From an uncultured Bacilli bacterium (lineage in GTDB: Bacteria; Bacillota_I; Bacilli_A; RF39; UBA660), in contig CAJTWC010000001.1 of assembly GCA_910580185.1 (NCBI GenBank), positions 99,532 to 163,531 on the forward strand: a DNA stretch of 64,000 nt. The letters are read 5' to 3'. The position numbers were made by a program, and so were the translations under genes. Below the pieces are notes generated by a model. It did no database searches, was not told the origin of the DNA, and worked only from the letters and a program-made list of their open reading frames with translations. Below are positions 1 to 64,000 of the stretch, in pieces (position 1 is the stretch's first letter; every line of letters begins with the position of its first letter).

Positions 1-642
1 TTTAATGTATTTATAATTTGTTTTAAGACTTGTTAAAGACGGATATAACTTAGTTATACTATGACCAAATGATTTTAGAATTTCATATCCCATACCCGTT
101 GAACCTGTTTTCGGATAGGTTTTTCCACCCGTTGCAATAACAACCATTTTAGATTTTTTCTCATTATTTATTATAAACATATCATTTTCTTTTTTTATAG
201 CATTTACATCATAACTATATATAACTTCCACGCCATAATTTAAAAGCGCTCTTTCAAATGATTTACATACTGTTACTGCCTGGTTAGAATACGGATATAA
301 CCTGGTACTTGAATTTTCTTTTTTTAGTAAAATACCAAAGTGATTTAGATAGTAATAATAATTTTCTAAATCATCATCACTAAACAAAACATTTAAAAAA
401 TCATAATCATTTGTTTCTAAGATATTTTTAAATCTTTTTATATTAGAACTACTATTATAGTTATTTATACTACTTTGGGTATTTCCTAAATTACATCTAC
501 CATTTCCTGTTATTAAAATCTTCTTACCTAACTTATCATTTTTCTCTAATAATAAAACTTTTAATTTTGGATTTTTATACTTTAAAGTAAGTGCTAGAAA
601 ACATCCTGATGCTCCTGCTCCTACTATAATTACATCGTACAT
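1..642 (-). CDS. NAD(P)/FAD-dependent oxidoreductase, HI0933/YhiN-like; N-terminal 214 codons only, C-terminus lies beyond the window edge
   Basis: Missing from the ORF track because it runs off the edge. My reverse translation from the ATG at 640-642 reads MYDVIIVGAGASGCFLAL (GxGxxG), then ITGNGRCNLGN and ATGGKTYPKTGSTGMGYEILKSFGH. The frame stays open to base 1. Confidence 0.75.
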   Translation of the reverse strand, partial: MYDVIIVGAGASGCFLALTLKYKNPKLKVLLLEKNDKLGKKILITGNGRCNLGNTQSSINNYNSSSNIKRFKNILETNDYDFLNVLFSDDDLENYYYYLNHFGILLKKENSSTRLYPYSNQAVTVCKSFERALLNYGVEVIYSYDVNAIKKENDMFIINNEKKSKMVVIATGGKTYPKTGSTGMGYEILKSFGHSITKLYPSLTSLKTNYKYIK

Positions 643-691
643 ATCAAAAATCACCTCATGTATTTAATATATCAAAAAAAACTAGCTTTAG

Positions 692-1339
692 CTAGTCTTC
701 TACCAAATAAAACTCGGTATGTGGCTGACCACATATTGGACAGATAAAATCCTCAGGAACACTTTCTCCTTCATAAACATAACCACATATCCTACATTTC
801 CATTTCTTTTTATTAGTATTGTTTTCTAGTTTTACTTCTTTTTCTTCTTCGTAGGTAGGAGCATTCTTAGGGGATGTTCCTTTTAGTTTTTCGTGATAAT
901 ACTTATAAGTCATTGGATTATCATTCGTGTAACCATCAGCTTCTATAACTTCGCCTAAAAACACAGTATGAGTTTCGGTTTCCATCATATCTATTACTTT
1001 ACAAATCATTTTTCCGCATGAGTCAGATATTACTGGAATACCATCTATTTCTTCATAACCAACGTTTTCAAATTTATCAGTATCCTTACTTGATTTGAAT
1101 CCAAACTCTCCTATTATTTTAGAATCAGAATCTTCTTTCAAAATTGATAATCCAAATTTTTTAGTTTCCTTAATTACTTTATTTGTATAATTATCGTGGT
1201 TTATACTAACTGCTATAGTAGGATTATTAGATGTTACTTGCATGGCGCTATTTGCAATACAACCTACTTTTTTATCACCAATAATGCTTGTTACAACGTA
1301 TACCCCGTACGATAAATTTCTTAACACTTTCTTATCCAT
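692..1339 (-). CDS. Flavin reductase-like domain fused to a C-terminal rubredoxin
   Basis: 215 aa. The N-terminal ~150 aa resemble the flavin reductase/FMN-binding split-barrel family. The C-terminus WKCRICGYVYEG...FICPICGQP carries two CxxC pairs typical of rubredoxin. The stop codon is TAG. Confidence 0.8.
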   Translation of the reverse strand: MDKKVLRNLSYGVYVVTSIIGDKKVGCIANSAMQVTSNNPTIAVSINHDNYTNKVIKETKKFGLSILKEDSDSKIIGEFGFKSSKDTDKFENVGYEEIDGIPVISDSCGKMICKVIDMMETETHTVFLGEVIEADGYTNDNPMTYKYYHEKLKGTSPKNAPTYEEEKEVKLENNTNKKKWKCRICGYVYEGESVPEDFICPICGQPHTEFYLVED

Positions 1340-1341
1340 AA

Positions 1342-2085
1342 TTAGCTCCTTGCTGCTCCGTCAACTGATAAAACAACGCCTGTTACGTAACTTGCCATAT
1401 CACTTGCTAGAAATAAAAATGCGTTTGCAATATCTTCAGGCTCTCCTATTCTTCCAAGTGGGATAGTAGCGATTACTCCCTTAATCTTTTCTTCTGGAAC
1501 TTTTTTCATCATATCAGTCATAGTAACTCCAGGTGCTACTGCATTAACCCTTATGTTATCTTTTCCTAATTCTCTTGCAAGTGACTTAGTAAGACCATTT
1601 ACCGCAAACTTACTAGCTGGATACCCACATCCTGATGGCTGTCCATATAAGCTTACCATTGATGATGTGTTAAGAATTACTCCACCACCATTTTCTTTCA
1701 TAATTGGTGCCACCGCTTTAGAACAATTAAACACCGCATTAACGTTTAAATCCATTATCTTTTTAAAATTTTCCTCTGGATAGTCATAAATACTTTCCAT
1801 TGCAGAAATACCAGCGTTATTGACAAGTATATCTATTTTTCCATATTTATTTTTAATTTCGTTAAAAGCTTCTTTTACCTCTTTTGCATCACTTATATTA
1901 GGATATAATCCCATTACTTCGTAATCATTATTTATTTCTTTTAATTCTTCTATTGCCTTATCCACTGATTCTTTTCTTGAACCAAATAAAACAACTTGTG
2001 CATTATTATCTAAAAACTTCTTAACCGTTGCAAATCCAATACCACGGGTTCCTCCAGTTATAATTGCTACTTTACCATCTAACAT
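1342..2085 (-). CDS. Short-chain dehydrogenase/reductase (FabG-like)
   Basis: TGGTRGIG dinucleotide motif, NNAG, and catalytic Y-x3-K (YPASK). Confidence 0.85.
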   Translation of the reverse strand: MLDGKVAIITGGTRGIGFATVKKFLDNNAQVVLFGSRKESVDKAIEELKEINNDYEVMGLYPNISDAKEVKEAFNEIKNKYGKIDILVNNAGISAMESIYDYPEENFKKIMDLNVNAVFNCSKAVAPIMKENGGGVILNTSSMVSLYGQPSGCGYPASKFAVNGLTKSLARELGKDNIRVNAVAPGVTMTDMMKKVPEEKIKGVIATIPLGRIGEPEDIANAFLFLASDMASYVTGVVLSVDGAARS

Positions 2086-2159
2086 ATCTATATCCTCCTA
2101 TCATAAATAGTAATCATTCCTATTTTAACGTTAATGACTACGATTGTCAATTATCGATA

Positions 2160-2185
2160 AAATAAAAATGTAGAAATTTCTACAT
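2160..2185 (-). terminator. Intrinsic terminator downstream of the 2188-3870 gene
   Basis: Minus-strand hairpin ATGTAGA-AATT-TCTACAT followed by a U-run. Confidence 0.6.
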
Positions 2186-2187
2186 CC

Positions 2188-3870
2188 TTATTTTTTGGTT
2201 ATAAATGATTCTTTTTCTTTAAAAATATTATCTATTGCTTGTTTTTTTAATTCTTCAAAATTTATTTTAGTTAATTCTTCATTTTCTAATTCATATCTAT
2301 AAAAACCAGATGCTTCGTCACTAATTAAAGTAAATATTATTGCGGTATGTTCTGGATCAGCATACGCTATCTCATAAGTTAATCCATCATAATTAAGATT
2401 TTCTTTATCGGTAAAGTTTATACTATTTTTTAAAAATTCACCATATTCATAAGAATACTGTTCCTTCGTAATTTTATTTTCTAAAGCTTTATTTAAAATT
2501 AATATTATTTCATTTTCTCTATCAACATAACTCTCACTATCAGTATATAATTCATCAAAAGAAGGTTTTATAAATAAATATTTCATTTTATTTTCAAAGG
2601 TTTTAATATAATCAAAAAATACATTAATATCGCTTAAATTTAATAATTTAATAACGTCTTTTTTAGGTAAGTATTTTGAAAGTTCTTTTGTTAAACCATT
2701 TAAGTCATAATTCAAATAATAACTAGCTAATTTATCATTTCCAATTATAACCCCTATAGAAGAACACAACTTACTTGGATCAATATATGAACCATCTGTT
2801 GAAAGACCGGTCATTCCTTCATTAACGGAATAGCCTAACAAAAAATTTGTTAACCCAGTTCCAAATGGCCCATTTCTAAGTATTGAATGGGCTTGTTCAT
2901 GGGCAATTACTGGCATTTCTTTTTCATTAAAATTATAAACAGTATATCTATTTGTAATTGGATTAAAACTTCCACTCCACCAACACCATAACCTAGTGAA
3001 ATCATTAATCTCTCTTACCTTTTCAGTACGTGCAGTAGTACACATTTTAATTATTGTCTCTTCACTTAAATATTTTGCATATGTATCTAAAAAATACTCA
3101 TTAAAAGAATCTACTATTATTTTTTTTGTTGCATCATCAATATTCTTGTTCTGCTCAATATTTTCTTTAAATATTTCTTTAACATATTCAGTCTTACTTT
3201 CATCATTATTAAAATCCGCAATAATTACTGTATCATTTACAACGTTTTGTTTTGTAAGCTGATAATTAATAGAAGGAATAGAACTAAATAATATTATTAC
3301 TCCAGATGTTACTGCAATTGCCTTCTTAATCACTTTTTTTGTTTCGATTTTTTTTATTTCCTTTTTCATTTCATAACGATTCAATACATCACTTAAAAAA
3401 ATTTTAGAAGTTGCTTTTTCTGAATTAAAACATTCATTTTCTGTATTTAATGTTTTTGATGGTAGACAATTAAATAAAGATTCATTAATTTGATTTTCAG
3501 GCATATAATTCATAAGAAATCTTTTTGCACTTTCTTTTGTATATTTTGTATTAATCTTTTTCTTATACTTTAACGAATATTTTATTTTTTTGAACCTTTT
3601 TATCTCATCTTTCATTATATTTATAGATTCACCTAAATTTTTTTTATTATTGGTTATAATACCGTTTTGATATAATTTACAAATATACAATGCTAGAGCT
3701 GAAGTAACAAAATGTTGGGTATAAAATTCAAACCCATTTTTTTCACTTAATCCCAAACTAAGTAATTCTATTTTTCTTAAATTTTTAACATATTCCTTCA
3801 CGATAATTCTATAAGAAACATTTATCTTATCTATATCATAAAGAATTGAATTAACGTGTTTATAAACCAT
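2188..3870 (-). CDS. Hypothetical membrane-anchored protein with an HExxH motif (possible zinc metallopeptidase-like ectodomain)
   Basis: 560 aa. One central hydrophobic span (AIAVTSGVIILFSSIPSI). The C-terminal part contains VIAHEQAHSIL. It has its own promoter, TTGACA-17-TAATAT, upstream. I recognise no family. Confidence 0.6.
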   Translation of the reverse strand: MVYKHVNSILYDIDKINVSYRIIVKEYVKNLRKIELLSLGLSEKNGFEFYTQHFVTSALALYICKLYQNGIITNNKKNLGESINIMKDEIKRFKKIKYSLKYKKKINTKYTKESAKRFLMNYMPENQINESLFNCLPSKTLNTENECFNSEKATSKIFLSDVLNRYEMKKEIKKIETKKVIKKAIAVTSGVIILFSSIPSINYQLTKQNVVNDTVIIADFNNDESKTEYVKEIFKENIEQNKNIDDATKKIIVDSFNEYFLDTYAKYLSEETIIKMCTTARTEKVREINDFTRLWCWWSGSFNPITNRYTVYNFNEKEMPVIAHEQAHSILRNGPFGTGLTNFLLGYSVNEGMTGLSTDGSYIDPSKLCSSIGVIIGNDKLASYYLNYDLNGLTKELSKYLPKKDVIKLLNLSDINVFFDYIKTFENKMKYLFIKPSFDELYTDSESYVDRENEIILILNKALENKITKEQYSYEYGEFLKNSINFTDKENLNYDGLTYEIAYADPEHTAIIFTLISDEASGFYRYELENEELTKINFEELKKQAIDNIFKEKESFITKK

Positions 3871-3979
3871 AACAAATCCCCTTTTTCTTAATGAGTTATA
3901 TTATCAAAAAAAAGTTTATGTGTCAAGCCATTTACACTACCATACCATTAGCATAAAGTATAATACAAAACAAAACGGC

Positions 3980-5959
3980 CTAAAAATTAGATCGTTTTGA
4001 TTCTTCAAGGGTATAAAATTTTATACTAAATTCTTCTTTTTTCTTAGTTTTTTTTGTTATAAATATCATTAATCCAATAATTATAAACGCAATTATAACC
4101 ATAATTATTATTGGTATAATATTTTTTTTATTAGCAGCTGCCTTTTTTTCTAATAAAACGTATTCAGAAAAGTGATTTAATTCAAAGTCTGCATAACCGT
4201 TAGTTATAGGAACCTTATTTATCTCTAATTCCAAGATATTATTTTTAGTATTAAAATAATATAAGTCATACTCTTTTGTAGTATCTAACATATCTTTTAC
4301 GTATATGCTAAATTCTATATTACCAGGCAACGTTCCATGAAATTTAAAGTTTAATGGTAAATGTAAATTATTCTCCGTTAAAGAATTTAACACGTCTTCA
4401 TAATCGCTTTTAAAGGTTAAATAGTAACTAAATTCACTATCCTTTACTAATTTTTCACTATTTATCTTTACTTTGTATAAAACCTTTCCTTCCTTATCAA
4501 CTACGTTATACGCTAAGTTTTTATTAGTGTTTATAAGCTCATTAATAATGTTAGAAGAAACAATTTTATTTTCATCATCTTCATCAACGGTTACCACGAT
4601 ATCATCATTATTTGATGTATCTTTTATTTTGCTTACGATTTCTTCTTCGTTATTTTCTGATTTTAACACACTTTTTTCTCTAGTAATATTAAGTACGTAA
4701 GTTCTTATACTTCCATCTTCTGCGGTGACGTTTATTTCTATTTTGTTTTCTCCAACTTCTAAAGCAGTGTTTCCAGATATACTTGCTACTGCTTTACTAC
4801 TTGTAGTTTCATAGCTAACTTTAGCTTCCACAACCTCGTTTGGAACGTTTACGTTATAAGTTAAAGTTTTTTTATTAAACTCTATATCTGCGCCCTCTAT
4901 ACTTAAACTCTTTAAACTATTATCACTCGAAACAGTTATTTTACCATCCTTATTAGCGCGTATTATCGTTATAGTATAAGTTTTAACTGACCCATTTTCC
5001 GCTGTGACAACAACGTTAAACGTATTTTTACCTACTTTTAAACTTTTGCTTCCTAAGCCTTGTACGCTTGCCTTTTTATCACTTGTAGTAGCGGTTATAT
5101 TAACAGAAGAAACATCATACTTAACCGTTGCGTTATAATTATAAGTGCCACTATTAAATCTTATATCAATATCGCTAACCGATAAGTTACTTAAGTTATT
5201 ATTACTACTTCTAGTATCATTTCTTACTACGTTTATAGTGTATGTTTTTGAGTTACCTGCCTCTGATACAGAAGTTATGGTAAATGAGTTATTACCATAA
5301 TTCAGATTTTTTTGTCCAGTACCAGATACACTTCCTGATTTAGGCGCTACCGCACTAATTACTATGGAAGAAGAATTGGTAACAACGTTATAATTACTTA
5401 CGTTTTCATTAAATGATGGTGTTAAATTACCAGGGCTTACTGATAAATCTACTAAGTTAGCATTAGATGAAGAAGTATAAATCGTTTTAGAAACTTCATT
5501 TAAAGCTACTTCATTGTAGTTTTCATCGCCCACTCTAATCCCACCTAAAGTAATGCTATGTGCTTCGTTATCACTACCATTTGTTCTTAGCACGATGGTT
5601 CCTATGCTTACTCTTCCTTCATAAAGATTAGAAGTAGATAATTTAAACTTACCATCTTTTGCCGTAGAAAACTCCGACCAATTAGATGCGTAATTTGATG
5701 ATACTAAACTCAAATTATTACTTAATCTTACATCACCAGTAAAAGAAGAAATTTTACCAGATACCACGTTCACATAAACCTGGCATGTAACATTTCCTCC
5801 ATTTGGAACTTTTTCTTTATCACAAGATATATTAACACTTGATGATGCGGATAATCCACTTAACCTGCGAGGAAGGACGTATCCAAATAAAACACCAAGA
5901 ATGGTAATTAATAAGATCACTAAAACCGTTATTAATATAATTAATCTTTTCTTTTTCAT
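3980..5959 (-). CDS. Cell-surface anchor protein: N-terminal signal/TM, cohesin-like module, three cadherin-like beta-sandwich repeats, C-terminal TM anchor
   Basis: 659 aa. The motif N-L-x-x-L-S-V/I-S...NYNV/TYNV (typical of cadherin-like beta-sandwich domains) recurs three times. Residues ~40-165 follow a cohesin-like beta pattern; this is inference. There is a C-terminal hydrophobic stretch followed by a KK-rich tail. The start is 14 nt downstream of the dockerin protease gene. Confidence 0.7.
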   Translation of the reverse strand: MKKKRLIILITVLVILLITILGVLFGYVLPRRLSGLSASSSVNISCDKEKVPNGGNVTCQVYVNVVSGKISSFTGDVRLSNNLSLVSSNYASNWSEFSTAKDGKFKLSTSNLYEGRVSIGTIVLRTNGSDNEAHSITLGGIRVGDENYNEVALNEVSKTIYTSSSNANLVDLSVSPGNLTPSFNENVSNYNVVTNSSSIVISAVAPKSGSVSGTGQKNLNYGNNSFTITSVSEAGNSKTYTINVVRNDTRSSNNNLSNLSVSDIDIRFNSGTYNYNATVKYDVSSVNITATTSDKKASVQGLGSKSLKVGKNTFNVVVTAENGSVKTYTITIIRANKDGKITVSSDNSLKSLSIEGADIEFNKKTLTYNVNVPNEVVEAKVSYETTSSKAVASISGNTALEVGENKIEINVTAEDGSIRTYVLNITREKSVLKSENNEEEIVSKIKDTSNNDDIVVTVDEDDENKIVSSNIINELINTNKNLAYNVVDKEGKVLYKVKINSEKLVKDSEFSYYLTFKSDYEDVLNSLTENNLHLPLNFKFHGTLPGNIEFSIYVKDMLDTTKEYDLYYFNTKNNILELEINKVPITNGYADFELNHFSEYVLLEKKAAANKKNIIPIIIMVIIAFIIIGLMIFITKKTKKKEEFSIKFYTLEESKRSNF

Positions 5960-5973
5960 ATTTCTACTCCTTC

Positions 5974-8900
5974 CTAAATTAAACTTAAGATATTATTAAT
6001 TATGTAAGCAAATAACTTTGATATATCAGTTATCGTAATGTTTCCATCTTTATTTGTATCACTTGCTTTTAAATAATAATCTTCTTTAATCTCATATTCA
6101 TTATCATCAATGTGACTAAATAGTTTCGACACGTCGGTTATCGTAACTAACCCATCACCGTTTATATCACCTAAAACAATATTATAAATTTCGCTTATAA
6201 CCTTATCTCTATAAATTATTTTAGTAATGCTTCCTGTTGTTATATAATCTTCATCACTTAGTTCTTCTCCATCAAGATTATAAACTTTCATACTATAATT
6301 AGTTTTTAATTTTATTTTAGATAAATAATCTTTAAGCATGGTTTTTTGTTCTATGTTTAAAATATAGTTATCTAAAAGTTCATAGCCATCTAAATTATCT
6401 ATACTATTTATTTGCCAAATTGCATATAACGTGATCTTTTCCTCAGGTTCAGCTAAATTTAGTACTGTTTCTCTGTTTTTATAAGACGTTCCTGTTCCAT
6501 CTGGCTTCGTATTCCATTCTTTAAACAAATAACCAGTTCTTCTAAATGTATTAGAGTTTAAATTATCTTCGTAATTATATGAAAACTCTTGTTCTTTAAT
6601 ATTTCCAGTTCCATCATTGGCATCAAATAAAACAGTGTATATTTGGTCCCATATAGCATACAAGGTAATCGTTTCGGTTGGTTTTGCTAAATTCAAGACC
6701 TCTTCTTCATCATCATACCAATCACCAGACTCATCTGGTTTTGTATTCCAGCCTATAAAAATACTTTTTTCTTTTTCAAATGTATTTGCATTTAAACTTG
6801 TATTTTTATTAATAAAGATTTGCTGAGGTTCCATAGTACCTGTACCACCATTTGGATCAAATTTTACATTATAAATAGCTGGTATCCAAATAGCATATAA
6901 AGTTATACTTTTATCTTGCTCGGTAATATTTAATACTTCGGCGCCTTCTAAATAACTAGTACCAGTTCCATCTGACTTCGTATTCCACTCTTTAAATATG
7001 TAATCATCCCTACTAAATAAATTAGATCTTAACTTGGTGCTTACACCTACTTCTATAGCTTGTTCTAATACAGAACCAGCACCACCATTTGCATCATATT
7101 TAATTTTGTAATATAAAGGTGATTCTACTACGTTTATGTTTACATCTTTTTCATAACCATCGTAGTAACTTAAAACATGAAGTGTTGTACTTCCTTTTTC
7201 TTTTCCAATTATATTTCCATCTTCATCTATAGTGGCAACAGACTCATCAGCAATTGAATATGATATGTTTCTTGCCGCATCAATGTTTGGCAAAATATAA
7301 TTGTATATACTCGTATCAAAATCTTTGTATAAGGTAATGTCAGAAATATCTTCGGTAAAATTAAAATCAACACCCTTTAAAATAGGAACCCTAGTTATAC
7401 CATCAATTTCTTTTATCTCGAAATTATCATTAAATCCTTCCCAACTAGAATACGAATTAATATCTTTTAATTCGGTAATGTTTTTTAATTCAACATTTTT
7501 AGCAGTCAATCTTTTTTCAGTTAAACTATAAGGCATACCTTTCAAATAATAAAAATTATTTAAAGTAACCTTTCCGGTACTACTGCTAGAACCAAAAGAG
7601 TTTTCGACCTTACCTAATATTTCATTAGATATGTTTCCTTTAATGTTACCATAATTAAATCCATTAGAAACATTAATTAAACCATTATCATTTACTTTAA
7701 TAGATCCAAACAAACCACCAGATGTACCATTTGAAATTACCGTTCCTCTATTAATAAGGTTGCTTACGTTTAATTCATCAGTATCTCTTGGTGTTGTAAT
7801 ATAACTAAATAAACCTCCTGATTGACCACTACTACTTATTACGGTTGCATCATTATATAAGTTATTTATTTTTTTGTTTTTTAAGGACTTTTTATTTAAA
7901 ACTTCAATATAGGAAGCAATTCCTCCAACGTTATTAGTAGCTGTTATAACTCCATTTTTTACTATAATGTTTTCAAGCGTCAAATCACTTTTCGTATTGT
8001 AGGTACAATTTACATACCCTACTAATGCGCCACCTGAATACGTAATAATTTCAAAATCTTCTATTATTATGTTTTTTAAATATATTGTAGAAATTTCTCC
8101 AACGTTATTATAAACGTCATTGGTAGATGCAATACTAGTAAATAATCCTTGATTATTACCTGCAGGTCTATTGATATAAAGACCTGTTATTTTATGTCCA
8201 TCACCATCAAGGCCACCTTTAAATGAAGAAATAGGTTTCCAACCTGAACCTTCATTATAGTATTTTCCATTTACATTTCTAGTATCATAAGATAAGTCTA
8301 TATCATTACCTAGTTTATAATAAGAGTTAGGTGCAGTTCTTATTAAATTAAGTTCATCAGCATTAGTTATTATGAAAGGATTGTCTATTGTTCCCTTTCC
8401 ATTTAAATCCGGTGTATAACAATTAATCTCTAATTTAAAATCATCATACTTAACGCCATCAACAAACGCAGATACGTTATATGTTCCAAAAGGAACATCG
8501 TTTTCAAATGATAAAATAGCGTTAATATAGTTACCAACTTCATAATTTCTAGATATCGTAAACTTATCTGTTATATCAATACCATTTTCGTCTTTAATAA
8601 CAAAATCTATTTTCTTATCATTAGTAAGTCCTCTACTAGTACCATTTAAAATAATTATGTTATTTTCTTCTGCTAGTTTATGATACTTTAAAGAACTTCC
8701 GTTTTTAGCATCATCAATATTTAGTTCTATCTTATCGTCGACGTTTTTAGTAAAAGCGGATATACCAATATTACTATAAACTGGTAAACTACTGTTATCT
8801 TCACTGGTTACTTTCACTAAAAATTTTTCGTTATCTAATAATATATTCTTATCAGATAAATCAATTGTATATAAACCTGAATAAGTTATATCTTTTTCAC

Positions 8901-10269
8901 CAACCAAAATATAATCACTGGTTGATCCTGTTAAACTAACATAAACTTTTGCTTTTACATCATTTTTTTGAACATAAAATTTAATTTTTTCTAATTTCTC
9001 TTTATTAGCAGTTTTTTTAAACGTTGCGATCGAAGTAGTGTGATTATTATATGCATTATCCCATGTTTTTACTTTTACATCGGTAAAAACACTATATTCA
9101 GAACTTGGGTTATCATAAGGAATATATGCATACGCAAAACTACTTGTTGCTCCCCATGAGTTTTTCATTATCCAAGCACCTTGTACTTCCTTTAATTTTC
9201 CAGATGCACATGTATACGTATCATTTTCTTTAGAATAAGTAGGTTCTAAATCACCAGCTGTACAAATGTTATGTCTATAATCATCGTCCCATCCGATAAC
9301 TTGTACTTCGTGATTTATACCACCACCGTAGTATAACGCATTATTAGTTTTACCTTCTACTAAAACTTTTTCATTACCAGACGGCTTATATAAAGTAAAT
9401 CTTCCAGTTCCAAATGAAATTACTGCCGTTCCGTTTTCTAATATAGCCTTTTTTATAGCTTTTGTTCTTTCTTCGCTATAACTAGATGAAAAGTTGTAAA
9501 GACCATCAACGTCATATGTTACTTTTTCCGTATTCCAAACATCTTCTGGTTTTACAGTTCCTATGTGATAATAATCATAGTGCCAGTCTGACTCTAAAAC
9601 AGGAGAAACACCATTAATTACTGGTCCTAAATATTCTCTAATATTACCTCCTGAACCTAATTTTTTTGAACCAACTAAATATGGATTATAATCTATATCA
9701 ATAAAACTTTTATATGCTGTTGCATAATCAACTTGTCTTTCAGATAAATCAAGTTCAGCACTACCATTATATAAACCAGATTTAATTATTTTACTTTCTA
9801 AAGCGCCAGTTGCTGCAAAGTCCCAGCACAAGCCTAATCTTCCTTGATCTTTCATAGAAGTTACATAACTTTTTCCATCTACATCTTGTAAGTTAAATTT
9901 ACTTGGTAATTCTTCCTCACTTGCTTCCTTATAATCATAATCAACTACTGTATCTAAAGGAACATATCCATATTCGGATTCTTCACCTTCTACTAGGTAA
10001 TCGATATAATCAGGGTTTAAATATGGTGTATTATATTTTTTATTTTTCTCAGTTAATAAAATTTCTCCTGTTTCTTTATACACCTTTTTAATATAGTTTT
10101 TAGCTTCCTTTGGAAGATATTCATATGAACTACTTTCAAGTACTTTATCGATTGATTTATTTTTATTGATATTTAAAAATAAACACGTACCACCTATTAA
10201 TAGTAATGATATAAAAAGACTAGCAATTAATATTAATTTTCTATTGTTATTTATATTAAATTTCTTCAT
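5974..10269 (-). CDS. Secreted multidomain papain-like (C1) cysteine protease with GLUG-type repeats, a Big_2-like domain, three Listeria-Bacteroides (Flg_new) repeats and a C-terminal type I dockerin
   Basis: 1431 aa with a signal peptide. Catalytic Cys context GLCWDFAATGALES, His in NHEVQVIGWDDDY, and NSWG. GLUG-like segment GGLDGDGHKITGLYINRP..GLFTSI. The unit Y.V.FD.NGG.G...F.GWNTK.DG.G..Y occurs three times. The C-terminus has a duplicated calcium-loop pair, GDINGDGLVTITDVSKLF and DTNKDGNITITDISKLF, which is a dockerin. Confidence 0.85.
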   Translation of the reverse strand: MKKFNINNNRKLILIASLFISLLLIGGTCLFLNINKNKSIDKVLESSSYEYLPKEAKNYIKKVYKETGEILLTEKNKKYNTPYLNPDYIDYLVEGEESEYGYVPLDTVVDYDYKEASEEELPSKFNLQDVDGKSYVTSMKDQGRLGLCWDFAATGALESKIIKSGLYNGSAELDLSERQVDYATAYKSFIDIDYNPYLVGSKKLGSGGNIREYLGPVINGVSPVLESDWHYDYYHIGTVKPEDVWNTEKVTYDVDGLYNFSSSYSEERTKAIKKAILENGTAVISFGTGRFTLYKPSGNEKVLVEGKTNNALYYGGGINHEVQVIGWDDDYRHNICTAGDLEPTYSKENDTYTCASGKLKEVQGAWIMKNSWGATSSFAYAYIPYDNPSSEYSVFTDVKVKTWDNAYNNHTTSIATFKKTANKEKLEKIKFYVQKNDVKAKVYVSLTGSTSDYILVGEKDITYSGLYTIDLSDKNILLDNEKFLVKVTSEDNSSLPVYSNIGISAFTKNVDDKIELNIDDAKNGSSLKYHKLAEENNIIILNGTSRGLTNDKKIDFVIKDENGIDITDKFTISRNYEVGNYINAILSFENDVPFGTYNVSAFVDGVKYDDFKLEINCYTPDLNGKGTIDNPFIITNADELNLIRTAPNSYYKLGNDIDLSYDTRNVNGKYYNEGSGWKPISSFKGGLDGDGHKITGLYINRPAGNNQGLFTSIASTNDVYNNVGEISTIYLKNIIIEDFEIITYSGGALVGYVNCTYNTKSDLTLENIIVKNGVITATNNVGGIASYIEVLNKKSLKNKKINNLYNDATVISSSGQSGGLFSYITTPRDTDELNVSNLINRGTVISNGTSGGLFGSIKVNDNGLINVSNGFNYGNIKGNISNEILGKVENSFGSSSSTGKVTLNNFYYLKGMPYSLTEKRLTAKNVELKNITELKDINSYSSWEGFNDNFEIKEIDGITRVPILKGVDFNFTEDISDITLYKDFDTSIYNYILPNIDAARNISYSIADESVATIDEDGNIIGKEKGSTTLHVLSYYDGYEKDVNINVVESPLYYKIKYDANGGAGSVLEQAIEVGVSTKLRSNLFSRDDYIFKEWNTKSDGTGTSYLEGAEVLNITEQDKSITLYAIWIPAIYNVKFDPNGGTGTMEPQQIFINKNTSLNANTFEKEKSIFIGWNTKPDESGDWYDDEEEVLNLAKPTETITLYAIWDQIYTVLFDANDGTGNIKEQEFSYNYEDNLNSNTFRRTGYLFKEWNTKPDGTGTSYKNRETVLNLAEPEEKITLYAIWQINSIDNLDGYELLDNYILNIEQKTMLKDYLSKIKLKTNYSMKVYNLDGEELSDEDYITTGSITKIIYRDKVISEIYNIVLGDINGDGLVTITDVSKLFSHIDDNEYEIKEDYYLKASDTNKDGNITITDISKLFAYIINNILSLI

Positions 10270-10344
10270 GATTACAACATCCTATTCTCACCTTTATATA
10301 ATACCATATTTTTAATTATAATAACATAAAAAAGAAAGCCTTTT

Positions 10345-10695
10345 TTAGCTTTCTTCATCTATTAATTTATGCTGCTTTTCATACCAGGCTGGAGCACAGG
10401 AAATTAAAACCTTACAATTAGCATCCCATCTGTATGCTTCACCTTTTTCTATCAAAATAACATCGCCCGCTTTAAACTCTATTATTTCATCTTTTTTAAT
10501 TAACTTTCCCGTTCCTTCCATAATATACAAAAGTTCTTTAACTTCTAAGTTAATACAGTATCCAGAAACTGGATACTTACCATTTACCGTTGCAACTGAT
10601 ACGTTTATATCAGGATCTCCTAATGGATATTCTAGATTTTGACAATTATTACTATTCTTATACAAAACAGCTGCTTCTTTTTTACATACTTTCAT
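10345..10695 (-). CDS. Small cupin-domain protein (paralog of 24868-25230)
   Basis: I place the start at MKVCKK, behind the RBS GGAGGAA, so it overlaps the alr stop by 14 nt. It aligns along its full length with the 24868-25230 product (shared segments include NG.YP.SGYC, KEL.YI.EG.G and CAPAWYE/CTPAWYK). Confidence 0.7.
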   Translation of the reverse strand: MKVCKKEAAVLYKNSNNCQNLEYPLGDPDINVSVATVNGKYPVSGYCINLEVKELLYIMEGTGKLIKKDEIIEFKAGDVILIEKGEAYRWDANCKVLISCAPAWYEKQHKLIDEES

Positions 10696-11797
10696 TTTCT
10701 TCCTCCACAAACACTCTTGGTACTCTATATGATATAGTACTCATTATTTCATAATTTATTGTACCACATAAATCGGCGATTTCATCTAATTTTATTATAT
10801 CGTTATCCCATATAAACGCATCTAGACCTACAGTTACTTCTTTAATATCTGTTACATCAACCATGATTCCATCCATGCAAACACTACCTATTATAGGAGC
10901 TTTTCTTTCGTTTATTACAACATATCCTCTGTTAGATATCATTCTTCTTAAACCATCTGCATAACCAATAGGAATAGTTGCAATAACACTTTTCCTTTTA
11001 GTTATAAAACTTCTAGAATAACTGATGCTTGTCCCTTCATCTACTTCTTTTAGAAACGTTATCTTAGATTTTAATTTAGCTACTGGCTTTAAAGATATTT
11101 TATCATAAGTTCCTTTAAATGATTCATACCCATACATTATTATACCCGGTCTTGCTAAGTTAAATATTCCACTCTGAAAATTTATTATCCCGTTAGAAGC
11201 TGATGCATGAACGTATTTAATATCACCCATTTCGCTTCTTATTATTCTAACAGCTTCCTTAAAAGTATCCAATTGTTTTTTAGTGTATTCTTGATCCGTA
11301 TCCGCAGATGATAAATGGGTATATACACCTTCTACTTTAATGTTATTAGCACTTTTAAGTCTATTAACAAAGGTATTTATATTACTAGGTAAAACACCTG
11401 TTCTTCCCATACCGGTATCAATTTCTATGTGAACTCTAATACATTTATCTTGTTTTAAAACTTCTTCTAAAAAATCAGTAGAAGATAATCCAATTACTAA
11501 ATCATTATCTATAATTTTAGAAAGTTCACCTATATAAGGCTGATTTAATATAAAAATATCCTTTTTATAACCAAGACGTCTTACGTTTACTCCTTCATCT
11601 ACCGTTGCAAGTCCTACTATATCAAACTCATTTAATACGTCCAATCTTTTATTTATATATGTTCCGTAACCATTAGCTTTAATAACAGGCATAATATTAG
11701 TATCTTTACCTACTATTTTTTTAATTTCTTTTATGTTATGTTTAAAGTTATCAATACTTACTTCCATAACCGTAGGTCTTGTAACATTTACATTCAT
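10682..11797 (-). CDS. alr: Alanine racemase
   Basis: PLP-lysine motif MPVIKANGYGTY, and length and overall pattern typical of Alr. Confidence 0.9.
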   Translation of the reverse strand: MNVNVTRPTVMEVSIDNFKHNIKEIKKIVGKDTNIMPVIKANGYGTYINKRLDVLNEFDIVGLATVDEGVNVRRLGYKKDIFILNQPYIGELSKIIDNDLVIGLSSTDFLEEVLKQDKCIRVHIEIDTGMGRTGVLPSNINTFVNRLKSANNIKVEGVYTHLSSADTDQEYTKKQLDTFKEAVRIIRSEMGDIKYVHASASNGIINFQSGIFNLARPGIIMYGYESFKGTYDKISLKPVAKLKSKITFLKEVDEGTSISYSRSFITKRKSVIATIPIGYADGLRRMISNRGYVVINERKAPIIGSVCMDGIMVDVTDIKEVTVGLDAFIWDNDIIKLDEIADLCGTINYEIMSTISYRVPRVFVEEENESM

Positions 11798-11913
11798 TTT
11801 AAAACACTTCCTTTATTAATTTATATGTTATTAAAATTTTACTATAATACTTATAAATCTATATGTTGATAATATCATATCCCCGTCAAGATTTTAAAGA
11901 AAATGTGGAAAAT

Positions 11914-11943
11914 GTAAAAAAAGAAGTTTTTTAAGACTTCTTT
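11914..11943 (-). terminator. Intrinsic terminator after the TetR/ABC operon
   Basis: Hairpin AGAAGT..ACTTCT followed by U7 on the minus strand. Confidence 0.6.
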
Positions 11944-11956
11944 TAAATTTCTTTAT

Positions 11957-13705
11957 CTAATTAAATTTTTTATCTTCATCATCTATTTCTGATTCATATA
12001 ATCTTTTATACGGTTTATTATTTTTTAATAACTCTTCATGTGTTCCAATTCCATTTACTTTTCCATCTTCAATCAAGTAGATTTTATCACACCCCTTAAT
12101 GGTAGACAATCTATGGGCAATAATTAAAATAGTATAATCATTTTTTAAATTATCAATTGCTTTTTGTATCTTACTTTGGGTTTCATTATCCAAGGCACTA
12201 GTTGCCTCATCAAATAATATTATCTTAGTATTTTGAATAAAAGCCCTAGCAATAGCAAGTCTTTGTCTTTGACCACCTGATAATATAACTCCACTTTCTC
12301 CAACTATAGTATCATACTTATCAGGAAGTGACTCTATATAATCATCAAGACAAGCAAGACGGCAAGCTTCTTTAATCTCTTCGTCTGTTACGTTTTCTTT
12401 TACCAATCTTAAATTATCTTTAATGCTCATATTAAAAATATATGGGTTTTGACTAATTATGGTAATATTTCCCCTAATTGATTCTTCATCTAATTCATTA
12501 ATATCTATGCCATCTATTTTAATTTTACCTTTTTCTATATTATATAACTTGCATAGCAAAGAAAATATTGTAGTTTTACCCGCTCCTGATTTTCCAACAA
12601 AAGCAACCGTTTCGTTTTCTTTTATTTTAAATGACATACCATATAATACTTTTTTTCCATTATCATATGAAAAATCAACATTACTGAATTCAAAATTACC
12701 CTTTATATTATTTATATGTTTCTTACCAAAAGATTCTTTTTTAAATTCCTTGTTTTCAAGTATGGAAAATACTCTGTTACTAGACAAGTTAAATGATTTT
12801 AATTCAGATAATAAATCTCCTACTTTTTCCATTAAGTTAGTAAGTAATCTTGTTCTGTACGAAAATACTATAACAGCAGATGAGATAGCTAATAAATTAG
12901 ATTTTATTAATAAGATTAATAATATGACAAGCCCAAACTCCGCAATTATTTGAACAATATTTATTAAACAATCAAAATCATTTTCTGTATTTCTCATCTC
13001 AAACATTTTTAGTGATAACAAATTAATGTTTCTTTCTATTTCTTCCATAAACGATTTTCTTGCGTTAAGCATTTTTATGTCTCTAACTCCTCTAATTAAT
13101 TCGGTTGAAAGTCCCATGGTTTTATCATTTTGCATTCTAAATTCTTTATCTTTTTGATTAAATTTTCTAACCTTTATAAGATAAATAATTGTTAATATAA
13201 GAGTTACTAATAAATAGTATAAAAACGCTATTTTATTAATGACGAACACTGCAACAAATATACCAATATTAGAAATAAGCCCTGTTATATGACCCATTCC
13301 CATGGTAAATATATGAGAAAGTTCATTTGTATCGCTACCTATTCTTTGCACAAATTTACCAGTTGTATTTTTATCAATATCACTTACCTCTATTTTAAGT
13401 ATTTCATTACCTAATTTAACTTGTATATCACGAGCTACACCTCTAAAAAATATTTGGGTATTTCTTCTTAAAAATACTCTTACAAACGCATTAAAAATTG
13501 CTATAGCAAGTATTAATAACGATGTATAAAATAACTCTTTATATATGTTATCAGTTAAATAAAGTAATTGTTTAGAACCTAATATTGGAAGAATAATATT
13601 AGCAGCTACAAAAACAACACAACAAAAAATCTGCGCATAAAAAGCTTTTTTATATTTCTTACCAAATTCCATTACTTTCTTTAAATTAGTAATAGTTTCT
13701 TTCAT
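11957..13705 (-). CDS. ABC exporter, fused permease/ATPase
   Basis: Six-TM N-terminal half; Walker A GKSGAGKTT, signature LSGGQRQR, Walker B ILFDEATS. Confidence 0.9.
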   Translation of the reverse strand: MKETITNLKKVMEFGKKYKKAFYAQIFCCVVFVAANIILPILGSKQLLYLTDNIYKELFYTSLLILAIAIFNAFVRVFLRRNTQIFFRGVARDIQVKLGNEILKIEVSDIDKNTTGKFVQRIGSDTNELSHIFTMGMGHITGLISNIGIFVAVFVINKIAFLYYLLVTLILTIIYLIKVRKFNQKDKEFRMQNDKTMGLSTELIRGVRDIKMLNARKSFMEEIERNINLLSLKMFEMRNTENDFDCLINIVQIIAEFGLVILLILLIKSNLLAISSAVIVFSYRTRLLTNLMEKVGDLLSELKSFNLSSNRVFSILENKEFKKESFGKKHINNIKGNFEFSNVDFSYDNGKKVLYGMSFKIKENETVAFVGKSGAGKTTIFSLLCKLYNIEKGKIKIDGIDINELDEESIRGNITIISQNPYIFNMSIKDNLRLVKENVTDEEIKEACRLACLDDYIESLPDKYDTIVGESGVILSGGQRQRLAIARAFIQNTKIILFDEATSALDNETQSKIQKAIDNLKNDYTILIIAHRLSTIKGCDKIYLIEDGKVNGIGTHEELLKNNKPYKRLYESEIDDEDKKFN

Positions 13706-14260
13706 CTAAATCACCTTCTTTAATTTTTCTATTAAATCCTTAATTAATTTTTTTATTTCTTCTTCATTTACTAAAATACTATTACAAGCTATTTGACACG
13801 ATAAGCCATGAGTATAAAATCTTATATCTCTATAAAGATTTTCAGCTTGTTTTTTAGTAATGTTATACTGCACTGGTATAGAATGTATAGTTTCAATATT
13901 CCAACTTGAATTTAAAACCTCATCTATTGTTCTACTTCCTGCTAAATCGGTCATAAATAATGCTTTAAATATATTTGGCTCTTTATATGCAAATAATGCA
14001 TACGCATAACTAATAGTAAATAAATAGTCTTTTTTATCCACAAGCTTATAAATAAACGCATCATAGTAGTCATGAAGATATTTTTTTAATTTTCCTTTTA
14101 GCCCATCCATACTTTCAAAATTTTTAAATAATGGTTGTGTTGAACATCCAATGTATTTGCATAGTTCCCTAGCATTAAGTAATTGAATACCTTTATTTTT
14201 TATAAAGTCTGCTGATTTTTCTAAAATTACTTTTTCATCAAAAACAGTCCTTCTTGCCAT
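13706..14260 (-). CDS. TetR/AcrR-family transcriptional regulator
   Basis: N-terminal HTH (ARELCKYIGCSTQPLFKNF). It abuts the ABC exporter gene. Confidence 0.8.
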   Translation of the reverse strand: MARRTVFDEKVILEKSADFIKNKGIQLLNARELCKYIGCSTQPLFKNFESMDGLKGKLKKYLHDYYDAFIYKLVDKKDYLFTISYAYALFAYKEPNIFKALFMTDLAGSRTIDEVLNSSWNIETIHSIPVQYNITKKQAENLYRDIRFYTHGLSCQIACNSILVNEEEIKKLIKDLIEKLKKVI

Positions 14261-14590
14261 AAAATCACCCTTTCTAAGTATTAAATAACAATTGTTATTT
14301 AATTATAAGTGTTTATATTAGAAATGTCAATATAAAAAAAGAAAACCTTGTCGAAACATGGCTTTCTTATACATTTAACAATCGAGATCATTTATTATTC
14401 GCACCACCCGTAAGCGAATACATCTGTTTTTCTTTTAACAACTTTAGATATTCTATAATTTTATACACTTGGGTAAAATGATCGTCAACCATAAATTTAC
14501 TTTGTTCACATGCTACTTTTGCATTTTCTTTTAATACTTCTATAATTCTACCAATAAAATTCTACAATGTAAAAATATTATTCTTTATAT

Positions 14591-15463
14591 TCATTTAACA
14601 AGATTCTTTTTATCAATATTTTCTAATAACTTTTGATTAACTATATCATCATTTATTAAAGTTATAGAAAATGTTTTATAACCAATTCTGTTTATGGATG
14701 TTCCGCAGTGATATACTTTATTTTTATCTATTATAAAATATCTATCATGAAAAGTATTATCATATATTACTTTTAAATTTGAATATTGTTTATTATATTT
14801 CTCTATATCAGTTTTACTAATCAAACTATCCTTTCTTGTTATTATAGTAACTTTTATTTTTAATTTTTTTATAATATCCAAAATAGTTTTATCTGCATAA
14901 GAATCTATTATTACTAAATCATTTTTAGCTTCTTTAAATATATCAAGTATCTTTGAATATGCGTCATAAATTTGGCCACTAAAATATATTTCGTTTGTGT
15001 TTTTCTTTTCTTCAAGCTTACTAAATGATTCCTGTAATAATTTTATTTCATCATCGTGTCTTATTGTCATATTATTAAAATACTTTTGAGCAAGCAAACT
15101 ATCAGATATGTATTTTCTCATATTAACAAAGGCATCCATTATTGCTATGCTCGTTTTTACTGCTATTTTAGATTTAAGAATCGTTGCGATCATAGCTACA
15201 CCTTGCTCAGTAAAAGCAGTGTGTCCTTTCCTAGCACCACCCTTTGAAGTCGCAATTTGCGACTTCAAATAATTATATTCTTTTTCAGTAATTCTAAAAC
15301 AAAACCTTTCGGGGAATTTTTCTTTGTTTCTTGATACTGCCTCATTAATTCTTTTAGTATCAACATGATAAAGTTTTGCTAAATCACTATCTAACATTAC
15401 CTGCTTATCTCTTACGTTATATATCATATCTTTTATATCAATTTTATCTTCTATTTCATACAT
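14591..15463 (-). CDS. ORF6N (KilA-N-like) domain protein with an HDR-containing C-terminal domain
   Basis: The N-terminus IYNVRDKQVMLDSDLAKLYHVDTKRINEAVSRNKEKFPERFCFRIT matches the ORF6N pattern. The C-terminus contains FHDRYFIIDKNKVYHCGTSIN. Confidence 0.7.
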   Translation of the reverse strand: MYEIEDKIDIKDMIYNVRDKQVMLDSDLAKLYHVDTKRINEAVSRNKEKFPERFCFRITEKEYNYLKSQIATSKGGARKGHTAFTEQGVAMIATILKSKIAVKTSIAIMDAFVNMRKYISDSLLAQKYFNNMTIRHDDEIKLLQESFSKLEEKKNTNEIYFSGQIYDAYSKILDIFKEAKNDLVIIDSYADKTILDIIKKLKIKVTIITRKDSLISKTDIEKYNKQYSNLKVIYDNTFHDRYFIIDKNKVYHCGTSINRIGYKTFSITLINDDIVNQKLLENIDKKNLVK

Positions 15464-15570
15464 AGTATCACCTCTTTGGTGAAATATAATATATTAATAA
15501 TAACGTTTATAATGTCGATTATTGTTTTTTCATGCATATTTTATATTAACCATTACCTAAAAACTTATCA

Positions 15571-15600
15571 AAATAAAAAGAAAAGTCTACATAACTTTCC
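15571..15600 (-). terminator. Intrinsic terminator after gatB
   Basis: Minus-strand hairpin GGAAAGT-TATGTAG-ACTTTTC followed by a U-rich run. This is the first convincing terminator I can see downstream of the T-box promoter at ~28.9 kb. Confidence 0.6.
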
Positions 15601-17025
15601 TTATTTATTATAATTAGCAAGCTCTTCTCTTAGCATTTCCATAGTTTTAGCTGGATTTGCTTTACCACGAGTCTTTTTCATAACCTGTCCAACGAAGAAG
15701 TCTATCATTCTTGTTTTTTCAGGATTATATTCTCTTGCTTGTTCATCATTTTCTTTTAATACTTCCATAACAACATCATGAATAGCAGCGTCATCAGTTA
15801 TTTGCATCATACCTTTTTCTTTAACGATAACGTTAGGTTCTTTACCTGATTCTACCATGTCTTCAAATACTTCTTTAGCTTGTTTTGAAGATATGGTTTT
15901 GCTATCAACTAAATCAATTAACTCTTTTATCATAGCTGGCTTAACAGGTACATCTTCTATTTTCATTTCGTTAGTATTTAAGTATCCCATAAGCATACCA
16001 GTAACCCAGTTACAAGCTTTTTTAGGATCAGCGCCTAATTCAACGCATTCATTAAAGAAGTCTGAGTTTTCTTTAACCTTAACTAATACTTCTGCGTCAT
16101 ACTTAGAAAGTTCATATTCATCCATGTACTTTCTTACTCTATCTAATTGAAGCATAGGAATTGTTTTTCTAATTTCTTCTAACATTTCATCAGTTACATC
16201 AGTTGGTGCAATGTTTGGTTCGATAAAGTATTTATAATCAACCGCATCAGCTTTATCTCTCATCTTGAAAGTCTCGCCAGTTTCATCATCAAAACGTCTT
16301 GTTTCTTGTTCTACCGTACCTCCATTTTGAAGAATTTCAGTTTGTCTTTCAATTTCATAATCAATTGCACGACCAACGTTATAAAATGAGTTAATGTTTT
16401 TCATTTCAACTTTAGTACCTAACTCATCAGTATCTGAAATTGATACGTTAACGTCGCATCTCATTTGACCTCTATCACTTCTAGCTTCTGATACACCACA
16501 ATAAACGATTAACGAACGATATGTTTCTAGGAACGTTAAAGCCTCTTCTTTAGAATGTAAACAAGGTTCTGTTACCGTTTCTAAAAGTGGAACACATGCT
16601 CTGTTGTAATCTATTAAAGAATACGTGTCGTAGTGATCAAGGGACGCTGTATCTTCTTCTAAGTGAGTATCATGAATATCTACTCTTTTAATTTCACCAT
16701 TAACGTCAATATCAACATAACCATTTATACCAACTGGTTTAGTCATTTGTGTTATTTGGTATCCCTTTGGTAAATCTGGATAGTAATAGTTTTTTCTATC
16801 AAAGATTATTTCATCAGGAGTTGTACAATTCATTGCCATAGATACTTTTAAAGCTCTTTTAACAGCTTCTTCATTTGCTACTGGTAAAATTCCTGGAAAG
16901 CCTAAATCTTGGTATGCTACGTGTGAGTTTGGCGCCTCTGTATATCCATTTATAGCAGGAGAAAATACTTTTGAGTTTGATTCTAGTTCACAGTGAACTT
17001 CTAGTCCGATTGTTACTTTATACAT
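15601..17025 (-). CDS. gatB: Asp/Glu-tRNA amidotransferase subunit B
   Basis: The N-terminus YKVTIGLEVHCEL and the overall pattern are typical of GatB. Confidence 0.95.
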   Translation of the reverse strand: MYKVTIGLEVHCELESNSKVFSPAINGYTEAPNSHVAYQDLGFPGILPVANEEAVKRALKVSMAMNCTTPDEIIFDRKNYYYPDLPKGYQITQMTKPVGINGYVDIDVNGEIKRVDIHDTHLEEDTASLDHYDTYSLIDYNRACVPLLETVTEPCLHSKEEALTFLETYRSLIVYCGVSEARSDRGQMRCDVNVSISDTDELGTKVEMKNINSFYNVGRAIDYEIERQTEILQNGGTVEQETRRFDDETGETFKMRDKADAVDYKYFIEPNIAPTDVTDEMLEEIRKTIPMLQLDRVRKYMDEYELSKYDAEVLVKVKENSDFFNECVELGADPKKACNWVTGMLMGYLNTNEMKIEDVPVKPAMIKELIDLVDSKTISSKQAKEVFEDMVESGKEPNVIVKEKGMMQITDDAAIHDVVMEVLKENDEQAREYNPEKTRMIDFFVGQVMKKTRGKANPAKTMEMLREELANYNK

Positions 17026-17026
17026 G

Positions 17027-18466
17027 TTATTTTTCCTCCTTTACGTTTAATGGTACAAAACCAATTTTTTCTTCTAATGCTGCAGCCATGTTAATAACGG
17101 TGCTATCGGTCTTTATTGGACCAGATATGTTAATTGCAACTGGCATACCTTCTACCATCCCTGATGGAATTGAAATTGATGGGAAACCACCAAAGTTAGA
17201 AATTACCATGTTTTCTGCAAATAGCAAATAGTTATCTGACATAACGTCACTAGTTTCTCCAAAATGTGGAGCGATAGTGTTAGTATTTGGCATAATGCAT
17301 CCATCGTACTTTTTAAATAACTCATTCATTTTATCAACGATTAATCTTCTAATTCTTTGTGCGTTCTTAAATAACTTTTCTTGGTTTTCTTTTTGAAGAA
17401 TAAATGATCCTAAAACAAATCTTCTTCTAATTAGTTCTGAGAATCCTTCGGTTCTAGTATTAATCATAACCTCAGCTGGAGTGTGTCCTTCTTTTCTATT
17501 TCCAAAAGGAATACCAGTAAGGTTTGAGTTATTACTAGTTGCTTCAGCACAAGATATAGCCATATAAGAAGGATATAAGCTTCTTAAAATATTTTCATCG
17601 ATACTTTCTTCTTCTACTTCCATACCACATTCTTTAGCATATTCTATACTTTTCATAAAATTATCATAAAATTCTGGTGTATTTTTTAATTCTTCATTTA
17701 GTTCTTTAATGTAGAATAATTTCTTTCCTTTAACGCAAGTAGTATAACTATCTACTAAGTTAATGTTAGATGAATCTATTGATGTCATATCTCTTTCATC
17801 TATTCCTTTAATTGCATCAATTACGTATGCAACATCTTTTACTTTTCTTGTAAAACATCCTACGTGGTCCATACTAGATGCAAAAGCAAATAATCCCCAA
17901 CGTGATACTAATCCATAAGTTGGTTTATATCCTACAACACCACAGTATCCAGCTGGTTTACGAATAGAATCACCTGTATCAGTTCCTAGTGCGTAAGGTA
18001 CGATTCCTTTTGCTACTGCTGCGGCAGATCCAGCAGAAGAACCAGCTGTTTGTCTTGTAATATCCCATGGGTTTCTTACAACACCAGTATGACCAGTAGT
18101 TCCTGTTCCACCCATTCCAAGTTCATCCATAACGGTTTTACCCATCATAACGGCACCAGATTCTTTTAACTTTTCAATACAAGTTGCATCAAATACTGGA
18201 ACATAATCAGCTAAAATGTTTGATGAGGCGGTAGTTAAAACTCCCTTAGTTGATAAGTTATCTTTAATAGCGCAAGGAATACCAGATAATACGTTATCAG
18301 TTATTTCTTCTTCCTTAGCATCATCTAAGATAGTTACGAAGCTATTTAGCTCTTCCTGCGAAGCGTGAGCTCTTTCTAACGCTTCACGAGTAAGCTCGCT
18401 GCTAGTTACCTTACCTTCTTTTAAGGCAGCGTGTATTTCCTCTAAACTCTTATCTAAATAACTCAT
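17027..18466 (-). CDS. gatA: Asp/Glu-tRNA amidotransferase subunit A
   Basis: Amidase signature GGSSAGSAAAVA-like (AGSSAGSAAAVA) and typical length. Confidence 0.95.
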   Translation of the reverse strand: MSYLDKSLEEIHAALKEGKVTSSELTREALERAHASQEELNSFVTILDDAKEEEITDNVLSGIPCAIKDNLSTKGVLTTASSNILADYVPVFDATCIEKLKESGAVMMGKTVMDELGMGGTGTTGHTGVVRNPWDITRQTAGSSAGSAAAVAKGIVPYALGTDTGDSIRKPAGYCGVVGYKPTYGLVSRWGLFAFASSMDHVGCFTRKVKDVAYVIDAIKGIDERDMTSIDSSNINLVDSYTTCVKGKKLFYIKELNEELKNTPEFYDNFMKSIEYAKECGMEVEEESIDENILRSLYPSYMAISCAEATSNNSNLTGIPFGNRKEGHTPAEVMINTRTEGFSELIRRRFVLGSFILQKENQEKLFKNAQRIRRLIVDKMNELFKKYDGCIMPNTNTIAPHFGETSDVMSDNYLLFAENMVISNFGGFPSISIPSGMVEGMPVAINISGPIKTDSTVINMAAALEEKIGFVPLNVKEEK

Positions 18467-18771
18467 TATTCTTCACCTCCAACTACTTTTGGAACTTTAA
18501 CTTCATCATAGATTGTTTTATGTGCGTTTTTAACTGCATCTTCAGTAGTTAAAGTACTTGTGGCTTCATCTTTTCTTAATTTAGCATCCTTATTTCTAAA
18601 TGGGAAAGTCATAGGTTCTACCTTTTCTATTCCTTCTATTTTTCCAATTAAGTCCATTTGTTTTATGATTGTTTCAAACTCCTTTTCAAAAGTATCAAAC
18701 TCTTCATCTTTCATTTTAAACATTAATTTTAATGCGTAATCTTGAATGTTTTCTCTTGTTATTTTTTGCAT
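18466..18771 (-). CDS. gatC: Asp/Glu-tRNA amidotransferase subunit C
   Basis: 101 aa, in the position directly upstream of gatA, with GatC-like sequence. Confidence 0.85.
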   Translation of the reverse strand: MQKITRENIQDYALKLMFKMKDEEFDTFEKEFETIIKQMDLIGKIEGIEKVEPMTFPFRNKDAKLRKDEATSTLTTEDAVKNAHKTIYDEVKVPKVVGGEE

Positions 18772-18816
18772 CCTTTATCCTCCTTTGTTATTTCATTTTA
18801 CTAATCATTATCTATA

Positions 18817-19653
18817 TTAACATTTAATATCAAATACTAATAATTTTTCTTGATGTGGTTTCATTATTTTTTGAGCTTCCTTATGGAACTCTAACTGATT
18901 ATATGAAGTTATCGCATTAGCATCTCTAAAAGTCATAAATAAGCCATAATTAAAACCATTATCAAACTCTATTTTGGAACTACAGTTTTTACCAAATTCA
19001 ATATCTATTAAACCACCATCTAAAACTTCTTTACACTTTTCAAAATTATATATAATTTGTTCAATATCATGTTCGGATATTGAAGATTTAAATTTATATA
19101 AAACAACATGCTTAATCATAGAAGGTTTATCTTTTTGTTTTTCGTACATATATTCTGGAAGAGATTGGTTTAATCTTTCTCTTACATCTAAATCTTTCAA
19201 AACTTCTTCTATTTTTTCTTCGTCTTCCGAACCAACTTCTATTGATATTCCAACGTTATAAACGTTCTCTCTCCATAGTCTTACGTCACCATTACCATAT
19301 TCAATTCCATCTTTTTGAAGTTTAAAAGCGAAATCATAATCTTTAGAAAATTCTTTTTCAACAAATGCTAATGCTTCTTCTTCAGTATCAAATTCTTCTT
19401 TTAAAAGTACTCTATCTTCCTTTGAGCCATTAATAATTGGAGCATCTTTTCTTATTACTAATACATCTTTACTTTTCCACTGATTAATTTGATATACTCT
19501 AATCTTTAAAGTATCATCTGTTATTGCTGCTCCATTTTTATTAACATAGATCAAATCATAAAATGCAAAATCAGTCTTCTTTTCAAAGTTGTACTTTTTT
19601 ATGACTTCATCTACATTATCACTATTTAAAATAACTCTTGCATATTTCAACAT
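18817..19653 (-). CDS. Two-domain protein: unassigned N-terminal domain (possibly CYTH-like) plus a C-terminal Dabb stress-responsive alpha/beta barrel
   Basis: The C-terminal ~100 aa, MIKHVVLYKFKSS...AITSYNQLEFHKEA, fit the Dabb pattern. The N-terminal assignment is uncertain because there is no clear ExExK motif. Confidence 0.55.
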   Translation of the reverse strand: MLKYARVILNSDNVDEVIKKYNFEKKTDFAFYDLIYVNKNGAAITDDTLKIRVYQINQWKSKDVLVIRKDAPIINGSKEDRVLLKEEFDTEEEALAFVEKEFSKDYDFAFKLQKDGIEYGNGDVRLWRENVYNVGISIEVGSEDEEKIEEVLKDLDVRERLNQSLPEYMYEKQKDKPSMIKHVVLYKFKSSISEHDIEQIIYNFEKCKEVLDGGLIDIEFGKNCSSKIEFDNGFNYGLFMTFRDANAITSYNQLEFHKEAQKIMKPHQEKLLVFDIKC

Positions 19654-19664
19654 AACTAATCTCC

Positions 19665-20360
19665 TTAATTACTTTGATTTCTTTCTATAATTATATCACT
19701 AACCGTTAAATTTATATTATTAAATACGTTACTAATAATAACTTCCGCAACATCATCTGGATTCATAAACGTATGTTGCTTTTCTAATGAAACATAATCT
19801 CTACTATTTTTATAGAAGTTAGTATTTATTCCACCTGGATATACGCCTATTACTTTTACACTGGTTCCTTTATAAGCTACTTTTAAACTTTCAGTATAAC
19901 CTTTTTCTCCCCATTTGGTTGCACAATAAACACTTTCACCTTTATTGCCTCTTAAGGCAGCAGAACTCATTACGTTAACTATTCTTATATTTTCTTCTTT
20001 TATTTTAAGTAAATTACCAGTAAGCATAATCATTCCATATAAACCTTTAAAACAAGTATCTATATCTTTTTTTACATAGTCCTTAGGTAATTTAAAAGAT
20101 GGTTCTCCAGCATTATTAATAAGACCAATTATGTTTCCTTTTTTATTTATATCATCTATAGTATTAATAATAAATTCTTCATCCGATATATCACCATTAT
20201 AAATACTAACTTTATCTAGATAAGTATTTTTTAATTCATTCGAGGCCTCTTTATCTTGGTCAATTACACATACATAATAACCCTGATTAATTAGCTTCTT
20301 AGTTAATGATAAACCTAATCCGTTAGCTCCACCACTAACTATTACTATATCTTTGTTCAT
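19665..20360 (-). CDS. Short-chain dehydrogenase/reductase
   Basis: SGGANGLG glycine motif, NNAG, and YCATK (Y-x3-K). Confidence 0.8.
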   Translation of the reverse strand: MNKDIVIVSGGANGLGLSLTKKLINQGYYVCVIDQDKEASNELKNTYLDKVSIYNGDISDEEFIINTIDDINKKGNIIGLINNAGEPSFKLPKDYVKKDIDTCFKGLYGMIMLTGNLLKIKEENIRIVNVMSSAALRGNKGESVYCATKWGEKGYTESLKVAYKGTSVKVIGVYPGGINTNFYKNSRDYVSLEKQHTFMNPDDVAEVIISNVFNNINLTVSDIIIERNQSN

Positions 20361-20362
20361 AG

Positions 20363-21031
20363 CTATACCTCTATGCTTTCTCCAATATCAAGAATCTTAT
20401 AATTAATATCTTCATTTTTTAGTGATTGTTCTAACAATTCTCTATCTGGATTCATGTAATCCAAAGGATGTTGCATATGAATTGGTAAAACTAGTTCTGG
20501 GTTTATATCTTTTATAAAGTGCATACCTTCTACTATCCCTAAAGTTAATCCATTACCATTAAAAGGCATACAAATAACATCTGCTTTATAATCATGATTA
20601 AAATTAATTGTATCACTAGTTATATATAATCTCTTTTTACCATCATCTAAAATGAATCCTATGTTTTCTAAAACTTCTGCTCCTGAATATTTCATTTTAG
20701 TAAAGAAACCATGTATGGCTTTTGTTACTTCAACTTTTATTCCATCTATTTCAAATATATCTCCTGCTTTTACTATTGTTGGATTAATTAACCCATGAGT
20801 ATTTACAACTTCACTTGAAGTATAAATTTTACTATTATCACGTTTAACTATCTCATTAATAATTTCTGCATTACAATGATCGTTATGTTTATGAGTTATT
20901 AATATATAATCTATATTTTTCCATTCAGTATTAATCTCATCAGTATATCCAATATTTCCTGGATCAACTAAAATTCCTTTATTGTTAACTTCTATTAATA
21001 AACACGATTGATTATATTTTGTTATTTTCAT
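20363..21031 (-). CDS. MBL-fold metallo-hydrolase
   Basis: HxHxDH-type motif (ITHKHNDH). Confidence 0.75.
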   Translation of the reverse strand: MKITKYNQSCLLIEVNNKGILVDPGNIGYTDEINTEWKNIDYILITHKHNDHCNAEIINEIVKRDNSKIYTSSEVVNTHGLINPTIVKAGDIFEIDGIKVEVTKAIHGFFTKMKYSGAEVLENIGFILDDGKKRLYITSDTINFNHDYKADVICMPFNGNGLTLGIVEGMHFIKDINPELVLPIHMQHPLDYMNPDRELLEQSLKNEDINYKILDIGESIEV

Positions 21032-21905
21032 TTTCTCCTCCTATTATCCCATATACCATTGATATATCTGTTGGTACTATGTATTTACATCCTAATTCTT
21101 CTGCTACTACAAGTACAAAAGCACACATTGCCCTAGTGGCAAACCACCATTTTGGATCATCTACCCTATTTCTTATTTTATCCATAGATATTTCTTTAAA
21201 ATATCTTAGGGTATCTTTTTTTCTTGATCCTATATCCATCATAATAGGTGCTCTATCATCTTCAAATAAAGTATTTTTTTCATATGTTATTCTAGATTCT
21301 AAAGCAAAATATTTATGAGCACCACCTGCTAAAATTAATACATCTGCTTTTTCTTTTGGAAGATTAATTCTATTTTTCACGTATTCTTTTACTTCTTCCA
21401 AACTTGATGTTGCTAAATCTTCGCTAAGATCAGGAAAGATATCTAAGACATCTACAACACCAATATTAGAATTTGATATTTCTTTGATACCATCATCATA
21501 GATTGCTATTTCGGTAGAACCTCCTCCGCCTATCATAACACAAGTTTTTTCTTTAACGTGTGAGCAAGCTCCTATAACAGTTAATTTAGTTTCATCATCT
21601 TGAGTAATAATATTAAAATCATAACCTGTTTTATTTTTAAATTCTAATAAGAAGGCTTCTTTTTCTTCACCACTTAAATCTCTAAATATACTTGTTCCAC
21701 ATACATAGATATCATAATATTCTTTTTTTAAATCATTAACCAAAGAAATAAGTTCATTAACATCATCTTCATTAAGTTTATTATTTAACTTATAATTCTT
21801 TTTAAAATGTAAACATACGTTTTTTAAATTACTTATTTTATCCCCATTATAACAATCTACTTTAGTAACCGTGGAACCTACCTCAATAATTATTTTTCTC
21901 ATCAA
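21012..21905 (-). CDS. ASKHA-fold protein, Ppx/GppA phosphatase-like
   Basis: EVGSTVTK, CGTSIFRD and GGGGSTEIAI resemble the phosphate-binding and adenosine motifs of the Ppx/GppA family. Confidence 0.55.
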   Translation of the reverse strand: MMRKIIIEVGSTVTKVDCYNGDKISNLKNVCLHFKKNYKLNNKLNEDDVNELISLVNDLKKEYYDIYVCGTSIFRDLSGEEKEAFLLEFKNKTGYDFNIITQDDETKLTVIGACSHVKEKTCVMIGGGGSTEIAIYDDGIKEISNSNIGVVDVLDIFPDLSEDLATSSLEEVKEYVKNRINLPKEKADVLILAGGAHKYFALESRITYEKNTLFEDDRAPIMMDIGSRKKDTLRYFKEISMDKIRNRVDDPKWWFATRAMCAFVLVVAEELGCKYIVPTDISMVYGIIGGENENNKI

Positions 21906-21912
21906 GAATCAC

Positions 21913-22929
21913 CTACTTTAATTCAAAATTAACTATACCTTTACCATCTTTACACTGGGCATTTATTATTGCGCCATTTATAAATGTCATTGCTGGCCTT
22001 TTATGACTAATATCTGTATCAATAATAATTGGTACGTTTAAACATTCTAGTGTTGCAAGTACACTATCTTTAAACGAAATATCATAGCAGCTAACATCAT
22101 TGGCACTTCTACCAAATATAAATCCTTTAGTATATTTAAACCAATCAGCTTCCTTTAATTGCCATAATACTCTAACTACTTGTTCATTAGTAAAATCACA
22201 ATTATCAAAGTACCATACTATACCATCATCTTTATATTTTTCTATAAAAGATTTTACATTATCAAACCTAGTTCCTACTATACTTGCTAATACATCTAAA
22301 CAACCGCCGATTAATCTACCATTTAAATTAATCTTTTCTTCACCAGTTATATTTTTCCATTCAACTTTAGTATCTAAATTAAATGGCTCTGTACCTGTTA
22401 TGTGTTCTTTTGATTCGTTTTCATATTTATCAAAACTACGTTGCTCTATAATATTTCCTTTTAATATCTTTAAGCTGTTTTCTAATGACTCATGCCATGG
22501 AGTCATTTGATACTTTCTAAAGTTGTTACCATATAATGTTGCAATATCTAGTGTTGTAGTCATGTAAAATAACAAACTAGTTGGGTCAGAAAAACCTAGA
22601 AACCATTTTGGGTTTTCTTTTACGATATCAAAGTTAGTATATGATAACATTTCAACTAAAAATTCGCCACCAGAATAACAAAGTACTGCATTAGTTTCTT
22701 TATCTTTAAAACAATTTTCAAATTCTTTTGCTCTTACCTCTGCACCATCACTTCTACCCAAGTAGTTTTTCTTGCAATCTGAAGTTTCCTTAATTGTAAT
22801 TCCACGTTTTTTAAACTCATTTATTCCATTTTCAAACGCATTTAAATTTATTTCTTCATTAGAACATCCTTCTGAAGGTGCAGTTAAAGATATAACATCT
22901 TTATCTTTTAAAAATTTGGGATATATCAT
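21913..22929 (-). CDS. S66 serine peptidase (LD-carboxypeptidase / MccF-like)
   Basis: Nucleophile motif LGFSDPTSLL and a C-terminal DTDISHKRP histidine region; ~340 aa is typical for this family. Confidence 0.75.
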   Translation of the reverse strand: MIYPKFLKDKDVISLTAPSEGCSNEEINLNAFENGINEFKKRGITIKETSDCKKNYLGRSDGAEVRAKEFENCFKDKETNAVLCYSGGEFLVEMLSYTNFDIVKENPKWFLGFSDPTSLLFYMTTTLDIATLYGNNFRKYQMTPWHESLENSLKILKGNIIEQRSFDKYENESKEHITGTEPFNLDTKVEWKNITGEEKINLNGRLIGGCLDVLASIVGTRFDNVKSFIEKYKDDGIVWYFDNCDFTNEQVVRVLWQLKEADWFKYTKGFIFGRSANDVSCYDISFKDSVLATLECLNVPIIIDTDISHKRPAMTFINGAIINAQCKDGKGIVNFELK

Positions 22930-22943
22930 AAGTTCTCCTTAAT

Positions 22944-23360
22944 TTAAATTTTTTCTACTCTTATTGGTTGTGACCCTTCAGAACATAGTTTAGCTGCTTC
23001 AACAGCAAATTCTGATAAGCCTTCTGTTATCATTCCTATTGCAGCACCATTTTGAAAACCAGTTGGACCAAAACACCATCCTCTATCGTACCATAAGTCA
23101 AAACCTACATCATTTCCACCTAAAGGCATAATAATTATTTCACCAATTGATGGTAAGCAAGTTTCATTTTCATGCTCATATTTAGGAAAATTTGAAAGTT
23201 TTGTCCATATTTCACTTCCTGCCCATTTTGCATGCAATGCATCTTGTTCAAATGGTAATACCTTAAGTAAGCTATCAATTACAGTTGGGCATTTATCATC
23301 ACGTAATTCAGCAACAACGCTTACTCCACTTTTAACTAATGTTATTTTTATTTTTGTCAT
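22944..23360 (-). CDS. Cyclophilin-like fold protein (DUF3830-like)
   Basis: 138 aa. The pattern VAELRDDKCPTV...LHAKWAGSEIW resembles DUF3830. This assignment is from memory. Confidence 0.5.
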   Translation of the reverse strand: MTKIKITLVKSGVSVVAELRDDKCPTVIDSLLKVLPFEQDALHAKWAGSEIWTKLSNFPKYEHENETCLPSIGEIIIMPLGGNDVGFDLWYDRGWCFGPTGFQNGAAIGMITEGLSEFAVEAAKLCSEGSQPIRVEKI

Positions 23361-23373
23361 AAAAACACCTCCT

Positions 23374-23781
23374 TTATTTTTCTTCTATTATTTCAAACAA
23401 TATACCATCGGGATCTTTTATAAAGAAATATCTTTTTCCCATTCTTCCTTCGGTTATTTTTATTTCATCATCACATAAATTATTTTCTTTAATAAATTTA
23501 ATTGCTTCTTCAATCGATTTAACTCCTAATCCAAAATGTTTATTTCCAACTGTCATTAAATCTTTATTCAATGTTTTTGAATGATTTGGTAGTTCGTTAT
23601 GTTTCTTGTACCAAAACATTTCAAGAATAATCCCATTTAACTTCATCCATACGATTTTCATATCATCTGTTTCAAATTCTTTTTCTAATGAAAATCCAAA
23701 TTTCTTATAAAAATCTACACTTCTATTCATATCAGATACACCTAGTGTAACATGATTGAATTCAAATAAGTTTTCTTTCAT
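23374..23781 (-). CDS. VOC/glyoxalase-family protein
   Basis: FNHVTLGVSDMNRSVDFY start and the DPDGILFEI C-terminal motif. Confidence 0.8.
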   Translation of the reverse strand: MKENLFEFNHVTLGVSDMNRSVDFYKKFGFSLEKEFETDDMKIVWMKLNGIILEMFWYKKHNELPNHSKTLNKDLMTVGNKHFGLGVKSIEEAIKFIKENNLCDDEIKITEGRMGKRYFFIKDPDGILFEIIEEK

Positions 23782-23811
23782 AATAGACTCCCTTCAATTT
23801 TATTTTTATAT

Positions 23812-24858
23812 CTAAAAAGGTAATTTACCTTGATATACATATATCCAAGAATAATTATTACTTATATTAGTAAACTTATTATTTAATTTAACTTTAACTA
23901 ATTTATCTTTTATTTGATCGTATTGTTTTCTTGAAATAATTTTTTCAATTATTCTATCTTCTCTTATTTCTAAGATTCCCATACCAGCCCAGAAATCTAC
24001 CATTGAAGATTTATTAGATGCTAAGTGAAGCCATGCTTCTCCTCCAGCTCCTAATCCAAATGAACCAAGTAAAGGTATTAAGTTTTCTTTTTCAAAGTAT
24101 TCTTTACCTCGTAATTCATAATCCATGTCTAAAAATGCTTCATTAAGAATCCTTGAGTTATAAATAAACTTATTTTTTTCTTCTTCACTAATATTAGTTA
24201 AATCTTCTTTACCTTTCCACATTATATTAGTTTCAGCTCTTTTTAATCTAATTTTCTTTTCTTCTTCGTCTAGTAACGAAAATCTTTTTTCTACTTCTTT
24301 TTTATAATCTTTCATTTTAGATAATAATTCTTCTTTATCATAAAAGTCCCTTGCTAACACAAGACTTAAATTAATTGGATAATTATTATTTTCATTAATA
24401 TATGAAATTATTTTTTTTAATGTATCATTATATTTATCCATACCTTCTTGAGGTGTATTATTCATGTAAGTTAATGCTACTTCTTCAGATTCAAACTCAA
24501 TGTTAACCCCATTATTATAAGTCGTAGCTATTGGTAAAACGTATTCCATTAAATACTTTATTGTAAATATTTCTGCCCAATCAGGTTCAGGATACGTAGG
24601 GCTCCAAAAATGTTTATATCCGCCAAAGCAATAGCAGAATAAGAAAGCTAAGTTATTATTTAAAATATTATCAACTTTTTCTTCTGTATACTTTTTAGCT
24701 TCTTCAAATTGTGCTTTACGAGACCATTTTCTAGAAAATAATCTATTTAAAACCTTTTGCTTATAATTATTTCCTTTTAACTCCCCTAATTTAATATTAT
24801 TAAAATCTAAAAGTTCATTATTTACATAATCATTTACCATTTTTTCTAAGTCTTGCAT
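23812..24858 (-). CDS. Hypothetical protein, no family recognised
   Basis: 348-aa ORF packed into the operon with 9-30 nt gaps. It has no motif I can assign. Confidence 0.6.
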   Translation of the reverse strand: MQDLEKMVNDYVNNELLDFNNIKLGELKGNNYKQKVLNRLFSRKWSRKAQFEEAKKYTEEKVDNILNNNLAFLFCYCFGGYKHFWSPTYPEPDWAEIFTIKYLMEYVLPIATTYNNGVNIEFESEEVALTYMNNTPQEGMDKYNDTLKKIISYINENNNYPINLSLVLARDFYDKEELLSKMKDYKKEVEKRFSLLDEEEKKIRLKRAETNIMWKGKEDLTNISEEEKNKFIYNSRILNEAFLDMDYELRGKEYFEKENLIPLLGSFGLGAGGEAWLHLASNKSSMVDFWAGMGILEIREDRIIEKIISRKQYDQIKDKLVKVKLNNKFTNISNNYSWIYVYQGKLPF

Positions 24859-24867
24859 TTAATCACC

Positions 24868-25230
24868 TTATTTCATATCTTCTTCACTAATTAACTTGCA
24901 TTGTTCTTTATACCAAGCTGGTGTACAAATCATAATTATTTTACAATTACCTTCCCAGTAGTAAACTTCTTCTTTATCAATTAATAATAAGTCTCCTTGA
25001 TTAAATTCAAGATATTCATCTTTTTTATTAAGAAGGCCACTACCTTCTAATATATAAGCTAATTCTTTACATTTAGTATTACTACAATAACCAGTTTCTG
25101 GATATCTACCATTAATAGTATTTATAGCAAAGTCAATATCTTTATCATTTAATTCAACTGAGTATTCTAATAGTTTACTAGTATCACTATTGATAATATT
25201 AGCTGCTTTATCTTTCGTTACTATTTTCAT
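24868..25230 (-). CDS. Small cupin-domain protein (paralog of 10345-10695)
   Basis: Alignable with the alr-adjacent cupin. It starts 11 nt after the aspS stop. Confidence 0.7.
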   Translation of the reverse strand: MKIVTKDKAANIINSDTSKLLEYSVELNDKDIDFAINTINGRYPETGYCSNTKCKELAYILEGSGLLNKKDEYLEFNQGDLLLIDKEEVYYWEGNCKIIMICTPAWYKEQCKLISEEDMK

Positions 25231-25241
25231 ATGATTATCCT

Positions 25242-26984
25242 TTATCTCAACTTAATATGTGTTTCTCTTAATTGTAATTCAGTAACTTCGTTTGGAGTAC
25301 CAGTAAGTACGTCTTCACCATTTTGGTTCAGTGGGAATGCAACTGTTTCTCTTACGTTATCTTCTTCTAATAACATCATAAGCGATCTATCAATACCAAG
25401 TGCCATACCTACATGTGGTGGACATCCATATTGGAATGCTGTGTATAAAGCACTGAATTTCTTCTTTATGTCTTCTTCAGTGTATCCAGCAAGTTCAAAT
25501 GCTTTAACTAATACTTCTGGTCTATTATTTCTAACAGCTCCTGATACAAGTTCTACACCATTACATACAACGTCGAATTGGTCTGCGTATATTTCTAGTG
25601 GATCTTCGGTTTCTAATGCTTTTTCTCCACCTCTTGGCATACTAAATGGGTTATGCATAAAGTCTAATTTACCAGTTGTTTCACTTATTTCATACATTGG
25701 CATATCAGTTATGAAACAGAATTCAAATCTAGAGTTATCAATGATATCTAATTTTCTTCCTAATTCATCTCTTATTAAACCAGCGTTTTTACATACAACT
25801 GCTTCTCTTTTATCAGCGATAAAGAATAATACACTGCCTACTTTTAAATCTGCCCTTTCAAATAAAGCATTTCTATCTTCCTCAGTTAAGAACTTATCAA
25901 TAGGACCTTTTAAAGACTTATCTTCTTGAACAGTTATATAACCAATACCAGGCATGTCAATTGATTTAGCATAATCAACTAATTCATTAAACCAGCTGTT
26001 TGGTTTAGATGCGATTGTCTCTACTTTTATTGCTCTTACGATTGAATCTCTAAATGGTCTAAACTCAGTTTCTTTAAATACTTCTGATACATCAATTATT
26101 TCAAGTGGATTTGTTAAGTCTGGTTTATCAGTACCATATTTAAGCATTGATTCTCTATAAGGTATTCTTCTAAAATGTCCTTCAGTTACTTTTCTATTAC
26201 CAAACTCTTTAAAGAATGCTGGAAATACTGTTTCAGCTACTTCCATAATATCTTCTTGGTCTGCGAAAGCCATTTCCATATCTAATTGGTAGAATTCTCC
26301 AACTAGTCTATCTCTTCTTCCATCTTCATCTCTAAAACATGGTGCAAGTTGGAAATATTTATCAAATCCTGATGCCATTAACAATTGTTTAAATTGTTGT
26401 GGTGCTTGTGGAAGTGCATAAAACTTTCCTTTATGCTTTCTTGATGGAATTATAAAGTCCCTAGCACCTTCTGGTGATGATGATGTAAGAATTGGTGTTG
26501 TAACTTCTAAAAAGCCTAATTCTTGCATCTTATTTCTTAAGAAGTTAAATGCTTTTGATCTTAAGATTATGTTTTCATGTACCTTTGGATTTCTTAAATC
26601 TAAGAATCTATATTTTAATCTAACATCTTCTGCCACCTTTTTAGATTCATCTACTTCAAATGGTAATACTTTAGCAGTATCAGATAGTAATTCTAGTGAA
26701 TCTGCTACTACTTCTATTTCTCCTGTAGTAAGTTTTTTATTAACTGTTTCCTCATCTCTTTTAATTACTTTACCAGTTATTTTAATAACTGTTTCTTTGC
26801 TTACGCCTTTTAGCATAGCATCATCATGTACAACAACTTGTGTTACTCCATAATGATCTCTTAAGTCAACGAACATAACTCCACCATGGTCTCTTACGCC
26901 CTGTACAAACCCTGATAAAGTAACGTCCTTATCTAAATCTTTTATTGTTAATTCTCCGCATGTATTCGTTCTATATTTACTCAT
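25242..26984 (-). CDS. aspS: Aspartyl-tRNA synthetase
   Basis: 580 aa, class II motifs (FRDED, GLDR) and an OB-fold N-terminus typical of bacterial AspRS. Confidence 0.95.
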   Translation of the reverse strand: MSKYRTNTCGELTIKDLDKDVTLSGFVQGVRDHGGVMFVDLRDHYGVTQVVVHDDAMLKGVSKETVIKITGKVIKRDEETVNKKLTTGEIEVVADSLELLSDTAKVLPFEVDESKKVAEDVRLKYRFLDLRNPKVHENIILRSKAFNFLRNKMQELGFLEVTTPILTSSSPEGARDFIIPSRKHKGKFYALPQAPQQFKQLLMASGFDKYFQLAPCFRDEDGRRDRLVGEFYQLDMEMAFADQEDIMEVAETVFPAFFKEFGNRKVTEGHFRRIPYRESMLKYGTDKPDLTNPLEIIDVSEVFKETEFRPFRDSIVRAIKVETIASKPNSWFNELVDYAKSIDMPGIGYITVQEDKSLKGPIDKFLTEEDRNALFERADLKVGSVLFFIADKREAVVCKNAGLIRDELGRKLDIIDNSRFEFCFITDMPMYEISETTGKLDFMHNPFSMPRGGEKALETEDPLEIYADQFDVVCNGVELVSGAVRNNRPEVLVKAFELAGYTEEDIKKKFSALYTAFQYGCPPHVGMALGIDRSLMMLLEEDNVRETVAFPLNQNGEDVLTGTPNEVTELQLRETHIKLR

Positions 26985-27007
26985 GTTCTATCTCTCCTTT
27001 AATTATT

Positions 27008-27331
27008 TTATTTTCTTTTAAAATGTTTAGCAAACTTTAGTAATACTTTTTTAGACCATGTTGCCGTTATTTCTTCTATTCTTTTATTTACTTGTTCTCT
27101 TGTTATAATATGATCATCATCCATCGGAATTCCATCAATATATAATCTGTGATCAGGTTTAATTTTTTTGCCAGTTTTCTATTCTATTAATTTATGTTGT
27201 TCGTCTAAATCCAGCATTTCAAATTCACTATATGGGATTCCTAACTCTTTTTCCAGCTCTTTTTTTGCTAATTCAGCACCTGATAATTTTTTATCTTTTG
27301 AATTAAAATTATCTTGTTTATATTTTTCCAT
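27008..27331 (-). pseudogene. 107-codon small ORF interrupted by a single in-frame TAG (27179-27181)
   Basis: Reads MEKYKQDNFNSKDKKLSGAELAKKELEKELGIPYSEFEMLDLDEQHKLIE, then TAG, then KTGKKIKPDHRLYIDGIPMDDDHIITREQVNKRIEEITATWSKKVLLKFAKHFKRK followed by TAA. It lies 5 nt after the aminopeptidase stop and 23 nt before aspS. Neither half reaches the ORF-track size cutoff. Confidence 0.45.
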
Positions 27332-27336
27332 GCGTT

Positions 27337-28590
27337 TTAAGCCACCTTTTTATTTTTAATAAACTCTATAACTTTTTCTTCGGCAAAATTACCATCTACA
27401 AATATTGGAACTTCATTACCATAAATATCTGTTCCTATTATACTTAAATCACTTGTTCCAACCATAAAATCAACGTGATCTTTACTTGTGTTTATTCCAT
27501 TTTCTAATAAAGCCGCAGCACTCATAAATTCTCCATTAGGTATACACTTAGGAAATCCTCTACCTAGTGCTAAATGACATGATGCGTTTTCATCAATTAA
27601 TATTGAATTAAAAATCATATTTGTTCTAGATATAGGAGAATCATAATCAACGAACGCACATTCTCCTAAAAAGTTCATACCATCGAATTCTTCTATTAAC
27701 TCTAATAATTTTTCATCATCATTACTCGCCCAAACTTTTTCTACTTTACCATTTTTAAAAGTTAATTTAAATTGATCAATTATTTTTCCTTTAACAGTTA
27801 AAGGTCTACTGGAACAAACAGTTCCATTTACCTTGTTTCTATCTGGTGTTGTATAAACTTCTTCAGTTGGCATATTAACGATTAAATCTTTTTTACCATC
27901 AAAACTTTTCTTAGCAGCTCCCCACCATATTACATCTTTTGGAAGCCCTATTTCTAAATCTGTTCCTAAACTATTTTTATATTTTAATTTAGAAAGTTTT
28001 AATTCATTTAATAAGTTTCTTCTTTTTGTATTAGTTTTAATCTTCTCATTCCACGCCTTTATAGGATCTTCTTTATCAATTAAGGTGCACTTAAATATAA
28101 TATCCCATAATTCATTAACAGATGATAGATTTAATTTATTAGCCCAATCATCAGTTGCTACTGCAGCAATACACCATGGATACTTATAAATACCTCTTGC
28201 TGCTACTGCATCTTCCTGGGTTTCAACTTTAATTTTATTCATTAACTTCTTTTTCTCTATTGGAACATCATTTAAAGTTGGTTTGCTATATGATGTTAAG
28301 GATAATAATGAGCCACCTTTATCATATACGTCTTTTATTACTTTTCTATCAAAATAAGGCTCTTTTTCTATTTGTTTTAAAGTAGAACGCATTAATATAT
28401 CTCTTGTCTTTTCACCATCATATTCTACGTCACGTATTTCTGTTATCCCAAGTTTTTTAGCTTCTTCTTTTACAATACGAACAAACTCTTTTTGTTCTGT
28501 TAAGTAGCTTAATAAAAGTGGTTCTCCAGCATTCATCGATAAACATCTGGTCAACAAAAATCTAGCATAGCATCTTTTTTTATCATCCAT
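27337..28590 (-). CDS. M29-family aminopeptidase (AmpS/PepS-like)
   Basis: ~417 aa from MDDKKRCYARFLL, behind the RBS AAGGAGG. The track ORF starts 15 codons earlier, inside the leader terminator. The overall pattern fits aminopeptidase II/M29. Confidence 0.8.
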   Translation of the reverse strand: MDDKKRCYARFLLTRCLSMNAGEPLLLSYLTEQKEFVRIVKEEAKKLGITEIRDVEYDGEKTRDILMRSTLKQIEKEPYFDRKVIKDVYDKGGSLLSLTSYSKPTLNDVPIEKKKLMNKIKVETQEDAVAARGIYKYPWCIAAVATDDWANKLNLSSVNELWDIIFKCTLIDKEDPIKAWNEKIKTNTKRRNLLNELKLSKLKYKNSLGTDLEIGLPKDVIWWGAAKKSFDGKKDLIVNMPTEEVYTTPDRNKVNGTVCSSRPLTVKGKIIDQFKLTFKNGKVEKVWASNDDEKLLELIEEFDGMNFLGECAFVDYDSPISRTNMIFNSILIDENASCHLALGRGFPKCIPNGEFMSAAALLENGINTSKDHVDFMVGTSDLSIIGTDIYGNEVPIFVDGNFAEEKVIEFIKNKKVA

Positions 28591-28612
28591 CACTAAAACC
28601 TCCTTATAAATT

Positions 28613-28865
28613 AAAAAACAGCAAATCATCCCCATAGGGACGAATAGCTGTTTATATCCGTGGTACCACCCAGTTTACTATTAATAAATAATAGTCACTT
28701 TAAGATATTTTAACGGGTTATCTTCCGTCTTAGCCTACTTTAATTAAATTTCGGTAAGATACTCCGAGGTGTTCTTTCTTTAAATTATCTTACTGATATT
28801 CCACCACCATCAGCTCTCTTTTAAGAATCATTTAAATACTTTTCCTCATCAACGTCTTTAAATAT
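28613..28865 (-). promoter_or_regulatory. T-box riboswitch leader
   Basis: Read on the minus strand. Promoter TTGTAA-16-TATAAT (28872-28899). Leader elements in order: GAUGAG K-turn, AGUA, AG bulge AGAGAG (28814-28819), distal loop GGUGGUGGAA, specifier loop GAAAGAACA (28770-28778), T-box UGGGUGGUACCACGG (28658-28672), then a terminator hairpin plus U6 (28613-28618) directly before the RBS. Confidence 0.85.
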
Positions 28866-29035
28866 ACTTAAATTATATCATATTTTTATTATTTTACAAC
28901 ATTTTGTTGTTATTTATGCTTGTTTTATATTATTTTTTATAATATATTTTATGCAACATATAAGGCTGTTAAAACCAGCAGGTCGTAGGTTTGAAGTATG
29001 AAAAAAAGTAGCCTTTAGCTACTTATAATTTCAAA

Positions 29036-29111
29036 TGGCGCTTCAAGTAGGACTCGAACCTACGACCTGCCGGTTAACAGCCGGATGCTCTACCAACTGA
29101 GCTATTGAAGC
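29036..29111 (-). tRNA. tRNA-Asn (GTT)
   Basis: GCTTCAATAGCTCAGTTGGTAGAGCATCCGGCTGTTAACCGGCAGGTCGTAGGTTCGAGTCCTACTTGAAGCGCCA. Cloverleaf with anticodon loop CTGTTAA, discriminator G and an encoded CCA. Confidence 0.95.
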
Positions 29112-29260
29112 ATAACTCTTTTTGAGGTACAAACAAATTATATATTAATTAAATATCTTTGTCAACAACTTTTTTTAATTTTTTTCTTTACTTAATTATA
29201 TTATATATATTAATACATATTACTAAAAAATATATGGACATGTAATAGATGAAACTATTT

Positions 29261-30751
29261 TTATTTAGCTTCATCTATTTTTATGCTATAACATGCTGGT
29301 CCTTTAACTACGTTACCATCTATATCAAACCTAGAACCATGGCAAGGGCAATCCCAAGTTTTATCAACTTCATTGAAGGTTAAAAAACATTTTAGATGCG
29401 GACATATATTAGATACCGTGTGTTTATTTCCATCTTTATCAAAATAAACGCCTACTCTTTTACCATCTACTTTAGTTACACAAGCTTTATCTTTGTACCA
29501 AGAAGGATTTTTTTTAATCAAGTTAAAAGTATATGCCTTAGTATTAGAAAGCATTGTATTGGTCAAAAAGTTTTTGAATTTAATAATGTTCATACTTCTT
29601 GTAGGATCAAATACTTTTTCATATTTATTTTTTCTGTCTCTTATTAGGTCGTATAGTATTTTTCCTGCAATGGTTCCGTTAGTCATTCCCCAAGTGTTAT
29701 ATCCAGTTGCAATAAATGCGTTTTTATCTTCTTCTGATATTCTTCCTATAAGGGGCATGAAGTCGTTTGTCACAACGTCCATGTTAGTCCACTTATAATT
29801 AGGCGTTTTACCCGTTATGTCTTTTGCTTTATTTACGCATTCATCATAATTCTTTTTATAATTTAATTTGTCACATATCTTTGATGAATTATTTAAATAA
29901 ATAAAATAATTATCATTTTTATCATTATGATATCTAAAGGATATGGTTGGATAGTTACTAGTTATACCACATATATCTTTTGTTTCATCAACTTTAGTAG
30001 CGGTAATATATGACTTTTCCATATAGGTTTTAAATGGAATAAATCCTGGTATGGTAAAAAATGGGTAGCTGCATGCCACAACTATTTTTTTTGCTTTTAC
30101 TTCTTGGCCGTTTGCATATGCCACATAATAATTATCTTCTTTTTTTATTTTAGTTACCCTACTATTTTCATATGTTTTTATATTACTACTTTTTTTAATA
30201 GCTTTTAATAATCCTTTTAAATATTTAACTGGATTAAATACATATGTATTTTTAACTAAAATCATTCGTTTTATATCTTCATCCTTAATATTTGTAGAGT
30301 TAATATAATATTTAACTCCTAAAAGATTTAGTATTTCTTCTTCCTTATCAAACTTTTTTATTTCTTTATTATCTTTTGTAAAAGTAACTGCCTCGGTTTT
30401 AGTAAGATTACATTCTATATCATTATCTTTTACTATCTTTTTAACAAGTCTTATAGCATCTTTTTGAGCTTCGTAATAAAGTTTAGCAGTGTCAAAATCA
30501 AAAACATTATAAATATCTTGGTATTTTAAATCTTGTAAATAGGTTAATTTACCAGTACTTTTACAGGTCGCGCCAGTTAAAAACTTATCTGCTTCAAGCA
30601 AAATAATGCTGTGTTTTTCATCTATAAAATTATAAGCGGTGGTAATCCCGGTTATTCCTCCGCCTATTATAAGAACGTCGGTGCTCATTTTTTCACTTAA
30701 GTTTTCAAATTTAAGCTGTCCCGCATCTTTTTGCCATATACTTTTCCTCAT
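29261..30751 (-). CDS. FAD-dependent oxidoreductase with a C-terminal Rieske [2Fe-2S] domain (YhfW-like)
   Basis: N-terminal VLIIGGGITG; C-terminal CPHLKC...CPCHGSRF Rieske ligand motifs. Confidence 0.8.
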   Translation of the reverse strand: MRKSIWQKDAGQLKFENLSEKMSTDVLIIGGGITGITTAYNFIDEKHSIILLEADKFLTGATCKSTGKLTYLQDLKYQDIYNVFDFDTAKLYYEAQKDAIRLVKKIVKDNDIECNLTKTEAVTFTKDNKEIKKFDKEEEILNLLGVKYYINSTNIKDEDIKRMILVKNTYVFNPVKYLKGLLKAIKKSSNIKTYENSRVTKIKKEDNYYVAYANGQEVKAKKIVVACSYPFFTIPGFIPFKTYMEKSYITATKVDETKDICGITSNYPTISFRYHNDKNDNYFIYLNNSSKICDKLNYKKNYDECVNKAKDITGKTPNYKWTNMDVVTNDFMPLIGRISEEDKNAFIATGYNTWGMTNGTIAGKILYDLIRDRKNKYEKVFDPTRSMNIIKFKNFLTNTMLSNTKAYTFNLIKKNPSWYKDKACVTKVDGKRVGVYFDKDGNKHTVSNICPHLKCFLTFNEVDKTWDCPCHGSRFDIDGNVVKGPACYSIKIDEAK

Positions 30752-30845
30752 AAGTTATCACCAGTATTATTATGGTAGTTATTTACTTACTATATTCATG
30801 GCAAAAATAAAAAAACACCTAAGATAAACTTAAGTGTAATATTCT

Positions 30846-30922
<77 letters not shown>

Positions 30923-30936
30923 ATGTAAATTATAAA

Positions 30937-31029
30937 TGGCGGAGAAAGAGGGATTCGAACCCCCGCGCCGCTTGCGCGACCTCCCGGTTTTCAAGACCGG
31001 TCCCTTCAACCAGACTTGGGTATTTCTCC
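30937..31029 (-). tRNA. tRNA-Ser (TGA)
   Basis: GGAGAAATACCCAAGTCTGG...CCGGTCTTGAAAACCGG plus a long variable arm, ending TTTCTCCGCCA. Confidence 0.95.
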
Positions 31030-31130
31030 AACTTCATAATTATTATATGCAAAAATATAAAACATATAACAATTTGATAGCAATAAGATTATAACACACC
31101 TATTTTTTATTTGTCAATACATAAATTAGG

Positions 31131-31161
31131 TTTAAAAAACAGGCATATAATTATACCTGTT
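31131..31161 (-). terminator. Bidirectional-looking intrinsic terminator downstream of the CDF gene
   Basis: Hairpin AACAGG-12 nt-CCTGTT flanked by an A-run and a T-run. Confidence 0.55.
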
Positions 31162-31398
31162 AAAAAAGATTACTTTGCTAGCCACTTGGCTTATTAATTT
31201 CGTTTAATAAACCTTTAAACTAGCCTTCATATTGTTCACCCTCATTCATATATATTAATCTATAACTAATAATTATATTTATTTTTCTATATTTTGTACA
31301 TTATATCTTATTTTTCTATTTTCTCCACCTACCTTTCTATTTTAAGTATAAAATAAAAATATTAAATTATTATGTCAAAAGAAAAAGAAATTATTTTT

Positions 31399-32277
31399 TT
31401 AATTTCTTTCTCCAGGATTAACATGCACCATACAATGCTTTGTTGATGGTAATCTGTCTTCAATATTATCGTGGATGTTATGTGCAATACTATGCGCATT
31501 TAATACACTCATATTTTTATCTACCGAAATTTCTACATCTATATAGTAACGATTACCGAACTTTCTAGTTTTTAAATCATCTATTTTAACAACGTCCTTA
31601 CTTTCATAAATAATGTCTTCTATCTTTTTTATTGTTTCTTCATCACAAGATTTATCTATCATTTTATCTATTGCATCTTTAAATATGTCATAAGCAACTT
31701 TAATTATAAATAAACATATTATTATACTTGCTATAGAATCAAGCACCGGAAATCCTAATTTTGCACCTAGTATACCAATAAAACTTCCAACTGATGATAA
31801 AGCATCTGACCTATGGTGCCAAGCATCTGCTAGTAATGCACCTGAATTGATCTTTTTAGCGGTGTGTCTTGTATACCAATACATTGCCTCTTTTACTAAA
31901 ATAGACGTTACTGCAATAATAAGTGCTAAAGTACCAGATATTAAAATAACATATTTTCCTTTTATAATATTATTAACTCCAGTTACACCAATTCCAACAC
32001 CAGTTAACATAAGCATTACTGCTAATATAATAGAAGCTACACACTCTAACCTTTCATGACCGTATGGATGTTCTTTATCTGCCTTCTTATTTGATAATTT
32101 AACACCGATTATTACCACAATGGTACTTAATACATCTGATAACGAATGAATTGCATCAGATACCATCGCCTGTGAATGTGAAATAAAACCTGCAACAAAT
32201 TTTACTATTGTTAAAAATATGTTAGAGATTATACTAACAATTGATACTTTCATAGCATCTTTTTCATTATTGTTCAT
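31399..32277 (-). CDS. Cation diffusion facilitator (CDF) family metal efflux transporter
   Basis: Six TM segments, HSLSD and HHRSD motifs in TM2/TM5, and a C-terminal cytoplasmic domain. Confidence 0.85.
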   Translation of the reverse strand: MNNNEKDAMKVSIVSIISNIFLTIVKFVAGFISHSQAMVSDAIHSLSDVLSTIVVIIGVKLSNKKADKEHPYGHERLECVASIILAVMLMLTGVGIGVTGVNNIIKGKYVILISGTLALIIAVTSILVKEAMYWYTRHTAKKINSGALLADAWHHRSDALSSVGSFIGILGAKLGFPVLDSIASIIICLFIIKVAYDIFKDAIDKMIDKSCDEETIKKIEDIIYESKDVVKIDDLKTRKFGNRYYIDVEISVDKNMSVLNAHSIAHNIHDNIEDRLPSTKHCMVHVNPGERN

Positions 32278-32417
32278 AATAACCCTTCTTTCTTTATAGT
32301 ATATGTATATGAAAACATCTTGCGAAAAAAGTAATAACTAATCCCGCAAGATGTTTAATTCATCTGCTGCTTATTAAAAAGCCCGGCCTATTGCCTGATC
32401 TAACAATTTTATCGTGC
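32278..32417 (-). promoter_or_regulatory. Structured 5' leader with mutually exclusive hairpins upstream of the CDF gene (candidate metal-responsive attenuator)
   Basis: Promoter TTGACT-18-TAATAT (32424-32453). There is a perfect 12-bp stem AAACAUCUUGCG/CGCAAGAUGUUU (32313-32324 with 32345-32356) followed by U's. The same CAUCUUGC segment can instead pair upstream with GCAGCAGAUG. Confidence 0.4.
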
Positions 32418-32510
32418 CCTAAAATATTAACACATTAATTCATTAAAAGTCAATTTGTTTTTTGTATTTTTACATAAAAAAACTAACCCTTATGGTCAGT
32501 AATTTTTAAG

Positions 32511-32599
32511 TGGTGCCCGAGGCCGGACTTGAACCGGCACGAGGTTTAACACTCGCAGGATTTTAAGTCCTGTGCGTCTACCAATTCCGCCACTCGGGC
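32511..32599 (-). tRNA. tRNA-Leu (TAA)
   Basis: GCCCGAGTGGCGGAATTGGTAGACGCACAGGACTTAAAATCCTG plus a long variable arm, ending CCTCGGGCACCA. Confidence 0.95.
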
Positions 32600-32600
32600 G

Positions 32601-32676
32601 TGGTGTCCTGTATGCGACTTGAACGCATGACCCTCTGATTAAAAGTCAGATGCTCTACCGACTGAGCTAACAGGAC
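32601..32676 (-). tRNA. tRNA-Lys (TTT)
   Basis: GTCCTGTTAGCTCAGTCGGTAGAGCATCTGACTTTTAATCAGAGGGTCATGCGTTCAAGTCGCATACAGGACACCA. Confidence 0.95.
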
Positions 32677-32690
32677 ATACTACTAAAATT

Positions 32691-32765
32691 TGGTTGCCTC
32701 GGCAAGATTCGAACTTGCGCATGTCAGAGTCAAAGTCTGATGCCTTACCACTTGGCGACGAGGCA
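32691..32765 (-). tRNA. tRNA-Gln (TTG)
   Basis: TGCCTCGTCGCCAAGTGGTAAGGCATCAGACTTTGACTCTGACATGCGCAAGTTCGAATCTTGCCGAGGCAACCA. Confidence 0.95.
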
Positions 32766-32772
32766 ATCTAAG

Positions 32773-32856
32773 TGGTGGGGAGAGGTGGATTCGAACCACC
32801 GAACCCTAAGGAACAGATTTACAGTCTGCCGCGTTTAGCCACTTCGCTATCTCCCC
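32773..32856 (-). tRNA. tRNA-Tyr (GTA)
   Basis: GGGGAGATAGCGAAGTGGCTAAACGCGGCAGACTGTAAATCTGT plus a variable arm, ending CCTCTCCCCACCA. Confidence 0.95.
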
Positions 32857-32860
32857 ATAG

Positions 32861-32936
<76 letters not shown>

Positions 32937-32944
32937 ATAATAAA

Positions 32945-33021
32945 TGGTGGACGCTATAGGACTCGAACCTATGACCCCCTGCTTGTAAGGCAGGTGCTCT
33001 AACCAACTGAGCTAAGCATCC
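32945..33021 (-). tRNA. tRNA-Val (TAC)
   Basis: GGATGCTTAGCTCAGTTGGTTAGAGCACCTGCCTTACAAGCAGGGGGTCATAGGTTCGAGTCCTATAGCGTCCACCA. The six-tRNA operon has the promoter TTGACA-17-TATATT just upstream (~33043-33078). Confidence 0.95.
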
Positions 33022-33086
33022 ATAAATTCACACACGTGAGAACGTATATAAATATATCAATATTTTTAAATATTGTCAAGTGAGTT

Positions 33087-33446
33087 TTACAAATTTTTGT
33101 TAATCTCTTCCATTTTTTCTTTTATCCAAGTCGGTAGAGCGGTTTTAAGTAAATAAAATCCAAAAACAGTTTCCTTTAATTTTCTTGTTTTATTTTTATA
33201 CAAATCATCATTAACTTCTTTTGCGGACAATTTTAAATGTCCTTTTTCATTCGGCTCATCAATTATCATTACGTTAATAACATCGCCAATTTCAACATAA
33301 TCCGTTATATCTTTAACAAATCTATCAGTTAACTCAGATATATGAATTAACCCGCTATAATCATCATCAAGACTAGCAAACGCACCATAACTTTCAATTG
33401 CTGTTATTCTAGCTTTAACGATGTCCCCTTTCTTATATTCAGTCAT
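33087..33446 (-). CDS. S1 RNA-binding domain protein (general stress protein 13/CvfD-like)
   Basis: Start at MTEYKKGDIVKARITAIESYGAFASL behind the RBS AGAGGTG. This is a classic S1 OB-fold motif. Confidence 0.8.
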   Translation of the reverse strand: MTEYKKGDIVKARITAIESYGAFASLDDDYSGLIHISELTDRFVKDITDYVEIGDVINVMIIDEPNEKGHLKLSAKEVNDDLYKNKTRKLKETVFGFYLLKTALPTWIKEKMEEINKNL

Positions 33447-33550
33447 AAATACACCTCTATCAAGTTTATTATAGCACAACAGCACTTACAAAACAAATTG
33501 ATACTTTACAATTTTAAAGTGTGTATTGTATAATTTATGTGGTGATTTAA

Positions 33551-33787
33551 ATGAATACAGAAGAAAAAATCAAAGAGGTATTAAATAAAATAAGACCTTA
33601 TCTTAACCATGATGGTGGAGACGTTGAATTTGACAGTTTTAAAGACGGCGTGTGCTATGTTAGATTGCAAGGCGCATGTGCTGGTTGCATGTTTGCAGAT
33701 GTAACAATTAATAATACTGTGGAGGAAATTTTAACAGCGGAAGTTCCTGAGGTAATTAAGGTTAAAAACATTGAAGAAGTTAACTAA
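33551..33787 (+). CDS. NifU-like (Nfu C-terminal domain) Fe-S cluster protein
   Basis: IRPYLNHDGGDVEF...LQGACAGC motif. Confidence 0.85.
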   Translation: MNTEEKIKEVLNKIRPYLNHDGGDVEFDSFKDGVCYVRLQGACAGCMFADVTINNTVEEILTAEVPEVIKVKNIEEVN

Positions 33788-34707
33788 CTTCTTTTTATTA
33801 ACCAATCGACTGCTGGTACGTAAGTATTATATAAACTAGATATATATAAATACGTATCTCTAAGGAAGATTTCATATTCATTAGATTTTGCAGCTACTTT
33901 TTCAATTAGTTTTTCATCTAAATTATTATTCACTATATCGTCTTGCAAATCGAAAAAATATGACGGGTATAAAAGCCTACCATAAAATAATAAAGCTTCT
34001 TTATAAGTGATGTAATTATTATTAAAAAATTCTCGTACTAAATAAAGTGCATTTTCGTTATTGAAAAATGCATTTTTTATATACTCTGATGCATCTCTTA
34101 CCCTAAAATCATATATTAAATCCATGGGATTATACAATGAAAATAAAGTACTATTATTTCTAATTCTTTTATGACTTATACATAAATATGCCTTATCATC
34201 GATGTTAATAGCGTTTTTTACATAAACAATGGCATTTTCAGCAAGACCTATATAATAATTGGCATAATTACATAAACTTGGATATTTTTTTCCAATCTCA
34301 TTTATTTGCATTTCAAAGTAGTCATTTTTAGTTTCCCACAAATTAGACCAATCATACCTAGCAATCTGCTTATCACATTCAATATTAATTGAATTATTAT
34401 TTATACTGCATATATCTGATAATGTTATTTTAACGTTGGGATTAATATTTATTTCAAGTAATATATAAGGAATATTATTTATGCTTGTTAATATGTTATT
34501 TTCACTGTTAACAATAATTTTATGAACTAAAATATTCCTTCTTATCATTTCTAAATTTAGCTTATATAATGAATTTGCATCACTTAGAGGTCTGTTAAAT
34601 ACTAATAATACATAATTATTACCTTCATATGTAAAACTATACTGATTATTTATATATGATATTTCTTTTGGATGAACTTTGTAATAATATGCAAGTATAT
34701 TTTTCAT
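33784..34707 (-). CDS. Hypothetical protein (possibly a CotS/kinase-fold spore-associated protein; unverified)
   Basis: Start at MKNILAYYYK behind the RBS AGGAGG. The track ORF starts 19 codons upstream. I made no firm motif assignment. Confidence 0.55.
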   Translation of the reverse strand: MKNILAYYYKVHPKEISYINNQYSFTYEGNNYVLLVFNRPLSDANSLYKLNLEMIRRNILVHKIIVNSENNILTSINNIPYILLEININPNVKITLSDICSINNNSINIECDKQIARYDWSNLWETKNDYFEMQINEIGKKYPSLCNYANYYIGLAENAIVYVKNAINIDDKAYLCISHKRIRNNSTLFSLYNPMDLIYDFRVRDASEYIKNAFFNNENALYLVREFFNNNYITYKEALLFYGRLLYPSYFFDLQDDIVNNNLDEKLIEKVAAKSNEYEIFLRDTYLYISSLYNTYVPAVDWLIKRS

Positions 34708-34765
34708 AATAGACCTCCTGATAAATAATATGAAAATACTTATAATTATATGAAAAAAAAGCAAA

Positions 34766-36319
34766 TTACTTTGCTTCTTCTGTTGCTCTTGTTTCTCTAA
34801 TTACCGTTACTTTAACAGTACCAGGATATTGCATTTCTTTTTCTATTCTTTCTTTTATATCACGAGCGGTTTTATAACTTCCAATATCATCAACCTTTGT
34901 AGGTTCAACTATTACTCTAAGTTCTCTACCAGCTTGCATTGCATATGCCTTTTCAACTCCATCAAAATCCTTTGCTATGGTCTCTAATTGTTCTAACCTT
35001 TTAACGTAGTTTTCTAATGAATCATTTCTAGCTCCAGGTCTTGCAGCAGATAAACCATCAGCTATTGCAACTAATATTGAAATAATATTATTAGGTGCTT
35101 TATCTCCATGATGCGATTCTATTGCATTAATTACAATGCTATCTTCTCCATATTTTTTAGCAAGTTCAGCACCTATCTGTATATGACTTCCTTCTGTTTC
35201 AAAGTCAATTGCTTTTCCAATATCATGAAGTAGGCCAGCACGTTTAGCAAGTGCAACGTTTTCTCCTAATTCACCAGCCATAATACCAGCTAAATGGGCT
35301 ACTTCTTTAGAATGTTGTAATGCATTTTGACCATAACTTGTTCTAAAGTTTAATTTACCAACTATGTTTACAAGTTCTGGATCCATTTTTGTAATTTCCA
35401 AATCGAACATAGCTTCTTCACCATATTCTCTTATTTTTACATTTAATTCCTTGCAAGTTTTATCATATAATTCTTCTATCCTTGATGGATGAATTCTTCC
35501 ATCCTTGATTAAAGTCTCGATTGTTTGTTTTGCTATTTCTCTTCTTAAAGGATCAAAACTAGATAATACTATTGCCTCTGGTGTATCATCAATTATTAAA
35601 TCAACGCCTGTAACAGCTTCAATTGTTCTTATGTTTCTTCCTTCTCTACCAATTATTCTACCTTTCATATCATCATTTGGTAGTGTTACAACTGATACAG
35701 TTTGTTCATTTGTGACATCTGATGAATATTTTTGCATTGACTCAACAAGTAAGTTCTTAGCCTTTTTATCAACTTCAAGTTTTGCCTCAGCTTCCTTTTC
35801 TTTAATATAGGCAGAAATCTCAGCACTCATCTGGTTTTCTACTTTTTTCATTATTTCTTCTTTTGCTTTTGCTTTTGAAAATCCAGATATTTGTTCTAAC
35901 TTTTCTATTTGTTCTTTAATTATTCCTTCAGCTTTTTCTTCTAATTTTTGAATATCTTTTTGTTTTTGTATTATGCTAGCTTCTTTGTCATCTAACATTT
36001 TTTCACGATTTTGAAGTAATTCATCGCGCTTTTCAATTCCGTTTTCTCGTTTTAATAATCTTTCTTCATCATCTTTTATTTCTTGTTTTTTTTCTTTTAT
36101 CGCTTTATCAGTTTCAAGTTTTAACCTATAGGTTTCTTCTTTAGCTTCAAGTAAAGCATCTCTTTTAACCTTATCAGCTTCTTTTTTTGCTTTTTCAATT
36201 ATATTAGAAGCTTTATGTTCTTCACTTTTTTTCTTTAAAGATGTTATAACAAATGCGATTATTGCACCAACAAATAATCCAACTATTAGAAGTAAAACCG
36301 AAACAAGTGTGTTTCCCAT
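34766..36319 (-). CDS. rny: Ribonuclease Y
   Basis: N-terminal TM, coiled coil, KH domain ([12 protein letters not shown]) and HD domain (LLHDIGKA). Confidence 0.95.
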
Positions 36320-36438
36320 CTTTTACCTCCGTTTTTTGTATAAACTTTTACTTATACAATTCTATTTTATACGTTAAAAAGTTTATAGTCAAGGTATTAA
36401 GATTTTTATTTTTAATTTTTGACATGGTATTAAATCTT

Positions 36439-37452
36439 TTATCTTTTGCTTTTTACTTTAATATAAAGCTTTTCTTCATGTATAACTCTACTTCCTAACT
36501 TTACAATAGCTACGCCTATTTCTTCGTTGTTTTTATAAGTCTTTTTATCTTTTATTTTATATTCTACTACAATCAAATCTTTTTCGTCTTTCGTAATTGG
36601 GTAAAAATAATCATCTAAGGCATATATGTTTTTATTTGATAAATTCATTTTGTTTTTATCAAATACTTTTTCCATACTATAATTGTTAAAACCATATTCA
36701 TATAATTCTTTATGATTACTAAAGTCATTACCATCATTTAAAGTTACTACTATTAAGTTTAAATCATTTTTACTAGCAGAAGTAACTAGCGTTCTTCTAG
36801 CTTTTTTAGTAAATCCAGTTTTACCACCCGTTGTATATTTATATGTATAAAGTAGTTTGTTTTTGTTGGACCACGAATATGTTTTATCATTAGTTTTGAC
36901 AGTGTGTTTTTTACATCCAGTTATCATTCTAAATGTCTTATCGGAATTAGCGTAACGCATTAAAAGGGCCATATCATATGCAGTTGAATAATTTTCATTT
37001 TTTTCATCAAGTCCATGAGGATTTGCAAAAACAGTGTTTTTCATTCCTATTTTTTTTGCTTTCTTATTCATCTTTTTAACGAAGGCTTCTTCTCCTCCTA
37101 GATAATCTGCTATCATAAGCGCTGCATCATTACCACTTTGCATCATAAGACCATATACCATGTCTTTTAATTTCATTTTCTCCCCAATGCTTAAATATAT
37201 ATTAGAGCCATAAGCTTCGAGTACTTTATCAGTTACTTTAACTGTTTTATTCATTTTTCCTGATTCTATTGCAAGTACTGCTGTCATTATTTTTGTGGTT
37301 GACGCAATTAACTTTTTTTTATTCATGTTTTTAGAAACTATTACCCTTTTTGTATCTTCTTCCATAAGTACTGCCGCTTCTCCTAAACTATAAGCATTTA
37401 TCTTTATTGGAATAATTAAAAGTAAAAATAATACCAAAAATATTTTTTTCAA
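36439..37452 (-). CDS. D-alanyl-D-alanine carboxypeptidase (S11, PBP5-like)
   Basis: Signal peptide, SxxK (ASTTKIMT), SGN (QSGNDAA) and KTG (GKTGFT). Confidence 0.9.
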   Translation of the reverse strand: MKKIFLVLFLLLIIPIKINAYSLGEAAVLMEEDTKRVIVSKNMNKKKLIASTTKIMTAVLAIESGKMNKTVKVTDKVLEAYGSNIYLSIGEKMKLKDMVYGLMMQSGNDAALMIADYLGGEEAFVKKMNKKAKKIGMKNTVFANPHGLDEKNENYSTAYDMALLMRYANSDKTFRMITGCKKHTVKTNDKTYSWSNKNKLLYTYKYTTGGKTGFTKKARRTLVTSASKNDLNLIVVTLNDGNDFSNHKELYEYGFNNYSMEKVFDKNKMNLSNKNIYALDDYFYPITKDEKDLIVVEYKIKDKKTYKNNEEIGVAIVKLGSRVIHEEKLYIKVKSKR

Positions 37453-37504
37453 TTATCTCACCTAAAACATTGTATGAAAAAAAGACTTTAAATATTAAAG
37501 CCTT

Positions 37505-39364
37505 TTATTTTGATAGTAAATCACATACTAAATTACTTAACTCGGTTGGATTAGAAACAGGAAGTCCTTCTATTAATCTAGCTTCGTTATATAAAATCTT
37601 TGTATACTTCTTTAACGTTTCTTTATCATTTTCATATAAGTCTTTTATCTTATCTGCTATATCATGTGATTCATTTATTTCAAGAACTAACTTAGCATCA
37701 ATATGTTCATCAGTTGGCATAGCGTTTATTACTTTTTGCATTTCTACGGTTACTTCACCTTCACTAGTTAAACATATTGGATGGTTCTTTAACTTATTGG
37801 TATATCTTATTTGTGCCACCTCATTATCTAAGCATTCTTTCATGAAGTCAAACATTTCTTTTTCTTCTTCATTCTTTTTATTTAATTTTTCTTTTTCTTC
37901 GTCACTTGATAAATCAAAATCATTAGATGATACGTTAACGAACTTTTTATCTTCGTATTTATCCAACATTTTAAGAACAAACTCATCAACGTAATCAGTT
38001 AAATATAATACTTCTTTTTCATTATCTTTTAAACTTTCAACTTGAGGTAACATATCTATTTTATCTATTGTTTCACCACAAGCGTAATAAATGGTATCTT
38101 CACCATCATTCATCCTTGATACGTATTCTTTTAAAGTAACGTTTTTCTTTTCCTTAGATGAATAAAATATTATTAAATCTTTTAATTCATCTTTTTTAGC
38201 GCCATAATTATCATATACACCATATTTTATGTTTACTCCAAAAGTTTTAAAGAATGCTTCATAGTTTTCCCTATCATTTTCAAGCATACTTTGAAGTTCT
38301 TTTAATACTTTTTTCTCAATGTTTTTTGCAATTACTTTAAGTTGTCTGTTTTGTTGCAACATTTCTCTTGAGATATTAAGTGATAAATCAGGTGAATCTA
38401 CAACTCCTTTTACGAAGTTTAGGTAATCTGGTAATAAATCTTCGCATTTTTCCATTATTAGAACTCCATTTGAGTATAGTTCTAATCCCTTTTTATATTC
38501 TTTAGTATAAAAATCATAAGGAGGGTTTGCCGGAATAAATAAAAGTGCATCATAGCTAACAAGACCTTCTACGTTCGTATGAATCACCTTAAGAGGCTTA
38601 GTATAATCAAAGAATTTGTCTTGATAAAAACTATTATATTCTTCATCTTTTATTTTCTTTTTATTTTTCTTCCATAATGGAACCATGCTATTTATTGCAT
38701 CAGTTTCTGTTACTTTTTTTGTTTCTTCATCTACCGTATCCATCTTTATAGGATATGTTACGTAATCAGAATATTTTTTTATTAATCCTTGAATTTTAAA
38801 TTCTTCTAAGTAATCATCATAATTTTCTTCGTTTTCATTTTCCTTAATGTGTAAAGTAATTGTTGTACCTGTCATTTCTTTATCGCAAGAAGTTATTTCA
38901 TAACCATCAGCTCCAGTAGATACCCATTTATATGCTTCACTACTACCTGCTTTTTTACTTTCTACGGTAACTTTATCTGCTACCATAAAACTTGAATAAA
39001 AACCGACACCAAATTGCCCTATTATGTTAGTTTTATCTTTTTTATCTAATGCTTCTTTAAACGCAAGTGAACCACTTTTAGCAATGGTACCTAAGTTTTC
39101 TGAAAGTTCTTCTTTATCCATTCCGATACCGTTATCAGAAATAGTAAGTAGTCTTTTTTCTTTATCAACACTTAATTTTATACCTAATTTTTTCTTATCT
39201 ACTTTTAATTTTCTATTAGTTAATGCTTCGTATGCTAATTTATCTAGCGCATCATTTGCATTAGAAATAAGTTCCCTTAAAAATATTTCCTTATTTGTAT
39301 AAATTGAATTAATCATTAAATCCAATAACTTTTTTGATTCTGCCTTAAATTGTCTTTTAGACAT
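37505..39364 (-). CDS. htpG: Molecular chaperone HtpG (Hsp90)
   Basis: ELISNANDALDK and GQFGVGFYS motifs; 619 aa. Confidence 0.95.
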   Translation of the reverse strand: MSKRQFKAESKKLLDLMINSIYTNKEIFLRELISNANDALDKLAYEALTNRKLKVDKKKLGIKLSVDKEKRLLTISDNGIGMDKEELSENLGTIAKSGSLAFKEALDKKDKTNIIGQFGVGFYSSFMVADKVTVESKKAGSSEAYKWVSTGADGYEITSCDKEMTGTTITLHIKENENEENYDDYLEEFKIQGLIKKYSDYVTYPIKMDTVDEETKKVTETDAINSMVPLWKKNKKKIKDEEYNSFYQDKFFDYTKPLKVIHTNVEGLVSYDALLFIPANPPYDFYTKEYKKGLELYSNGVLIMEKCEDLLPDYLNFVKGVVDSPDLSLNISREMLQQNRQLKVIAKNIEKKVLKELQSMLENDRENYEAFFKTFGVNIKYGVYDNYGAKKDELKDLIIFYSSKEKKNVTLKEYVSRMNDGEDTIYYACGETIDKIDMLPQVESLKDNEKEVLYLTDYVDEFVLKMLDKYEDKKFVNVSSNDFDLSSDEEKEKLNKKNEEEKEMFDFMKECLDNEVAQIRYTNKLKNHPICLTSEGEVTVEMQKVINAMPTDEHIDAKLVLEINESHDIADKIKDLYENDKETLKKYTKILYNEARLIEGLPVSNPTELSNLVCDLLSK

Positions 39365-39406
39365 ACCATCATCTCCTATCTACATAAATAATTATATTCC
39401 AATTAA

Positions 39407-39433
39407 TTAGCACTGTCAACATTAGTGTGCTAA
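39407..39433. promoter_or_regulatory. CIRCE-like HrcA operator upstream of htpG
   Basis: TTAGCACTG-TCAACATTA-GTGTGCTAA against the consensus TTAGCACTC-N9-GAGTGCTAA, located 43 nt upstream of the htpG start. Confidence 0.7.
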
Positions 39434-39467
39434 TTAATTACAAAAAAATAAAGACACTAGGTCTTTA

Positions 39468-40016
39468 TTAGTATAAACCATGAAGTTTCATAATGTCATC
39501 CGAAGATAATTCTTCTACGGTCCATATTCCTGCGTTTTTTGTTAAAGATAAATCTATTTCATGAGTTGTTGTATCTGTTACGTCTTTCATCTTTTCTATT
39601 TTGTAATCCATGTATTTTTCTTCTGAGAAATTTCCTTCATCATTATTAAACTTTTCAGGATTGTTTTTTAATTCTTCTTCAGCTTCATTTATTGCACTAC
39701 GATAGTTAAGCACTGTTATCTCAACAGTAACAGTTGCACTATCATCTTCTTCTTTTTTATCTTTTATAACATATGCAAACTGATCATACTGTTTTTCCAT
39801 TAATTCTTCATATTTTTCTTTTTGATCATCAGTTATATCTTCATTCATAATAGTATCTTTTAATTGTTCTATTACATTATCGTCTTTTGCTCTATACTTT
39901 TCGAAGAATGTTTCAACTGCTTCTTCAGTATTGTTATCATTAACAGCACAACTGCAGCCTGTAAATAAAAGCATTACGCATGCTACAACCAATAATTTTT
40001 TAATAACATTTTTCAT
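39468..40016 (-). CDS. Lipoprotein, acidic, function unknown
   Basis: Signal peptide ending in the lipobox LFTGC. Confidence 0.7.
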   Translation of the reverse strand: MKNVIKKLLVVACVMLLFTGCSCAVNDNNTEEAVETFFEKYRAKDDNVIEQLKDTIMNEDITDDQKEKYEELMEKQYDQFAYVIKDKKEEDDSATVTVEITVLNYRSAINEAEEELKNNPEKFNNDEGNFSEEKYMDYKIEKMKDVTDTTTHEIDLSLTKNAGIWTVEELSSDDIMKLHGLY

Positions 40017-40065
40017 TTTTTATCCTCCTTCTACCATTAATTTGGCATAAAGGATTATTTTTATA

Positions 40066-40704
40066 CTATCTTTTTGCTACTTTGATAAATGATTTAATCT
40101 TATTAATTACAAAAAAATTTCCTTCTTCTATTTGTTTTTTTAATAACATATAAGATTTTAAGTAATCCTCTTCTTTAATATCAAAACATTCATAATGCAA
40201 ATAATTAATCTCATCAACATTTTTAGAATCATATATTTTATTTAAATATTTAAGTACTAAAAAAACTTCCTTATTCTCTTTTCTCGTCAATGATTTATTA
40301 TGCTTGTTTTTACTAATAACATTATATTCTAAATCATAAATACTCATATCATTACTTTTTTTTATAATATCATCAGCTTCATCAAATAATAATTTACTTT
40401 TTCCAATTACTAGACCTTCATCATTTAAGGCCACTGCCAAAACTGAATCATCATTACAAAGAAGACATGCATAATTCATTTTGTTAATAGTCCTACCACT
40501 AAATACTTCGGTTTGATCTTTAATAACGCTCATAAATTTTTTATCTACTAAAATATCATAATTCATAAAGTCTAAAAGTATTTTATCCTCTACTTTAAAA
40601 GCCATTATTTTTTTTATATGCTTTATATTATCATCTTTTTCCCATTCGTAAAATTCATATGGATTTTTTTTAAAATTAACTAAAATATCATAAACGTTTT
40701 TCAT
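40066..40704 (-). CDS. Hypothetical protein
   Basis: 212-aa ORF that overlaps the upstream small membrane ORF by 17 nt. I recognise no family. Confidence 0.55.
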   Translation of the reverse strand: MKNVYDILVNFKKNPYEFYEWEKDDNIKHIKKIMAFKVEDKILLDFMNYDILVDKKFMSVIKDQTEVFSGRTINKMNYACLLCNDDSVLAVALNDEGLVIGKSKLLFDEADDIIKKSNDMSIYDLEYNVISKNKHNKSLTRKENKEVFLVLKYLNKIYDSKNVDEINYLHYECFDIKEEDYLKSYMLLKKQIEEGNFFVINKIKSFIKVAKR

Positions 40705-40909
40705 TTTTTCCTCCTATTTTAATTATGGAAATATTTATAAGTATAAAACCTACCAATAAATAATAAGTTTCAGGTAGCTTCAAAATATAACCTATATATT
40801 CTTTAAAATTATACCCAAAACTAAATAAGTTTATGTACAAAATAAGTGTCGAAAAACCAATTATCATAAGACCAAATCCACACAAAAATAAAAAAACTTT
40901 TACCAACAT
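40688..40909 (-). CDS. Small membrane protein (two TM segments)
   Basis: 73 aa, two hydrophobic spans, translationally coupled to the next ORF. Confidence 0.5.
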   Translation of the reverse strand: MLVKVFLFLCGFGLMIIGFSTLILYINLFSFGYNFKEYIGYILKLPETYYLLVGFILINISIIKIGGKNEKRL

Positions 40910-41045
40910 TTTAAATCTCCTAATTAATTTTATTTATTTTATACAAGATTTAGTATATAAGATTAAATTAGGGGTTAAAAAAAAACAATCATTTTTTAAC
41001 CAAATAATTTGATTTATAATGAAAGTTTTTATTCAATATTAAATT

Positions 41046-41957
41046 TTATTTAACTTTATTTATACTTTTATAAATATAATTTCCATCTTCTTCTATAAGT
41101 ATCATTTCATAAACCGGTATTTTATTTCTGTTCTTTATAAAGAATTGTTCTACATCACCACTTATTTCCCCATTTTCTGTTTCTGAAAGATTATTATCTA
41201 TATCATCTGTATCTATTTCTTCAGAAAAATATACTTTTAATTTTCCATCAAAATCTGTGTCTATATAGAAGAAACTTGAAAAAATTATATGCATTTCGTT
41301 ATTTAATATATATGCATCATATATATATTCTGTTTGCCCGTCCTCAACAGAACCACCTTGTTCGTTTCCTAATTGTACATAACCTTTCGGATTATTTAAA
41401 TAAGTATATATTTCAAATTCTTGTGAATTATCTACTGCTTGAACTTCAGGTAATTTAGCATTTTCACCAAATAATTTCTTATATTGTTTTTCTAAATCAC
41501 TATATGTATAAAATTTATTTTCATCAGCACAATAAACAGTCTCATACCCATCAATATATTTAATTAAATAATTACCATTTTCATCTTTTGTTGAGTTAGA
41601 ATTATAATACTTATTTATTTTTTCACATATATTATTTTCAGTGTTTGATTTAGTATTTTTAATAGCTAAAAGAACTTTATAATTTTGATTAAATTGTTGT
41701 GTTGTTAAAAAATAAATACTATCATCAATTGAATATTTCTTTAAAATATTTTTTGCTTCTTCGGTATTTACTTTTTCTTTTTTTGCATCTTTAACTATTG
41801 CCGGTTTATTACTATCATTTGTTTTATAATTTTTTAAATAATACCCTGCAATCACTGCTAATGCTATAACAATTATTAAACATATTCCTTTTAATATTCT
41901 TCTTATCATAATAGTTTTATTTGATGGTCTACCAACATCATTTTTTAATACTCCCAT
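41046..41957 (-). CDS. Membrane-anchored extracytoplasmic protein, function unknown
   Basis: I place the start at MGVLKND, behind the RBS AAAGGGAGAG. Single N-terminal TM (ICLIIVIALAVIAGYY). Confidence 0.6.
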   Translation of the reverse strand: MGVLKNDVGRPSNKTIMIRRILKGICLIIVIALAVIAGYYLKNYKTNDSNKPAIVKDAKKEKVNTEEAKNILKKYSIDDSIYFLTTQQFNQNYKVLLAIKNTKSNTENNICEKINKYYNSNSTKDENGNYLIKYIDGYETVYCADENKFYTYSDLEKQYKKLFGENAKLPEVQAVDNSQEFEIYTYLNNPKGYVQLGNEQGGSVEDGQTEYIYDAYILNNEMHIIFSSFFYIDTDFDGKLKVYFSEEIDTDDIDNNLSETENGEISGDVEQFFIKNRNKIPVYEMILIEEDGNYIYKSINKVK

Positions 41958-42019
41958 TTTACTCTCCCTTTTCATTTTATTTGTAGATAACTAATATTTT
42001 ATAGCTACCTTCTATGTTG

Positions 42020-42050
42020 ATAATATCATTTCCTCCCCCCCCGATGTCAA
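42020..42050 (-). promoter_or_regulatory. Promoter with a G8 homopolymer in the -35/-10 spacer
   Basis: Minus strand reads TTGACA-TCGGGGGGGGAGGAAATGA-TATTAT. The spacer is 19 nt and there is a TGn extended -10. The C8 run on the plus strand is at 42035-42042. Confidence 0.55.
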
Positions 42051-42148
42051 TATTTTTTGAACTGTGGATAAAACACATTGTAAAATAAATAAATTTGTTT
42101 ATTTTATTAAAAATTTAGTATATAATTTAATATATGATAGGAGGAAAT

Positions 42149-42961
42149 ATGAAATTTTTGCAGATTTTACAATACGTTATTTTAGGGCTAATACAAGGAT
42201 TTACGGAACCTATTCCAATATCATCAAGTGGACACTTAGTAATATTTAAAAACATCTTTAATCTAGATACATTAAATGATATTAATTTTGAGATAGTTGT
42301 TAATTTTGGATCTTTTATAGCAATATGTTTCCTATTTAGAAAAGAAATAATAAAAATAATAAGTGATTTCTTTAATTATATAAAAACAAAAAAAGAAGAC
42401 TATAAAGAAAACTATAAATATGCATGGCTAATCGTTATAGGAACAATTCCCGCTGGTATATTTGGTATCATCTTAAAAGATAAAATAGATTTGGTATCAG
42501 AAAACGTAAAATTAGTTGGTATAGCGCTTTTAATAACCGCTCTTGCATTATTCTTAATTAAAGATACTAAAGGAAAAAAAGAAAAAAATGAAATAACGAT
42601 ATTTGATAGTATTATAATTGGTTTATTTCAAGTAATAGCATTATTTCCGGGAATATCTAGAAGTGGTGCAACAGTAGTTGGTGGAATGACTAGGGGTTTA
42701 AATAGAAAAACCGCTGTTAATTACTCTTTTATGCTTTATCTTCCAATTAGTTTAGCAACCATGGTACTAGGTGTTAAAGATTTAATAGAAACAGCAAATA
42801 TAAACAGTTTAATATTACCATATACCTTAGGAATGATAGCAAGCTGTATCGTTACATACTTTAGTGCTAAATGGTTTATTAACATAATGAAAAAAGGTAA
42901 ATTAGGATACTTTTCGATATACTGTTTAATCGTTGGAATTTTAGTATTATTATTCATTTAA
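42149..42961 (+). CDS. uppP: Undecaprenyl-diphosphate phosphatase
   Basis: GLIQGFTEPIPISSSGH and PGISRSGAT motifs. Start at MKFLQ behind the RBS AGGAGG. Confidence 0.9.
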   Translation: MKFLQILQYVILGLIQGFTEPIPISSSGHLVIFKNIFNLDTLNDINFEIVVNFGSFIAICFLFRKEIIKIISDFFNYIKTKKEDYKENYKYAWLIVIGTIPAGIFGIILKDKIDLVSENVKLVGIALLITALALFLIKDTKGKKEKNEITIFDSIIIGLFQVIALFPGISRSGATVVGGMTRGLNRKTAVNYSFMLYLPISLATMVLGVKDLIETANINSLILPYTLGMIASCIVTYFSAKWFINIMKKGKLGYFSIYCLIVGILVLLFI

Positions 42962-42990
42962 AAAAGGCTTTAAAGAAAAAGCCTTTTTTA
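42962..42990 (+). terminator. Intrinsic terminator after uppP
   Basis: AAGGCTT-TAAAGAAA-AAGCCTT followed by T6. Confidence 0.75.
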
Positions 42991-42996
42991 TAACCT

Positions 42997-43131
42997 TTAT
43001 TTTAATCTGTTAACTATACTATCATTAGTCATAAGACATATACCAATAACTATCATTGCAATTAATAGGACAATACATATAACTACCTTTTTTATAATGC
43101 TCTTTTTTTCTTCTTGTGTTAAATCATCCAT
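42997..43131 (-). CDS. Unannotated 44-aa single-TM protein downstream of holA
   Basis: RBS GGAGGC, then ATG. Sequence MDDLTQEEKKSIIKKVVICIVLLIAMIVIGICLMTNDSIVNRLK. It is below the ORF-track size cutoff. Confidence 0.45.
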   Translation of the reverse strand: MDDLTQEEKKSIIKKVVICIVLLIAMIVIGICLMTNDSIVNRLK

Positions 43132-43185
43132 ATAAGCCTCCTATAATATAAATCAATGATAACATAAATGTACGAAAACATCAAA

Positions 43186-44133
43186 TTAAAGATGGAGCAA
43201 AAAGTTTTCTAAACAAGTGTTTTTATCTTCTTTTCCACTTTTTATAGAATAATCTATTTCATGCAGTTTTTTTAATACATCTTCTAACTCATATAGCATA
43301 TAATCTGTTTCTAAAGCAAGTTTAACTCTATATGGATGAACCGCTAAGATACTTGCTATATCCTTGCTGTTTTTACCTTCATTAGCTAATAATTTTACTT
43401 GATAAACCAAATTAAATTGAATTCCTATTAGTGCTATTATTTTTATTGGTTCTTCTTTTAATGATACTAAATCGTTATAACAAGAAAATATTTTTTTAAA
43501 ATTCTTTTTCATTATTGCATCACAAAGATCAAAAACATTATCATTAAATGCCTTACTTGATATATTATTAATATCTTCTATTGTAATTTTCTTATCAGTA
43601 TCCTTATAAATTATCATTTTATTTATTTCAGCAATTAATATGTCAACGTTTTTACCAACATAGTCAGTGAAATATTTAGCCGTTTTGTAATCTATATCAT
43701 AACCTTTAGCTTTAAATTCAGACGAAACAAAACCAGATAAATCTTTTTCATCTATTACTTCTTTTTTTATGACAGTAACGTTTTTCTTTAAGGTTTTAAC
43801 TATCTTTTTTCTTTCGTCTAACTTTTCTGATAAAACAGATATAATAACTATGTTTTCATGTGAAGTCTCACTTACGTATTTTTCTAAATAATCCAAGTTG
43901 TGATTAACATTTGTATTTGCACCTGTTAAAAATAAAGCATTTTCGCCCACTAATACTTTTTTATCACCAAATAATGATATACAAGAAGCATCATCTAATA
44001 ACTCATCTATTTTATCTACTGATAAATCATATTTAACAACATCTGTTATACCAGATGCTATATTATCTATTTCTCTTTTTATTAAACTGTAATCAGTTCC
44101 ATATATTAAATAAGTGTCTTTCATATATATCAC
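43186..44133 (-). CDS. holA: DNA polymerase III subunit delta
   Basis: Length, and an N-terminal YLIYGTDYSL.. pattern typical of HolA in Firmicutes. Confidence 0.7.
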   Translation of the reverse strand: MIYMKDTYLIYGTDYSLIKREIDNIASGITDVVKYDLSVDKIDELLDDASCISLFGDKKVLVGENALFLTGANTNVNHNLDYLEKYVSETSHENIVIISVLSEKLDERKKIVKTLKKNVTVIKKEVIDEKDLSGFVSSEFKAKGYDIDYKTAKYFTDYVGKNVDILIAEINKMIIYKDTDKKITIEDINNISSKAFNDNVFDLCDAIMKKNFKKIFSCYNDLVSLKEEPIKIIALIGIQFNLVYQVKLLANEGKNSKDIASILAVHPYRVKLALETDYMLYELEDVLKKLHEIDYSIKSGKEDKNTCLENFLLHL

Positions 44134-44145
44134 CTTCTTTTTATA

Positions 44146-45912
44146 TTATATCAAATTATCTTGACTTGAAAATAATTTATAGTATTCACCCTTTTTCTTC
44201 ATAAGTTCTTTATGACTTCCCATTTCATAAACTCTCTTATCTTTTATAAGCATTATAACATCTGAATTAACAATGGTAGATAATCTATGGGCAATGGTAA
44301 TCGTTGTTTTATCTTTTAATAAAGTATTAATCTTCTTTTGAATTATACTTTCAGTTTTAACATCAATCTTACTAGTCGCCTCATCTAAGACTAATATTTT
44401 AGGATCATTTATCAAAATTCTTATGTAACTAATTAACTGTCTTTGACCGTCTGATAAAGTATTACCATGGTTTTCTAATACAGTGTAATACCCTTTATCA
44501 AATTCATTTATCCAATTATCCAAATCAAGTTTTTTACATATTTTTATAACTTCTTCATCACTCATTTTAGAATTACCATATTTTAAATTGTTCATTATCG
44601 TGTCAGTAAACAGATAATTATCCTGCTGCATTATTGATATTTGTCTTCTAAGAGTATTTAAATCATAGTTTCTAATATCTATATCATCGATTAGTATTTC
44701 TCCATCATTTATATCATAGAACCTTGCCATAAGGTTTGCAATAGTGGTTTTACCACTTCCAGTTTCTCCTACTATCGCTATTTTTTGTCCAGGTTTTACT
44801 TCAAAAGATACCTTATCCAAAACTACTTTATCTTCGTTATACGAAAATACAACATCTTTAAATTTAATATCACCTGTTATTTTTTTTCTTACTGGATTTT
44901 CTATATTCGTTATCGTAATTGGTTCATCTATCGTTTCTAATATTCTTTCTAAATAAGTTACCGACTCAATAAAATCATCCATTGCTACAAAAAGGTTTCT
45001 TATCGGATTCCAAAACCTACTAGAATAACTTCCCATTGCAACTATCGTTCCAAGAGAAATACCTGGTACAAGATAAAATACACCTATCGTATAAATTAGA
45101 ACTTGAACAACGTTTGAGATAATGTTAGTACTACTCCAAGTTATGTTTCCATACACTATATAATCACACCATGATTCAAAAAATTCATCTGTTAATCCGT
45201 CATGAATTACACCATTTTCTTTTTGTCTATTAAACACCTTTGTTGTATCTGTTCCTTTTAATGATTCATATAAATAAGCATTCATATTTGAGCGTTTATT
45301 ATTTATCTTAAGTTTCTTTTTTCTTTTTATCTTGGTAGTAAAATTAAATATTAAACTTAATATTATTACTCCAATAAAAGTTATAAACGTTAGTTTAACA
45401 CTCGTTATTAGCATAAATATTACCGTTAAGAAAAGACTTATTAACTGCAGAATCGTATCGATTAATCTATTTGTAATAAGTGATGATACACTTTCAGCGT
45501 AATCGGTTAATCGAACTAAAATCTTACCATGTGGCCTTGTATCATAATACTTAGAAGATAAATATTGCAAATGTGAAAATAAATCGTTTTTTAAATCTTC
45601 TACGATGTTTTGGTTTACCTTTACTAAGATGTCATTTTTTATCTTAATTGTTAATATAACTCCTATTTGAATAGAAATACCTACCAAGCATAGTTTTACT
45701 AAAGCATTAAAGTTCCAACCTTTTGTAATGTTATCAATCCCATATTGAATTAACTTAGCATAAATAAGGGTTAATAAGGTTGATGCTAAACTTACGATTA
45801 ATGCTATAAATAACTTTTTCTTATAGTCTTTTAGATACTTAAGAGCACGCTTAATGTTTTTAAAACTAAAACTTGTATTACGCTCGTCCACGTCATATTT
45901 ATTAACTCTCAT
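44146..45912 (-). CDS. ABC exporter permease/ATPase (heterodimer partner 2)
   Basis: Walker A GETGSGKTT, signature LSDGQRQ, Walker B LVLDEATS. Confidence 0.9.
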   Translation of the reverse strand: MRVNKYDVDERNTSFSFKNIKRALKYLKDYKKKLFIALIVSLASTLLTLIYAKLIQYGIDNITKGWNFNALVKLCLVGISIQIGVILTIKIKNDILVKVNQNIVEDLKNDLFSHLQYLSSKYYDTRPHGKILVRLTDYAESVSSLITNRLIDTILQLISLFLTVIFMLITSVKLTFITFIGVIILSLIFNFTTKIKRKKKLKINNKRSNMNAYLYESLKGTDTTKVFNRQKENGVIHDGLTDEFFESWCDYIVYGNITWSSTNIISNVVQVLIYTIGVFYLVPGISLGTIVAMGSYSSRFWNPIRNLFVAMDDFIESVTYLERILETIDEPITITNIENPVRKKITGDIKFKDVVFSYNEDKVVLDKVSFEVKPGQKIAIVGETGSGKTTIANLMARFYDINDGEILIDDIDIRNYDLNTLRRQISIMQQDNYLFTDTIMNNLKYGNSKMSDEEVIKICKKLDLDNWINEFDKGYYTVLENHGNTLSDGQRQLISYIRILINDPKILVLDEATSKIDVKTESIIQKKINTLLKDKTTITIAHRLSTIVNSDVIMLIKDKRVYEMGSHKELMKKKGEYYKLFSSQDNLI

Positions 45913-47615
45913 AGCTTAATCCCCCTTTTTTGAATATCATAAATTTCTTTATAAATACCATTTTTCTTAAGTAAGGATTTATGAGTACCACACTCTTTTA
46001 CCTCTCCTTTTTCTAAAACAAATATTTCATCTGCGTCTTTAACCGAAAGGATTTTTTGTGCAATAATAAGCTTAGTAGTATCTAGGTTTAAATCATTTAT
46101 GTTTTTAGTTACTTCTAGCTCAGTTTCAAAATCAAGGGCCGATGTGATATCATCTAGTATTAAAAGATTAGGATTAACAGCAAGCGTTCTTGAAAGTGAT
46201 AATCTTTGTTTTTCACCACCTGATAAATCAACACCACCCTCACCGATTACTTCGTCAATTCCGTTTTTTAAGTTAAAAACATAATCTGCTTTTGCAAGTT
46301 TAATATATTTAATTACTTCTTTATCCGTTAACTTAGAGTTTCCAAAACGAACGTTATTTCTTATCGTATCAGAAAACAAAAACGGAGTTTGACTAACATA
46401 TCCAAAATTCTTTCTTAAAGAACTCATTTTGTACTCTTTAATATTTATTCCATCAATTAGTATTTCACCACGACTTACGTCTTCTAATCTAAGTAATAAT
46501 CTTGCAATAGTCGATTTTCCACTACCTATAGAACCTATTAAAGCATAAGTTTTCCCTGGCATAATATGCATATTAAAATCTTTTAAAACAAAAGTTTCAT
46601 CATATTTTAACCACACGTTTTTAAATTCTATTTCATGTTTTTTACCTTTTAATTCTAAAGTACCGTCTAAAATTTTTGATTTCCTAGATAAAATCCATTT
46701 CATTTTATTTAAAGCAACACCAAAGTTTTGCCAGTTATCTAAAAGTGTACTAGCATTTTCAAACGGAGTTTTTAAACACCACAAAAGAGAATCAAAAACA
46801 AGCCACTGTCCTATTGTTATTTCACCATTCATAACAAATAAAAATCCAAAAAATATAAGCAAAGCACAAATAAGTTCGTTAAGTGCGGTAGTTGTTACAT
46901 TGTAATTTATAAATTTATACCTGATTTTTAAATTCTTATTTTTAAGTGTTCTATTTTTAATTTTAAACTTTTTTATTTCTTCTTTTTCTGTTCCGTAGTT
47001 TTTAACTAGTCTATTAGAATCAATGTTTTCTTGTATAAAGTTGTTAAAGGTAGATAGATACTCTCTTTTATCTTGATAGTTTTTCTTTGATGTTTTTATG
47101 TACCTATTTGAAAAGTAAAATAAAATTGGAAGTGGAATCATTATTATAAGTGTTAGTTTAGGACTTATTATAAAACAATAAGTAAGTGCTCCAAAAAATC
47201 TAAGAATGGCTGCTAAAACAGTTTTAACTGTAAAACACATATTCATTCTTATTTGGTATGAATCGGAAAAAATAGTGGTTACTTCTCCTAACGGATTTTC
47301 ATTGTAAAAGCTAGAGTCTAAACTACTTAATTTTTCGTACATTTTTATTCTTAACTTTTTAGCTAGTCTAAATCCCCAAGAGTCAATTAAGACAACTCCA
47401 AAATATGCTAAAACAGTGCCAAAAATAACGATTACTATGGTTGTTATGGCAAGTGGTAATATAACACTTCTGTTTCCACCAATAAGACCATCATCAACCA
47501 TTTTTCCCATAAGTATTGCAGGAAAAATCATTAGCACGTCTCCAAATACTATCATAAAATTATATAAAAAATATTTTAGTTTATTTTCTTTATCAAAATC
47601 AAGTACCCACTTCAT
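45909..47615 (-). CDS. ABC exporter permease/ATPase (heterodimer partner 1)
   Basis: Walker A GSIGSGKST, signature LSGGEKQR, Walker B LILDDITS. It overlaps its partner gene by 4 nt. Confidence 0.9.
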   Translation of the reverse strand: MKWVLDFDKENKLKYFLYNFMIVFGDVLMIFPAILMGKMVDDGLIGGNRSVILPLAITTIVIVIFGTVLAYFGVVLIDSWGFRLAKKLRIKMYEKLSSLDSSFYNENPLGEVTTIFSDSYQIRMNMCFTVKTVLAAILRFFGALTYCFIISPKLTLIIMIPLPILFYFSNRYIKTSKKNYQDKREYLSTFNNFIQENIDSNRLVKNYGTEKEEIKKFKIKNRTLKNKNLKIRYKFINYNVTTTALNELICALLIFFGFLFVMNGEITIGQWLVFDSLLWCLKTPFENASTLLDNWQNFGVALNKMKWILSRKSKILDGTLELKGKKHEIEFKNVWLKYDETFVLKDFNMHIMPGKTYALIGSIGSGKSTIARLLLRLEDVSRGEILIDGINIKEYKMSSLRKNFGYVSQTPFLFSDTIRNNVRFGNSKLTDKEVIKYIKLAKADYVFNLKNGIDEVIGEGGVDLSGGEKQRLSLSRTLAVNPNLLILDDITSALDFETELEVTKNINDLNLDTTKLIIAQKILSVKDADEIFVLEKGEVKECGTHKSLLKKNGIYKEIYDIQKRGIKL

Positions 47616-47661
47616 AATACCTACTCCTTAACGCACTCTAATTATACAATAAAAAAAGAAA

Positions 47662-48240
47662 CTATGCTAGTTTCTCTAATAATTCAGCCTTTTTCATTGA
47701 AGTATATCCTTCAATTCCTTTTTCCTTAGCCATTTTCTTAAGCTCAGCTACAGTTAATTTTGATATATCTTTAGAATCTTCCTTCTTTGGAGCTTCTTTT
47801 TTTGCTGGAGCTTTCTTAGTTTCTTCTTTTACTTCTTTTTTAGCAGCTGGTTTGCTTTCAGCTTTTGCTTCTTTAGGCATTTTACCATTTAATGCATCTT
47901 TAGCAATTACTACTAAATCAGAGAATGCTTTTGGTGAATCAATAGCGATTTCAGCTAACATTTTACGGTTAACAGCAACACCTGCTTTTGATAAACCATT
48001 GATAAATCTTGAATAACTAATTTCGTTTTCACGACATGCTGCATTAATACGTACAATCCATAACTTTCTAAAATTACGTTTATTTTGCTTTCTGTCTCTA
48101 TAAGCATACATATATGAATGCATTACTTGTTCTTTTGCAGTTTTGAATAATCTATGTTTACTTCCAAAGTAACCTTTAGCTTCTTTTAATATTTTCTTAC
48201 GACGTGCTTTTGTTGCAGCACCATTTTTTACTCTTGCCAT
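47662..48240 (-). CDS. rplT: Ribosomal protein L20 with a 73-aa C-terminal extension (Lys/Ala/Pro-rich linker plus a Rho_N/SAP-like helix-extended-helix)
   Basis: Residues 1-119 are canonical L20 (MARVKNG...[24 protein letters not shown]). Then comes the [24 protein letters not shown] linker, then [31 protein letters not shown]. Confidence 0.9.
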
Positions 48241-48267
48241 TATTTATTTCCTCCTTAATTCTTTATA

Positions 48268-48471
48268 CTATAAAGTATCAATTATTCTCTTTAATCTATT
48301 TGCGTCAGCTTTACTTAAATCTGAACCTTTTCTACAACTTCTGTTAAAACTTGTTTTCTTAGAACCAGTATTATGTCTTGAACCTGGTTTTCCAACGGTA
48401 ATACTACCACTATTTCTTACATTTAAAACTTTTTTAGTACCCTTATGAGTCTTTTGTGTTTTCTTTGCCAT
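48268..48471 (-). CDS. rpmI: Ribosomal protein L35
   Basis: 67 aa, basic, positioned between infC and rplT. Confidence 0.9.
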   Translation of the reverse strand: MAKKTQKTHKGTKKVLNVRNSGSITVGKPGSRHNTGSKKTSFNRSCRKGSDLSKADANRLKRIIDTL

Positions 48472-48483
48472 ATTTTATTCCTC

Positions 48484-49008
48484 CTATTTCTTAACCGGGC
48501 TAACCATAGCCATCATATTTCTACCTTCAAGTGTTGGATTTCCATCAAGTGTTCCAACTTCTTTTAATTCTTCTGCAAATTTCAGTAATACTTCTTTACC
48601 TTTATTGGTAAACTGCATCTCACGTCCTCTAAAACGTATAGATAACTTAATTTTATGACCTTTTTCTAAGTACTTTCTTGCGTTTGTTAACTTAGTGTTA
48701 AAATCATGTACGTCAATGTTTGGTGATAAACGGTATTCCTTCATTTCAGCGTTATTTTCTCTTTGTTTCTTTTGAGACTCTTTTAACTTCTTTTTCTTTT
48801 CATACTTAAATTTGTTATAGTCCATTAACTTACACACAGCATTTTCGCCCTTGTCGTTAATTAAAACTAAATCAAATCCAGCATACGAAGCTAGTGTTAA
48901 TGCCTCTTCCTTTGATTTTATACCAAGTTGTTCACCATTTGGGCCAATTACAAGCATTTGTTTAGCTCTTATTTGTTCATTAATTGGCATGTCTTTTTCT
49001 TTTGCTAT
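48484..49008 (-). CDS. infC: Translation initiation factor IF-3, probable non-AUG (ATA) start
   Basis: IF-3 pattern INEQIRAKQMLVIGPNGEQLG. The RBS GGAGGTG sits 24 nt from the first ATG (48990) but 7 nt from an in-frame ATA (49006-49008). Confidence 0.85.
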   Translation of the reverse strand: MAKEKDMPINEQIRAKQMLVIGPNGEQLGIKSKEEALTLASYAGFDLVLINDKGENAVCKLMDYNKFKYEKKKKLKESQKKQRENNAEMKEYRLSPNIDVHDFNTKLTNARKYLEKGHKIKLSIRFRGREMQFTNKGKEVLLKFAEELKEVGTLDGNPTLEGRNMMAMVSPVKK

Positions 49009-49028
49009 ATTAAAGCACCTCCATAATA

Positions 49029-49168
49029 ATAAAAAGTGAATACGAGATTAGTATTCACCTTAAAAAACGCATATTATCTATATGTTATTCACAAGTTGGC
49101 GTTTAACCCATCACTATTTGCAATCGGGTGAGATAAATACAATCTTCTTTCCTTCATATCAAAATTAC
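49029..49168 (-). promoter_or_regulatory. infC-rpmI-rplT leader with an attenuator terminator (L20-leader-like)
   Basis: Promoter TTTACA-17-TATACT (49175-49203). A ~140-nt leader ends in the hairpin GTGAATAC-7 nt-GTATTCAC (49036-49058) plus a U-run, directly before the infC RBS. Confidence 0.5.
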
Positions 49169-49229
49169 TTTATAAGTATACAACACATTTTATGTTTTGT
49201 AAAGTATTTTATTACAATTCATTTTTTAT

Positions 49230-50135
49230 CTAATATTTATATGTTGATTCAGAATCAACATCCCCATAGTTATGGGGATTTGAAACGCTAGATTCGGTAG
49301 CTGATTCACCAATACCATATAATACTTTTAAATAATTTTCATCAGTGCTTAGTTTTTTATTAACTACTTTTCTAATTACCCTATTAATTTCTAACTCTAA
49401 TTTATTTAAAAAAGTCATATGTGTCAATAAATACTTAGCTAAAGCATCATCAATAGTTTTAATATATTCTATTATAAATTGAGGGATTTCATTTCTATTA
49501 ACTTTTGATAAATCAACACCGTTTTTACGAAGCGTTTTTTCAAGCACTTCATTTTCAGCTAGTAATTCATTCTCGATGTCATAATCATGAAAAATACTAT
49601 AAATATACCATCTTGCAAAATGTTCTTTTATTATTTCACTATCATTATTATTTTTAGATATTACATTAAAGCGACTTTCTGAATTTTCAGGCACCTTACC
49701 TTCTTCTTTACTAATAATTTCCATTGATTTGTCATCAACTAATTTATAAATATCTTCCTGAATATCATCTAAACCTTCAGTTCCTAATACTTTATCAAAC
49801 AATTTATATTTATCAATATATAAAACTATTTCTTTATATTCTAATGTTTCCTTTTCATTATCAGATACTGATTCTAAATAAGTTTTAGCTACTGATAGCA
49901 TTTGTGCAATGTTCTTTCCACATAGTTTTAATGTTTCCATAACGAATTTAGGATCTTTTTTTACACGTTCCGATGGAAAACGAATCATTTTAATATCAAA
50001 ACTACCTTTTGTCTCAACAATCTTTTTAAAAACCGCGATCATAAATGGCGTATAATCTTCTAACTTTTCTACATCCACATCTTCTTTATCATTACCACTA
50101 ATATAATTTTCAACTGTTTCTTCATCAAAATTCAT
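49230..50135 (-). CDS. Hypothetical acidic protein
   Basis: 301-aa ORF between rpe and infC. I recognise no family. Confidence 0.55.
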   Translation of the reverse strand: MNFDEETVENYISGNDKEDVDVEKLEDYTPFMIAVFKKIVETKGSFDIKMIRFPSERVKKDPKFVMETLKLCGKNIAQMLSVAKTYLESVSDNEKETLEYKEIVLYIDKYKLFDKVLGTEGLDDIQEDIYKLVDDKSMEIISKEEGKVPENSESRFNVISKNNNDSEIIKEHFARWYIYSIFHDYDIENELLAENEVLEKTLRKNGVDLSKVNRNEIPQFIIEYIKTIDDALAKYLLTHMTFLNKLELEINRVIRKVVNKKLSTDENYLKVLYGIGESATESSVSNPHNYGDVDSESTYKY

Positions 50136-50157
50136 AATATTTACCCTGCTTTCTAAT

Positions 50158-50778
50158 TTATTTTAAATTATTTATTTTATCATCATAATTACTACTATCA
50201 GTTATATAAGAGCCAGAAACAACCATATCACAACCTGCATATTTACAAAGTTCTATCGTTTTATCATTTACTCCACCATCAATGCTTACAATTAAATCTG
50301 TTGGGGCTATTTTTTTAATTTTTCTTATCTTTTCTACTACTTCTTCTTTGAAACTTTGCCCCCCTGCGCCTGGAGATACACTCATAAATAACACTAAATC
50401 TATATCATCTAAGTAAGGAATGATTTTTCTTTCATCAGTTTCAGGATTTATTGCCAAACCTACTTTTAAGCCTAATGACTTAACATAATCTATTAAGCTA
50501 AAATCATCTATTACCTCAACGTGAAAAGTTATGTATTGAGGCTCTAATTTTGCATACTCTTTTATAACACTATGATCTTTAACCATTAAATGTAAATCTA
50601 TTCTTTTAGTACTAACTGCTTTTATATCTTTAACAACTTCTAACGGAAACTTTTTGTTATCAACAAATTTTCCATCCATAACATCAACGTGCAGGAAATC
50701 AGCACTTGATTTATTAACCTTTTTAACAGCGGATATTAAATTTTCATATTCTTTTAATATTGAAACTGATACTTTCAT
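50158..50778 (-). CDS. rpe: Ribulose-phosphate 3-epimerase
   Basis: SILKE..ADFLHVDVMDGKFV and a C-terminal DGGVN motif. Confidence 0.9.
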   Translation of the reverse strand: MKVSVSILKEYENLISAVKKVNKSSADFLHVDVMDGKFVDNKKFPLEVVKDIKAVSTKRIDLHLMVKDHSVIKEYAKLEPQYITFHVEVIDDFSLIDYVKSLGLKVGLAINPETDERKIIPYLDDIDLVLFMSVSPGAGGQSFKEEVVEKIRKIKKIAPTDLIVSIDGGVNDKTIELCKYAGCDMVVSGSYITDSSNYDDKINNLK

Positions 50779-50782
50779 TTTA

Positions 50783-51625
50783 TCACCATTTTTTATCAGG
50801 AATACTATCTATAAACTTTTTATAGTTTTCATATCTTGTATTTCTAATTTTACCTTCACTTACTAACTTTTTTATATAACAGCCATCTTCTTTTATATGA
50901 AGACAATCTTGGTATTTACAGTTATCTTCATTTTCATAAAATTCTATAAAATTATCTTTTATATCTTTTTTATCCATTCCTATAAAGTCCAAAGATGAAA
51001 ATCCAGGAGTATCTGCAACCAAACCTCCATCTATATCTAATAGTTCAACGTGCCTTGTGGTATGCCTACCTCTTCCTAATGCTTTTGATATTTCACCCGT
51101 TGCTAAATTTAAATCTTCTTTTAAACTATTTAGTAAAGAGGATTTACCGACTCCAGTTTGTCCTGTTAAAACACTTATTTTATCTTTTAGAAGATTCTTT
51201 ATATCACTTATTTCTTTATTTATATAAACTGTATAACCTATAGTTCTATAATAATTTATTATTTCATCCATTTCGGATGTATCATCTAATAAATCATACT
51301 TTGTAAAACATATTATTGGTTTTATATTGTTATATTCAATAACAACTAGCATTTTATCAAGTAAATTACTAGAAAAATTAGGTTCCCTACAACTAACTAG
51401 TATTATTGCTTGATCAACGTTTGCAATCGGCGGTCTTACAAGCTCGTTTTTTCTAGGCATTATGTTTTTAATAACGTTATTTTCTTTATCTATTTCAACT
51501 ATATCTCCTACTAAGGGAGATATTTTAAGATATTTAAATTTACCAATAGAAGAACACTCATAAAAGTGTCCTTCTACTAAAACAGTCCATTTATTACTAA
51601 TTAATTTTATTACTCTTCCTGTCAT
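50783..51625 (-). CDS. rsgA: Ribosome small-subunit-dependent GTPase A
   Basis: GQTGVGKSSLLN P-loop and a C-terminal zinc knuckle CKYQDCLHIKEDGC. Confidence 0.9.
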   Translation of the reverse strand: MTGRVIKLISNKWTVLVEGHFYECSSIGKFKYLKISPLVGDIVEIDKENNVIKNIMPRKNELVRPPIANVDQAIILVSCREPNFSSNLLDKMLVVIEYNNIKPIICFTKYDLLDDTSEMDEIINYYRTIGYTVYINKEISDIKNLLKDKISVLTGQTGVGKSSLLNSLKEDLNLATGEISKALGRGRHTTRHVELLDIDGGLVADTPGFSSLDFIGMDKKDIKDNFIEFYENEDNCKYQDCLHIKEDGCYIKKLVSEGKIRNTRYENYKKFIDSIPDKKW

Positions 51626-53364
51626 TATTCTCCTTCATCTACATTTGGGGCATCTGCTTTAGTAGTTGTTGTCTGAGGCTTTTCAGATACTACAACTTTA
51701 AATGTTTCATTTTCAAAAACTTCATCGCCAGCTTTTGGAGATTGACCAATAACAGTACCTTCATCAACGGAATCATCTGCTTGATATGTAACTTTTATTG
51801 AAAGACCATATTTTTCGCAGTATTCTTTAGCTCTCTCCAAAGTCCATTTATCAGTTACCATATCTGGATAAACTGTTAAAATTTTTGGAATGTATAATAT
51901 TATATTTTGTCCAGATGCAAGCTTAGTTCCTTCTTTTATACTTTGATCTATTACCTGCTGTTTATTATCTTTGTAACTAGCTGAATCTTCTACTTCTTTT
52001 TCTTCTATTGTAACAACAAGACCAAGTAGCTCTAATTTTGCCTTTGTTTCATACGCATTAGTACCCTTATAATTTTCAATTGTTGTTTTCTTACTTCCTG
52101 ATGAATAATATATCGTTATAACAGAACCCTTTTTTACGTATCTATTTTTTTTCGGTTCAGTTTCTATTACCAAATCTTCATCTACTTCATCACTAGTTTT
52201 TTTCTTAGAATCAATTTTAAAACCTTCTTTTTTTAGCATTTTCTCAGCTTTAGATATTTCCATACCATATACATCTGGTACTTCAACATCTTTTGAAGAC
52301 ATTAATTTAGGAAGCAGCATTAATAGTACTAACGCTAGTGCTAAAACACCAATAATAACACTAATTAATACTATCTTTTTTTTGTTACTTTTTTCTATTT
52401 TTTCTTCTTCAGTAATTTGTTTTATAGCAGGTTTAGCTGCTTCGTTTTTTATATTTTCTTTTTTAACGTTAGTGATTGTATCATTATTTGAAAAATCACT
52501 TTCAGGATATCTAAATGTTATTTTTTCTTCTTTTTCGCGAGACTCATCTAAACAAGTTTCAATATCATCTGCCATTTCTCTTACGTCACGATATCTGTTC
52601 TTAGGATTTTTAGCAGCCGCTTTTAAAACTATGTTTTCAACAGATTGAGGCACAACTGGATTAATTTCTCTTACGCTAGGAAGTGGTTCTTTCATGTGTT
52701 TTAATGCTATTTCAACAGCTGAATCTCCTTTAAACGGACATTTTCCCGTTAGCATTTCAAACATAAGAATTCCTAAAGAATATATATCACTTCTAATTGT
52801 TGAACCTTTCCCACTAGCTTGCTCTGGTGGTAAATAATGAACTGACCCCATAACTGAATTAGTTTGAGTAAGTTGTGCATTATTTAATGCCATCGCAATA
52901 CCAAAGTCAGTTATTTTAACAAGGCCACTTTCTTTTATCATAATATTTTGTGGTTTTATATCCCTATGAATTATGTATGAATCATGCGCACTAGCTAGTG
53001 CATCAGATAACTGAAGCATAATATCCATTGTTTCAGGAAGAGATAAAACTCCTCTTTTCTTTATCAACTGTTTTAAAGTTTTTCCTTCAATATATTCCAT
53101 TACTATGTAAAAATTACCATCATCTTCTCCAACGTCATAAATTTCTACTATGTTTGGATGTGATAATGAAGATGCAGAAAGTGCTTCCCTTTGGAACCTT
53201 CTAACAAACTTTTCATCGCCTGCTAAATCACCTCTTAAAACCTTTACAGCAACTTTTCTTCCTAAAATAGTATCACTTGCTAAATAAACATTAGCCATTC
53301 CGCCTTCGCCAATTAATTTTTCAATTTCATAACGATCATTTATAAGTTGTCCTTTAGCGATCAT
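51625..53364 (-). CDS. prkC: Ser/Thr protein kinase with extracellular PASTA repeats
   Basis: Hanks kinase motifs (HRDIKPQN, DFGIA), a TM segment, and three PASTA-like repeats. Confidence 0.9.
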   Translation of the reverse strand: MIAKGQLINDRYEIEKLIGEGGMANVYLASDTILGRKVAVKVLRGDLAGDEKFVRRFQREALSASSLSHPNIVEIYDVGEDDGNFYIVMEYIEGKTLKQLIKKRGVLSLPETMDIMLQLSDALASAHDSYIIHRDIKPQNIMIKESGLVKITDFGIAMALNNAQLTQTNSVMGSVHYLPPEQASGKGSTIRSDIYSLGILMFEMLTGKCPFKGDSAVEIALKHMKEPLPSVREINPVVPQSVENIVLKAAAKNPKNRYRDVREMADDIETCLDESREKEEKITFRYPESDFSNNDTITNVKKENIKNEAAKPAIKQITEEEKIEKSNKKKIVLISVIIGVLALALVLLMLLPKLMSSKDVEVPDVYGMEISKAEKMLKKEGFKIDSKKKTSDEVDEDLVIETEPKKNRYVKKGSVITIYYSSGSKKTTIENYKGTNAYETKAKLELLGLVVTIEEKEVEDSASYKDNKQQVIDQSIKEGTKLASGQNIILYIPKILTVYPDMVTDKWTLERAKEYCEKYGLSIKVTYQADDSVDEGTVIGQSPKAGDEVFENETFKVVVSEKPQTTTTKADAPNVDEGE

Positions 53365-53366
53365 AA

Positions 53367-54104
53367 CTATTCACCACTTTCCTTTTCTAAACATGCGATG
53401 GATACGTTATCAGTACCACCCCTTAAATTACTCTTTCTTATTAATTTAACAACCTTTTCCTCTAAGGATAAATCACTATTTAAAACTTTTTCTATTTGAC
53501 TTGCATTAAGCATATTAGTAAGGCCGTCACTGCATAAAAGGATTGCATCACATTCTCTTTCAACATCAAATATATCAACGTCTATTGGATTATTCGCTCC
53601 AAGCGCTCTCATAAGTACGTTCTTCCTTGGGTGATTTAATGCTTCTTCCTTAGTAAGTTCTCCTGTTTCTACAAGTAAATTAACTAAAGTATGATCTTTT
53701 GTTACTTTATATAAACCACCTTTTTTCATAACAAAACCTGATGAATCTCCTACGTTACCAAACAAGATATAATCATCTGTTACTATTGCTAATACTAAGG
53801 TTGTTCCCATTCCCTTGCTTTCTTTAAACTCATCAGTATATTTAAATATTGCATCATTAAGACTACTTACGTTTTCTCTTATCCAATTAACTGCATTTTG
53901 TTTTTCTCCAATGGATTCTAATTTTTTAAATTTATCGGTAAGACCATTTACAACTATTGAAGAGGCAACCTCGCCTGCTTTATGCCCACCCATACCATCT
54001 GCTACTACCATCAGATACTCACCTGATAAGTCATTAACAATCATAACAGAATCTTCATTATGAGTTCTAACTTTTCCAGTATCAGATACATAATATGCTT
54101 TCAT
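53367..54104 (-). CDS. prpC: PP2C-family Ser/Thr phosphatase
   Basis: Start at MKAYYVSDTGKVRTHNEDS behind the RBS AAAGGAGA. DGMGGH motif. Confidence 0.9.
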   Translation of the reverse strand: MKAYYVSDTGKVRTHNEDSVMIVNDLSGEYLMVVADGMGGHKAGEVASSIVVNGLTDKFKKLESIGEKQNAVNWIRENVSSLNDAIFKYTDEFKESKGMGTTLVLAIVTDDYILFGNVGDSSGFVMKKGGLYKVTKDHTLVNLLVETGELTKEEALNHPRKNVLMRALGANNPIDVDIFDVERECDAILLCSDGLTNMLNASQIEKVLNSDLSLEEKVVKLIRKSNLRGGTDNVSIACLEKESGE

Positions 54105-54105
54105 G

Positions 54106-55137
54106 TTATATTTCTCCTTTACTAATTTGTTCACTCCTTAACTGCCCACATGCTGCGGACACCTTAGAACCAAACTCTCTTCTTATTGTTACGTTTATAT
54201 TACTTTCTTTTAATATATCATAAAATCTATTAATTGTCACTTTATCACTAGTTTTATATTCTATGTGAGAAGTTTCATTATAAGGAATTAAATTAACATA
54301 GCAATTTAGCCCTTTTAATAGACTAGCTAACTCTTTAGCACACTTTGGTGTATCATTTACTCCTTTTAATAAAATATATTCGAAAGTTACCCTTCTATTT
54401 GTAACCTTAATATAATCCTTTACAGCGTCTATTATATCATTTACTTTATAAGCCTTATTAATAGGCATTATCTTATTTCTTATTTCATCATTTGGTGCAT
54501 GAAGACTAATAGCTAAATTAACACCTGTTTTTTCATTTGTAAATTCTCTTATTTTAGGAACTAAACCACACGTTGAAATCGTAATATGCCTTATTCCAAT
54601 ATTTATCCCCTTAGGGTCATTAATAATGTTTATAAAACGCATAACGTTATCATAGTTATCAAATGGTTCACCAATTCCCATTAAAACAACGTGACTAATT
54701 CTTTCGTCTATATCTTCTTCTACTGCAAGAATTTGTAAAACAAGTTCGAAAGCATTTAGGTTTCTTAATTTTTTTAACCTTCCTGATTCACAAAAACGGC
54801 ACCCCATATTACAGCCGACTTGCGTCGATACACATAAGCTATTACCATAATCATGATTCATAAGTACCGCTTCTATTTTATTTCCATCATATAGTTCAAA
54901 TAAGTACTTTCTTACGTCTAGATCTTTTTGAACGGTAACAAGCTTTAATCTATCGGTACTTAAATGTTCTTTTAAATACTTAATTAAATCTTTTTTTAAG
55001 TTAGTCATTTCATCAAACGCTTTAATACGTTTAATATATAACCAGTCAAAAACTTGATCTGCTCTAAACTTAGATTCACCTATTTCTTTAAAATAATTTT
55101 CTAATTCTTCTTTTGTATAATTATAAATACTATTCAT
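54106..55137 (-). CDS. rlmN: 23S rRNA/tRNA A2503 methyltransferase, radical SAM
   Basis: CNMGCRFCESG radical-SAM cluster motif and a C-terminal Cys. Confidence 0.9.
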   Translation of the reverse strand: MNSIYNYTKEELENYFKEIGESKFRADQVFDWLYIKRIKAFDEMTNLKKDLIKYLKEHLSTDRLKLVTVQKDLDVRKYLFELYDGNKIEAVLMNHDYGNSLCVSTQVGCNMGCRFCESGRLKKLRNLNAFELVLQILAVEEDIDERISHVVLMGIGEPFDNYDNVMRFINIINDPKGINIGIRHITISTCGLVPKIREFTNEKTGVNLAISLHAPNDEIRNKIMPINKAYKVNDIIDAVKDYIKVTNRRVTFEYILLKGVNDTPKCAKELASLLKGLNCYVNLIPYNETSHIEYKTSDKVTINRFYDILKESNINVTIRREFGSKVSAACGQLRSEQISKGEI

Positions 55138-55242
55138 TAAAAAGACTCCTTAACTAATACAATTATATCAAATTTGAACATAAAGGTTAATAAAATATAC
55201 AAAACAAAATAAAGCCTATATACATAAGCTTTACGTTTAATT

Positions 55243-55767
55243 TTATTTTATATTAAATAAGGTTATTAACTTACCAACTTTAAACACTATCTTATCCGCA
55301 TTCTTAATCGCCACTTTTTTAAATATCGCTTTACCACCAACCGTTAAAGATGAAATTAAAGCAGCTAGTATTATACTAACTAAAGTACTATTTATACCGC
55401 TTTTAGAAGATAAACTAATGGATAATATCGCTCCAATTGATCCTGATATAATACCACATACATCTCCTACTATATCATTACATAATGATGATATTTTATT
55501 ACCATTCTTAACTATGAAAACACATTGTTTAGCACCTTTTATTTTTTTCGAGTTTAAAGCATGAAAGCTAGACTCCTTGGCAGTTATTGAAGATGTTCCA
55601 ATAACATCGAATAAAATACCAATAGATATAGTTACTAAAAGTATTATAAACAATACTAAATCATTAAAATTAGCAGCCATAGAATTAGATACAAAGCTAA
55701 AAATAATTGATAATATAAAAGTTAATATAAAAACTATTAATATCCAATTATCTTTTTTATTTTTCAT
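55243..55767 (-). CDS. Small polytopic membrane protein (weak resemblance to the DUF21/CNNM transmembrane domain)
   Basis: 174 aa with four or five hydrophobic spans. The DUF21 likeness is by eye only. Confidence 0.6.
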   Translation of the reverse strand: MKNKKDNWILIVFILTFILSIIFSFVSNSMAANFNDLVLFIILLVTISIGILFDVIGTSSITAKESSFHALNSKKIKGAKQCVFIVKNGNKISSLCNDIVGDVCGIISGSIGAILSISLSSKSGINSTLVSIILAALISSLTVGGKAIFKKVAIKNADKIVFKVGKLITLFNIK

Positions 55768-55779
55768 AAAGCCTCCTAA

Positions 55780-56285
55780 TAAAAAAACTTTAACAACAAG
55801 TTAAAGTTAGTTTTTCTGTATGGTATATTACAAATCAACTTTACGGCTTTGGTCGAGTTGAATTTCTCTTTCCAGTACTCAAGATTACTCTTAAAGCACT
55901 TTCGTTTTAAACCGGAAAACTATCTGTTGCCATAAATAGTTACTCGATTACCACTTAGTCCGCACTTTAATACTTGTAATATATACACGCTAGAGGTTTT
56001 CCCTAACAAAAGTGACTATTCTTATATGCTTTTGCATTTGATATTTCATTAATTATTCTAAATCCCTACCAAACACTCACATCATGTACGTTATTATATT
56101 ATTTCAGTGACGTGATAAAAGGAATTATCAGCTGCATGCCATTGCAGTTATCCTTAAATCTTAAATCTTATTAACACCCTAACTTGGGCAGAAAAAGCAT
56201 TAATAAGAAGTGTCATTCGACAATTGGTAGATTTTTAGGCCTACCTTCAAATAGTATAATGACTAGCATAATGCACCACACATGA
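55780..56285 (-). ncRNA. ~500-nt ORF-free transcript from a consensus promoter to an intrinsic terminator; long structured leader/riboswitch candidate for the 55243-55767 gene
   Basis: Promoter TTGACT-17-TATAAT (56291-56319, minus strand). No ORF of 60 aa or more in any frame. Composition is visibly less AT-rich than other spacers. Terminator AACUUUAAC-5 nt-GUUAAAGUU plus U7 (55781-55808) lies 4 nt before the RBS GGAGG. Upstream GUAAAGUU (55837-55844) can pair with the terminator 5' arm instead, and is itself sequestered in the hairpin at 55835-55861. Confidence 0.5.
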
Positions 56286-56400
56286 CCAAAATTATAGCAT
56301 ATTACTATCTAAAAGTCAATTTTCAGATATCATACTACAATTTATTATATTCATAGTATAAACAAATTAATACTTGAAAATACTATTAATGGAGGTAAAA

Positions 56401-56568
56401 ATGATGAATGACGATAATAAATCAATAAAATGCAATGTTGAATCTTGTAAATACAATAATAGCAATGACAACTATTGCACTTTAAATGAAATAAAAGTTA
56501 GTTGCACATGCGATTCATGTGATGCTTGTAAAAAAGAAACGATTTGTGATAGTTTTAAAGAAAAATAA
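56401..56568 (+). CDS. Small Cys-rich protein, DUF1540-like
   Basis: 55 aa from the ATG behind the RBS GGAGGT (the track ORF starts at an upstream TTG). It contains two copies of the pattern KC.V.SC.Y....C....I.V. Confidence 0.6.
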   Translation: MMNDDNKSIKCNVESCKYNNSNDNYCTLNEIKVSCTCDSCDACKKETICDSFKEK

Positions 56569-56640
56569 AAAATTATAATATTTTTTAGTTTATTAATAAG
56601 TTTTATTGAATAAATATAATTGATATTGTATAATATAAAT

Positions 56641-56716
56641 GAAGGAAGCAACTTACTAGTTGTTTTCCAAATTGTTTTTTGTAAAACAAGGCTAGCTTTA
56701 ACTAACCTTGTTTTTC
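56641..56716 (+). ncRNA. Predicted ~75-nt small RNA, module A (antitoxin-like)
   Basis: Promoter TTGAAT-17-TATAAT (56606-56634). 5' hairpin GGAAGCAAC-UUACUA-GUUGUUUUCC. Terminator ACAAGG-14 nt-CCUUGU plus UUUUUCUU. No ORF with an RBS. Confidence 0.55.
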
Positions 56717-56806
56717 TTATATACTAAAAATAATAACTAGTACTATTATAAGTATTAAAATGATAATTAATTTTGGACTAAATTTTATTTCAAATCTAAA
56801 TCTCAT
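56717..56806 (-). CDS. Unannotated 29-aa hydrophobic peptide, module A (type I toxin-like)
   Basis: MRFRFEIKFSPKLIIILILIIVLVIIFSI. SD GGAAGGTGGTGG lies 5 nt upstream of the ATG. The stop abuts the shared terminator. Confidence 0.55.
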   Translation of the reverse strand: MRFRFEIKFSPKLIIILILIIVLVIIFSI

Positions 56807-56943
56807 AATTACCACCACCTTCCTATTCTTCATAAAAAGATGGAAAACAAAGCTAGCTTTCTACTGCTTCCTATATAATTATTAGCCATGAATTTTAAAA
56901 TTCCACTAAAAATACGAAAAAAGTTGAACTTTTTTAAACTCTT

Positions 56944-57984
56944 TTATATTTTGATTTGTTTAAGCATAGCTATACCATTAGTATTTTCAGGATTATCTTT
57001 TTCTATTAACGATATATAAAAATTTATTGCTCTATTCCTTCCTTCAGTCTTATGCTGCAAAGCATCTATTTGTCTTAAAACACCATCTTCGCTAATACAA
57101 TATCTATATAAATCTATCATTTTATCAAATCTACTAATTTCTATTTCATTTTTAAATAGAAAAAATATAAGAGGTCTTCCTGTTTCATAATACCTTTCCT
57201 CCCAATTATCATCACAATACCTATTATCTTCTAGATAATCTTCTAATATACTACAATTATTTTCTTTTACTATATGATATAGTAAATCAACTAATATATT
57301 CTTTTGCTCAAAAGTTAAATCTCCATAAACACTTTCATTCATTGCAAAATTTGCTATTCCTGCCACAATACTTGAACCATTGCTAAGCATTTGATAATTA
57401 GTCCTTTTATCTAATATCAGCTTTCTAGTAACATTATTTATATTTTTGTGATCAAACATACACCAAAATGGTTCATAACTTGCTAAAATTTTTCTTGTAT
57501 TAGGGTTAAAAAGACCTCTATCTATTAAATTTTTATACATATCATAGAATTCTTGTTTATCCCATTTTATCCTATTTAATAATAAATAAATTGGATCTGT
57601 ATCACCTTTATCAATTTTAATTTCCCAATACAAATCATAAGAATTAACATATTTATAAAATTCATAGTTTTTTGCATCTTTAAAATCAACCATAGTCCAT
57701 TCATAATCAAATATTTTATTTTCTAACCCATTAAGAATATATTCCCATTTGCTTTTGATCAATTTATCTAAATCATCTAAACTATCTGATAAGTTGACAT
57801 TAAACAAATTATTTGCAATTTCTGTGTTTTTTTCTTTAAATCTCAATGTACCATTATATTTACTATCATACATATATTTTTTGTTTAATTCGTTTCTTTG
57901 CTCTAATCTAATTTTACATAAATCAACATTGTATCTTATTGTTAACATTATTAAAAAGTTAAAATATTCTTCTTTTGGATTCAT
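56944..57984 (-). CDS. Orphan 346-aa protein bracketed by the two module copies
   Basis: Long ORF with the RBS AGGTG. I recognise no family, TM segment or signal peptide. Confidence 0.65.
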   Translation of the reverse strand: MNPKEEYFNFLIMLTIRYNVDLCKIRLEQRNELNKKYMYDSKYNGTLRFKEKNTEIANNLFNVNLSDSLDDLDKLIKSKWEYILNGLENKIFDYEWTMVDFKDAKNYEFYKYVNSYDLYWEIKIDKGDTDPIYLLLNRIKWDKQEFYDMYKNLIDRGLFNPNTRKILASYEPFWCMFDHKNINNVTRKLILDKRTNYQMLSNGSSIVAGIANFAMNESVYGDLTFEQKNILVDLLYHIVKENNCSILEDYLEDNRYCDDNWEERYYETGRPLIFFLFKNEIEISRFDKMIDLYRYCISEDGVLRQIDALQHKTEGRNRAINFYISLIEKDNPENTNGIAMLKQIKI

Positions 57985-58083
57985 AACTACACCTATAAAT
58001 TAATACCATTTATTATAAATTATTTAAATATTTTTATCAATATAAATATTGAATAAACATAACTGCTATTGTATAATATAAAA

Positions 58084-58165
58084 GAAGGAAGCAACATTAC
58101 TAGTTGTTTTCCAAAATGTTTTCAAATTGAAAAACAGAGCTAGTTACCCACTAACTCTGTTTTTC
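58084..58165 (+). ncRNA. Predicted ~80-nt small RNA, module B
   Basis: Promoter TTGAAT-17-TATAAT (58049-58077). Same 5' hairpin as copy A. Terminator ACAGAG-15 nt-CUCUGU plus a U-run. Confidence 0.55.
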
Positions 58166-58255
58166 TTATATACTAAAAATAATAACTAGTACTATCATAA
58201 GTATTAGAATGATAATTAATTTTGGACTAAATTTTATTTCAAATCTAAACCTCAT
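58166..58255 (-). CDS. Unannotated 29-aa hydrophobic peptide, module B
   Basis: MRFRFEIKFSPKLIIILILMIVLVIIFSI, one substitution relative to copy A. SD AGAAGGGTGGTG. Confidence 0.55.
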   Translation of the reverse strand: MRFRFEIKFSPKLIIILILMIVLVIIFSI

Positions 58256-58376
58256 AAATATCACCACCCTTCTATTTTTCATAAAAAGATGGAAAACAAA
58301 GCTAGTTTCTACTGCTTCCTAATTAATTGTTAGTCATAAATTTTAAAATTCCCCTATTTTTTTAATAAAAAAAAGA

Positions 58377-59312
58377 TTATTTAAACATTTTTCCTAAATA
58401 ATCTTCTTTTTTATTTCCATTTATAAAATCTTTTATATTCATTTTCTTTTTACCTGGAACTTGCAGTTCAGTAATAATTATACTACCATCTTTAGTTACT
58501 ACTTCCATGCCATTTTTATCTAAATTAACTATTGTTCCAGATTTTTCATTATATTTTTTATTACCTATTTTTGATAACCATAATTTAATGTTTTTATCTT
58601 CTAGTGTAGCATATGCTCCCGGCCAAGAATTAAGTCCTCTTATCTGATTGTATATTTCTTTTGAAGTCTTATTAAAATCCACGTGTTCTTCTTGTCTTGA
58701 AACATTATAAGCATAAGTTGCTTCATCTTCATTTTGTTTTTCTCTTTTATTAGTACCATTAATTATACTAGGCAATGTATCCATTAAAAGTGGAACTGCT
58801 ACTTTACTTAATTTATCGTGAAGTATTTCTACTGTATCAGTACCTTCTATTTTAATTTCTACTTTTGAAATTATATCTCCAGTATCCATTCCTTTATCCA
58901 TATACATAATAGTTATTCCTGTTTTATCATATCCATATATAATAGATTTATGAATAGGCGCACCTCCCCTTAATTTTGGAAGAAGTGAAGCATGAACATT
59001 AATACATCCAAAACGTGGTGCATTAAGAATTTCTTCTGGAACAATTTGTCCATATGCACAAGTTATTATGATATCTGGTCTTAAACTAATTATTTCTTCA
59101 TAATCTTCTTTTATTTTTATTGGTTGAAATACTTTTATATTATGTTCTAAAGCTAGCTTCTTTATTGGAGAATAAACTACCTCTTTTTTTCTTCCGACTT
59201 CTTTATCAGGTTGTGTTACAACCAAAAGTACGTTACACGTTTTTATTAACTCATCTAATATTGGAACACAAAACTCTGGTGTACCCATAAATATTACCTT
59301 TAAATCCTTCAT
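58377..59312 (-). CDS. fmt: Methionyl-tRNA formyltransferase
   Basis: FMGTPEF N-terminus and the HASLLPKLRGGAPI motif. Confidence 0.95.
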   Translation of the reverse strand: MKDLKVIFMGTPEFCVPILDELIKTCNVLLVVTQPDKEVGRKKEVVYSPIKKLALEHNIKVFQPIKIKEDYEEIISLRPDIIITCAYGQIVPEEILNAPRFGCINVHASLLPKLRGGAPIHKSIIYGYDKTGITIMYMDKGMDTGDIISKVEIKIEGTDTVEILHDKLSKVAVPLLMDTLPSIINGTNKREKQNEDEATYAYNVSRQEEHVDFNKTSKEIYNQIRGLNSWPGAYATLEDKNIKLWLSKIGNKKYNEKSGTIVNLDKNGMEVVTKDGSIIITELQVPGKKKMNIKDFINGNKKEDYLGKMFK

Positions 59313-59347
59313 AAACCATCCTTCTTTCTAGAAAAAGAAACTTCTCT

Positions 59348-60391
59348 TTAGAAAAGTTTCAAAATATCTTTTATTGTTATAAATATCATAAGTGCAAAAA
59401 GTAGCATTAATCCTATGTTATTTACTATTGCATCTACTTTAGGATTTACTTTTTTATCTGTTATTTTTTCAAATAATATTACAACCGCACGATATCCATC
59501 GAATGCTGGAAATGGTAATAAATTAATAAATCCAACGTTTATTGATAAATATGCTAATAAGTATAATAGTCCAGATAATCCTGCTTTACTTTGAGCTCCT
59601 ACTATTGTATATATTCCAACAGGACCAGATAATGCACCTACTCCTATTTTACCAGTAACTAAAGCTTTAATGGTAACTATCATGGAATTAAAAGTAGAGC
59701 CAAACTTACTAGTAGCGTATTTAAATGCATTTCCTATACCATGATACTTAGTACTATCTAATCCCATACCATATGAATAAGAAACATTGCCATCTTTGTC
59801 TTTTATTTTCTTTGGCGTTACTTTTATGTTTTTTTCTTTACCATCATTAGTTTCAATAGTAATATTTTGAGCATTACTATTATCTGCTAATGTAAGTGTT
59901 AAAGTAACATCATCCCAAGTTCTTGTTTTCTTACCATTTATCTTTAATATTTTATCACCTGTTTTAAGTCCCGCTTTTTCACAAGCAGAATCTTTGGCAA
60001 CCTCTCCTATTATTGGTTTAGTTGTATAAGAGCCATAACATAAAGCCATGATAAATAAAACTACAAAACCTAGTATAAAGTTATTGATAACACCTGCCAA
60101 TACAATGATTAACTTTTTATACCAAGGTTTATTATACATCTTTTTATCCTTTGGAACATTTGTGTCATCATCAACTTCTTCTCCAGCCATAGCAACATAT
60201 CCACCAATTGGAATTAATCTTAAACAATATAAAGTTTCATCATTTTTTCTTTTAAATGAAAACAATTTAGGCCCAAAACCTAGTGAAAATTCATAGCAAT
60301 AAACTCCTGATTTCTTTGCCCAGAAAAAATGTCCTAGTTCATGAATAAAGACAATTATTCCTAGCATTAATATAAAATATATTAAAGTCAT
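59348..60391 (-). CDS. rseP: Site-2 (M50) intramembrane zinc metalloprotease with a PDZ domain
   Basis: HELGHF in TM1, a central PDZ domain and a C-terminal LDG-type motif (AFDGY). Confidence 0.9.
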   Translation of the reverse strand: MTLIYFILMLGIIVFIHELGHFFWAKKSGVYCYEFSLGFGPKLFSFKRKNDETLYCLRLIPIGGYVAMAGEEVDDDTNVPKDKKMYNKPWYKKLIIVLAGVINNFILGFVVLFIMALCYGSYTTKPIIGEVAKDSACEKAGLKTGDKILKINGKKTRTWDDVTLTLTLADNSNAQNITIETNDGKEKNIKVTPKKIKDKDGNVSYSYGMGLDSTKYHGIGNAFKYATSKFGSTFNSMIVTIKALVTGKIGVGALSGPVGIYTIVGAQSKAGLSGLLYLLAYLSINVGFINLLPFPAFDGYRAVVILFEKITDKKVNPKVDAIVNNIGLMLLFALMIFITIKDILKLF

Positions 60392-60400
60392 TTATTCCTC

Positions 60401-61174
60401 CTAAATAATACCTGATAATAAAATATATCCAATAATAACGAAAATAATACTATCTAATCTATCTAATACGCCACCATGCCCTGGCATTATATTAGAAAAG
60501 TCTTTTATATCATGATTTCTTTTTACTGCCGAGAAAAATAAGTCTCCTAATTGTCCTAAACATGATAAGAATAATGTGATTATAAGTAAACCAAGCACAT
60601 TAACATTTGAATCAATTGCTATATAATAGAACGTTGATGCACATAAAGTACCAAATATACCACCAACTATAGCCCCTTCCCAAGTTTTATTAGGAGAAAT
60701 TTTAGGAGCAAACTTATGCTTACCAACTAAAGTACCTGCTAAATGAGCATAAGTATCCGTTAACATTGTAATTAAGAATAAATATATAAATAACATTAAA
60801 CTTTTTTCTCTAATTACCGTAAACCCATAAAAAATAGTTCCAACTAGCATAGTCATACCAATAAGTTTAAAGGCCTCATCAGCATTATACTTTTTATTAT
60901 CATTACAATATATAACCGCAAGAAGTGGTACTAACATTGTTAAAAAATAATATATTTCTCTTTTTTCATTCATAAAAACAAGTAATATTGTAAGTGCATA
61001 AATAATTACATCAATATAAATTGGCCTTTTATTTTTATGAGGTAAATCTAAAAACTCCTTAATTCCTAACACCGCTAAAACACACGCTGCTATTTTAAGC
61101 CATATACCACCAACTATTATTAGTGGAATAAATATAGCTAAAGCAACTACCGCACTAATTAATCTTTTTTTCAT
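60401..61174 (-). CDS. cdsA: Phosphatidate cytidylyltransferase
   Basis: Polytopic membrane protein with the C-terminal signature SAVKRNHDIKDFSNIMPGHGGVLDRLDS. Confidence 0.9.
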   Translation of the reverse strand: MKKRLISAVVALAIFIPLIIVGGIWLKIAACVLAVLGIKEFLDLPHKNKRPIYIDVIIYALTILLVFMNEKREIYYFLTMLVPLLAVIYCNDNKKYNADEAFKLIGMTMLVGTIFYGFTVIREKSLMLFIYLFLITMLTDTYAHLAGTLVGKHKFAPKISPNKTWEGAIVGGIFGTLCASTFYYIAIDSNVNVLGLLIITLFLSCLGQLGDLFFSAVKRNHDIKDFSNIMPGHGGVLDRLDSIIFVIIGYILLSGII

Positions 61175-61285
61175 ATTTTCACATCCTTACTTTTTTATTA
61201 TAATACAATTAAAGATTTTTAACAATTAAATTGCGTTTTCAAGTATAATATTTACATTATTTTGTTATTATTGTATAATCTAATT

Positions 61286-61373
61286 AGTGAGAGCACCTAA
61301 CTTAAGGTTAGTAGCTTTCCTTAATGTTTGTTAAGGAAAAAGCGTACACCCCCCTGGGTAAGTACGCTTTTTC
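61286..61373 (+). ncRNA. Predicted ~90-nt small RNA, module C (divergent family member)
   Basis: Promoter TTTACA-17-TATAAT (61251-61279). 5' hairpin CCUAAC-UUAA-GGUUAG, second hairpin UUCCUUAA..UUAAGGAA, terminator GCGUAC-14 nt-GUACGC plus U5. Confidence 0.5.
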
Positions 61374-61375
61374 TT

Positions 61376-61456
61376 TTATATCTTAAATACTAGCATGGCT
61401 ATTATTATAAGTAAAAGAAGTATTATTACTCTAAGAAAACGTCTTTCTTCTTTCAT
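61376..61456 (-). CDS. Unannotated 26-aa hydrophobic peptide, module C
   Basis: MKEERRFLRVIILLLLIIIAMLVFKI. SD AGAGGGGTGGTG lies 6 nt upstream. Its own -10 TATAAT is at 61526-61531 (minus strand). Confidence 0.5.
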   Translation of the reverse strand: MKEERRFLRVIILLLLIIIAMLVFKI

Positions 61457-61591
61457 AATATCACCACCCCTCTATATTCATATTAGGATGGAAAGCATAA
61501 CTAACCCATTATTAGGTGTCCTCATATTATACTTCGCCATTATTTTATAAAATCCCCTAAAAAAATAAAAAAATTAGAATTTCTTCTAATT

Positions 61592-61840
61592 TTAGTATGA
61601 GTCAATATTAATATTTACTCTTTTATTATCATTCATATATGAGCTTGCTTGAACTATAGTTCTAAGCGCTTTTGCAAGCTTACCTTGTTTTCCAATTACT
61701 CTTCCCATTTCGCTTTCTGGAACCATTACTTGTATAGTAACTGTGTTTTCTTCCTCACTTGGGAATTCCTTAACGGTAATGCTATCAGCATCACAAACAA
61801 GTTCTTTTACTATTGTTTCTGTTAGTTTAATTAATTCCAT
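61592..61840 (-). CDS. khpA: KH-domain RNA-binding protein (YlqC/KhpA-like)
   Basis: 82 aa, GRVIGKQGKLAKALR KH motif, directly downstream of rpsP as in other Firmicutes. Confidence 0.8.
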   Translation of the reverse strand: MELIKLTETIVKELVCDADSITVKEFPSEEENTVTIQVMVPESEMGRVIGKQGKLAKALRTIVQASSYMNDNKRVNINIDSY

Positions 61841-61842
61841 AA

Positions 61843-62115
61843 TTATTTACCTTGTTTTTCATTAGCAAATTTAGTCATAATTCCAGCTTTAGAAAAAATA
61901 TTTCTAACTGTATCAGTTGGAGTTGCACCATTTCTTAACCATTTCATTGCTAATTCTTCATCAATCTTAGTTTCAGCTGGATTTACTAATGGATTGTAAG
62001 TTCCTACTGTTTCAATGAATCTACCATCTCTTGGGCTTCTTGAATCAGCTGCTACGATACGGTAGAAAGGTCTTTTTTTAGCTCCCATTCTTTTTAATCT
62101 TAATTTAACTGCCAT
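61843..62115 (-). CDS. rpsP: Ribosomal protein S16
   Basis: Start at [21 protein letters not shown] behind the RBS GAAGGAGG. The track ORF starts 19 codons upstream. Confidence 0.95.
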
Positions 62116-62215
62116 ATATGTAATTCCTCCTTCATATAAATCAATTTTAACACACGAAAAAGCTATTGTCAACTTTTTTTGTTAACACTTTAAAATAAAA
62201 TATTTAAAAAGGATT

Positions 62216-62734
62216 CTATATAAAATCCTCTTTTACTTCTTCATCAATTTTTTTATTAATTGCCTCTTCATCATCATCCAGTGTTTCCCATGGTTCTTCG
62301 TCATCTTCAACCATAATTTTAACTTTTGTATCATTTACTATTTCTATTCCTAGCTCTTTTTCTATATCAAACTCTATTACATCATCCTTTATTTGTACGT
62401 TACTACAAGACGGTTGTTTTAAAGATCTTACTATTATGTCACTACCTAAAACAGATGTTCCCATTTTAGTTTTAACATTAACGGTTTCAGAATACGCTAT
62501 ATTTTTGCTAGCAACCGCTGTTTTTTTATCATCATCATAGGAATACCATATGTTTATGTCATAGTTTCCGTCAATGACAACTTTATCACCTACTACAGAA
62601 CCTTTAAAGTTATGATTTATAACCCAGCATCCTAAAATGGTATTAGCATTATGTTCTGCTAGTAAGTTATAATTATTTTTAAAATATTTTTTTCCTTTAC
62701 CTATTACTGCTTTTGTAACTATTTCTTTAAACAT
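62216..62734 (-). CDS. cotE: Spore coat morphogenetic protein CotE
   Basis: EIVTKAVIGKGKKYF, ILGCWVINHNFKG, YDINIWYSYDDDKKT and an acidic C-terminal tail parallel B. subtilis CotE as I remember it. Confidence 0.75.
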   Translation of the reverse strand: MFKEIVTKAVIGKGKKYFKNNYNLLAEHNANTILGCWVINHNFKGSVVGDKVVIDGNYDINIWYSYDDDKKTAVASKNIAYSETVNVKTKMGTSVLGSDIIVRSLKQPSCSNVQIKDDVIEFDIEKELGIEIVNDTKVKIMVEDDEEPWETLDDDEEAINKKIDEEVKEDFI

Positions 62735-62771
62735 TAGAATCTCCTCCTCGTTTTAATCTATGCTAAAGAAC

Positions 62772-62797
62772 CAAAAAAAGTGCTAAAAATAGCACTT
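62772..62797 (-). terminator. Intrinsic terminator after the 62799-64000 gene
   Basis: AGTGCT-6 nt-AGCACT hairpin followed by U7 on the minus strand. Confidence 0.65.
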
Positions 62798-62798
62798 T

Positions 62799-64000
62799 TT
62801 AATTAGAAATTTGATCATATATTACTGAACTATATGGATATAGTACAATCCATAACTTATTTTTTGAATGGTCAATTATTCTTAATGAGTCATAAACATT
62901 AGTCATATCAGAGTTAACAGAACCTTCATACTTTTCAACCTCATTCGTTTCAGTATTTTTCAAATAATAACCATCACTATAACTTACTTCATAATCAGTA
63001 ATATTATTTTCTTCAACAAAAAGTTTTATTACTTCATTTTTATAATCAGCTGCTTGACCAACATAATCATTTACATTAATTTCTACTTCATACATACCAG
63101 TATCATTATTTTTTATTTCATAGTTTAAATATTTATATAAATGAATAGTATAAGTAGTTAATTTACCATCTACGCTTCCTTTTTTTGGATAAAGAGAAAC
63201 TACATAATGGTATTCATATATTCCATCTTCATTTGGTTCATATTTGCATTCATATTTTCCATCTACTTGCTCACATAAAGTACCTGGTTGTAAGTTCATA
63301 CTTACATAATAATCAGAAAAATCACTTACGCCAACTTTTTGAGCCAATTTTTCAATTGCAGCATTTTTAAATTCTTTCGTTGTATTATAGTCATCAAATG
63401 ATATATTAGGATAAAAACTATATAATGTATTTTGAATCATATTTCCGTTTTCATCTTTAATATTAGATGTATTAACAATTATTGGATCTTCTTCTTTTTC
63501 ATCAATTGTAATTAACCAAAAATTATTGGTATCTTCATCAATGATGCTTACAGTATATATAACCATATTATTACCATCTTTATCTTTTGTTACATATGAA
63601 TAATATTTATGATCACCATTCATATTGATAAGATAGTTCTTTATATTAGTTTCTTTTTCAAACGCTTCTATTGCAGCATCTATTTTTTCATCAATGTTTG
63701 CATATTCGCCTTCAATGTTTGTTGCATCATAATTGATGCAAGAATAGTACTTAACATCAAAACTATTTTCAACAACTACATCATCACTAATAAGTATGAA
63801 TGAATGTCCACCTTCATTTTTAATACTTATTTTATCAGTAACTTCTAATGGTGTACTTGCATCTCCATCACCACCACCTATATATAATCCATAAAGATTA
63901 TTATTAAATATGATTTTTTCTACCTCTTTTTGATCAAATAAGGCGGTATTATAATTACCACTTACAAATGATTTGGTAGCACTAGCTAAATACTCTTCGA
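62799..64000 (-). CDS. Hypothetical protein, 5'-truncated by the window edge
   Basis: The track reports 62799-63623 from an internal Met. My translation shows the same frame staying open from 63624 to base 64000 (...GGGDGDASTPLEVTDKISIKNEGGHSFILISDD...). Confidence 0.6.
   Translation of the reverse strand, partial: EEYLASATKSFVSGNYNTALFDQKEVEKIIFNNNLYGLYIGGGDGDASTPLEVTDKISIKNEGGHSFILISDDVVVENSFDVKYYSCINYDATNIEGEYANIDEKIDAAIEAFEKETNIKNYLINMNGDHKYYSYVTKDKDGNNMVIYTVSIIDEDTNNFWLITIDEKEEDPIIVNTSNIKDENGNMIQNTLYSFYPNISFDDYNTTKEFKNAAIEKLAQKVGVSDFSDYYVSMNLQPGTLCEQVDGKYECKYEPNEDGIYEYHYVVSLYPKKGSVDGKLTTYTIHLYKYLNYEIKNNDTGMYEVEINVNDYVGQAADYKNEVIKLFVEENNITDYEVSYSDGYYLKNTETNEVEKYEGSVNSDMTNVYDSLRIIDHSKNKLWIVLYPYSSVIYDQISN

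Follow-up and report, generated by a model that had tools for sequence, protein, structure and literature searches.

What is encoded by the roughly 500 nucleotides, lacking any open reading frame, that separate a promoter from a small membrane protein gene in the genome of an uncultured Bacilli bacterium? The window, by which we mean the whole 64,000-nucleotide stretch of DNA that was analyzed, had been described in an earlier note made from its sequence alone. That note took this interval to be a promoter-to-terminator RNA and proposed either a large riboswitch-like leader, perhaps resembling the M-box, or a novel non-coding RNA. We located all of its quoted strings and coordinates in the minus-strand read-out. 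We find that the stretch is a copy, in short form, of OLE (ornate, large, extremophilic) RNA, a known non-coding RNA; almost certainly, it is an ole gene, with oapA directly after it, from an uncultured gut Bacillota bacterium of low G+C content (28%). It is therefore a copy of an already known RNA class in an already described short form, and not a discovery. OLE RNA has been known since 2006, and a recent proposal has it crossing the membrane as a dimer together with OapA; to our knowledge, it is among the largest bacterial non-coding RNAs that still lack an assigned biochemical function. The main features of the locus are the following.

56291-56319, minus strand: ole promoter of the sigma-A type, matching at 11 of 12 positions and the best site in 55000-57000
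55804-56295 (Rfam envelope), minus strand: OLE RNA, short form, from the RF01071 match and covariation
55781-55808, minus strand: intrinsic terminator whose A/U-rich stem of 9 bp carries a 5-nt loop and is followed by seven U residues
55243-55767, minus strand: oapA (OLE-associated protein A), 174 aa, from its ORF, synteny, and DxxxD motif

The stretch matches the OLE family

To identify known structured RNAs, we performed cmscan across the whole window against Rfam 15 and found a match to RF01071 (OLE) at 55804-56295 on the minus strand, with a score of 234.1 bits (gathering score 50, E value ~1 × 10−66). This match is 492 nt long in the window, spans model positions 1 to 616, and is not truncated. 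We also performed a permissive cmscan against Rfam (55600-56500, E ≤ 10, permissive filters), in which no other family was credible; the three further matches were at chance level, with E values of 4.6 to 9.5.

The earlier description of the interval as free of ORFs and unusually rich in G+C was borne out. All six frames are closed across 55768-56290, with 9 to 17 stops per frame and a longest open stretch of 52 codons. The G+C content of the OLE RNA is 32.5%, compared to 28.0% for the window and ~18-26% for spacers without RNA genes.

Short and full-length copies among relatives

We performed a back-translation search of GTDB species genomes for relatives of OapA, resulting in 32 loci. In 27 of these, Rfam found an OLE RNA upstream of the OapA homologue and on the same strand, with 13 copies of the short form and 14 of full length. 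The OapA genes of L002, L003, L005, L007, and L022 had no OLE within the fetched flanks (≤ 3 kb) by either Rfam or a short-form nhmmer search; the genes upstream of the OapA homologue in L005 are large surface-protein-like ORFs. The 13 short-form relatives are metagenome-assembled genomes (MAGs) labelled Bacilli, Erysipelotrichaceae, or Bacillota. Together with the window, they carry OLE copies of 479 to 503 nt that score 202 to 236 bits. OLE copies from Clostridia loci (n = 14) score 333 to 517 bits, and the 13 untruncated ones are 577 to 677 nt long.

The loci nearest to the window come from MAGs labelled Bacilli, Bacillota, Erysipelotrichaceae, or Clostridia, in agreement with the anaerobic or extremophilic Bacillota that host OLE. 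The window also encodes CotE, the outer spore coat protein E (62216-62734, minus strand, E value 2.5 × 10−42), and the host thus appears to be a spore-former. This would be unexpected if the host were of the RF39 type, strongly reduced gut Bacilli in which short-form OLE is reported to be common.

A conserved fold supported by covariation

To assess the structure without reference to the Rfam model, we aligned the 14 short copies using MAFFT and folded the alignment using RNAalifold. The resulting consensus fold comprises 22 helices with a total of 131 pairs, and 97.4% of cells are paired across the 14 sequences. Compensatory changes were found at 66 of the 131 pairs, compared to 32.3 ± 3.1 in shuffled alignments (none of 500 reached 66) and 15 to 21 in slid controls. 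This comparative folding, which the earlier note had suggested as a check, confirms a structured RNA and, together with the Rfam match, upholds its central observation of a structured non-coding RNA running from promoter to terminator upstream of a small membrane protein. The structural elements discussed below are these.

56226-56245, minus strand: probable P4 hairpin, GGUAGG-CCUAAAAAU-CUACC, with a conserved A-rich loop
56167-56210, minus strand: long P5/P5.1 hairpin with loop UGCCCAA, from the cmscan alignment; contains CUGCCCAA, singled out in the earlier note
56114-56160, minus strand: P6/P6.1 hairpin with loop CAAUGGCAUG; contains the previously noted UAAGGAUAAC...AUGCAGCUGAUAA
56085-56113, minus strand: A/U-rich linker in place of two model hairpins (199-278, inferred P7 and P8)
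56026-56084, minus strand: truncated P9, basal helices kept
55988-56008, minus strand: probable P10 hairpin, UGUUAGGGAAAACCUCUAGCG, nearly invariant; contains the previously noted GUUAGGGAAAACC
55824-55983, minus strand: 3' domain (domain 2), from the Rfam structure line and covariation

RNAalifold recovered the closing helix GUGUGGU / ACCAUAC, a long-range helix around the 5' domain (ACUAUUU with AAGAAUAGU), the hairpins P4, P5, and P6, P9, and the nested 3' domain. Helix 4 shows compensatory changes at four of its six pairs, and the P4-like loop, C53-T60, is invariant among the short copies; we infer that this hairpin is the P4 that makes the A-A dimer contact of the cryo-EM structures, a name that follows PMC12265935 and PMC12286853. 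The P5/P5.1 hairpin (helix 6) is compensatory at 10 of 17 pairs and the P6/P6.1 hairpin (helices 7 and 8) at 9 of 13. The P5.1 loop is complementary to the P6.1 loop GGCA, and a kissing-loop dimer contact between these two loops has been described (PMC12265935). Compensatory changes were also found in P9 (helices 9 and 10, 9/14 pairs). The P10 hairpin was flagged by a generic terminator scan, which we consider a false positive.

The 3' domain comprises helices 12 to 22, with compensatory changes at 8 of 11 pairs in helix 12 and at all eight in helix 18. It is closed by the pairing of UAUAUUACAAG (55983-55973) with UUUGUAAUAUA (55834-55824), and within it lie the P13 hairpin (55920-55941), whose loop is GGCAAC, and the segment UAAAGUU (55843-55837), conserved and unpaired, which the earlier note had read as an antiterminator arm.

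In cryo-EM structures of Clostridium OLE, dimer contacts involve the A-rich loop of P4 and the complementary loops of P5.1 and P6.1 (PMC12286853, PMC12265935), and all of these are conserved in the short-form alignment. The P9 kissing-loop contact of the Clostridium structures is probably missing here, since the P9 tip is short and variable.

The window copy is a short-form OLE RNA

Which parts of the OLE model are absent from the window copy? In the cmscan alignment, 13 and 7 nt stand in for two model segments of 44 and 36 positions (199-278), and this deletion is common to all 14 short-form loci. From their position, the deleted segments would correspond to P7 and P8. In P9, only 5 nt remain of the distal 44 model positions, and the length and sequence of the P9 tip vary among the relatives (alignment columns 243-271). 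A small hairpin at Rfam model positions 424-435 is missing as well. The window copy does not have the full-length architecture of ~600 nt with P7, P8, and a long P9.

The loss of P7 and P8 places the window copy in the published short "variant 2", which is still inside the OLE family. Variant 2 OLE RNAs lack P7 and P8 and are common in uncultured gut bacteria of the RF39 clade (Fernando & Breaker 2024, mSphere; PMC11332333). With them, the window copy shares the conserved OLE blocks and helices, the missing part of the P6-P9 region (P7/P8), the downstream oapA, and the type of host, an uncultured low-G+C gut member of the Bacillota. Nothing essential differs, though the window copy also has the P9 stub and lacks the 424-435 hairpin. 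Compared to the full-length OLE RNAs of Halalkalibacterium halodurans, Clostridium acetobutylicum, and C. botulinum, the window copy belongs to the same family by covariance model, has the same core of P1-P6 and P9-P15, is likewise followed by oapA, and has the dimer loops in common (A-rich P4; complementary P5.1/P6.1). It differs in size, at ~490-505 nt versus ~577-630 nt, and, unlike these RNAs, it has neither P7/P8 nor the long P9 arch with its symmetric kissing loop. Such minimised natural copies show which parts of OLE are dispensable, namely P7, P8, and the P9 arch, and which parts are kept, namely P1-P6, the P4 and P5.1/P6.1 dimer loops, and the entire 3' domain.

A dedicated promoter and terminator

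The ole promoter consists of a −35 element TTGACT (56319-56314), a 17-nt spacer that includes a TG at 56299-56298, and a −10 element TATAAT (56296-56291), and transcription is predicted to start at ~56283-56287. We found a −35 element and a TG-extended −10 element, 17 to 18 nt apart and 6 to 11 nt before the conserved GUGGUGCA, in 14/14 short-form loci. The promoter reported in the earlier note is thus real, and its placement holds even at loci whose upstream sequences are unrelated.

The terminator, AACUUUAAC-UUGUU-GUUAAAGUU followed by the U run, has a folding energy of −7.8 kcal/mol (z = −2.65). It was missed by the generic scan because its stem has fewer than three G-C pairs and the scan requires three. 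Its U run ends 4 nt before the AGGAGG ribosome-binding site of oapA (55776-55771), as first described, and the ORF starts 13 nt past the U run. A hairpin with a run of six to nine U residues lies 45 to 54 nt past the conserved GCCGUAAAxUUGAU in 12 of the 14 short-form loci; there is none in L012 and L016. The terminator loops differ among loci, and the stems differ too in L014 and L017. The recurrence of a hairpin and U tract at an equivalent position shows that the terminator is real.

From these boundaries, the primary ole transcript is predicted to run from ~56285 to ~55781, or roughly 505 nt. The framing by promoter and terminator is consistent over the 14 loci and thereby gives predicted ends for short-form OLE RNA, which would be useful for expression or imaging. 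The ole gene of H. halodurans is embedded in a large operon in addition to having its own promoter (PMC9723947); in contrast, ole in the window and its 13 relatives is a compact unit that has a promoter to itself and, in 12 of the 14, a terminator behind it.

The downstream gene is oapA

The 174-aa gene downstream of the OLE RNA is oapA. The protein has four hydrophobic segments at residues ~8-28, 36-57, 100-122, and 129-146, and a single-sequence AF2 model of low confidence (pLDDT 49) has four long helices at 3-28, 34-58, 100-120, and 127-140. It carries the motif D98-IVG-D102, and DxxxD is invariant in 18 aligned homologues. This DxxxD motif is characteristic of OapA and sets it apart from CNNM domains (PMC11332333).

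We compared the protein to the CNNM domain of Pfam (PF01595, formerly DUF21) and found a match of 17.2 bits (E value 0.004), below the threshold of 28.4. Weak CNNM matches were present in 13 of the 18 OapA family members, with a best E value of 8 × 10−6. No NCBIfam model matched the protein, and a sequence search of the PDB yielded no match, either for OapA alone at E ≤ 1 or for the 18-sequence profile at E ≤ 10. The earlier impression of a DUF21/CNNM-like gene is thus right in a weak sense, because the faint CNNM similarity recurs across the family; that similarity stays below the Pfam threshold, and the gene itself is oapA. With CNNM, CorB, and MpfA proteins, OapA shares this sub-threshold similarity in the transmembrane domain, and a structural overlay of OapA with CorB (PDB 7M1U) has been reported, as has an anticorrelated occurrence of OLE and MpfA (both PMC11332333). 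Unlike those proteins, OapA is the membrane domain alone, without CBS or CorC domains, and it has four helices and DxxxD where CNNM domains have three helices and no DxxxD.

Alternative explanations for the stretch

Could the stretch instead be a long cis-regulatory leader, such as a riboswitch of M-box-like or tandem design, in which Mg2+ or another ligand switches between terminator and antiterminator to control oapA? The terminator does lie immediately ahead of the oapA ribosome-binding site, the downstream protein is faintly CNNM-like, and GUAAAGUU can form a duplex of 7 to 8 bp with the 5' arm of the terminator (−6.0 kcal/mol in the window, similar in L001 and L010). However, in 7 of the 12 terminator-bearing loci (L004, L006, L008, L009, L015, and L017 among them), this duplex is absent or does not outperform shuffled sequences; it forms in another register in L011 and L013. 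A G-to-A change that turns GUAAAGUU into GUAAAAUU is uncompensated, with ACUUUAA kept. Moreover, UAAAGUU corresponds to a conserved segment, AAaaUUU, that is unpaired in the OLE consensus of Rfam, so conservation of UAAAGUU is independent of the terminator in the window. The proposed anti-antiterminator hairpin fares no better, as its UCAACU and AGUUGA arms overlap the conserved long-range OLE helices ACUCGA/UCGAGU and UUUGUAAUAUA/UAUAUUACAAG. Among the relatives, there are oapA genes with their own promoter-like −10 element, behind an inserted gene (L010), or with no OLE within 3 kb, an arrangement at odds with a leader that controls oapA.

The whole RNA is explained by OLE, and no riboswitch family was matched in 55600-56500 at E ≤ 10. 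For the M-box (ykoK, RF00380) in particular, there was no match in this region under permissive filters. The strings likened to the M-box turned out to be conserved OLE motifs: the loops of P5.1 (UGCCCAA), P6.1 (AAUGGCAU), and P13 (GGCAAC) and the hairpin P10 (GGGAAAACC), with the fifth belonging to the OLE 3' domain. OLE and the M-box share only the theme of an RNA upstream of an Mg2+-linked gene; OLE is three times longer, lacks a conserved terminator/antiterminator switch, and is a component of a trans-acting ribonucleoprotein rather than a leader. The leader reading is therefore largely refuted, and we give it very little probability.

Less probable still is a novel, previously undescribed class of structured non-coding RNA. 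The stretch is ORF-free, enriched in G+C, and structured, as a novel class might be, but these are all properties of OLE as well and so leave the idea no support. The full-model OLE match at 234 bits overturns the novelty proposed earlier, and the short form was itself described in 2024 as variant 2 (PMC11332333). Finally, the remnant of a decayed protein-coding gene, to which a long non-coding stretch with stops in all frames might point, has a negligible chance of being correct, as the 14 homologous intervals keep base pairing by compensatory changes and conserve no reading frame, the Rfam match is to an RNA family, and the stretch has its own conserved promoter and terminator.

Possible coupling of ole and oapA

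With the stretch taken as OLE RNA, we considered how oapA is expressed. Most relatives have a −10-like element (e.g., TGTTATAAT) between the terminator and oapA. In L010, a 270-aa ORF (L010:2129-2941) lies between the OLE terminator and oapA, and in L001 an extra stretch of ~250 nt is found there. In the short-form clade, ole and oapA are separable units that are not always adjacent, as is evident from the promoter-like elements of oapA, the inserted gene, and the OLE-less loci among the relatives.

In the window, we found no internal oapA promoter inside the OLE 3' end, either by scan or by eye. With a gap of 4 nt and no room for a promoter, oapA is probably expressed here by read-through of a leaky or weak OLE terminator, judging by the spacing alone; against this, a promoter specific to oapA seems to be present in most relatives. 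A leaky terminator would result in far more OLE RNA than oapA mRNA. In the window, L001, and L010, UAAAGUU in the 3' domain could base-pair with the terminator's 5' arm, to which it is complementary. It is conceivable, though we think it improbable, that read-through is tuned by how the nascent 3' domain of OLE is folded or bound by protein, as a lineage-specific feedback matching the supply of OapA to OLE RNA.

Proposed function

A strong sigma-A promoter lies a few nucleotides ahead of the first conserved helix, and the OLE RNA folds into the conserved multi-helix architecture and ends at a weak A/U-rich intrinsic terminator. We propose that the RNA would then dimerise via the retained A-rich P4 loop and the complementary P5.1/P6.1 loops and associate with OapA, a membrane protein that resembles CNNM and is a putative divalent-cation transporter. 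The resulting ribonucleoprotein would be located at the membrane and help the cell under stress from short-chain alcohols, cold, excess Mg2+, or poor carbon sources. For this organism, the dimerisation, OapA binding, membrane location, and stress role are carried over by analogy from distant species. H. halodurans requires the OLE-OapA particle when stressed by alcohol, cold, excess Mg2+, or poor carbon sources (PMC11332333, PMC12265935), and there disruption of OLE or OapA leads to Mg2+ sensitivity (PMC12265935). OapA has been interpreted as a CNNM-like transporter of divalent cations, with MpfA as its all-protein counterpart (PMC11332333, PMC12265935). From the published work, short-form hosts would be expected to lack OapB (ybzG) and OapC (ybxF/L7Ae-like) for the most part, and MpfA would be missing from any genome with OLE. 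The hunch in the earlier note about Mg2+ and CNNM happens to fit this published biology.

Occurrence in metagenomes and metatranscriptomes

The window sequence is present in rat and mouse gut metagenomes. In one RNA-seq run (X25), a single 449-nt contig from a relative of 98% identity aligned to 55818-56266, strandless and with inexact ends. No other contig of this run fell within 50000-62000; as these are assembled contigs, absence cannot be proven from them. Metatranscriptomes of the bovine gut (rumen) contained OLE-like contigs, with depths of up to ~139 on the conserved blocks. This pattern fits a discrete and relatively abundant RNA, read from contigs without strand, exact ends, or quantification.

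A further run (X42), of unspecified library kind, yielded a single 652-nt contig of 95% identity at 55729-56380 and almost nothing else in 12 kb. The contig extends from 85 nt upstream of the −10 element, through OLE and the terminator, to the first 39 nt of oapA. If this run is RNA, a relative would show read-through and perhaps a start further upstream; in the case of DNA, the contig is meaningless in this respect.

Genomic neighborhood and other observations in the window

The ole-oapA pair lies inside a conserved cluster of fmt ... rlmN, a PP2C phosphatase, a PASTA kinase, rsgA, and rpe (53367-59312, minus strand). In Bacillus subtilis, rsmB lies between fmt and rlmN; no rsmB-like ORF was seen in the 53367-59312 cluster. 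A direct repeat of ~305 nt, present at 56604-56908 and 58047-58356 with pieces 88 to 96% identical, brackets a 346-aa ORF (56944-57984, minus strand) without a match in Pfam or NCBIfam. Both copies of the repeat contain a hydrophobic ORF of 38 aa (MKNRKVVV... and MKNRRVVI...). Contigs of one metagenome run (X13) skip from 56671 to 58127 (1455 nt), and some strains thus appear to be without the 346-aa ORF and one repeat copy, which suggests an insertion between fmt and ole or a deletion there via repeat recombination. Divergent from the ole promoter region is a cysteine-rich DUF1540 ORF of 64 aa (56374-56568, plus strand, Pfam E value 1 × 10−8), for which there is no NCBIfam model.

Further from ole, nine tRNA genes on the minus strand at 29039-33021 fall into three groups (29039-29111, 30849-31029, and 32514-33021) and account for the G+C-rich spacers there. 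Ribosomal protein L20 (47662-48240, minus strand) is 192 aa long, where a typical L20 has ~118 aa; its C-terminal extension of ~75 residues ends in a Rho_N/HeH-like motif (Pfam E value 2.8 × 10−8). A T-box leader (28633-28861, minus strand, 147 bits) lies directly upstream of a Peptidase_M29 aminopeptidase gene (27337-28635, minus strand, E value 3.5 × 10−108), an unusual T-box target in that it is not an aminoacyl-tRNA synthetase, a biosynthetic gene, or a transporter.

Follow-up and report, generated by a model that had tools for sequence, protein, structure and literature searches.

What kind of genetic element is the unit of roughly 310 bp that occurs three times within 5 kb of the 64,000-nucleotide stretch of DNA analysed here (the window, with a GC content of 28%)? 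Each unit combines a gene for a tiny membrane peptide on the minus strand, so classed by prediction, with a gene for a structured, ORF-less small RNA on the plus strand, and the two converge on a single bidirectional terminator common to both. The original prediction had read this arrangement as a type I toxin-antitoxin (TA) locus comparable to par/Fst and TxpA/RatA. Overall, we believe that comparative evidence argues strongly for a real small-RNA gene, a real gene for a tiny membrane peptide and a genuine lock on its Shine-Dalgarno (SD) sequence, and that the unit is probably a chromosomal, multi-copy, type I TA-like module belonging to a so far undescribed family, one that would act, by analogy with better known loci, through a duplex between the 3' ends of its two RNAs. 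Annotation pipelines call neither the small-RNA gene nor the peptide gene here.

The anatomy is best seen in copy A (56604-56908, both strands), where promoter, small RNA, terminator and peptide ORF, that is, all the sequence-level elements of the predicted convergent arrangement, are present. The near-consensus plus-strand promoter proposed for the small RNA lies at 56606-56634 (TTGAAT-17-TATAAT) and matches the consensus at 10 of 12 positions; its position and spacing are kept across the 16 modules considered below, all 16 of which carry a -35/-10 pair with a 17-nt spacing, mostly TTTACA-17-TGTATAAT. The RNA predicted from this promoter (56641-56718, plus strand, with inferred ends) is close to the forecast transcript of about 75 nt ending in a hairpin and a U-run: a stretch of ~78 nt without a conserved ORF folds into three hairpins (RNAfold, -22.3 kcal/mol), namely a 5' hairpin at 56644-56667 (HP1s, GGAAGCAAC..GUUGUUUUCC), a small second hairpin (HP2) and the terminator at 56683-56714, which is followed by UUUUUCUU. 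Predicted lengths across modules range from 78 to 95 nt. The G-U pairs of HP1s would become C-A mismatches if read on the opposite strand; they fit the plus strand only, in agreement with the orientation of the promoter. A peptide encoded inside the small RNA was considered on account of an AUG in the HP2 loop of copy C and rejected, as the loop is variable and without an AUG in the other copies.

On the minus strand, the anticipated unlisted ORF with a basic N-terminus and a hydrophobic tail was found at 56717-56806 (stop codon included). Its 29-aa product, MRFRFEIKFSPKLIIILILIIVLVIIFSI, has a GRAVY score of 2.0 and an uncharged run of 17 residues; across copies the peptides measure 26-29 aa with GRAVY scores of 1.6-2.0, and they are predicted to be single-helix membrane peptides in which the hydrophobic helix reaches almost to the C-terminus. 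An in-frame upstream AUG would give copy A a 38-aa version. This candidate was discarded, since copy C and the homologous copy L011 carry that AUG in another frame and since it has no SD of its own, and we therefore regard the 29-aa form as the conserved product. The promoter of the peptide gene had been expected to be weak, and the region that should hold it (56873-56909, minus strand) is indeed weak and ambiguous: no promoter can be placed with confidence, and only a TTAG(G/T)GGAATTTTAAAA box is conserved, roughly at the expected -35 position (TTAGTGGAATTTTAAAA at 56890-56909 in copy A).

Translation of the peptide appears to be both well provided for and closely guarded. The very strong SD claimed ahead of the ORF, GGAAGGUGGUGG, lies at 56812-56823 (minus strand), 5 nt before the AUG of copy A; comparison of the modules puts the SD 8 nt from the AUG. 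In related copies the SD reads AGAAAGGUGGUGAUA, which is complementary at 13 of 15 positions to what we take to be the relevant 16S rRNA 3' end, the canonical Firmicute sequence, the window being without a 16S gene. The proposed sequestration of the SD by leader pairing (CCAUCUUUU with GGAAGGUGG) proved to be part of a longer structure: the pairing extends to a 12-bp hairpin (CCAUCUUUUUAU/AUAGGAAGGUGG; 56815-56843, minus strand) that belongs to the minimum free energy (MFE) fold and is present in all 14 canonical leaders. Its G-U pairs make the hairpin specific to the minus strand, and in module L029 a joint shift of the two arms gives CCACUUUU/AAAAGGUGG. Modules L031-33 have exchanged the canonical leader for an ordinary AAGGAG leader and a 9-codon N-terminal extension with the small-RNA gene left intact; thus, at least in L031-33, SD occlusion is dispensable.

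The two genes meet at a bidirectional terminator hairpin (56683-56714 on both strands) whose arms are 92% complementary, with U-runs beyond it on each strand. A simple terminator scanner missed this hairpin in copy A because of its internal mismatch and long loop. Compensatory differences separate copy A (CAAGG/CCUUG) from copy B (CAGAG/CUCUG). Both predicted transcripts would stop at the shared terminator, and their 3' ends would therefore be perfectly complementary over 36-42 nt, as had been predicted from the common hairpin. Cofolding gives an intermolecular 3' duplex of 36-42 bp (36 bp in copy A), favoured by 26-31 kcal/mol over the two RNAs folded separately. The predicted duplex begins just past the peptide stop codon and leaves the ORF uncovered.

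Does the small RNA touch its target elsewhere? A sliding duplex scan of the small RNA outside the terminator against the SD/start region gave no significant complementarity (z about -1.7 for C-type and about 0 for A-type modules, with a range of -1.7 to +1.6), so that a translation block of the par or SprA1 type is not evident, and we take the 3' duplex to be the antisense contact. The small RNA outside the terminator shows above-shuffle complementarity only to the 5' hairpin of the peptide mRNA (HP1m; z -3 to -6). Two further contacts were weighed and set aside. Complementarity between the C-rich terminator loop (CACCCCCCU) and the SD is seen in C-type modules (z about -3.3) and is absent in the A-type. 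An extended duplex between HP1s and HP1m, predicted at -20 to -25 kcal/mol, was not adopted as the driver, because it would cost two similarly stable hairpins and because their loops are non-complementary.

The mechanism that we propose would run as follows. The weak minus-strand promoter would yield an mRNA of ~195 nt with its SD held in the 12-bp hairpin, and with the SD so locked the primary transcript would be poorly translated. The near-consensus plus-strand promoter would supply an abundant small RNA of 78-95 nt with three hairpins, which would pair with the 3' end of the mRNA, beginning at the complementary terminator stem-loops. The resulting long duplex might be cut by a double-strand-specific nuclease (RNase III), or the mRNA might lose its protective 3' hairpin; by either route, peptide synthesis would stay off for as long as the small RNA is made. 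Terminator-loop contacts and antitoxin-driven decay are known for par (PMC7472228) and for bsrG/SR4 (PMC3834814), and it is by analogy with these two loci that we infer nuclease-mediated decay of the peptide mRNA.

The original prediction had counted three copies of the unit, and three are present. Copy B (58047-58356, both strands) is a complete paralogous module with 89% identity to copy A, comprising a small-RNA promoter at 58049-58077 and a small RNA at ~58084-58167 on the plus strand and a peptide ORF at 58166-58255 on the minus strand. Copy C (~61250-61560, both strands) is a diverged paralogue, in which the promoter (TTTACA-17-TATAAT, 61251-61279) and the small RNA (61286-61375) lie on the plus strand and a 26-aa ORF, MKEERRFLRVIILLLLIIIAMLVFKI (61376-61456), and the SD and 5' hairpins (~61464-61524) on the minus strand. 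It is orthologous to a module at L013, the only locus syntenic with the window: both are found at the same site, between cdsA and the KH/rpsP genes, and they share 82% identity, with flanking genes at 80%.

A search of relatives for further copies, which had been suggested along with the prediction, recovered at least 13 more modules in related uncultured gut Firmicute metagenome-assembled genomes (MAGs) and metagenome contigs. A pattern built on the core of the SD and its pairing partner found 8 real modules in 4 uncultured gut MAGs, and others came from JGI, Logan and ENA contigs by means of a profile of extended ORFs that had been mis-called. The same core pattern run over JGI metagenomes returned 6 matches, all of them high-GC chance occurrences and none a module. 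When 1.84 billion representative proteins were searched exhaustively with an HMM, just 7 came back, and each contains a 26-aa core with LIF[KE]I at its end; thus, the family looks small and confined to one clade. The modules sit at unrelated intergenic sites, for example between mltG and ruvX, between HAD and methyltransferase genes, and between hexapeptide transferase and LytR genes. Short-read contigs from near-identical strains break off within copies B and C, which is what a genomic repeat would cause.

A multi-copy intergenic unit of ~310 bp that holds three related imperfect palindromes and breaks assemblies might be a non-coding palindromic repeat, similar to REP/BIME or MITE elements, that spreads between genes and in which the ORF and promoters are incidental products of AT-rich DNA. 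Promoter-like hexamers do occur at chance frequency in window DNA (19 matches against 21.4 expected), in keeping with that reading. Palindromic sub-units and multiple copies are present; the inverted repeats here, however, are internal to two promoters and enclose a conserved ORF. An unsystematic look at the unit ends showed no target-site duplications or terminal repeats, the orthologous copy C has been stable at one site, and no module was found in viral contigs scanned with the core pattern, nor any match to copy C in distant blastn searches of plasmids and phages. The conserved SD-AUG distance and -35/-10 spacing, together with the behaviour of the ORF and of the RNA structure described next, lead us to consider an incidental repeat very improbable.

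Conservation of the tiny ORF in relatives was one of the points on which the original prediction had been staked, and its start, frame and length are retained. Of the 12 C-type copies, 11 have the SD-proximal AUG, the same frame and exactly 26 codons, and the 26-codon length recurs in 5 further database variants; the exception, L011, is a copy pseudogenised by a 2-nt deletion and the resulting frameshift. Random mutants with as many changes as the homologues show (16-21 differences) retain the ORF in only 7-13% of cases, whereas all nine distinct homologues have it. The second codon position is T in 18-19 of the 26 codons, and the hydrophobic periodicity of the peptide persists across the same 16-21 substitutions, which speaks against an ORF that arose by accident in a spreading repeat.

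The small RNA is conserved as a structure. In a model-guided alignment of the 12 C-type small RNAs, 97.3% of alignment cells are paired in the consensus structure, and pairing falls to 27-55% when partner columns are slid. Changes on both sides of a pair number 9, against 2.3 in shuffles, with none of 500 shuffles reaching the observed value. The covariation falls in two of the three helices, where 4 of the 6 HP2 pairs and 5 of the 11 terminator pairs show it; in a hand-anchored test of HP2, none of 2000 permutations did as well. The third helix, HP1s, is nearly invariant while the remainder of the module diverges.

Two real genes need not make a TA pair. The peptide could be harmless, a small membrane protein that modulates, say, a transporter or sensor, accompanied by a cis-antisense regulator or by an RNA that merely shares its terminator, and the conservation of the ORF, the SD hairpin and the small RNA would fit such a pair equally well. 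Small hydrophobic peptides are not necessarily toxins, and the module peptide bears no likeness to any validated one. It had been predicted to fall outside the known toxin families, and so it does: the peptides matched nothing in Pfam and NCBIfam (E <= 10) or in PADLOC and PHROGs at relaxed E-values, and a literature search for the peptide motifs gave no match. There is a likeness of architecture to the enterobacterial Ibs and ShoB peptides of 19-29 aa, which are nearly all hydrophobic helix to the C-terminus; those come from another phylum and differ in RNA arrangement, Sib fully overlapping ibs and OhsC being divergent, and no sequence match to them appeared in the Pfam and NCBIfam scans. 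The persistence of copy C at one site, between cdsA and KH/rpsP, since the split from L013 is also reminiscent of a housekeeping gene. Against a benign role stand the several diverged paralogues per genome at unrelated intergenic sites, the pseudogenised L011 copy, and the combination of an extreme but occluded SD with a consensus antisense promoter facing a weak sense promoter, which recurs in type I TA loci (PMC8594479) and is not typical of ordinary small membrane proteins. On this evidence we regard a benign peptide as unlikely, if still a serious contender, and retain the TA-like reading.

A feature that fits less readily into this scheme is the resemblance between the two RNAs at their 5' ends. 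HP1m, the 5' hairpin of the copy A peptide mRNA (56842-56871, minus strand), bears the 12-nt palindrome AAAGCUAGCUUU at its apex and is homologous, in the sense orientation, to HP1s. The predicted inverted DNA repeats that correspond to these hairpins were located at 56631-56650/56865-56884 and 56660-56676/56834-56850. Because the repeats at the module ends are inverted, the 5' domains are alike and not complementary: their same-sense similarity reaches z = 4.3 in copy A and 4.3-10.8 over 13 modules, and their antisense similarity is not significant. The original prediction had called such a duplicated 5' domain unusual, and we concur.

The resemblance extends to the terminator. Read in the mRNA sense, it shows type-specific complementarity to the 3' arm of each 5' hairpin. 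Against the mRNA hairpin, cognate or same-type combinations give about -18.0 kcal/mol and cross-type combinations -10.9 kcal/mol; for the small-RNA hairpin, the corresponding energies are -14.8 and -10.3 kcal/mol. The small-RNA terminator tested against its own hairpin served as the negative control and was flat, with no difference between same-type and cross-type values. In A-type modules the terminator contains AAGGCUAGCUUU and the mRNA hairpin has the palindromic apex mentioned above, and L029 carries identical lineage-specific substitutions, which turn GUAGC into GUUGC, in both 5' hairpins and in the terminator arm. These sequence relations suggest a three-way connection among both 5' hairpins and the terminator, which could reflect a 5'-3' lock on the mRNA, a role of the small RNA as mimic or decoy, or gene conversion among repeated hairpins.

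The small RNA might accordingly act mainly through its invariant 5' hairpin, whether as a copy of the mRNA 5' domain, a mimic or decoy in competition for the mRNA terminator arm or a shared protein or RNase, or as a regulator of other genes in trans. The near-invariance of HP1s in a diverging module, the homology of the 5' domains, the type-specific energies with their flat control and the joint substitutions in L029 all agree with such a role, as does the retention of the small RNA in L031-33 when the mRNA 5' hairpin is gone. Long-range pairing between the mRNA ends, however, wins in the MFE fold only for copy C, local hairpins prevailing in 11 of 12 mRNAs; functionless gene conversion could account for the concerted evolution; and no partner protein or trans target has been identified. 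We hold a main action through the 5' hairpin to be quite improbable. Toxin mRNAs of hok/sok and aapA1 are kept inert or stable by pairing that involves their extreme 5' end, through the fbi and the 5'-3' long-distance interaction, respectively. The extreme 5' end also pairs on the toxin mRNA of par, in the 5'-UH (PMC7472228). The complementarity of the module's mRNA terminator arm to the 5' hairpin may be a counterpart of these interactions; this is a hypothesis, and only for copy C do predictions favour the long-range pairing.

How, then, does the module compare with known type I systems? These are defined by an mRNA of 150-400 nt, a protein of 20-60 aa that is usually hydrophobic and an antisense RNA with a complementary region (PMC8594479). 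The module has peptides of 26-29 aa, a predicted mRNA of ~185-195 nt and a convergent ORF-less RNA gene, its transcription predicted, with perfect 3' complementarity over 36-42 nt. Fst/RNAII and SprA1 are organised likewise, with an antisense RNA on the 3' side whose overlap is limited to the terminator (PMC8594479; PMC7472228). The par locus of pAD1 (Fst/RNA I-RNA II, of the Fst/Ldr superfamily) resembles the module in its convergent promoters, bidirectional terminator and antisense RNA lying outside the ORF (PMC7472228; PMC8594479), in the intramolecular stem-loop (5'-SL) that hides its SD and in its structured extreme 5' end (PMC7472228), and in size, with an mRNA of ~200 nt and a small RNA of <100 nt (PMC7472228; PMC8594479). 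The differences lie in the repeats and in the toxin. In par, the direct repeats DRa and DRb are transcribed in opposite directions and so make the small RNA complementary to the translation initiation region, whereas the module has inverted repeats and no coverage of the start site; Fst has a PXXXG motif and a charged C-terminal tail, whereas the module peptide is charged at its N-terminus, hydrophobic at its C-terminus and devoid of PXXXG, C-type peptides containing no P or G at all. The Fst Pfam model gave no match to the module peptide at E <= 10.

Similar contrasts hold for the other candidates. SprA1/SprA1AS (PepA1) of Staphylococcus aureus shares the antisense RNA on the 3' side, the overlap confined to the 3' end and the small membrane peptide, but SprA1 relies on a contact beyond this overlap, in the 5' region of its mRNA (PMC8594479), whereas no such complementarity to the translation start was seen in the module, and the peptides are unrelated. 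The bsrG/SR4 and txpA/RatA loci of Bacillus subtilis have an antitoxin on the 3' side, first contact at the terminator loop, promotion of mRNA decay and an SD partly sequestered in a helix, as in our proposal (PMC3834814). The antisense RNAs of these loci, however, overlap the ORF and do so over longer stretches (PMC8594479), whereas the overlap in the module is the 36-42-nt terminator region. Because the ORF is not overlapped, the module is not TxpA/BsrG-like; its overlap begins after the stop codon and no family match ties it to TxpA/RatA, BsrG/SR4, BsrE/SR5 or YonT/SR6, the BsrG and TxpA peptides being unrelated to its own by Pfam and NCBIfam. Rfam holds 13 type I families of antitoxin RNAs (PMC8594479), and scans of the modules with all Rfam covariance models gave none at the gathering score and only chance-level matches at E <= 5. 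A literature search for type I TA in Erysipelotrichia-like taxa returned nothing relevant.

Of the original classification, then, the type I layout stood, conserved as it is in 16 modules with covariation and ORF retention. The module is not, however, a member of the par/Fst or TxpA/RatA families, and the small-RNA complementarity across the translation initiation region on which par depends is absent. We class the module as a family without earlier description, despite the shared layout, because the databases searched gave no match and the defining features of the par and TxpA types are lacking. That it belongs to the type I TA kind seems to us the better bet, its function being argued by analogy, and the label "type I TA-like" is a well-supported analogy.

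Regardless of how the module is controlled, its A-type copies have a recurrent association. Copies A and B flank a 346-aa ORF (56944-57984, minus strand) whose AlphaFold model is of good confidence (pLDDT 86, pTM 0.85) and which matched nothing in Pfam, NCBIfam, PADLOC, PHROGs, PDB sequences or PDB folds. Homologues at 74% and 40% identity lie on contigs of ~1.27-1.30 kb that end in partial A-type modules in the same arrangement, with an upstream flank nearly identical to that in the window; "module - variable gene - module" is thus a recurrent composite. More distant homologues have no module flanks, and L013 has an unrelated 215-aa ORF and no modules at the corresponding position. A bolder model would join this composite to the mirrored 5' domains. 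The unit would then be a three-element RNA switch and not a classical antisense pair, its small RNA mimicking the mRNA 5' end as a competitor either for the terminator arm of the mRNA, in a 5'-3' lock or antiterminator, or for a protein or RNase that both RNAs use, and the A-type modules would in addition form recombination-prone, conserved cassette boundaries around a hypervariable gene of unknown fold, that of the 346-aa ORF family. We consider this combination speculative and rather improbable.

New type I TA families are not rare. Should the peptide prove toxic, the module would add one from uncultured gut Firmicutes, in which, to our knowledge, hardly any RNA regulators have been characterised. 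Its consensus small-RNA promoter, compact covarying small RNA and strongly occluded SD are parts that may serve in the engineering of RNA devices, and recognition of modules that break short-read assemblies and flank a hypervariable gene would improve the assembly and annotation of MAGs. The unusual twist lies in the mirrored 5' domains and their co-evolution with the terminator. If our reading is true, the module would have kept a par-like layout in which sense-homologous inverted repeats, evolving in concert with the terminator, stand in for the complementary direct repeats, and it would thus represent another solution to the same control problem.

A TTAG(G/T)GGAATTTTAAAA box (window positions 56890-56909, minus strand) precedes the peptide mRNA and is conserved in copies A, B and C of the module, the predicted type I toxin-antitoxin-like unit that pairs a membrane-peptide ORF with a convergent small-RNA gene, as well as in all homologues. 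Within copy A the box holds a perfect 14-nt palindrome, GAATTTTAAAATTC. The conserved element could be a poor -35 or UP element, or it could be an operator recognized by a DNA-binding protein.

Not every related module keeps the canonical leader, the 5' hairpin followed by a hairpin that buries the Shine-Dalgarno sequence. In three related contigs, L031-L033 (for example at 480-830 of L031), an ordinary AAGGAG leader takes its place and the N-terminus of the peptide is longer by nine residues (MKFVIDYDI...), with the small-RNA gene intact. In the C-type module of a further contig, L011 (about 4265-4635), the peptide ORF is frameshifted by a 2-nt deletion (MKSETKFQRVIILFAYNNSHASI), and this module is probably a decaying copy; the binning of L011 as Muribaculaceae is itself probably an error. 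In L026, a JGI contig, the C-type module has a 36-aa gene call roughly 700 nt upstream (4206-4316, plus strand), which may represent another small-peptide gene.

In the window, a DUF1540 gene encoding a small Cys-rich protein (56374-56568, plus strand) stands immediately upstream of copy A, and beyond it on the minus strand lies an OLE (ornate large extremophilic) RNA (55804-56295; 234 bits, a full-length match to the model), with a 174-aa membrane ORF directly downstream (55243-55767, minus strand) that looks like OapA. The syntenic contig L013 also carries the DUF1540 gene, and at the equivalent position it has neither the OLE RNA nor the OapA-like ORF. L001, a strain variant from an ENA assembly with 99.97% identity to the window elsewhere, diverges just left of copy A (L001 3167-4348, the counterpart of the window from about 56577 leftwards), where an rve-family (IS3-like) transposase gene occupies the place of the DUF1540 gene and OLE. 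Elsewhere, the window carries a T-box leader (28633-28861) and a nine-tRNA gene cluster (29039-33021), both on the minus strand, and three tandem, diverged copies of a 150-nt unit (6415-7035; 63-70% identity, spaced 234-237 nt), which probably form a repeat within a protein-coding gene.

Between copies A and B lies a 346-aa ORF assigned to no family (56944-57984, minus strand). Its AlphaFold model is all-helical and confident (pLDDT 86), and comparison of this model with the PDB returned no fold match. Homologues of the ORF with as little as 40% identity lie between the same A-type modules, and the DNA upstream is almost identical, a pattern that suggests a hypervariable gene within conserved cassette boundaries.

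What the first reader, a model, noticed from the sequence alone, without database searches (positions are those of the whole stretch)
61251..61557. Third, sequence-divergent copy of the same sRNA/peptide architecture between cdsA and khpA
The layout is the same as in copies A and B, but the primary sequence is different.

Plus strand: promoter TTTACA-17-TATAAT leads to a ~90-nt RNA that ends at GCGUAC..GUACGC plus a U-run.

Minus strand: ORF 61376-61456 encodes MKEERRFLRVIILLLLIIIAMLVFKI, with SD AGAGGGGUGGUG and a -10 TATAAT at 61526-61531.

The two RNAs again start with homologous hairpins. The sRNA has GAGAGCACCUAAC-UUAA-GGUUAGUAGCUUUCC, and the mRNA has GAGGACACCUAA..GGGUUAGUUAUGCUUUCC. 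The mRNA again carries an anti-SD, CCAUCCU, which pairs with AGGGGUGG.

In copies A and B the corresponding stems are GCAAC/GUUGU and CCAUCUUUU/GGAAGGUGG. The pairings are therefore kept while the sequences differ. That covariation is the best in-window argument that the RNA structures are functional and that this is a gene family rather than a chance repeat.

The terminator loop contains a C6 run (61349-61354) that partly complements the G-rich SD.
Basis: partly seen in the sequence, partly recalled or inferred. Interest (0 to 1): 0.7.

Follow-up and report, generated by a model that had tools for sequence, protein, structure and literature searches.

The report
New type I toxin-antitoxin family copy
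The khpA-cdsA gap holds a small membrane-peptide gene facing an antisense small-RNA gene across a shared terminator, almost certainly a type I toxin-antitoxin module; it belongs to an undescribed family found so far only in uncultured gut Bacilli, a solid but not startling addition to a known class.

Summary
The module is real and it is not a chance repeat. A profile of the whole ~310-nt unit finds three copies in the window (A, B, C). It also finds nine more complete modules in four other MAG assemblies and one metagenome contig, including a copy in the same khpA-cdsA gap and a third subtype (D).

All 12 keep these parts:
- a near-consensus sRNA promoter (TATAAT invariant);
- a two-way terminator shared by both RNAs;
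- a 26- or 29-codon ORF with no frameshift, whose differences are most frequent at third codon positions;
- an anti-SD/SD hairpin (97% of cells paired).

The layout is closest to par (Fst/RNA II) of Enterococcus. It is not a member of that family: the peptide lacks the Fst signature, and no sRNA complementarity covers the ribosome-binding site. Rfam, Pfam, NCBIfam and PHROGs recognise nothing.

Copy C is homologous to A and B, not merely analogous.

One new point: the mRNA 5' hairpin, the sRNA 5' hairpin and the terminator are sequence-related. This allows 5'-3' closure of the toxin mRNA.

Toxicity and transcripts are untested.

The parts
61251..61279 (+). sRNA promoter: -35 TTTACA (61251-61256), 17-nt spacer, -10 TATAAT (61274-61279)
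   Evidence: The promoter scan scores it 11 of 12. All 13 sRNA genes of the family have an invariant TATAAT and a -35 matching 4-5 of 6 at 17-18 nt, while the spacers differ.
61285..61378 (+). Predicted antitoxin sRNA of about 93 nt. It has a 5' hairpin H1 (61289-61320), a middle hairpin H2 (61321-61337) and a terminator stem (61338-61373) followed by a U-run.
   Evidence: Fold energy is -36.9 kcal/mol, z = -6.9. A covariance model finds orthologues at 68-111 bits. In the model alignment 95% of cells pair and 5 pairs changed on both sides, located in H2 and the terminator.
61333..61378 (.). Two-way intrinsic terminator shared by the converging sRNA and toxin mRNA. This is the only stretch where the two RNAs are perfectly complementary. 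It reaches only the stop codon of the ORF.
   Evidence: Inverted repeat 61333-61347 / 61362-61376, 93% complementary. Co-folding predicts a duplex of about 40 bp, with the dimer at -118.1 against -89.6 kcal/mol for the two monomers.
61376..61456 (-). Toxin ORF of 26 codons, MKEERRFLRVIILLLLIIIAMLVFKI: a charged N-terminus followed by one hydrophobic helix
   Evidence: ORF list. Eight C/D-type orthologues keep exactly 26 codons. Summed pairwise differences by codon position are 150, 108 and 227, and replacements are mostly I/L/V/M or K/R. No Pfam, NCBIfam or PHROGs family matches.
61462..61493 (-). Anti-SD/SD hairpin: anti-SD CCAUCCU (complement of 61485-61491), loop with UAUGAA, SD AGAGGGGUGGUG (complement of 61462-61473); 5 nt separate the SD from the AUG
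   Evidence: Predicted in all seven leaders folded. Across 12 leaders 97.2% of cells pair, against 58-75% when the partners are slid. The pattern occurs 3 times in the window against 0 expected.
61489..61523 (-). 5' hairpin region of the toxin mRNA (GAGGACACCUAAUAAUGGGUUAGUUAUGCUUUCC). It is homologous to the sRNA 5' hairpin and complementary to the mRNA's own 3' terminator region.
   Evidence: Inverted repeat with 61288-61312. The duplex with the 3' terminator region is -27.1 kcal/mol, matched by 0 of 300 shuffles. The lowest-energy fold of the full-length mRNA is the closed 5'-3' form with 25 pairs.
61526..61566 (-). Toxin promoter region: -10 TATAAT (complement of 61526-61531) with a weak -35, plus a conserved upstream block TTTTTAGGGGATTTTATAAAATAATGG
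   Evidence: Read directly from the sequence. The block is conserved in all 12 modules whatever the flanking genes. The promoter scan does not list it because the -35 fails.
56606..56915 (-). Copy A of the family (A-type, 29-aa peptide MRFRFEIKFSPKLIIILILIIVLVIIFSI; sRNA 56642-56718 on the + strand)
   Evidence: nhmmer E = 6e-60; sequence and ORFs. A 20-nt direct repeat joins a terminator arm to the mRNA 5' UTR: 56680-56699 / 56841-56860, 90% identical.
58049..58356 (-). Copy B of the family (A-type, peptide MRFRFEIKFSPKLIIILILMIVLVIIFSI; sRNA 58085-58167 on the + strand)
   Evidence: nhmmer E = 1e-65; sequence and ORFs. Direct repeat 58128-58145 / 58290-58307, 89% identical.

Best explanation
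Module C is a chromosomal type I toxin-antitoxin locus of a family that has not been described.

**The toxin side.** The minus strand gives a toxin mRNA of about 185 nt, roughly 61520 down to 61333. It comes from a weak promoter and encodes a 26-residue peptide with a charged N-terminus and a single membrane helix. Its Shine-Dalgarno sequence is held in a conserved hairpin with an upstream anti-SD, so the mRNA is poorly translated as made. Its 5' hairpin region can also pair with its own 3' terminator region. That closes the molecule and hides both ends.

**The antitoxin side.** The plus strand gives an abundant sRNA of about 93 nt (61285-61378) from a near-consensus promoter. It converges on the same two-way terminator and is therefore perfectly complementary to the last ~45 nt of the toxin mRNA.

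**Proposed action.** The two terminator hairpins pair to form a ~40-bp duplex. This most likely marks the toxin mRNA for cleavage by a double-strand-specific RNase and opens the 5'-3' closure. A second, imperfect contact then forms: between the related 5' hairpins in the C-type, or between the sRNA terminator arm and the mRNA 5' UTR in A and D types.

**Shown:** the anatomy, its conservation, the coding signature of the ORF, the SD hairpin and the complementarities.

**Inferred:** both transcripts, toxicity, the RNase step and the order of pairing.
For: - **All parts are present at the stated coordinates**.
- **The whole unit is a conserved family.** There are 12 complete modules of three subtypes, in the window's genome, four other MAG assemblies and one metagenome contig. 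They lie between different housekeeping genes and at several copies per genome. L013 is an orthologue in the same khpA-cdsA gap, and other relatives have an empty gap of 101-156 nt.
- **The sRNA promoter is conserved.** TATAAT is invariant in 13 of 13 genes, while the toxin promoter is weak.
- **The ORF is kept at exactly 26 or 29 codons without frameshift.** Differences are most frequent at third codon positions, and replacements are mostly conservative hydrophobic ones.
- **The SD hairpin is conserved:** 97% of cells pair in 12 leaders.
- **The sRNA structure is supported:** 95% of cells pair, and the covariation score is 0.179 against 0.100 in shuffles, reached by 0 of 500 shuffles.
- **A terminator duplex of about 40 bp is predicted**.
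- **The mRNA 5' region is complementary to its own 3' end.** Values are -19 to -27 kcal/mol in 11 of 12 modules. The match is type-specific, and in copy C the closed form is the lowest-energy fold.
- **The layout matches what is published** for Gram-positive type I systems whose antisense RNA lies on the 3' side (PMC7472228, PMC8594479).
Against: - No transcript, toxicity or RNase data exist for any member. All hosts are uncultured.
- The peptide matches no known toxin family, and the sRNA matches no Rfam antitoxin.
- No sRNA complementarity covers the SD or start codon beyond what shuffles give, so direct translational block by the sRNA is not supported.
- In copy C the SD hairpin is weaker than in its orthologues (7 + 3 bp with an internal loop), and the leader folds no better than shuffles (z = -0.28).
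- The closed 5'-3' fold is the lowest-energy form only in copy C. It lies 1.3-4.5 kcal/mol above it in eight modules and 7-21 kcal/mol above it in three.
- Specificity between types for the contacts between the two RNAs is not clean.
- The toxin mRNA start is uncertain and may cut short its 5' hairpin.
Confidence: 0.72

Rival explanations
1. It is a non-toxic small membrane protein gene with an antisense regulator. The 26-residue peptide would be an ordinary small membrane protein, for example a modulator of a transporter or sensor, and the converging sRNA would merely tune its level.
For: The ORF is clearly under coding constraint. Nothing links the peptide to a known toxin family. The modules sit among housekeeping genes rather than on mobile elements. 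None was found on plasmids, phages or viral contigs.
Against: - Each genome holds several diverged copies: at least 3 in the window, at least 3 in MGBC118889 and at least 2 in CANEGO01.
- The antisense promoter is strong and conserved while the sense promoter is weak.
- The SD is permanently sequestered.
- Presence or absence varies at the same site between close relatives.

Together these are the signature of type I toxin-antitoxin loci rather than of a housekeeping small protein.
Confidence: 0.15
2. It is a dispersed intergenic repeat, in the manner of a MITE or REP element, made of hairpins. It would spread or persist as DNA or as a terminator/insulator cassette, and the ORF and 'sRNA' would be incidental.
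For: - The unit is multi-copy and lies in intergenic gaps.
- It is built from three related hairpins.
- Each copy is preceded by a terminator-like hairpin with a T-run.
- Short-read assemblies break inside it.
- Copies A and B flank a ~1.8-kb insertion.
Against: - No terminal inverted repeats lie at the limits of conservation. The promoters lie outside the internal inverted repeat yet are conserved with the unit.
- The ORF keeps its frame and length in 12 of 12 copies, with differences most frequent at third positions.
- The SD, its spacing and the AUG are invariant.
- The -10 of the sRNA promoter is invariant while the spacers drift.
Confidence: 0.06
3. The sRNA mainly regulates other genes. 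Its overlap with the peptide mRNA would be only a consequence of sharing a terminator.
For: The overlap reaches no coding sequence except the stop codon. In L031 an A-type sRNA with its terminator is joined to an unrelated 60-codon ORF. The sRNA is at least as conserved as the ORF.
Against: - The sRNA and the peptide gene occur together in 12 of 13 cases, and their subtypes match.
- The sRNA 5' hairpin changes together with the 5' hairpin of its own mRNA. Identity with the partner is 0.74-0.82, against 0.56-0.68 for all but one cross-type pairing; D sRNA against C mRNA reaches 0.75.
- In A and D types a direct repeat of 18-20 nt makes the sRNA complementary to the 5' UTR of its own mRNA.
Confidence: 0.07

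Closest known systems
par of Enterococcus faecalis plasmid pAD1 and its chromosomal relatives (Fst toxin mRNA RNA I / antitoxin RNA II; also SprA1/SprA1AS of Staphylococcus aureus)
   Same: - The promoters converge.
- A single two-way intrinsic terminator supplies complementary terminator hairpins.
- The antisense RNA lies on the 3' side and does not overlap the ORF.
- A stem-loop within the toxin mRNA sequesters the SD.
- A 5' helix hides the mRNA 5' end.
- In A and D types, a DNA direct repeat gives a second complementary region.
- Several diverged copies can share one genome.

Source for par: PMC7472228, read; PMC8594479, read.
   Different: - The peptide has the opposite layout: a charged N-terminus and a hydrophobic C-terminus. 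It has no conserved Trp, no charged tail and no PXXXG motif, and no Pfam hit.
- The second complementary region lies upstream of the anti-SD, not over the SD and start codon.
- In copy C that direct repeat is degenerate. In its place the two RNAs carry homologous 5' hairpins.
- No Rfam antitoxin family matches.
Bacillus subtilis type I systems with overlap at the 3' end (txpA/RatA, bsrG/SR4, bsrE/SR5, yonT/SR6)
   Same: They are Gram-positive. The antitoxin sRNA converges on the 3' end of the toxin mRNA. The SD of the toxin mRNA lies in a double-stranded region. In those systems the antitoxin acts mainly by promoting mRNA decay (PMC3834814 abstract; otherwise my own knowledge).
   Different: - In those systems the overlap extends into the ORF, and the loci sit in prophage-like regions. 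Here the overlap stops at the stop codon and the loci lie between housekeeping genes.
- The only Rfam hint is SR6 at 20.2 bits against a threshold of 55, E = 6.3, which is chance level.
- The peptides are unrelated.
hok/Sok of plasmid R1 and aapA1/IsoA1 of Helicobacter pylori (toxin mRNAs locked by 5'-3' long-distance pairing)
   Same: The full-length toxin mRNA can fold back so that its 5' end pairs with its 3' end while the SD stays sequestered. That 5'-3' long-distance pairing is a recognised feature of type I toxin mRNAs is stated in PMC8594479.
   Different: - Those are Gram-negative systems whose antisense RNA targets the 5' region.
- In aapA1 the anti-SD itself lies at the 3' end; here it is local.
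- The 5'-3' pairing here rests on energy calculations and on type-specific complementarity only.

Membership tests
Type I toxin-antitoxin systems (general class) | A small hydrophobic peptide gene paired with an antisense RNA gene whose product can base-pair with the peptide mRNA | tested here: met
   The ORF is 26 codons with a charged N-terminus and one hydrophobic helix. The converging sRNA gene shares the terminator. Co-folding predicts a perfect duplex of about 40 bp.
Type I toxin-antitoxin systems (general class) | The peptide is toxic when over-produced, and the RNA neutralises it | not testable with these tools
   This needs expression experiments. All hosts are uncultured MAGs.
Type I toxin-antitoxin systems (general class) | Elements within the toxin mRNA prevent premature translation (SD sequestered) | tested here: met
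   The anti-SD/SD hairpin is predicted in 7 of 7 leaders folded. Across 12 leaders 97.2% of cells pair.
par / Fst-RNA II family | Convergent promoters and a shared two-way intrinsic terminator | tested here: met
par / Fst-RNA II family | Direct repeats DRa/DRb transcribed in opposite directions, giving sRNA complementarity over the SD and initiation codon | tested here: not met
   The sRNA 5' part against the SD/start region pairs no better than shuffles in all 12 modules. Direct repeats exist in A, B and D types, but they lie upstream of the anti-SD. Copy C has none of 14 nt or longer.
par / Fst-RNA II family | Fst/Ldr peptide signature: a hydrophobic helix, then a conserved Trp and a charged C-terminal tail, with a PXXXG motif in the helix (PMC7472228) | tested here: not met
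   The peptides have a charged N-terminus and end in the hydrophobic helix. They contain no Trp, Pro or Gly. No Pfam family is reported at E up to 10.
par / Fst-RNA II family | The antitoxin RNA belongs to the Rfam families for known Gram-positive antitoxins | tested here: not met
   A permissive Rfam scan of 56300-61700 gives only SR6 at 20.2 bits (threshold 55, E = 6.3) and unrelated chance hits.
B. subtilis 3'-overlap systems (TxpA/RatA, BsrG/SR4, YonT/SR6) | The antisense RNA overlaps the 3' part of the toxin ORF | tested here: not met
   The sRNA's terminator U-run ends at about 61378. The ORF's stop codon is 61376-61378, so only the stop codon is overlapped.
hok/Sok-type or AapA1-type fold-back toxin mRNAs | Pairing between the 5' and 3' ends of the full-length toxin mRNA | tested here: inconclusive
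   The complementarity is significant and type-specific. The closed fold is the lowest-energy form only in copy C; elsewhere it lies 1.3 to 21 kcal/mol above it.

The most novel reading that the evidence does not exclude
The family may work by hairpin mimicry. The toxin mRNA's 5' hairpin, the antitoxin's 5' hairpin and the shared terminator are diverged copies of one hairpin.

Under this reading the toxin mRNA closes on itself, 5' hairpin to 3' terminator, into an inert and nuclease-protected form. The antitoxin, which carries copies of both elements, invades at the terminator and then captures the released 5' hairpin. This would be a two-site strand exchange whose specificity is set by the hairpins changing together in each subtype. 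That would explain why A, C and D types can share one genome without cross-talk.
Probability: 0.2. Interest if true: 0.6.

Novelty: new variant of a known kind. Interest (0 to 1): 0.45.

Why it matters
[quoted passage not shown] Known families cover few lineages, and none was found for these uncultured, spore-forming, 28% GC gut Bacilli in Rfam, Pfam, NCBIfam, PHROGs or one literature search.

This family adds a new peptide type and a new sRNA. It offers three subtypes that share genomes, which are natural material for studying RNA-RNA specificity. It also shares features with both par-type systems (shared terminator, direct repeat) and fold-back systems such as hok and aapA1.

In practice, the modules are repeats that break short-read assemblies. 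They also mark variable insertion sites between core genes.

The family is a new example of a well-known class. It does not open a new question.

Tried and rejected
- **Loose leader pattern in IMG/VR.** It gave 8 hits, all in coding sequence and seven of them in one phage gene family. Rejected.
- **Strict and broadened leader patterns.** JGI metagenomes gave 0 hits and then one chance hit inside coding-looking sequence with no module around it. IMG/VR gave 0 hits.
- **blastn and tblastn against PLSDB plasmids and INPHARED phages.** No match.
- **Protein homology search with the peptides.** Exact look-up of the 38-aa ORF form found nothing on record.
- **Pfam, NCBIfam and PHROGs on the peptides.** Only chance-level hits. 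Pfam on the 346-aa ORF, the 60-aa ORF and the ~250-aa gap genes, and PADLOC on all but the 60-aa ORF, found nothing.
- **RNAalifold on a MAFFT alignment of all sRNA types.** The consensus was meaningless because A and C types misalign. I replaced it with a covariance-model alignment of C and D types.
- **par-like sRNA pairing over the SD and start codon.** No better than shuffles.
- **C-run in the terminator loop as an anti-SD acting on the mRNA.** It does not change in step with the SD sequence across modules.
- **The upstream AUG in the SD-hairpin loop as the real start.** It is in frame in 9 of 12 modules but out of frame in copy C and in the D-type, and it has no SD of its own.
- **Terminal inverted repeats of a mobile element.** The internal inverted repeat lies inside the promoters, which are conserved with the unit.
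- **Look-up of the 346-aa ORF.** It returned only a 1.35-kb contig from sequencing run ERR3199547, which also yielded the window's own cdsA contig.
Full report
**1.

- On the plus strand, the promoter scan reports TTTACA-17-TATAAT at 61251-61279, with 11 of 12 consensus matches.
- From about 61285 to 61378 the plus strand folds into a 5' hairpin and a long terminator, GCGUAC...GUACGC followed by a U-run. The energy is -36.9 kcal/mol, z = -6.9, and none of 200 shuffles folds as well.
- The C6 run is at 61349-61354.
- On the minus strand, ORF 61376-61456 encodes MKEERRFLRVIILLLLIIIAMLVFKI.
- The SD AGAGGGGUGGUG lies 5 nt before the AUG, and CCAUCCU pairs with it in the predicted fold.
- A TATAAT sits at 61526-61531 but has no good -35.
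- The 'homologous hairpins' appear as an inverted DNA repeat, 61288-61312 / 61500-61524, 25 nt and 72% complementary.

Two caveats apply. The copy C leader alone folds no better than shuffles (z = -0.28).

**2. It is a family, not a chance repeat, and copy C is homologous to A and B**

Copies A (56606-56915) and B (58049-58356) have the same layout. All three share TTCCATC-N3-5-TATGAA-N5-9-GGTGGTG on the mRNA strand, 3 matches against 0 expected. So the leader of C is not sequence-divergent.

A stricter form of that pattern found seven loci in GTDB representative genomes, and all seven are complete modules.
- Five are C-type, with 26-aa peptides such as MKKETKFLKVIIILLILLLAILIFKI.
- Two are A-type, with MRFRFEIKISPK...
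- They come from four MAGs. Three are labelled uncultured Bacilli, Clostridium sp. and Muribaculaceae, and the fourth simply 'uncultured bacterium'. The Muribaculaceae label may reflect mis-binning, given the 26% GC of that locus.

A profile of the whole ~310-nt unit then recovered all of these. It also found a third, more divergent D-type just upstream of cdsA in loci L040 and L041, with peptide MKKEIIFLKVIIILLFCILVLLICKK.

L013 carries a C-type module in the same khpA-cdsA gap. Other relatives have an empty gap of 101-156 nt (L032, L033, L035) or unrelated genes there. The other modules lie between housekeeping genes at several places per genome.

Nothing was found in JGI metagenomes, IMG/VR, PLSDB plasmids or INPHARED phages.

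**3. What is conserved**

- *sRNA promoter.* All 13 sRNA genes have an invariant TATAAT and a -35 matching 4-5 of 6 at 17-18 nt, while the spacers vary.
- *ORF.* It is 26 codons in all eight C/D-type copies and 29 in all four A-type copies, with no frameshift. Summed pairwise differences by codon position are 150, 108 and 227 (C/D) and 7, 0 and 14 (A). Replacements are mostly I/L/V/M or K/R. This is a coding signature.
- *Anti-SD/SD hairpin.* It is predicted in every leader folded. Across 12 leaders 97.2% of cells pair, against 58-75% when the partners are slid by 1-3 columns.
- *sRNA structure.* A covariance-model alignment of the seven distinct C/D-type sRNAs gives 95% of cells paired, 5 pairs changed on both sides (shuffles 1.1; 1 of 500 as high) and a covariation score of 0.179 against 0.100 (0 of 500). 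The slid controls are far lower.

**4.

The pairs changed on both sides lie in the sRNA's middle hairpin and in the terminator. In the middle hairpin CCUUAA/UUAAGG becomes CCUUAG/CUAAGG, CCAU/AUGG or CCAAA/UUUGG.

The 5' hairpin H1 has none. Three of its pairs are broken in some sequences. Between A and C types its outer helix differs only by one-sided, wobble-compatible changes (sequences).

In the SD stem, copy C's C-G pair is one mutation away from the U-G found in six other modules, copy B among them.

With effectively three lineages, the support is real but modest.

The C-run/SD idea fails across the family. Modules whose SD is AAAGGUGG keep the same C-rich loop, and copy A has no C-run.

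**5. How the two RNAs can meet**

The only perfect complementarity is the shared terminator. Co-folding gives a duplex of about 40 bp, with the dimer at -118.1 against -89.6 kcal/mol for the monomers in copy C. The duplex stops at the stop codon.

The sRNA 5' part does not pair with the SD/start region better than shuffles in any module. So the translation-blocking contact of par is absent.

**6. Three related hairpins (new here)**

In A, B and D types a DNA direct repeat of 18-20 nt (85-90% identical) joins one terminator arm to the mRNA 5' UTR just upstream of the anti-SD. This makes the sRNA terminator region complementary to the mRNA 5' region, at -23 to -31 kcal/mol.

In copy C this repeat is degenerate. 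Its mRNA 5' segment is, by my reading of the sequences, closer to the D-type terminator arm (16 of 20). Instead the two 5' hairpins are homologous.

Identity between an sRNA's 5' hairpin and an mRNA's 5' hairpin is 0.74-0.82 within a subtype. Across subtypes it is 0.56-0.68, except D sRNA against C mRNA at 0.75.

In 11 of 12 modules the mRNA 5' region is complementary to the mRNA's own 3' terminator region, at -19 to -27 kcal/mol, matched by at most 3% of shuffles. The match is type-specific: -16 to -20 with the own type against -8 to -15 with another.

For copy C the closed 5'-3' fold, with 25 pairs, is the lowest-energy structure. It lies 1.3-4.5 kcal/mol above the minimum in eight modules and 7-21 kcal/mol above it in three. 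The SD stays paired in both forms.

I cannot tell which of three things this reflects: closure of the mRNA on itself, a second contact between the two RNAs, or only the duplication history of the hairpins.

**7. Most likely mechanism**

This is a type I toxin-antitoxin locus.
- The toxin mRNA is weakly transcribed and translationally silent: the SD is sequestered and the ends may be closed on each other.
- The antisense sRNA is strongly transcribed and pairs through the terminator hairpins.
- By analogy with Gram-positive systems whose antitoxin overlaps the 3' end, that pairing directs decay of the toxin mRNA.
- The related 5' elements probably give a second, specificity-setting contact.

The anatomy, conservation and complementarities are shown. 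The transcripts, toxicity, the RNase step and the order of events are inferred.

**8. Comparison with known systems**

The layout is closest to par of pAD1 and its relatives. Those have convergent promoters, a two-way terminator, a stem-loop sequestering the SD, a 5' helix and direct repeats (PMC7472228). As in Fst/RNA II and SprA1/SprA1AS, the antisense RNA is on the 3' side and does not overlap the ORF (PMC8594479).

Membership fails on two tested features.
- The peptide lacks the Fst/Ldr signature: it has no Trp, no charged C-terminal tail and no PXXXG motif, and its charge layout is the reverse.
- The repeat-derived complementarity does not cover the ribosome-binding site.

Other searches also came back empty. 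Rfam in permissive mode gives only SR6 at 20.2 bits against a threshold of 55. NCBIfam and PHROGs give nothing meaningful. A literature search for type I systems in Erysipelotrichaceae returned nothing, though the host's taxonomy is known only as 'Bacilli' MAGs.

**9. Verdict**

The module is real and conserved, and it is most likely a type I toxin-antitoxin locus of an undescribed family with three subtypes. It is a new variant of a known kind. It should interest people who work on toxin-antitoxin systems and sRNAs, mainly for the three related hairpins and the subtypes that coexist in one genome. It is not surprising in kind.

Noticed in passing
window 55804-56295 (-): A full-length OLE (ornate large extremophilic) RNA, 234 bits against a threshold of 50. 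It lies next to a 174-aa ORF rich in hydrophobic residues (55243-55767, minus strand), about 300 nt from module A.
   Followed up: no
window 56569-58376: Modules A and B, in the same orientation, flank a 346-aa ORF (56944-57984, minus strand) that has no Pfam or PADLOC hit. In relatives L043-L048 fmt is followed directly by the DUF1540 gene, so A-ORF346-B is an insertion of about 1.8 kb. A short-read contig carrying the ORF (L050, 1352 nt) extends only 117-194 nt past it on either side.
   Followed up: partly
window 61175-61591; L013, L025, L031, L032, L033, L035, L038, L040, L041, L043-L046: The khpA-cdsA gap is a variable hot spot among close relatives. It can be empty (101-156 nt), or hold a C-type module, or hold one or two ~250-aa genes with no Pfam hit. 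In L040 and L041 a D-type module sits before cdsA, preceded by ~230-aa genes of unknown function rather than khpA.
   Followed up: partly
L031 6642-6914: An A-type sRNA gene with its terminator is joined to an unrelated 60-codon ORF (MSKKEEVSETK...IGSIFYFNNKKKQG). That ORF has its own TTGACG promoter and no anti-SD leader. The antitoxin half of the module appears to have been recombined with a different small-protein gene.
   Followed up: partly
window 61532-61566 (-), and the same position in all 12 modules: A conserved block lies upstream of every toxin mRNA: TTTTTAGGGGAATTTTAAAAGTTATGGMTAAT. It contains a G-rich AGGGG in 28% GC DNA and a start codon at a fixed position, which opens a mini-ORF of 4-20 codons. 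It could be promoter elements, a leader ORF or an operator.
   Followed up: partly
window 56833, 58282 and the SD-hairpin loops of other modules: The AUG in the conserved UAUGAA loop of the SD hairpin is in frame with the toxin ORF in 9 of 12 modules, giving forms of 35-38 aa. It is out of frame in copy C, where it opens a 6-codon ORF ending in UGA, and in the D-type.
   Followed up: partly
L036 161-226: A degenerate sRNA-like remnant (27.9 bits with the sRNA model) lies upstream of cdsA in a contig whose CdsA is identical to that of L035. L035 has an empty gap.
   Followed up: no
L019-L023, L050: Short-read contigs of the same species end 120-155 nt into module C, or just outside ORF346. The modules act as repeats that break assemblies.
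   Followed up: no
window 62216-62734 (-); 28633-28861 (-); 29039-33021 (-): A CotE spore-coat homologue (Pfam CotE on the identical gene in L018) implies a spore-forming host. There is also a T-box leader (147 bits) and nine tRNA genes, six of them in a tight cluster at 32514-33021.
   Followed up: no
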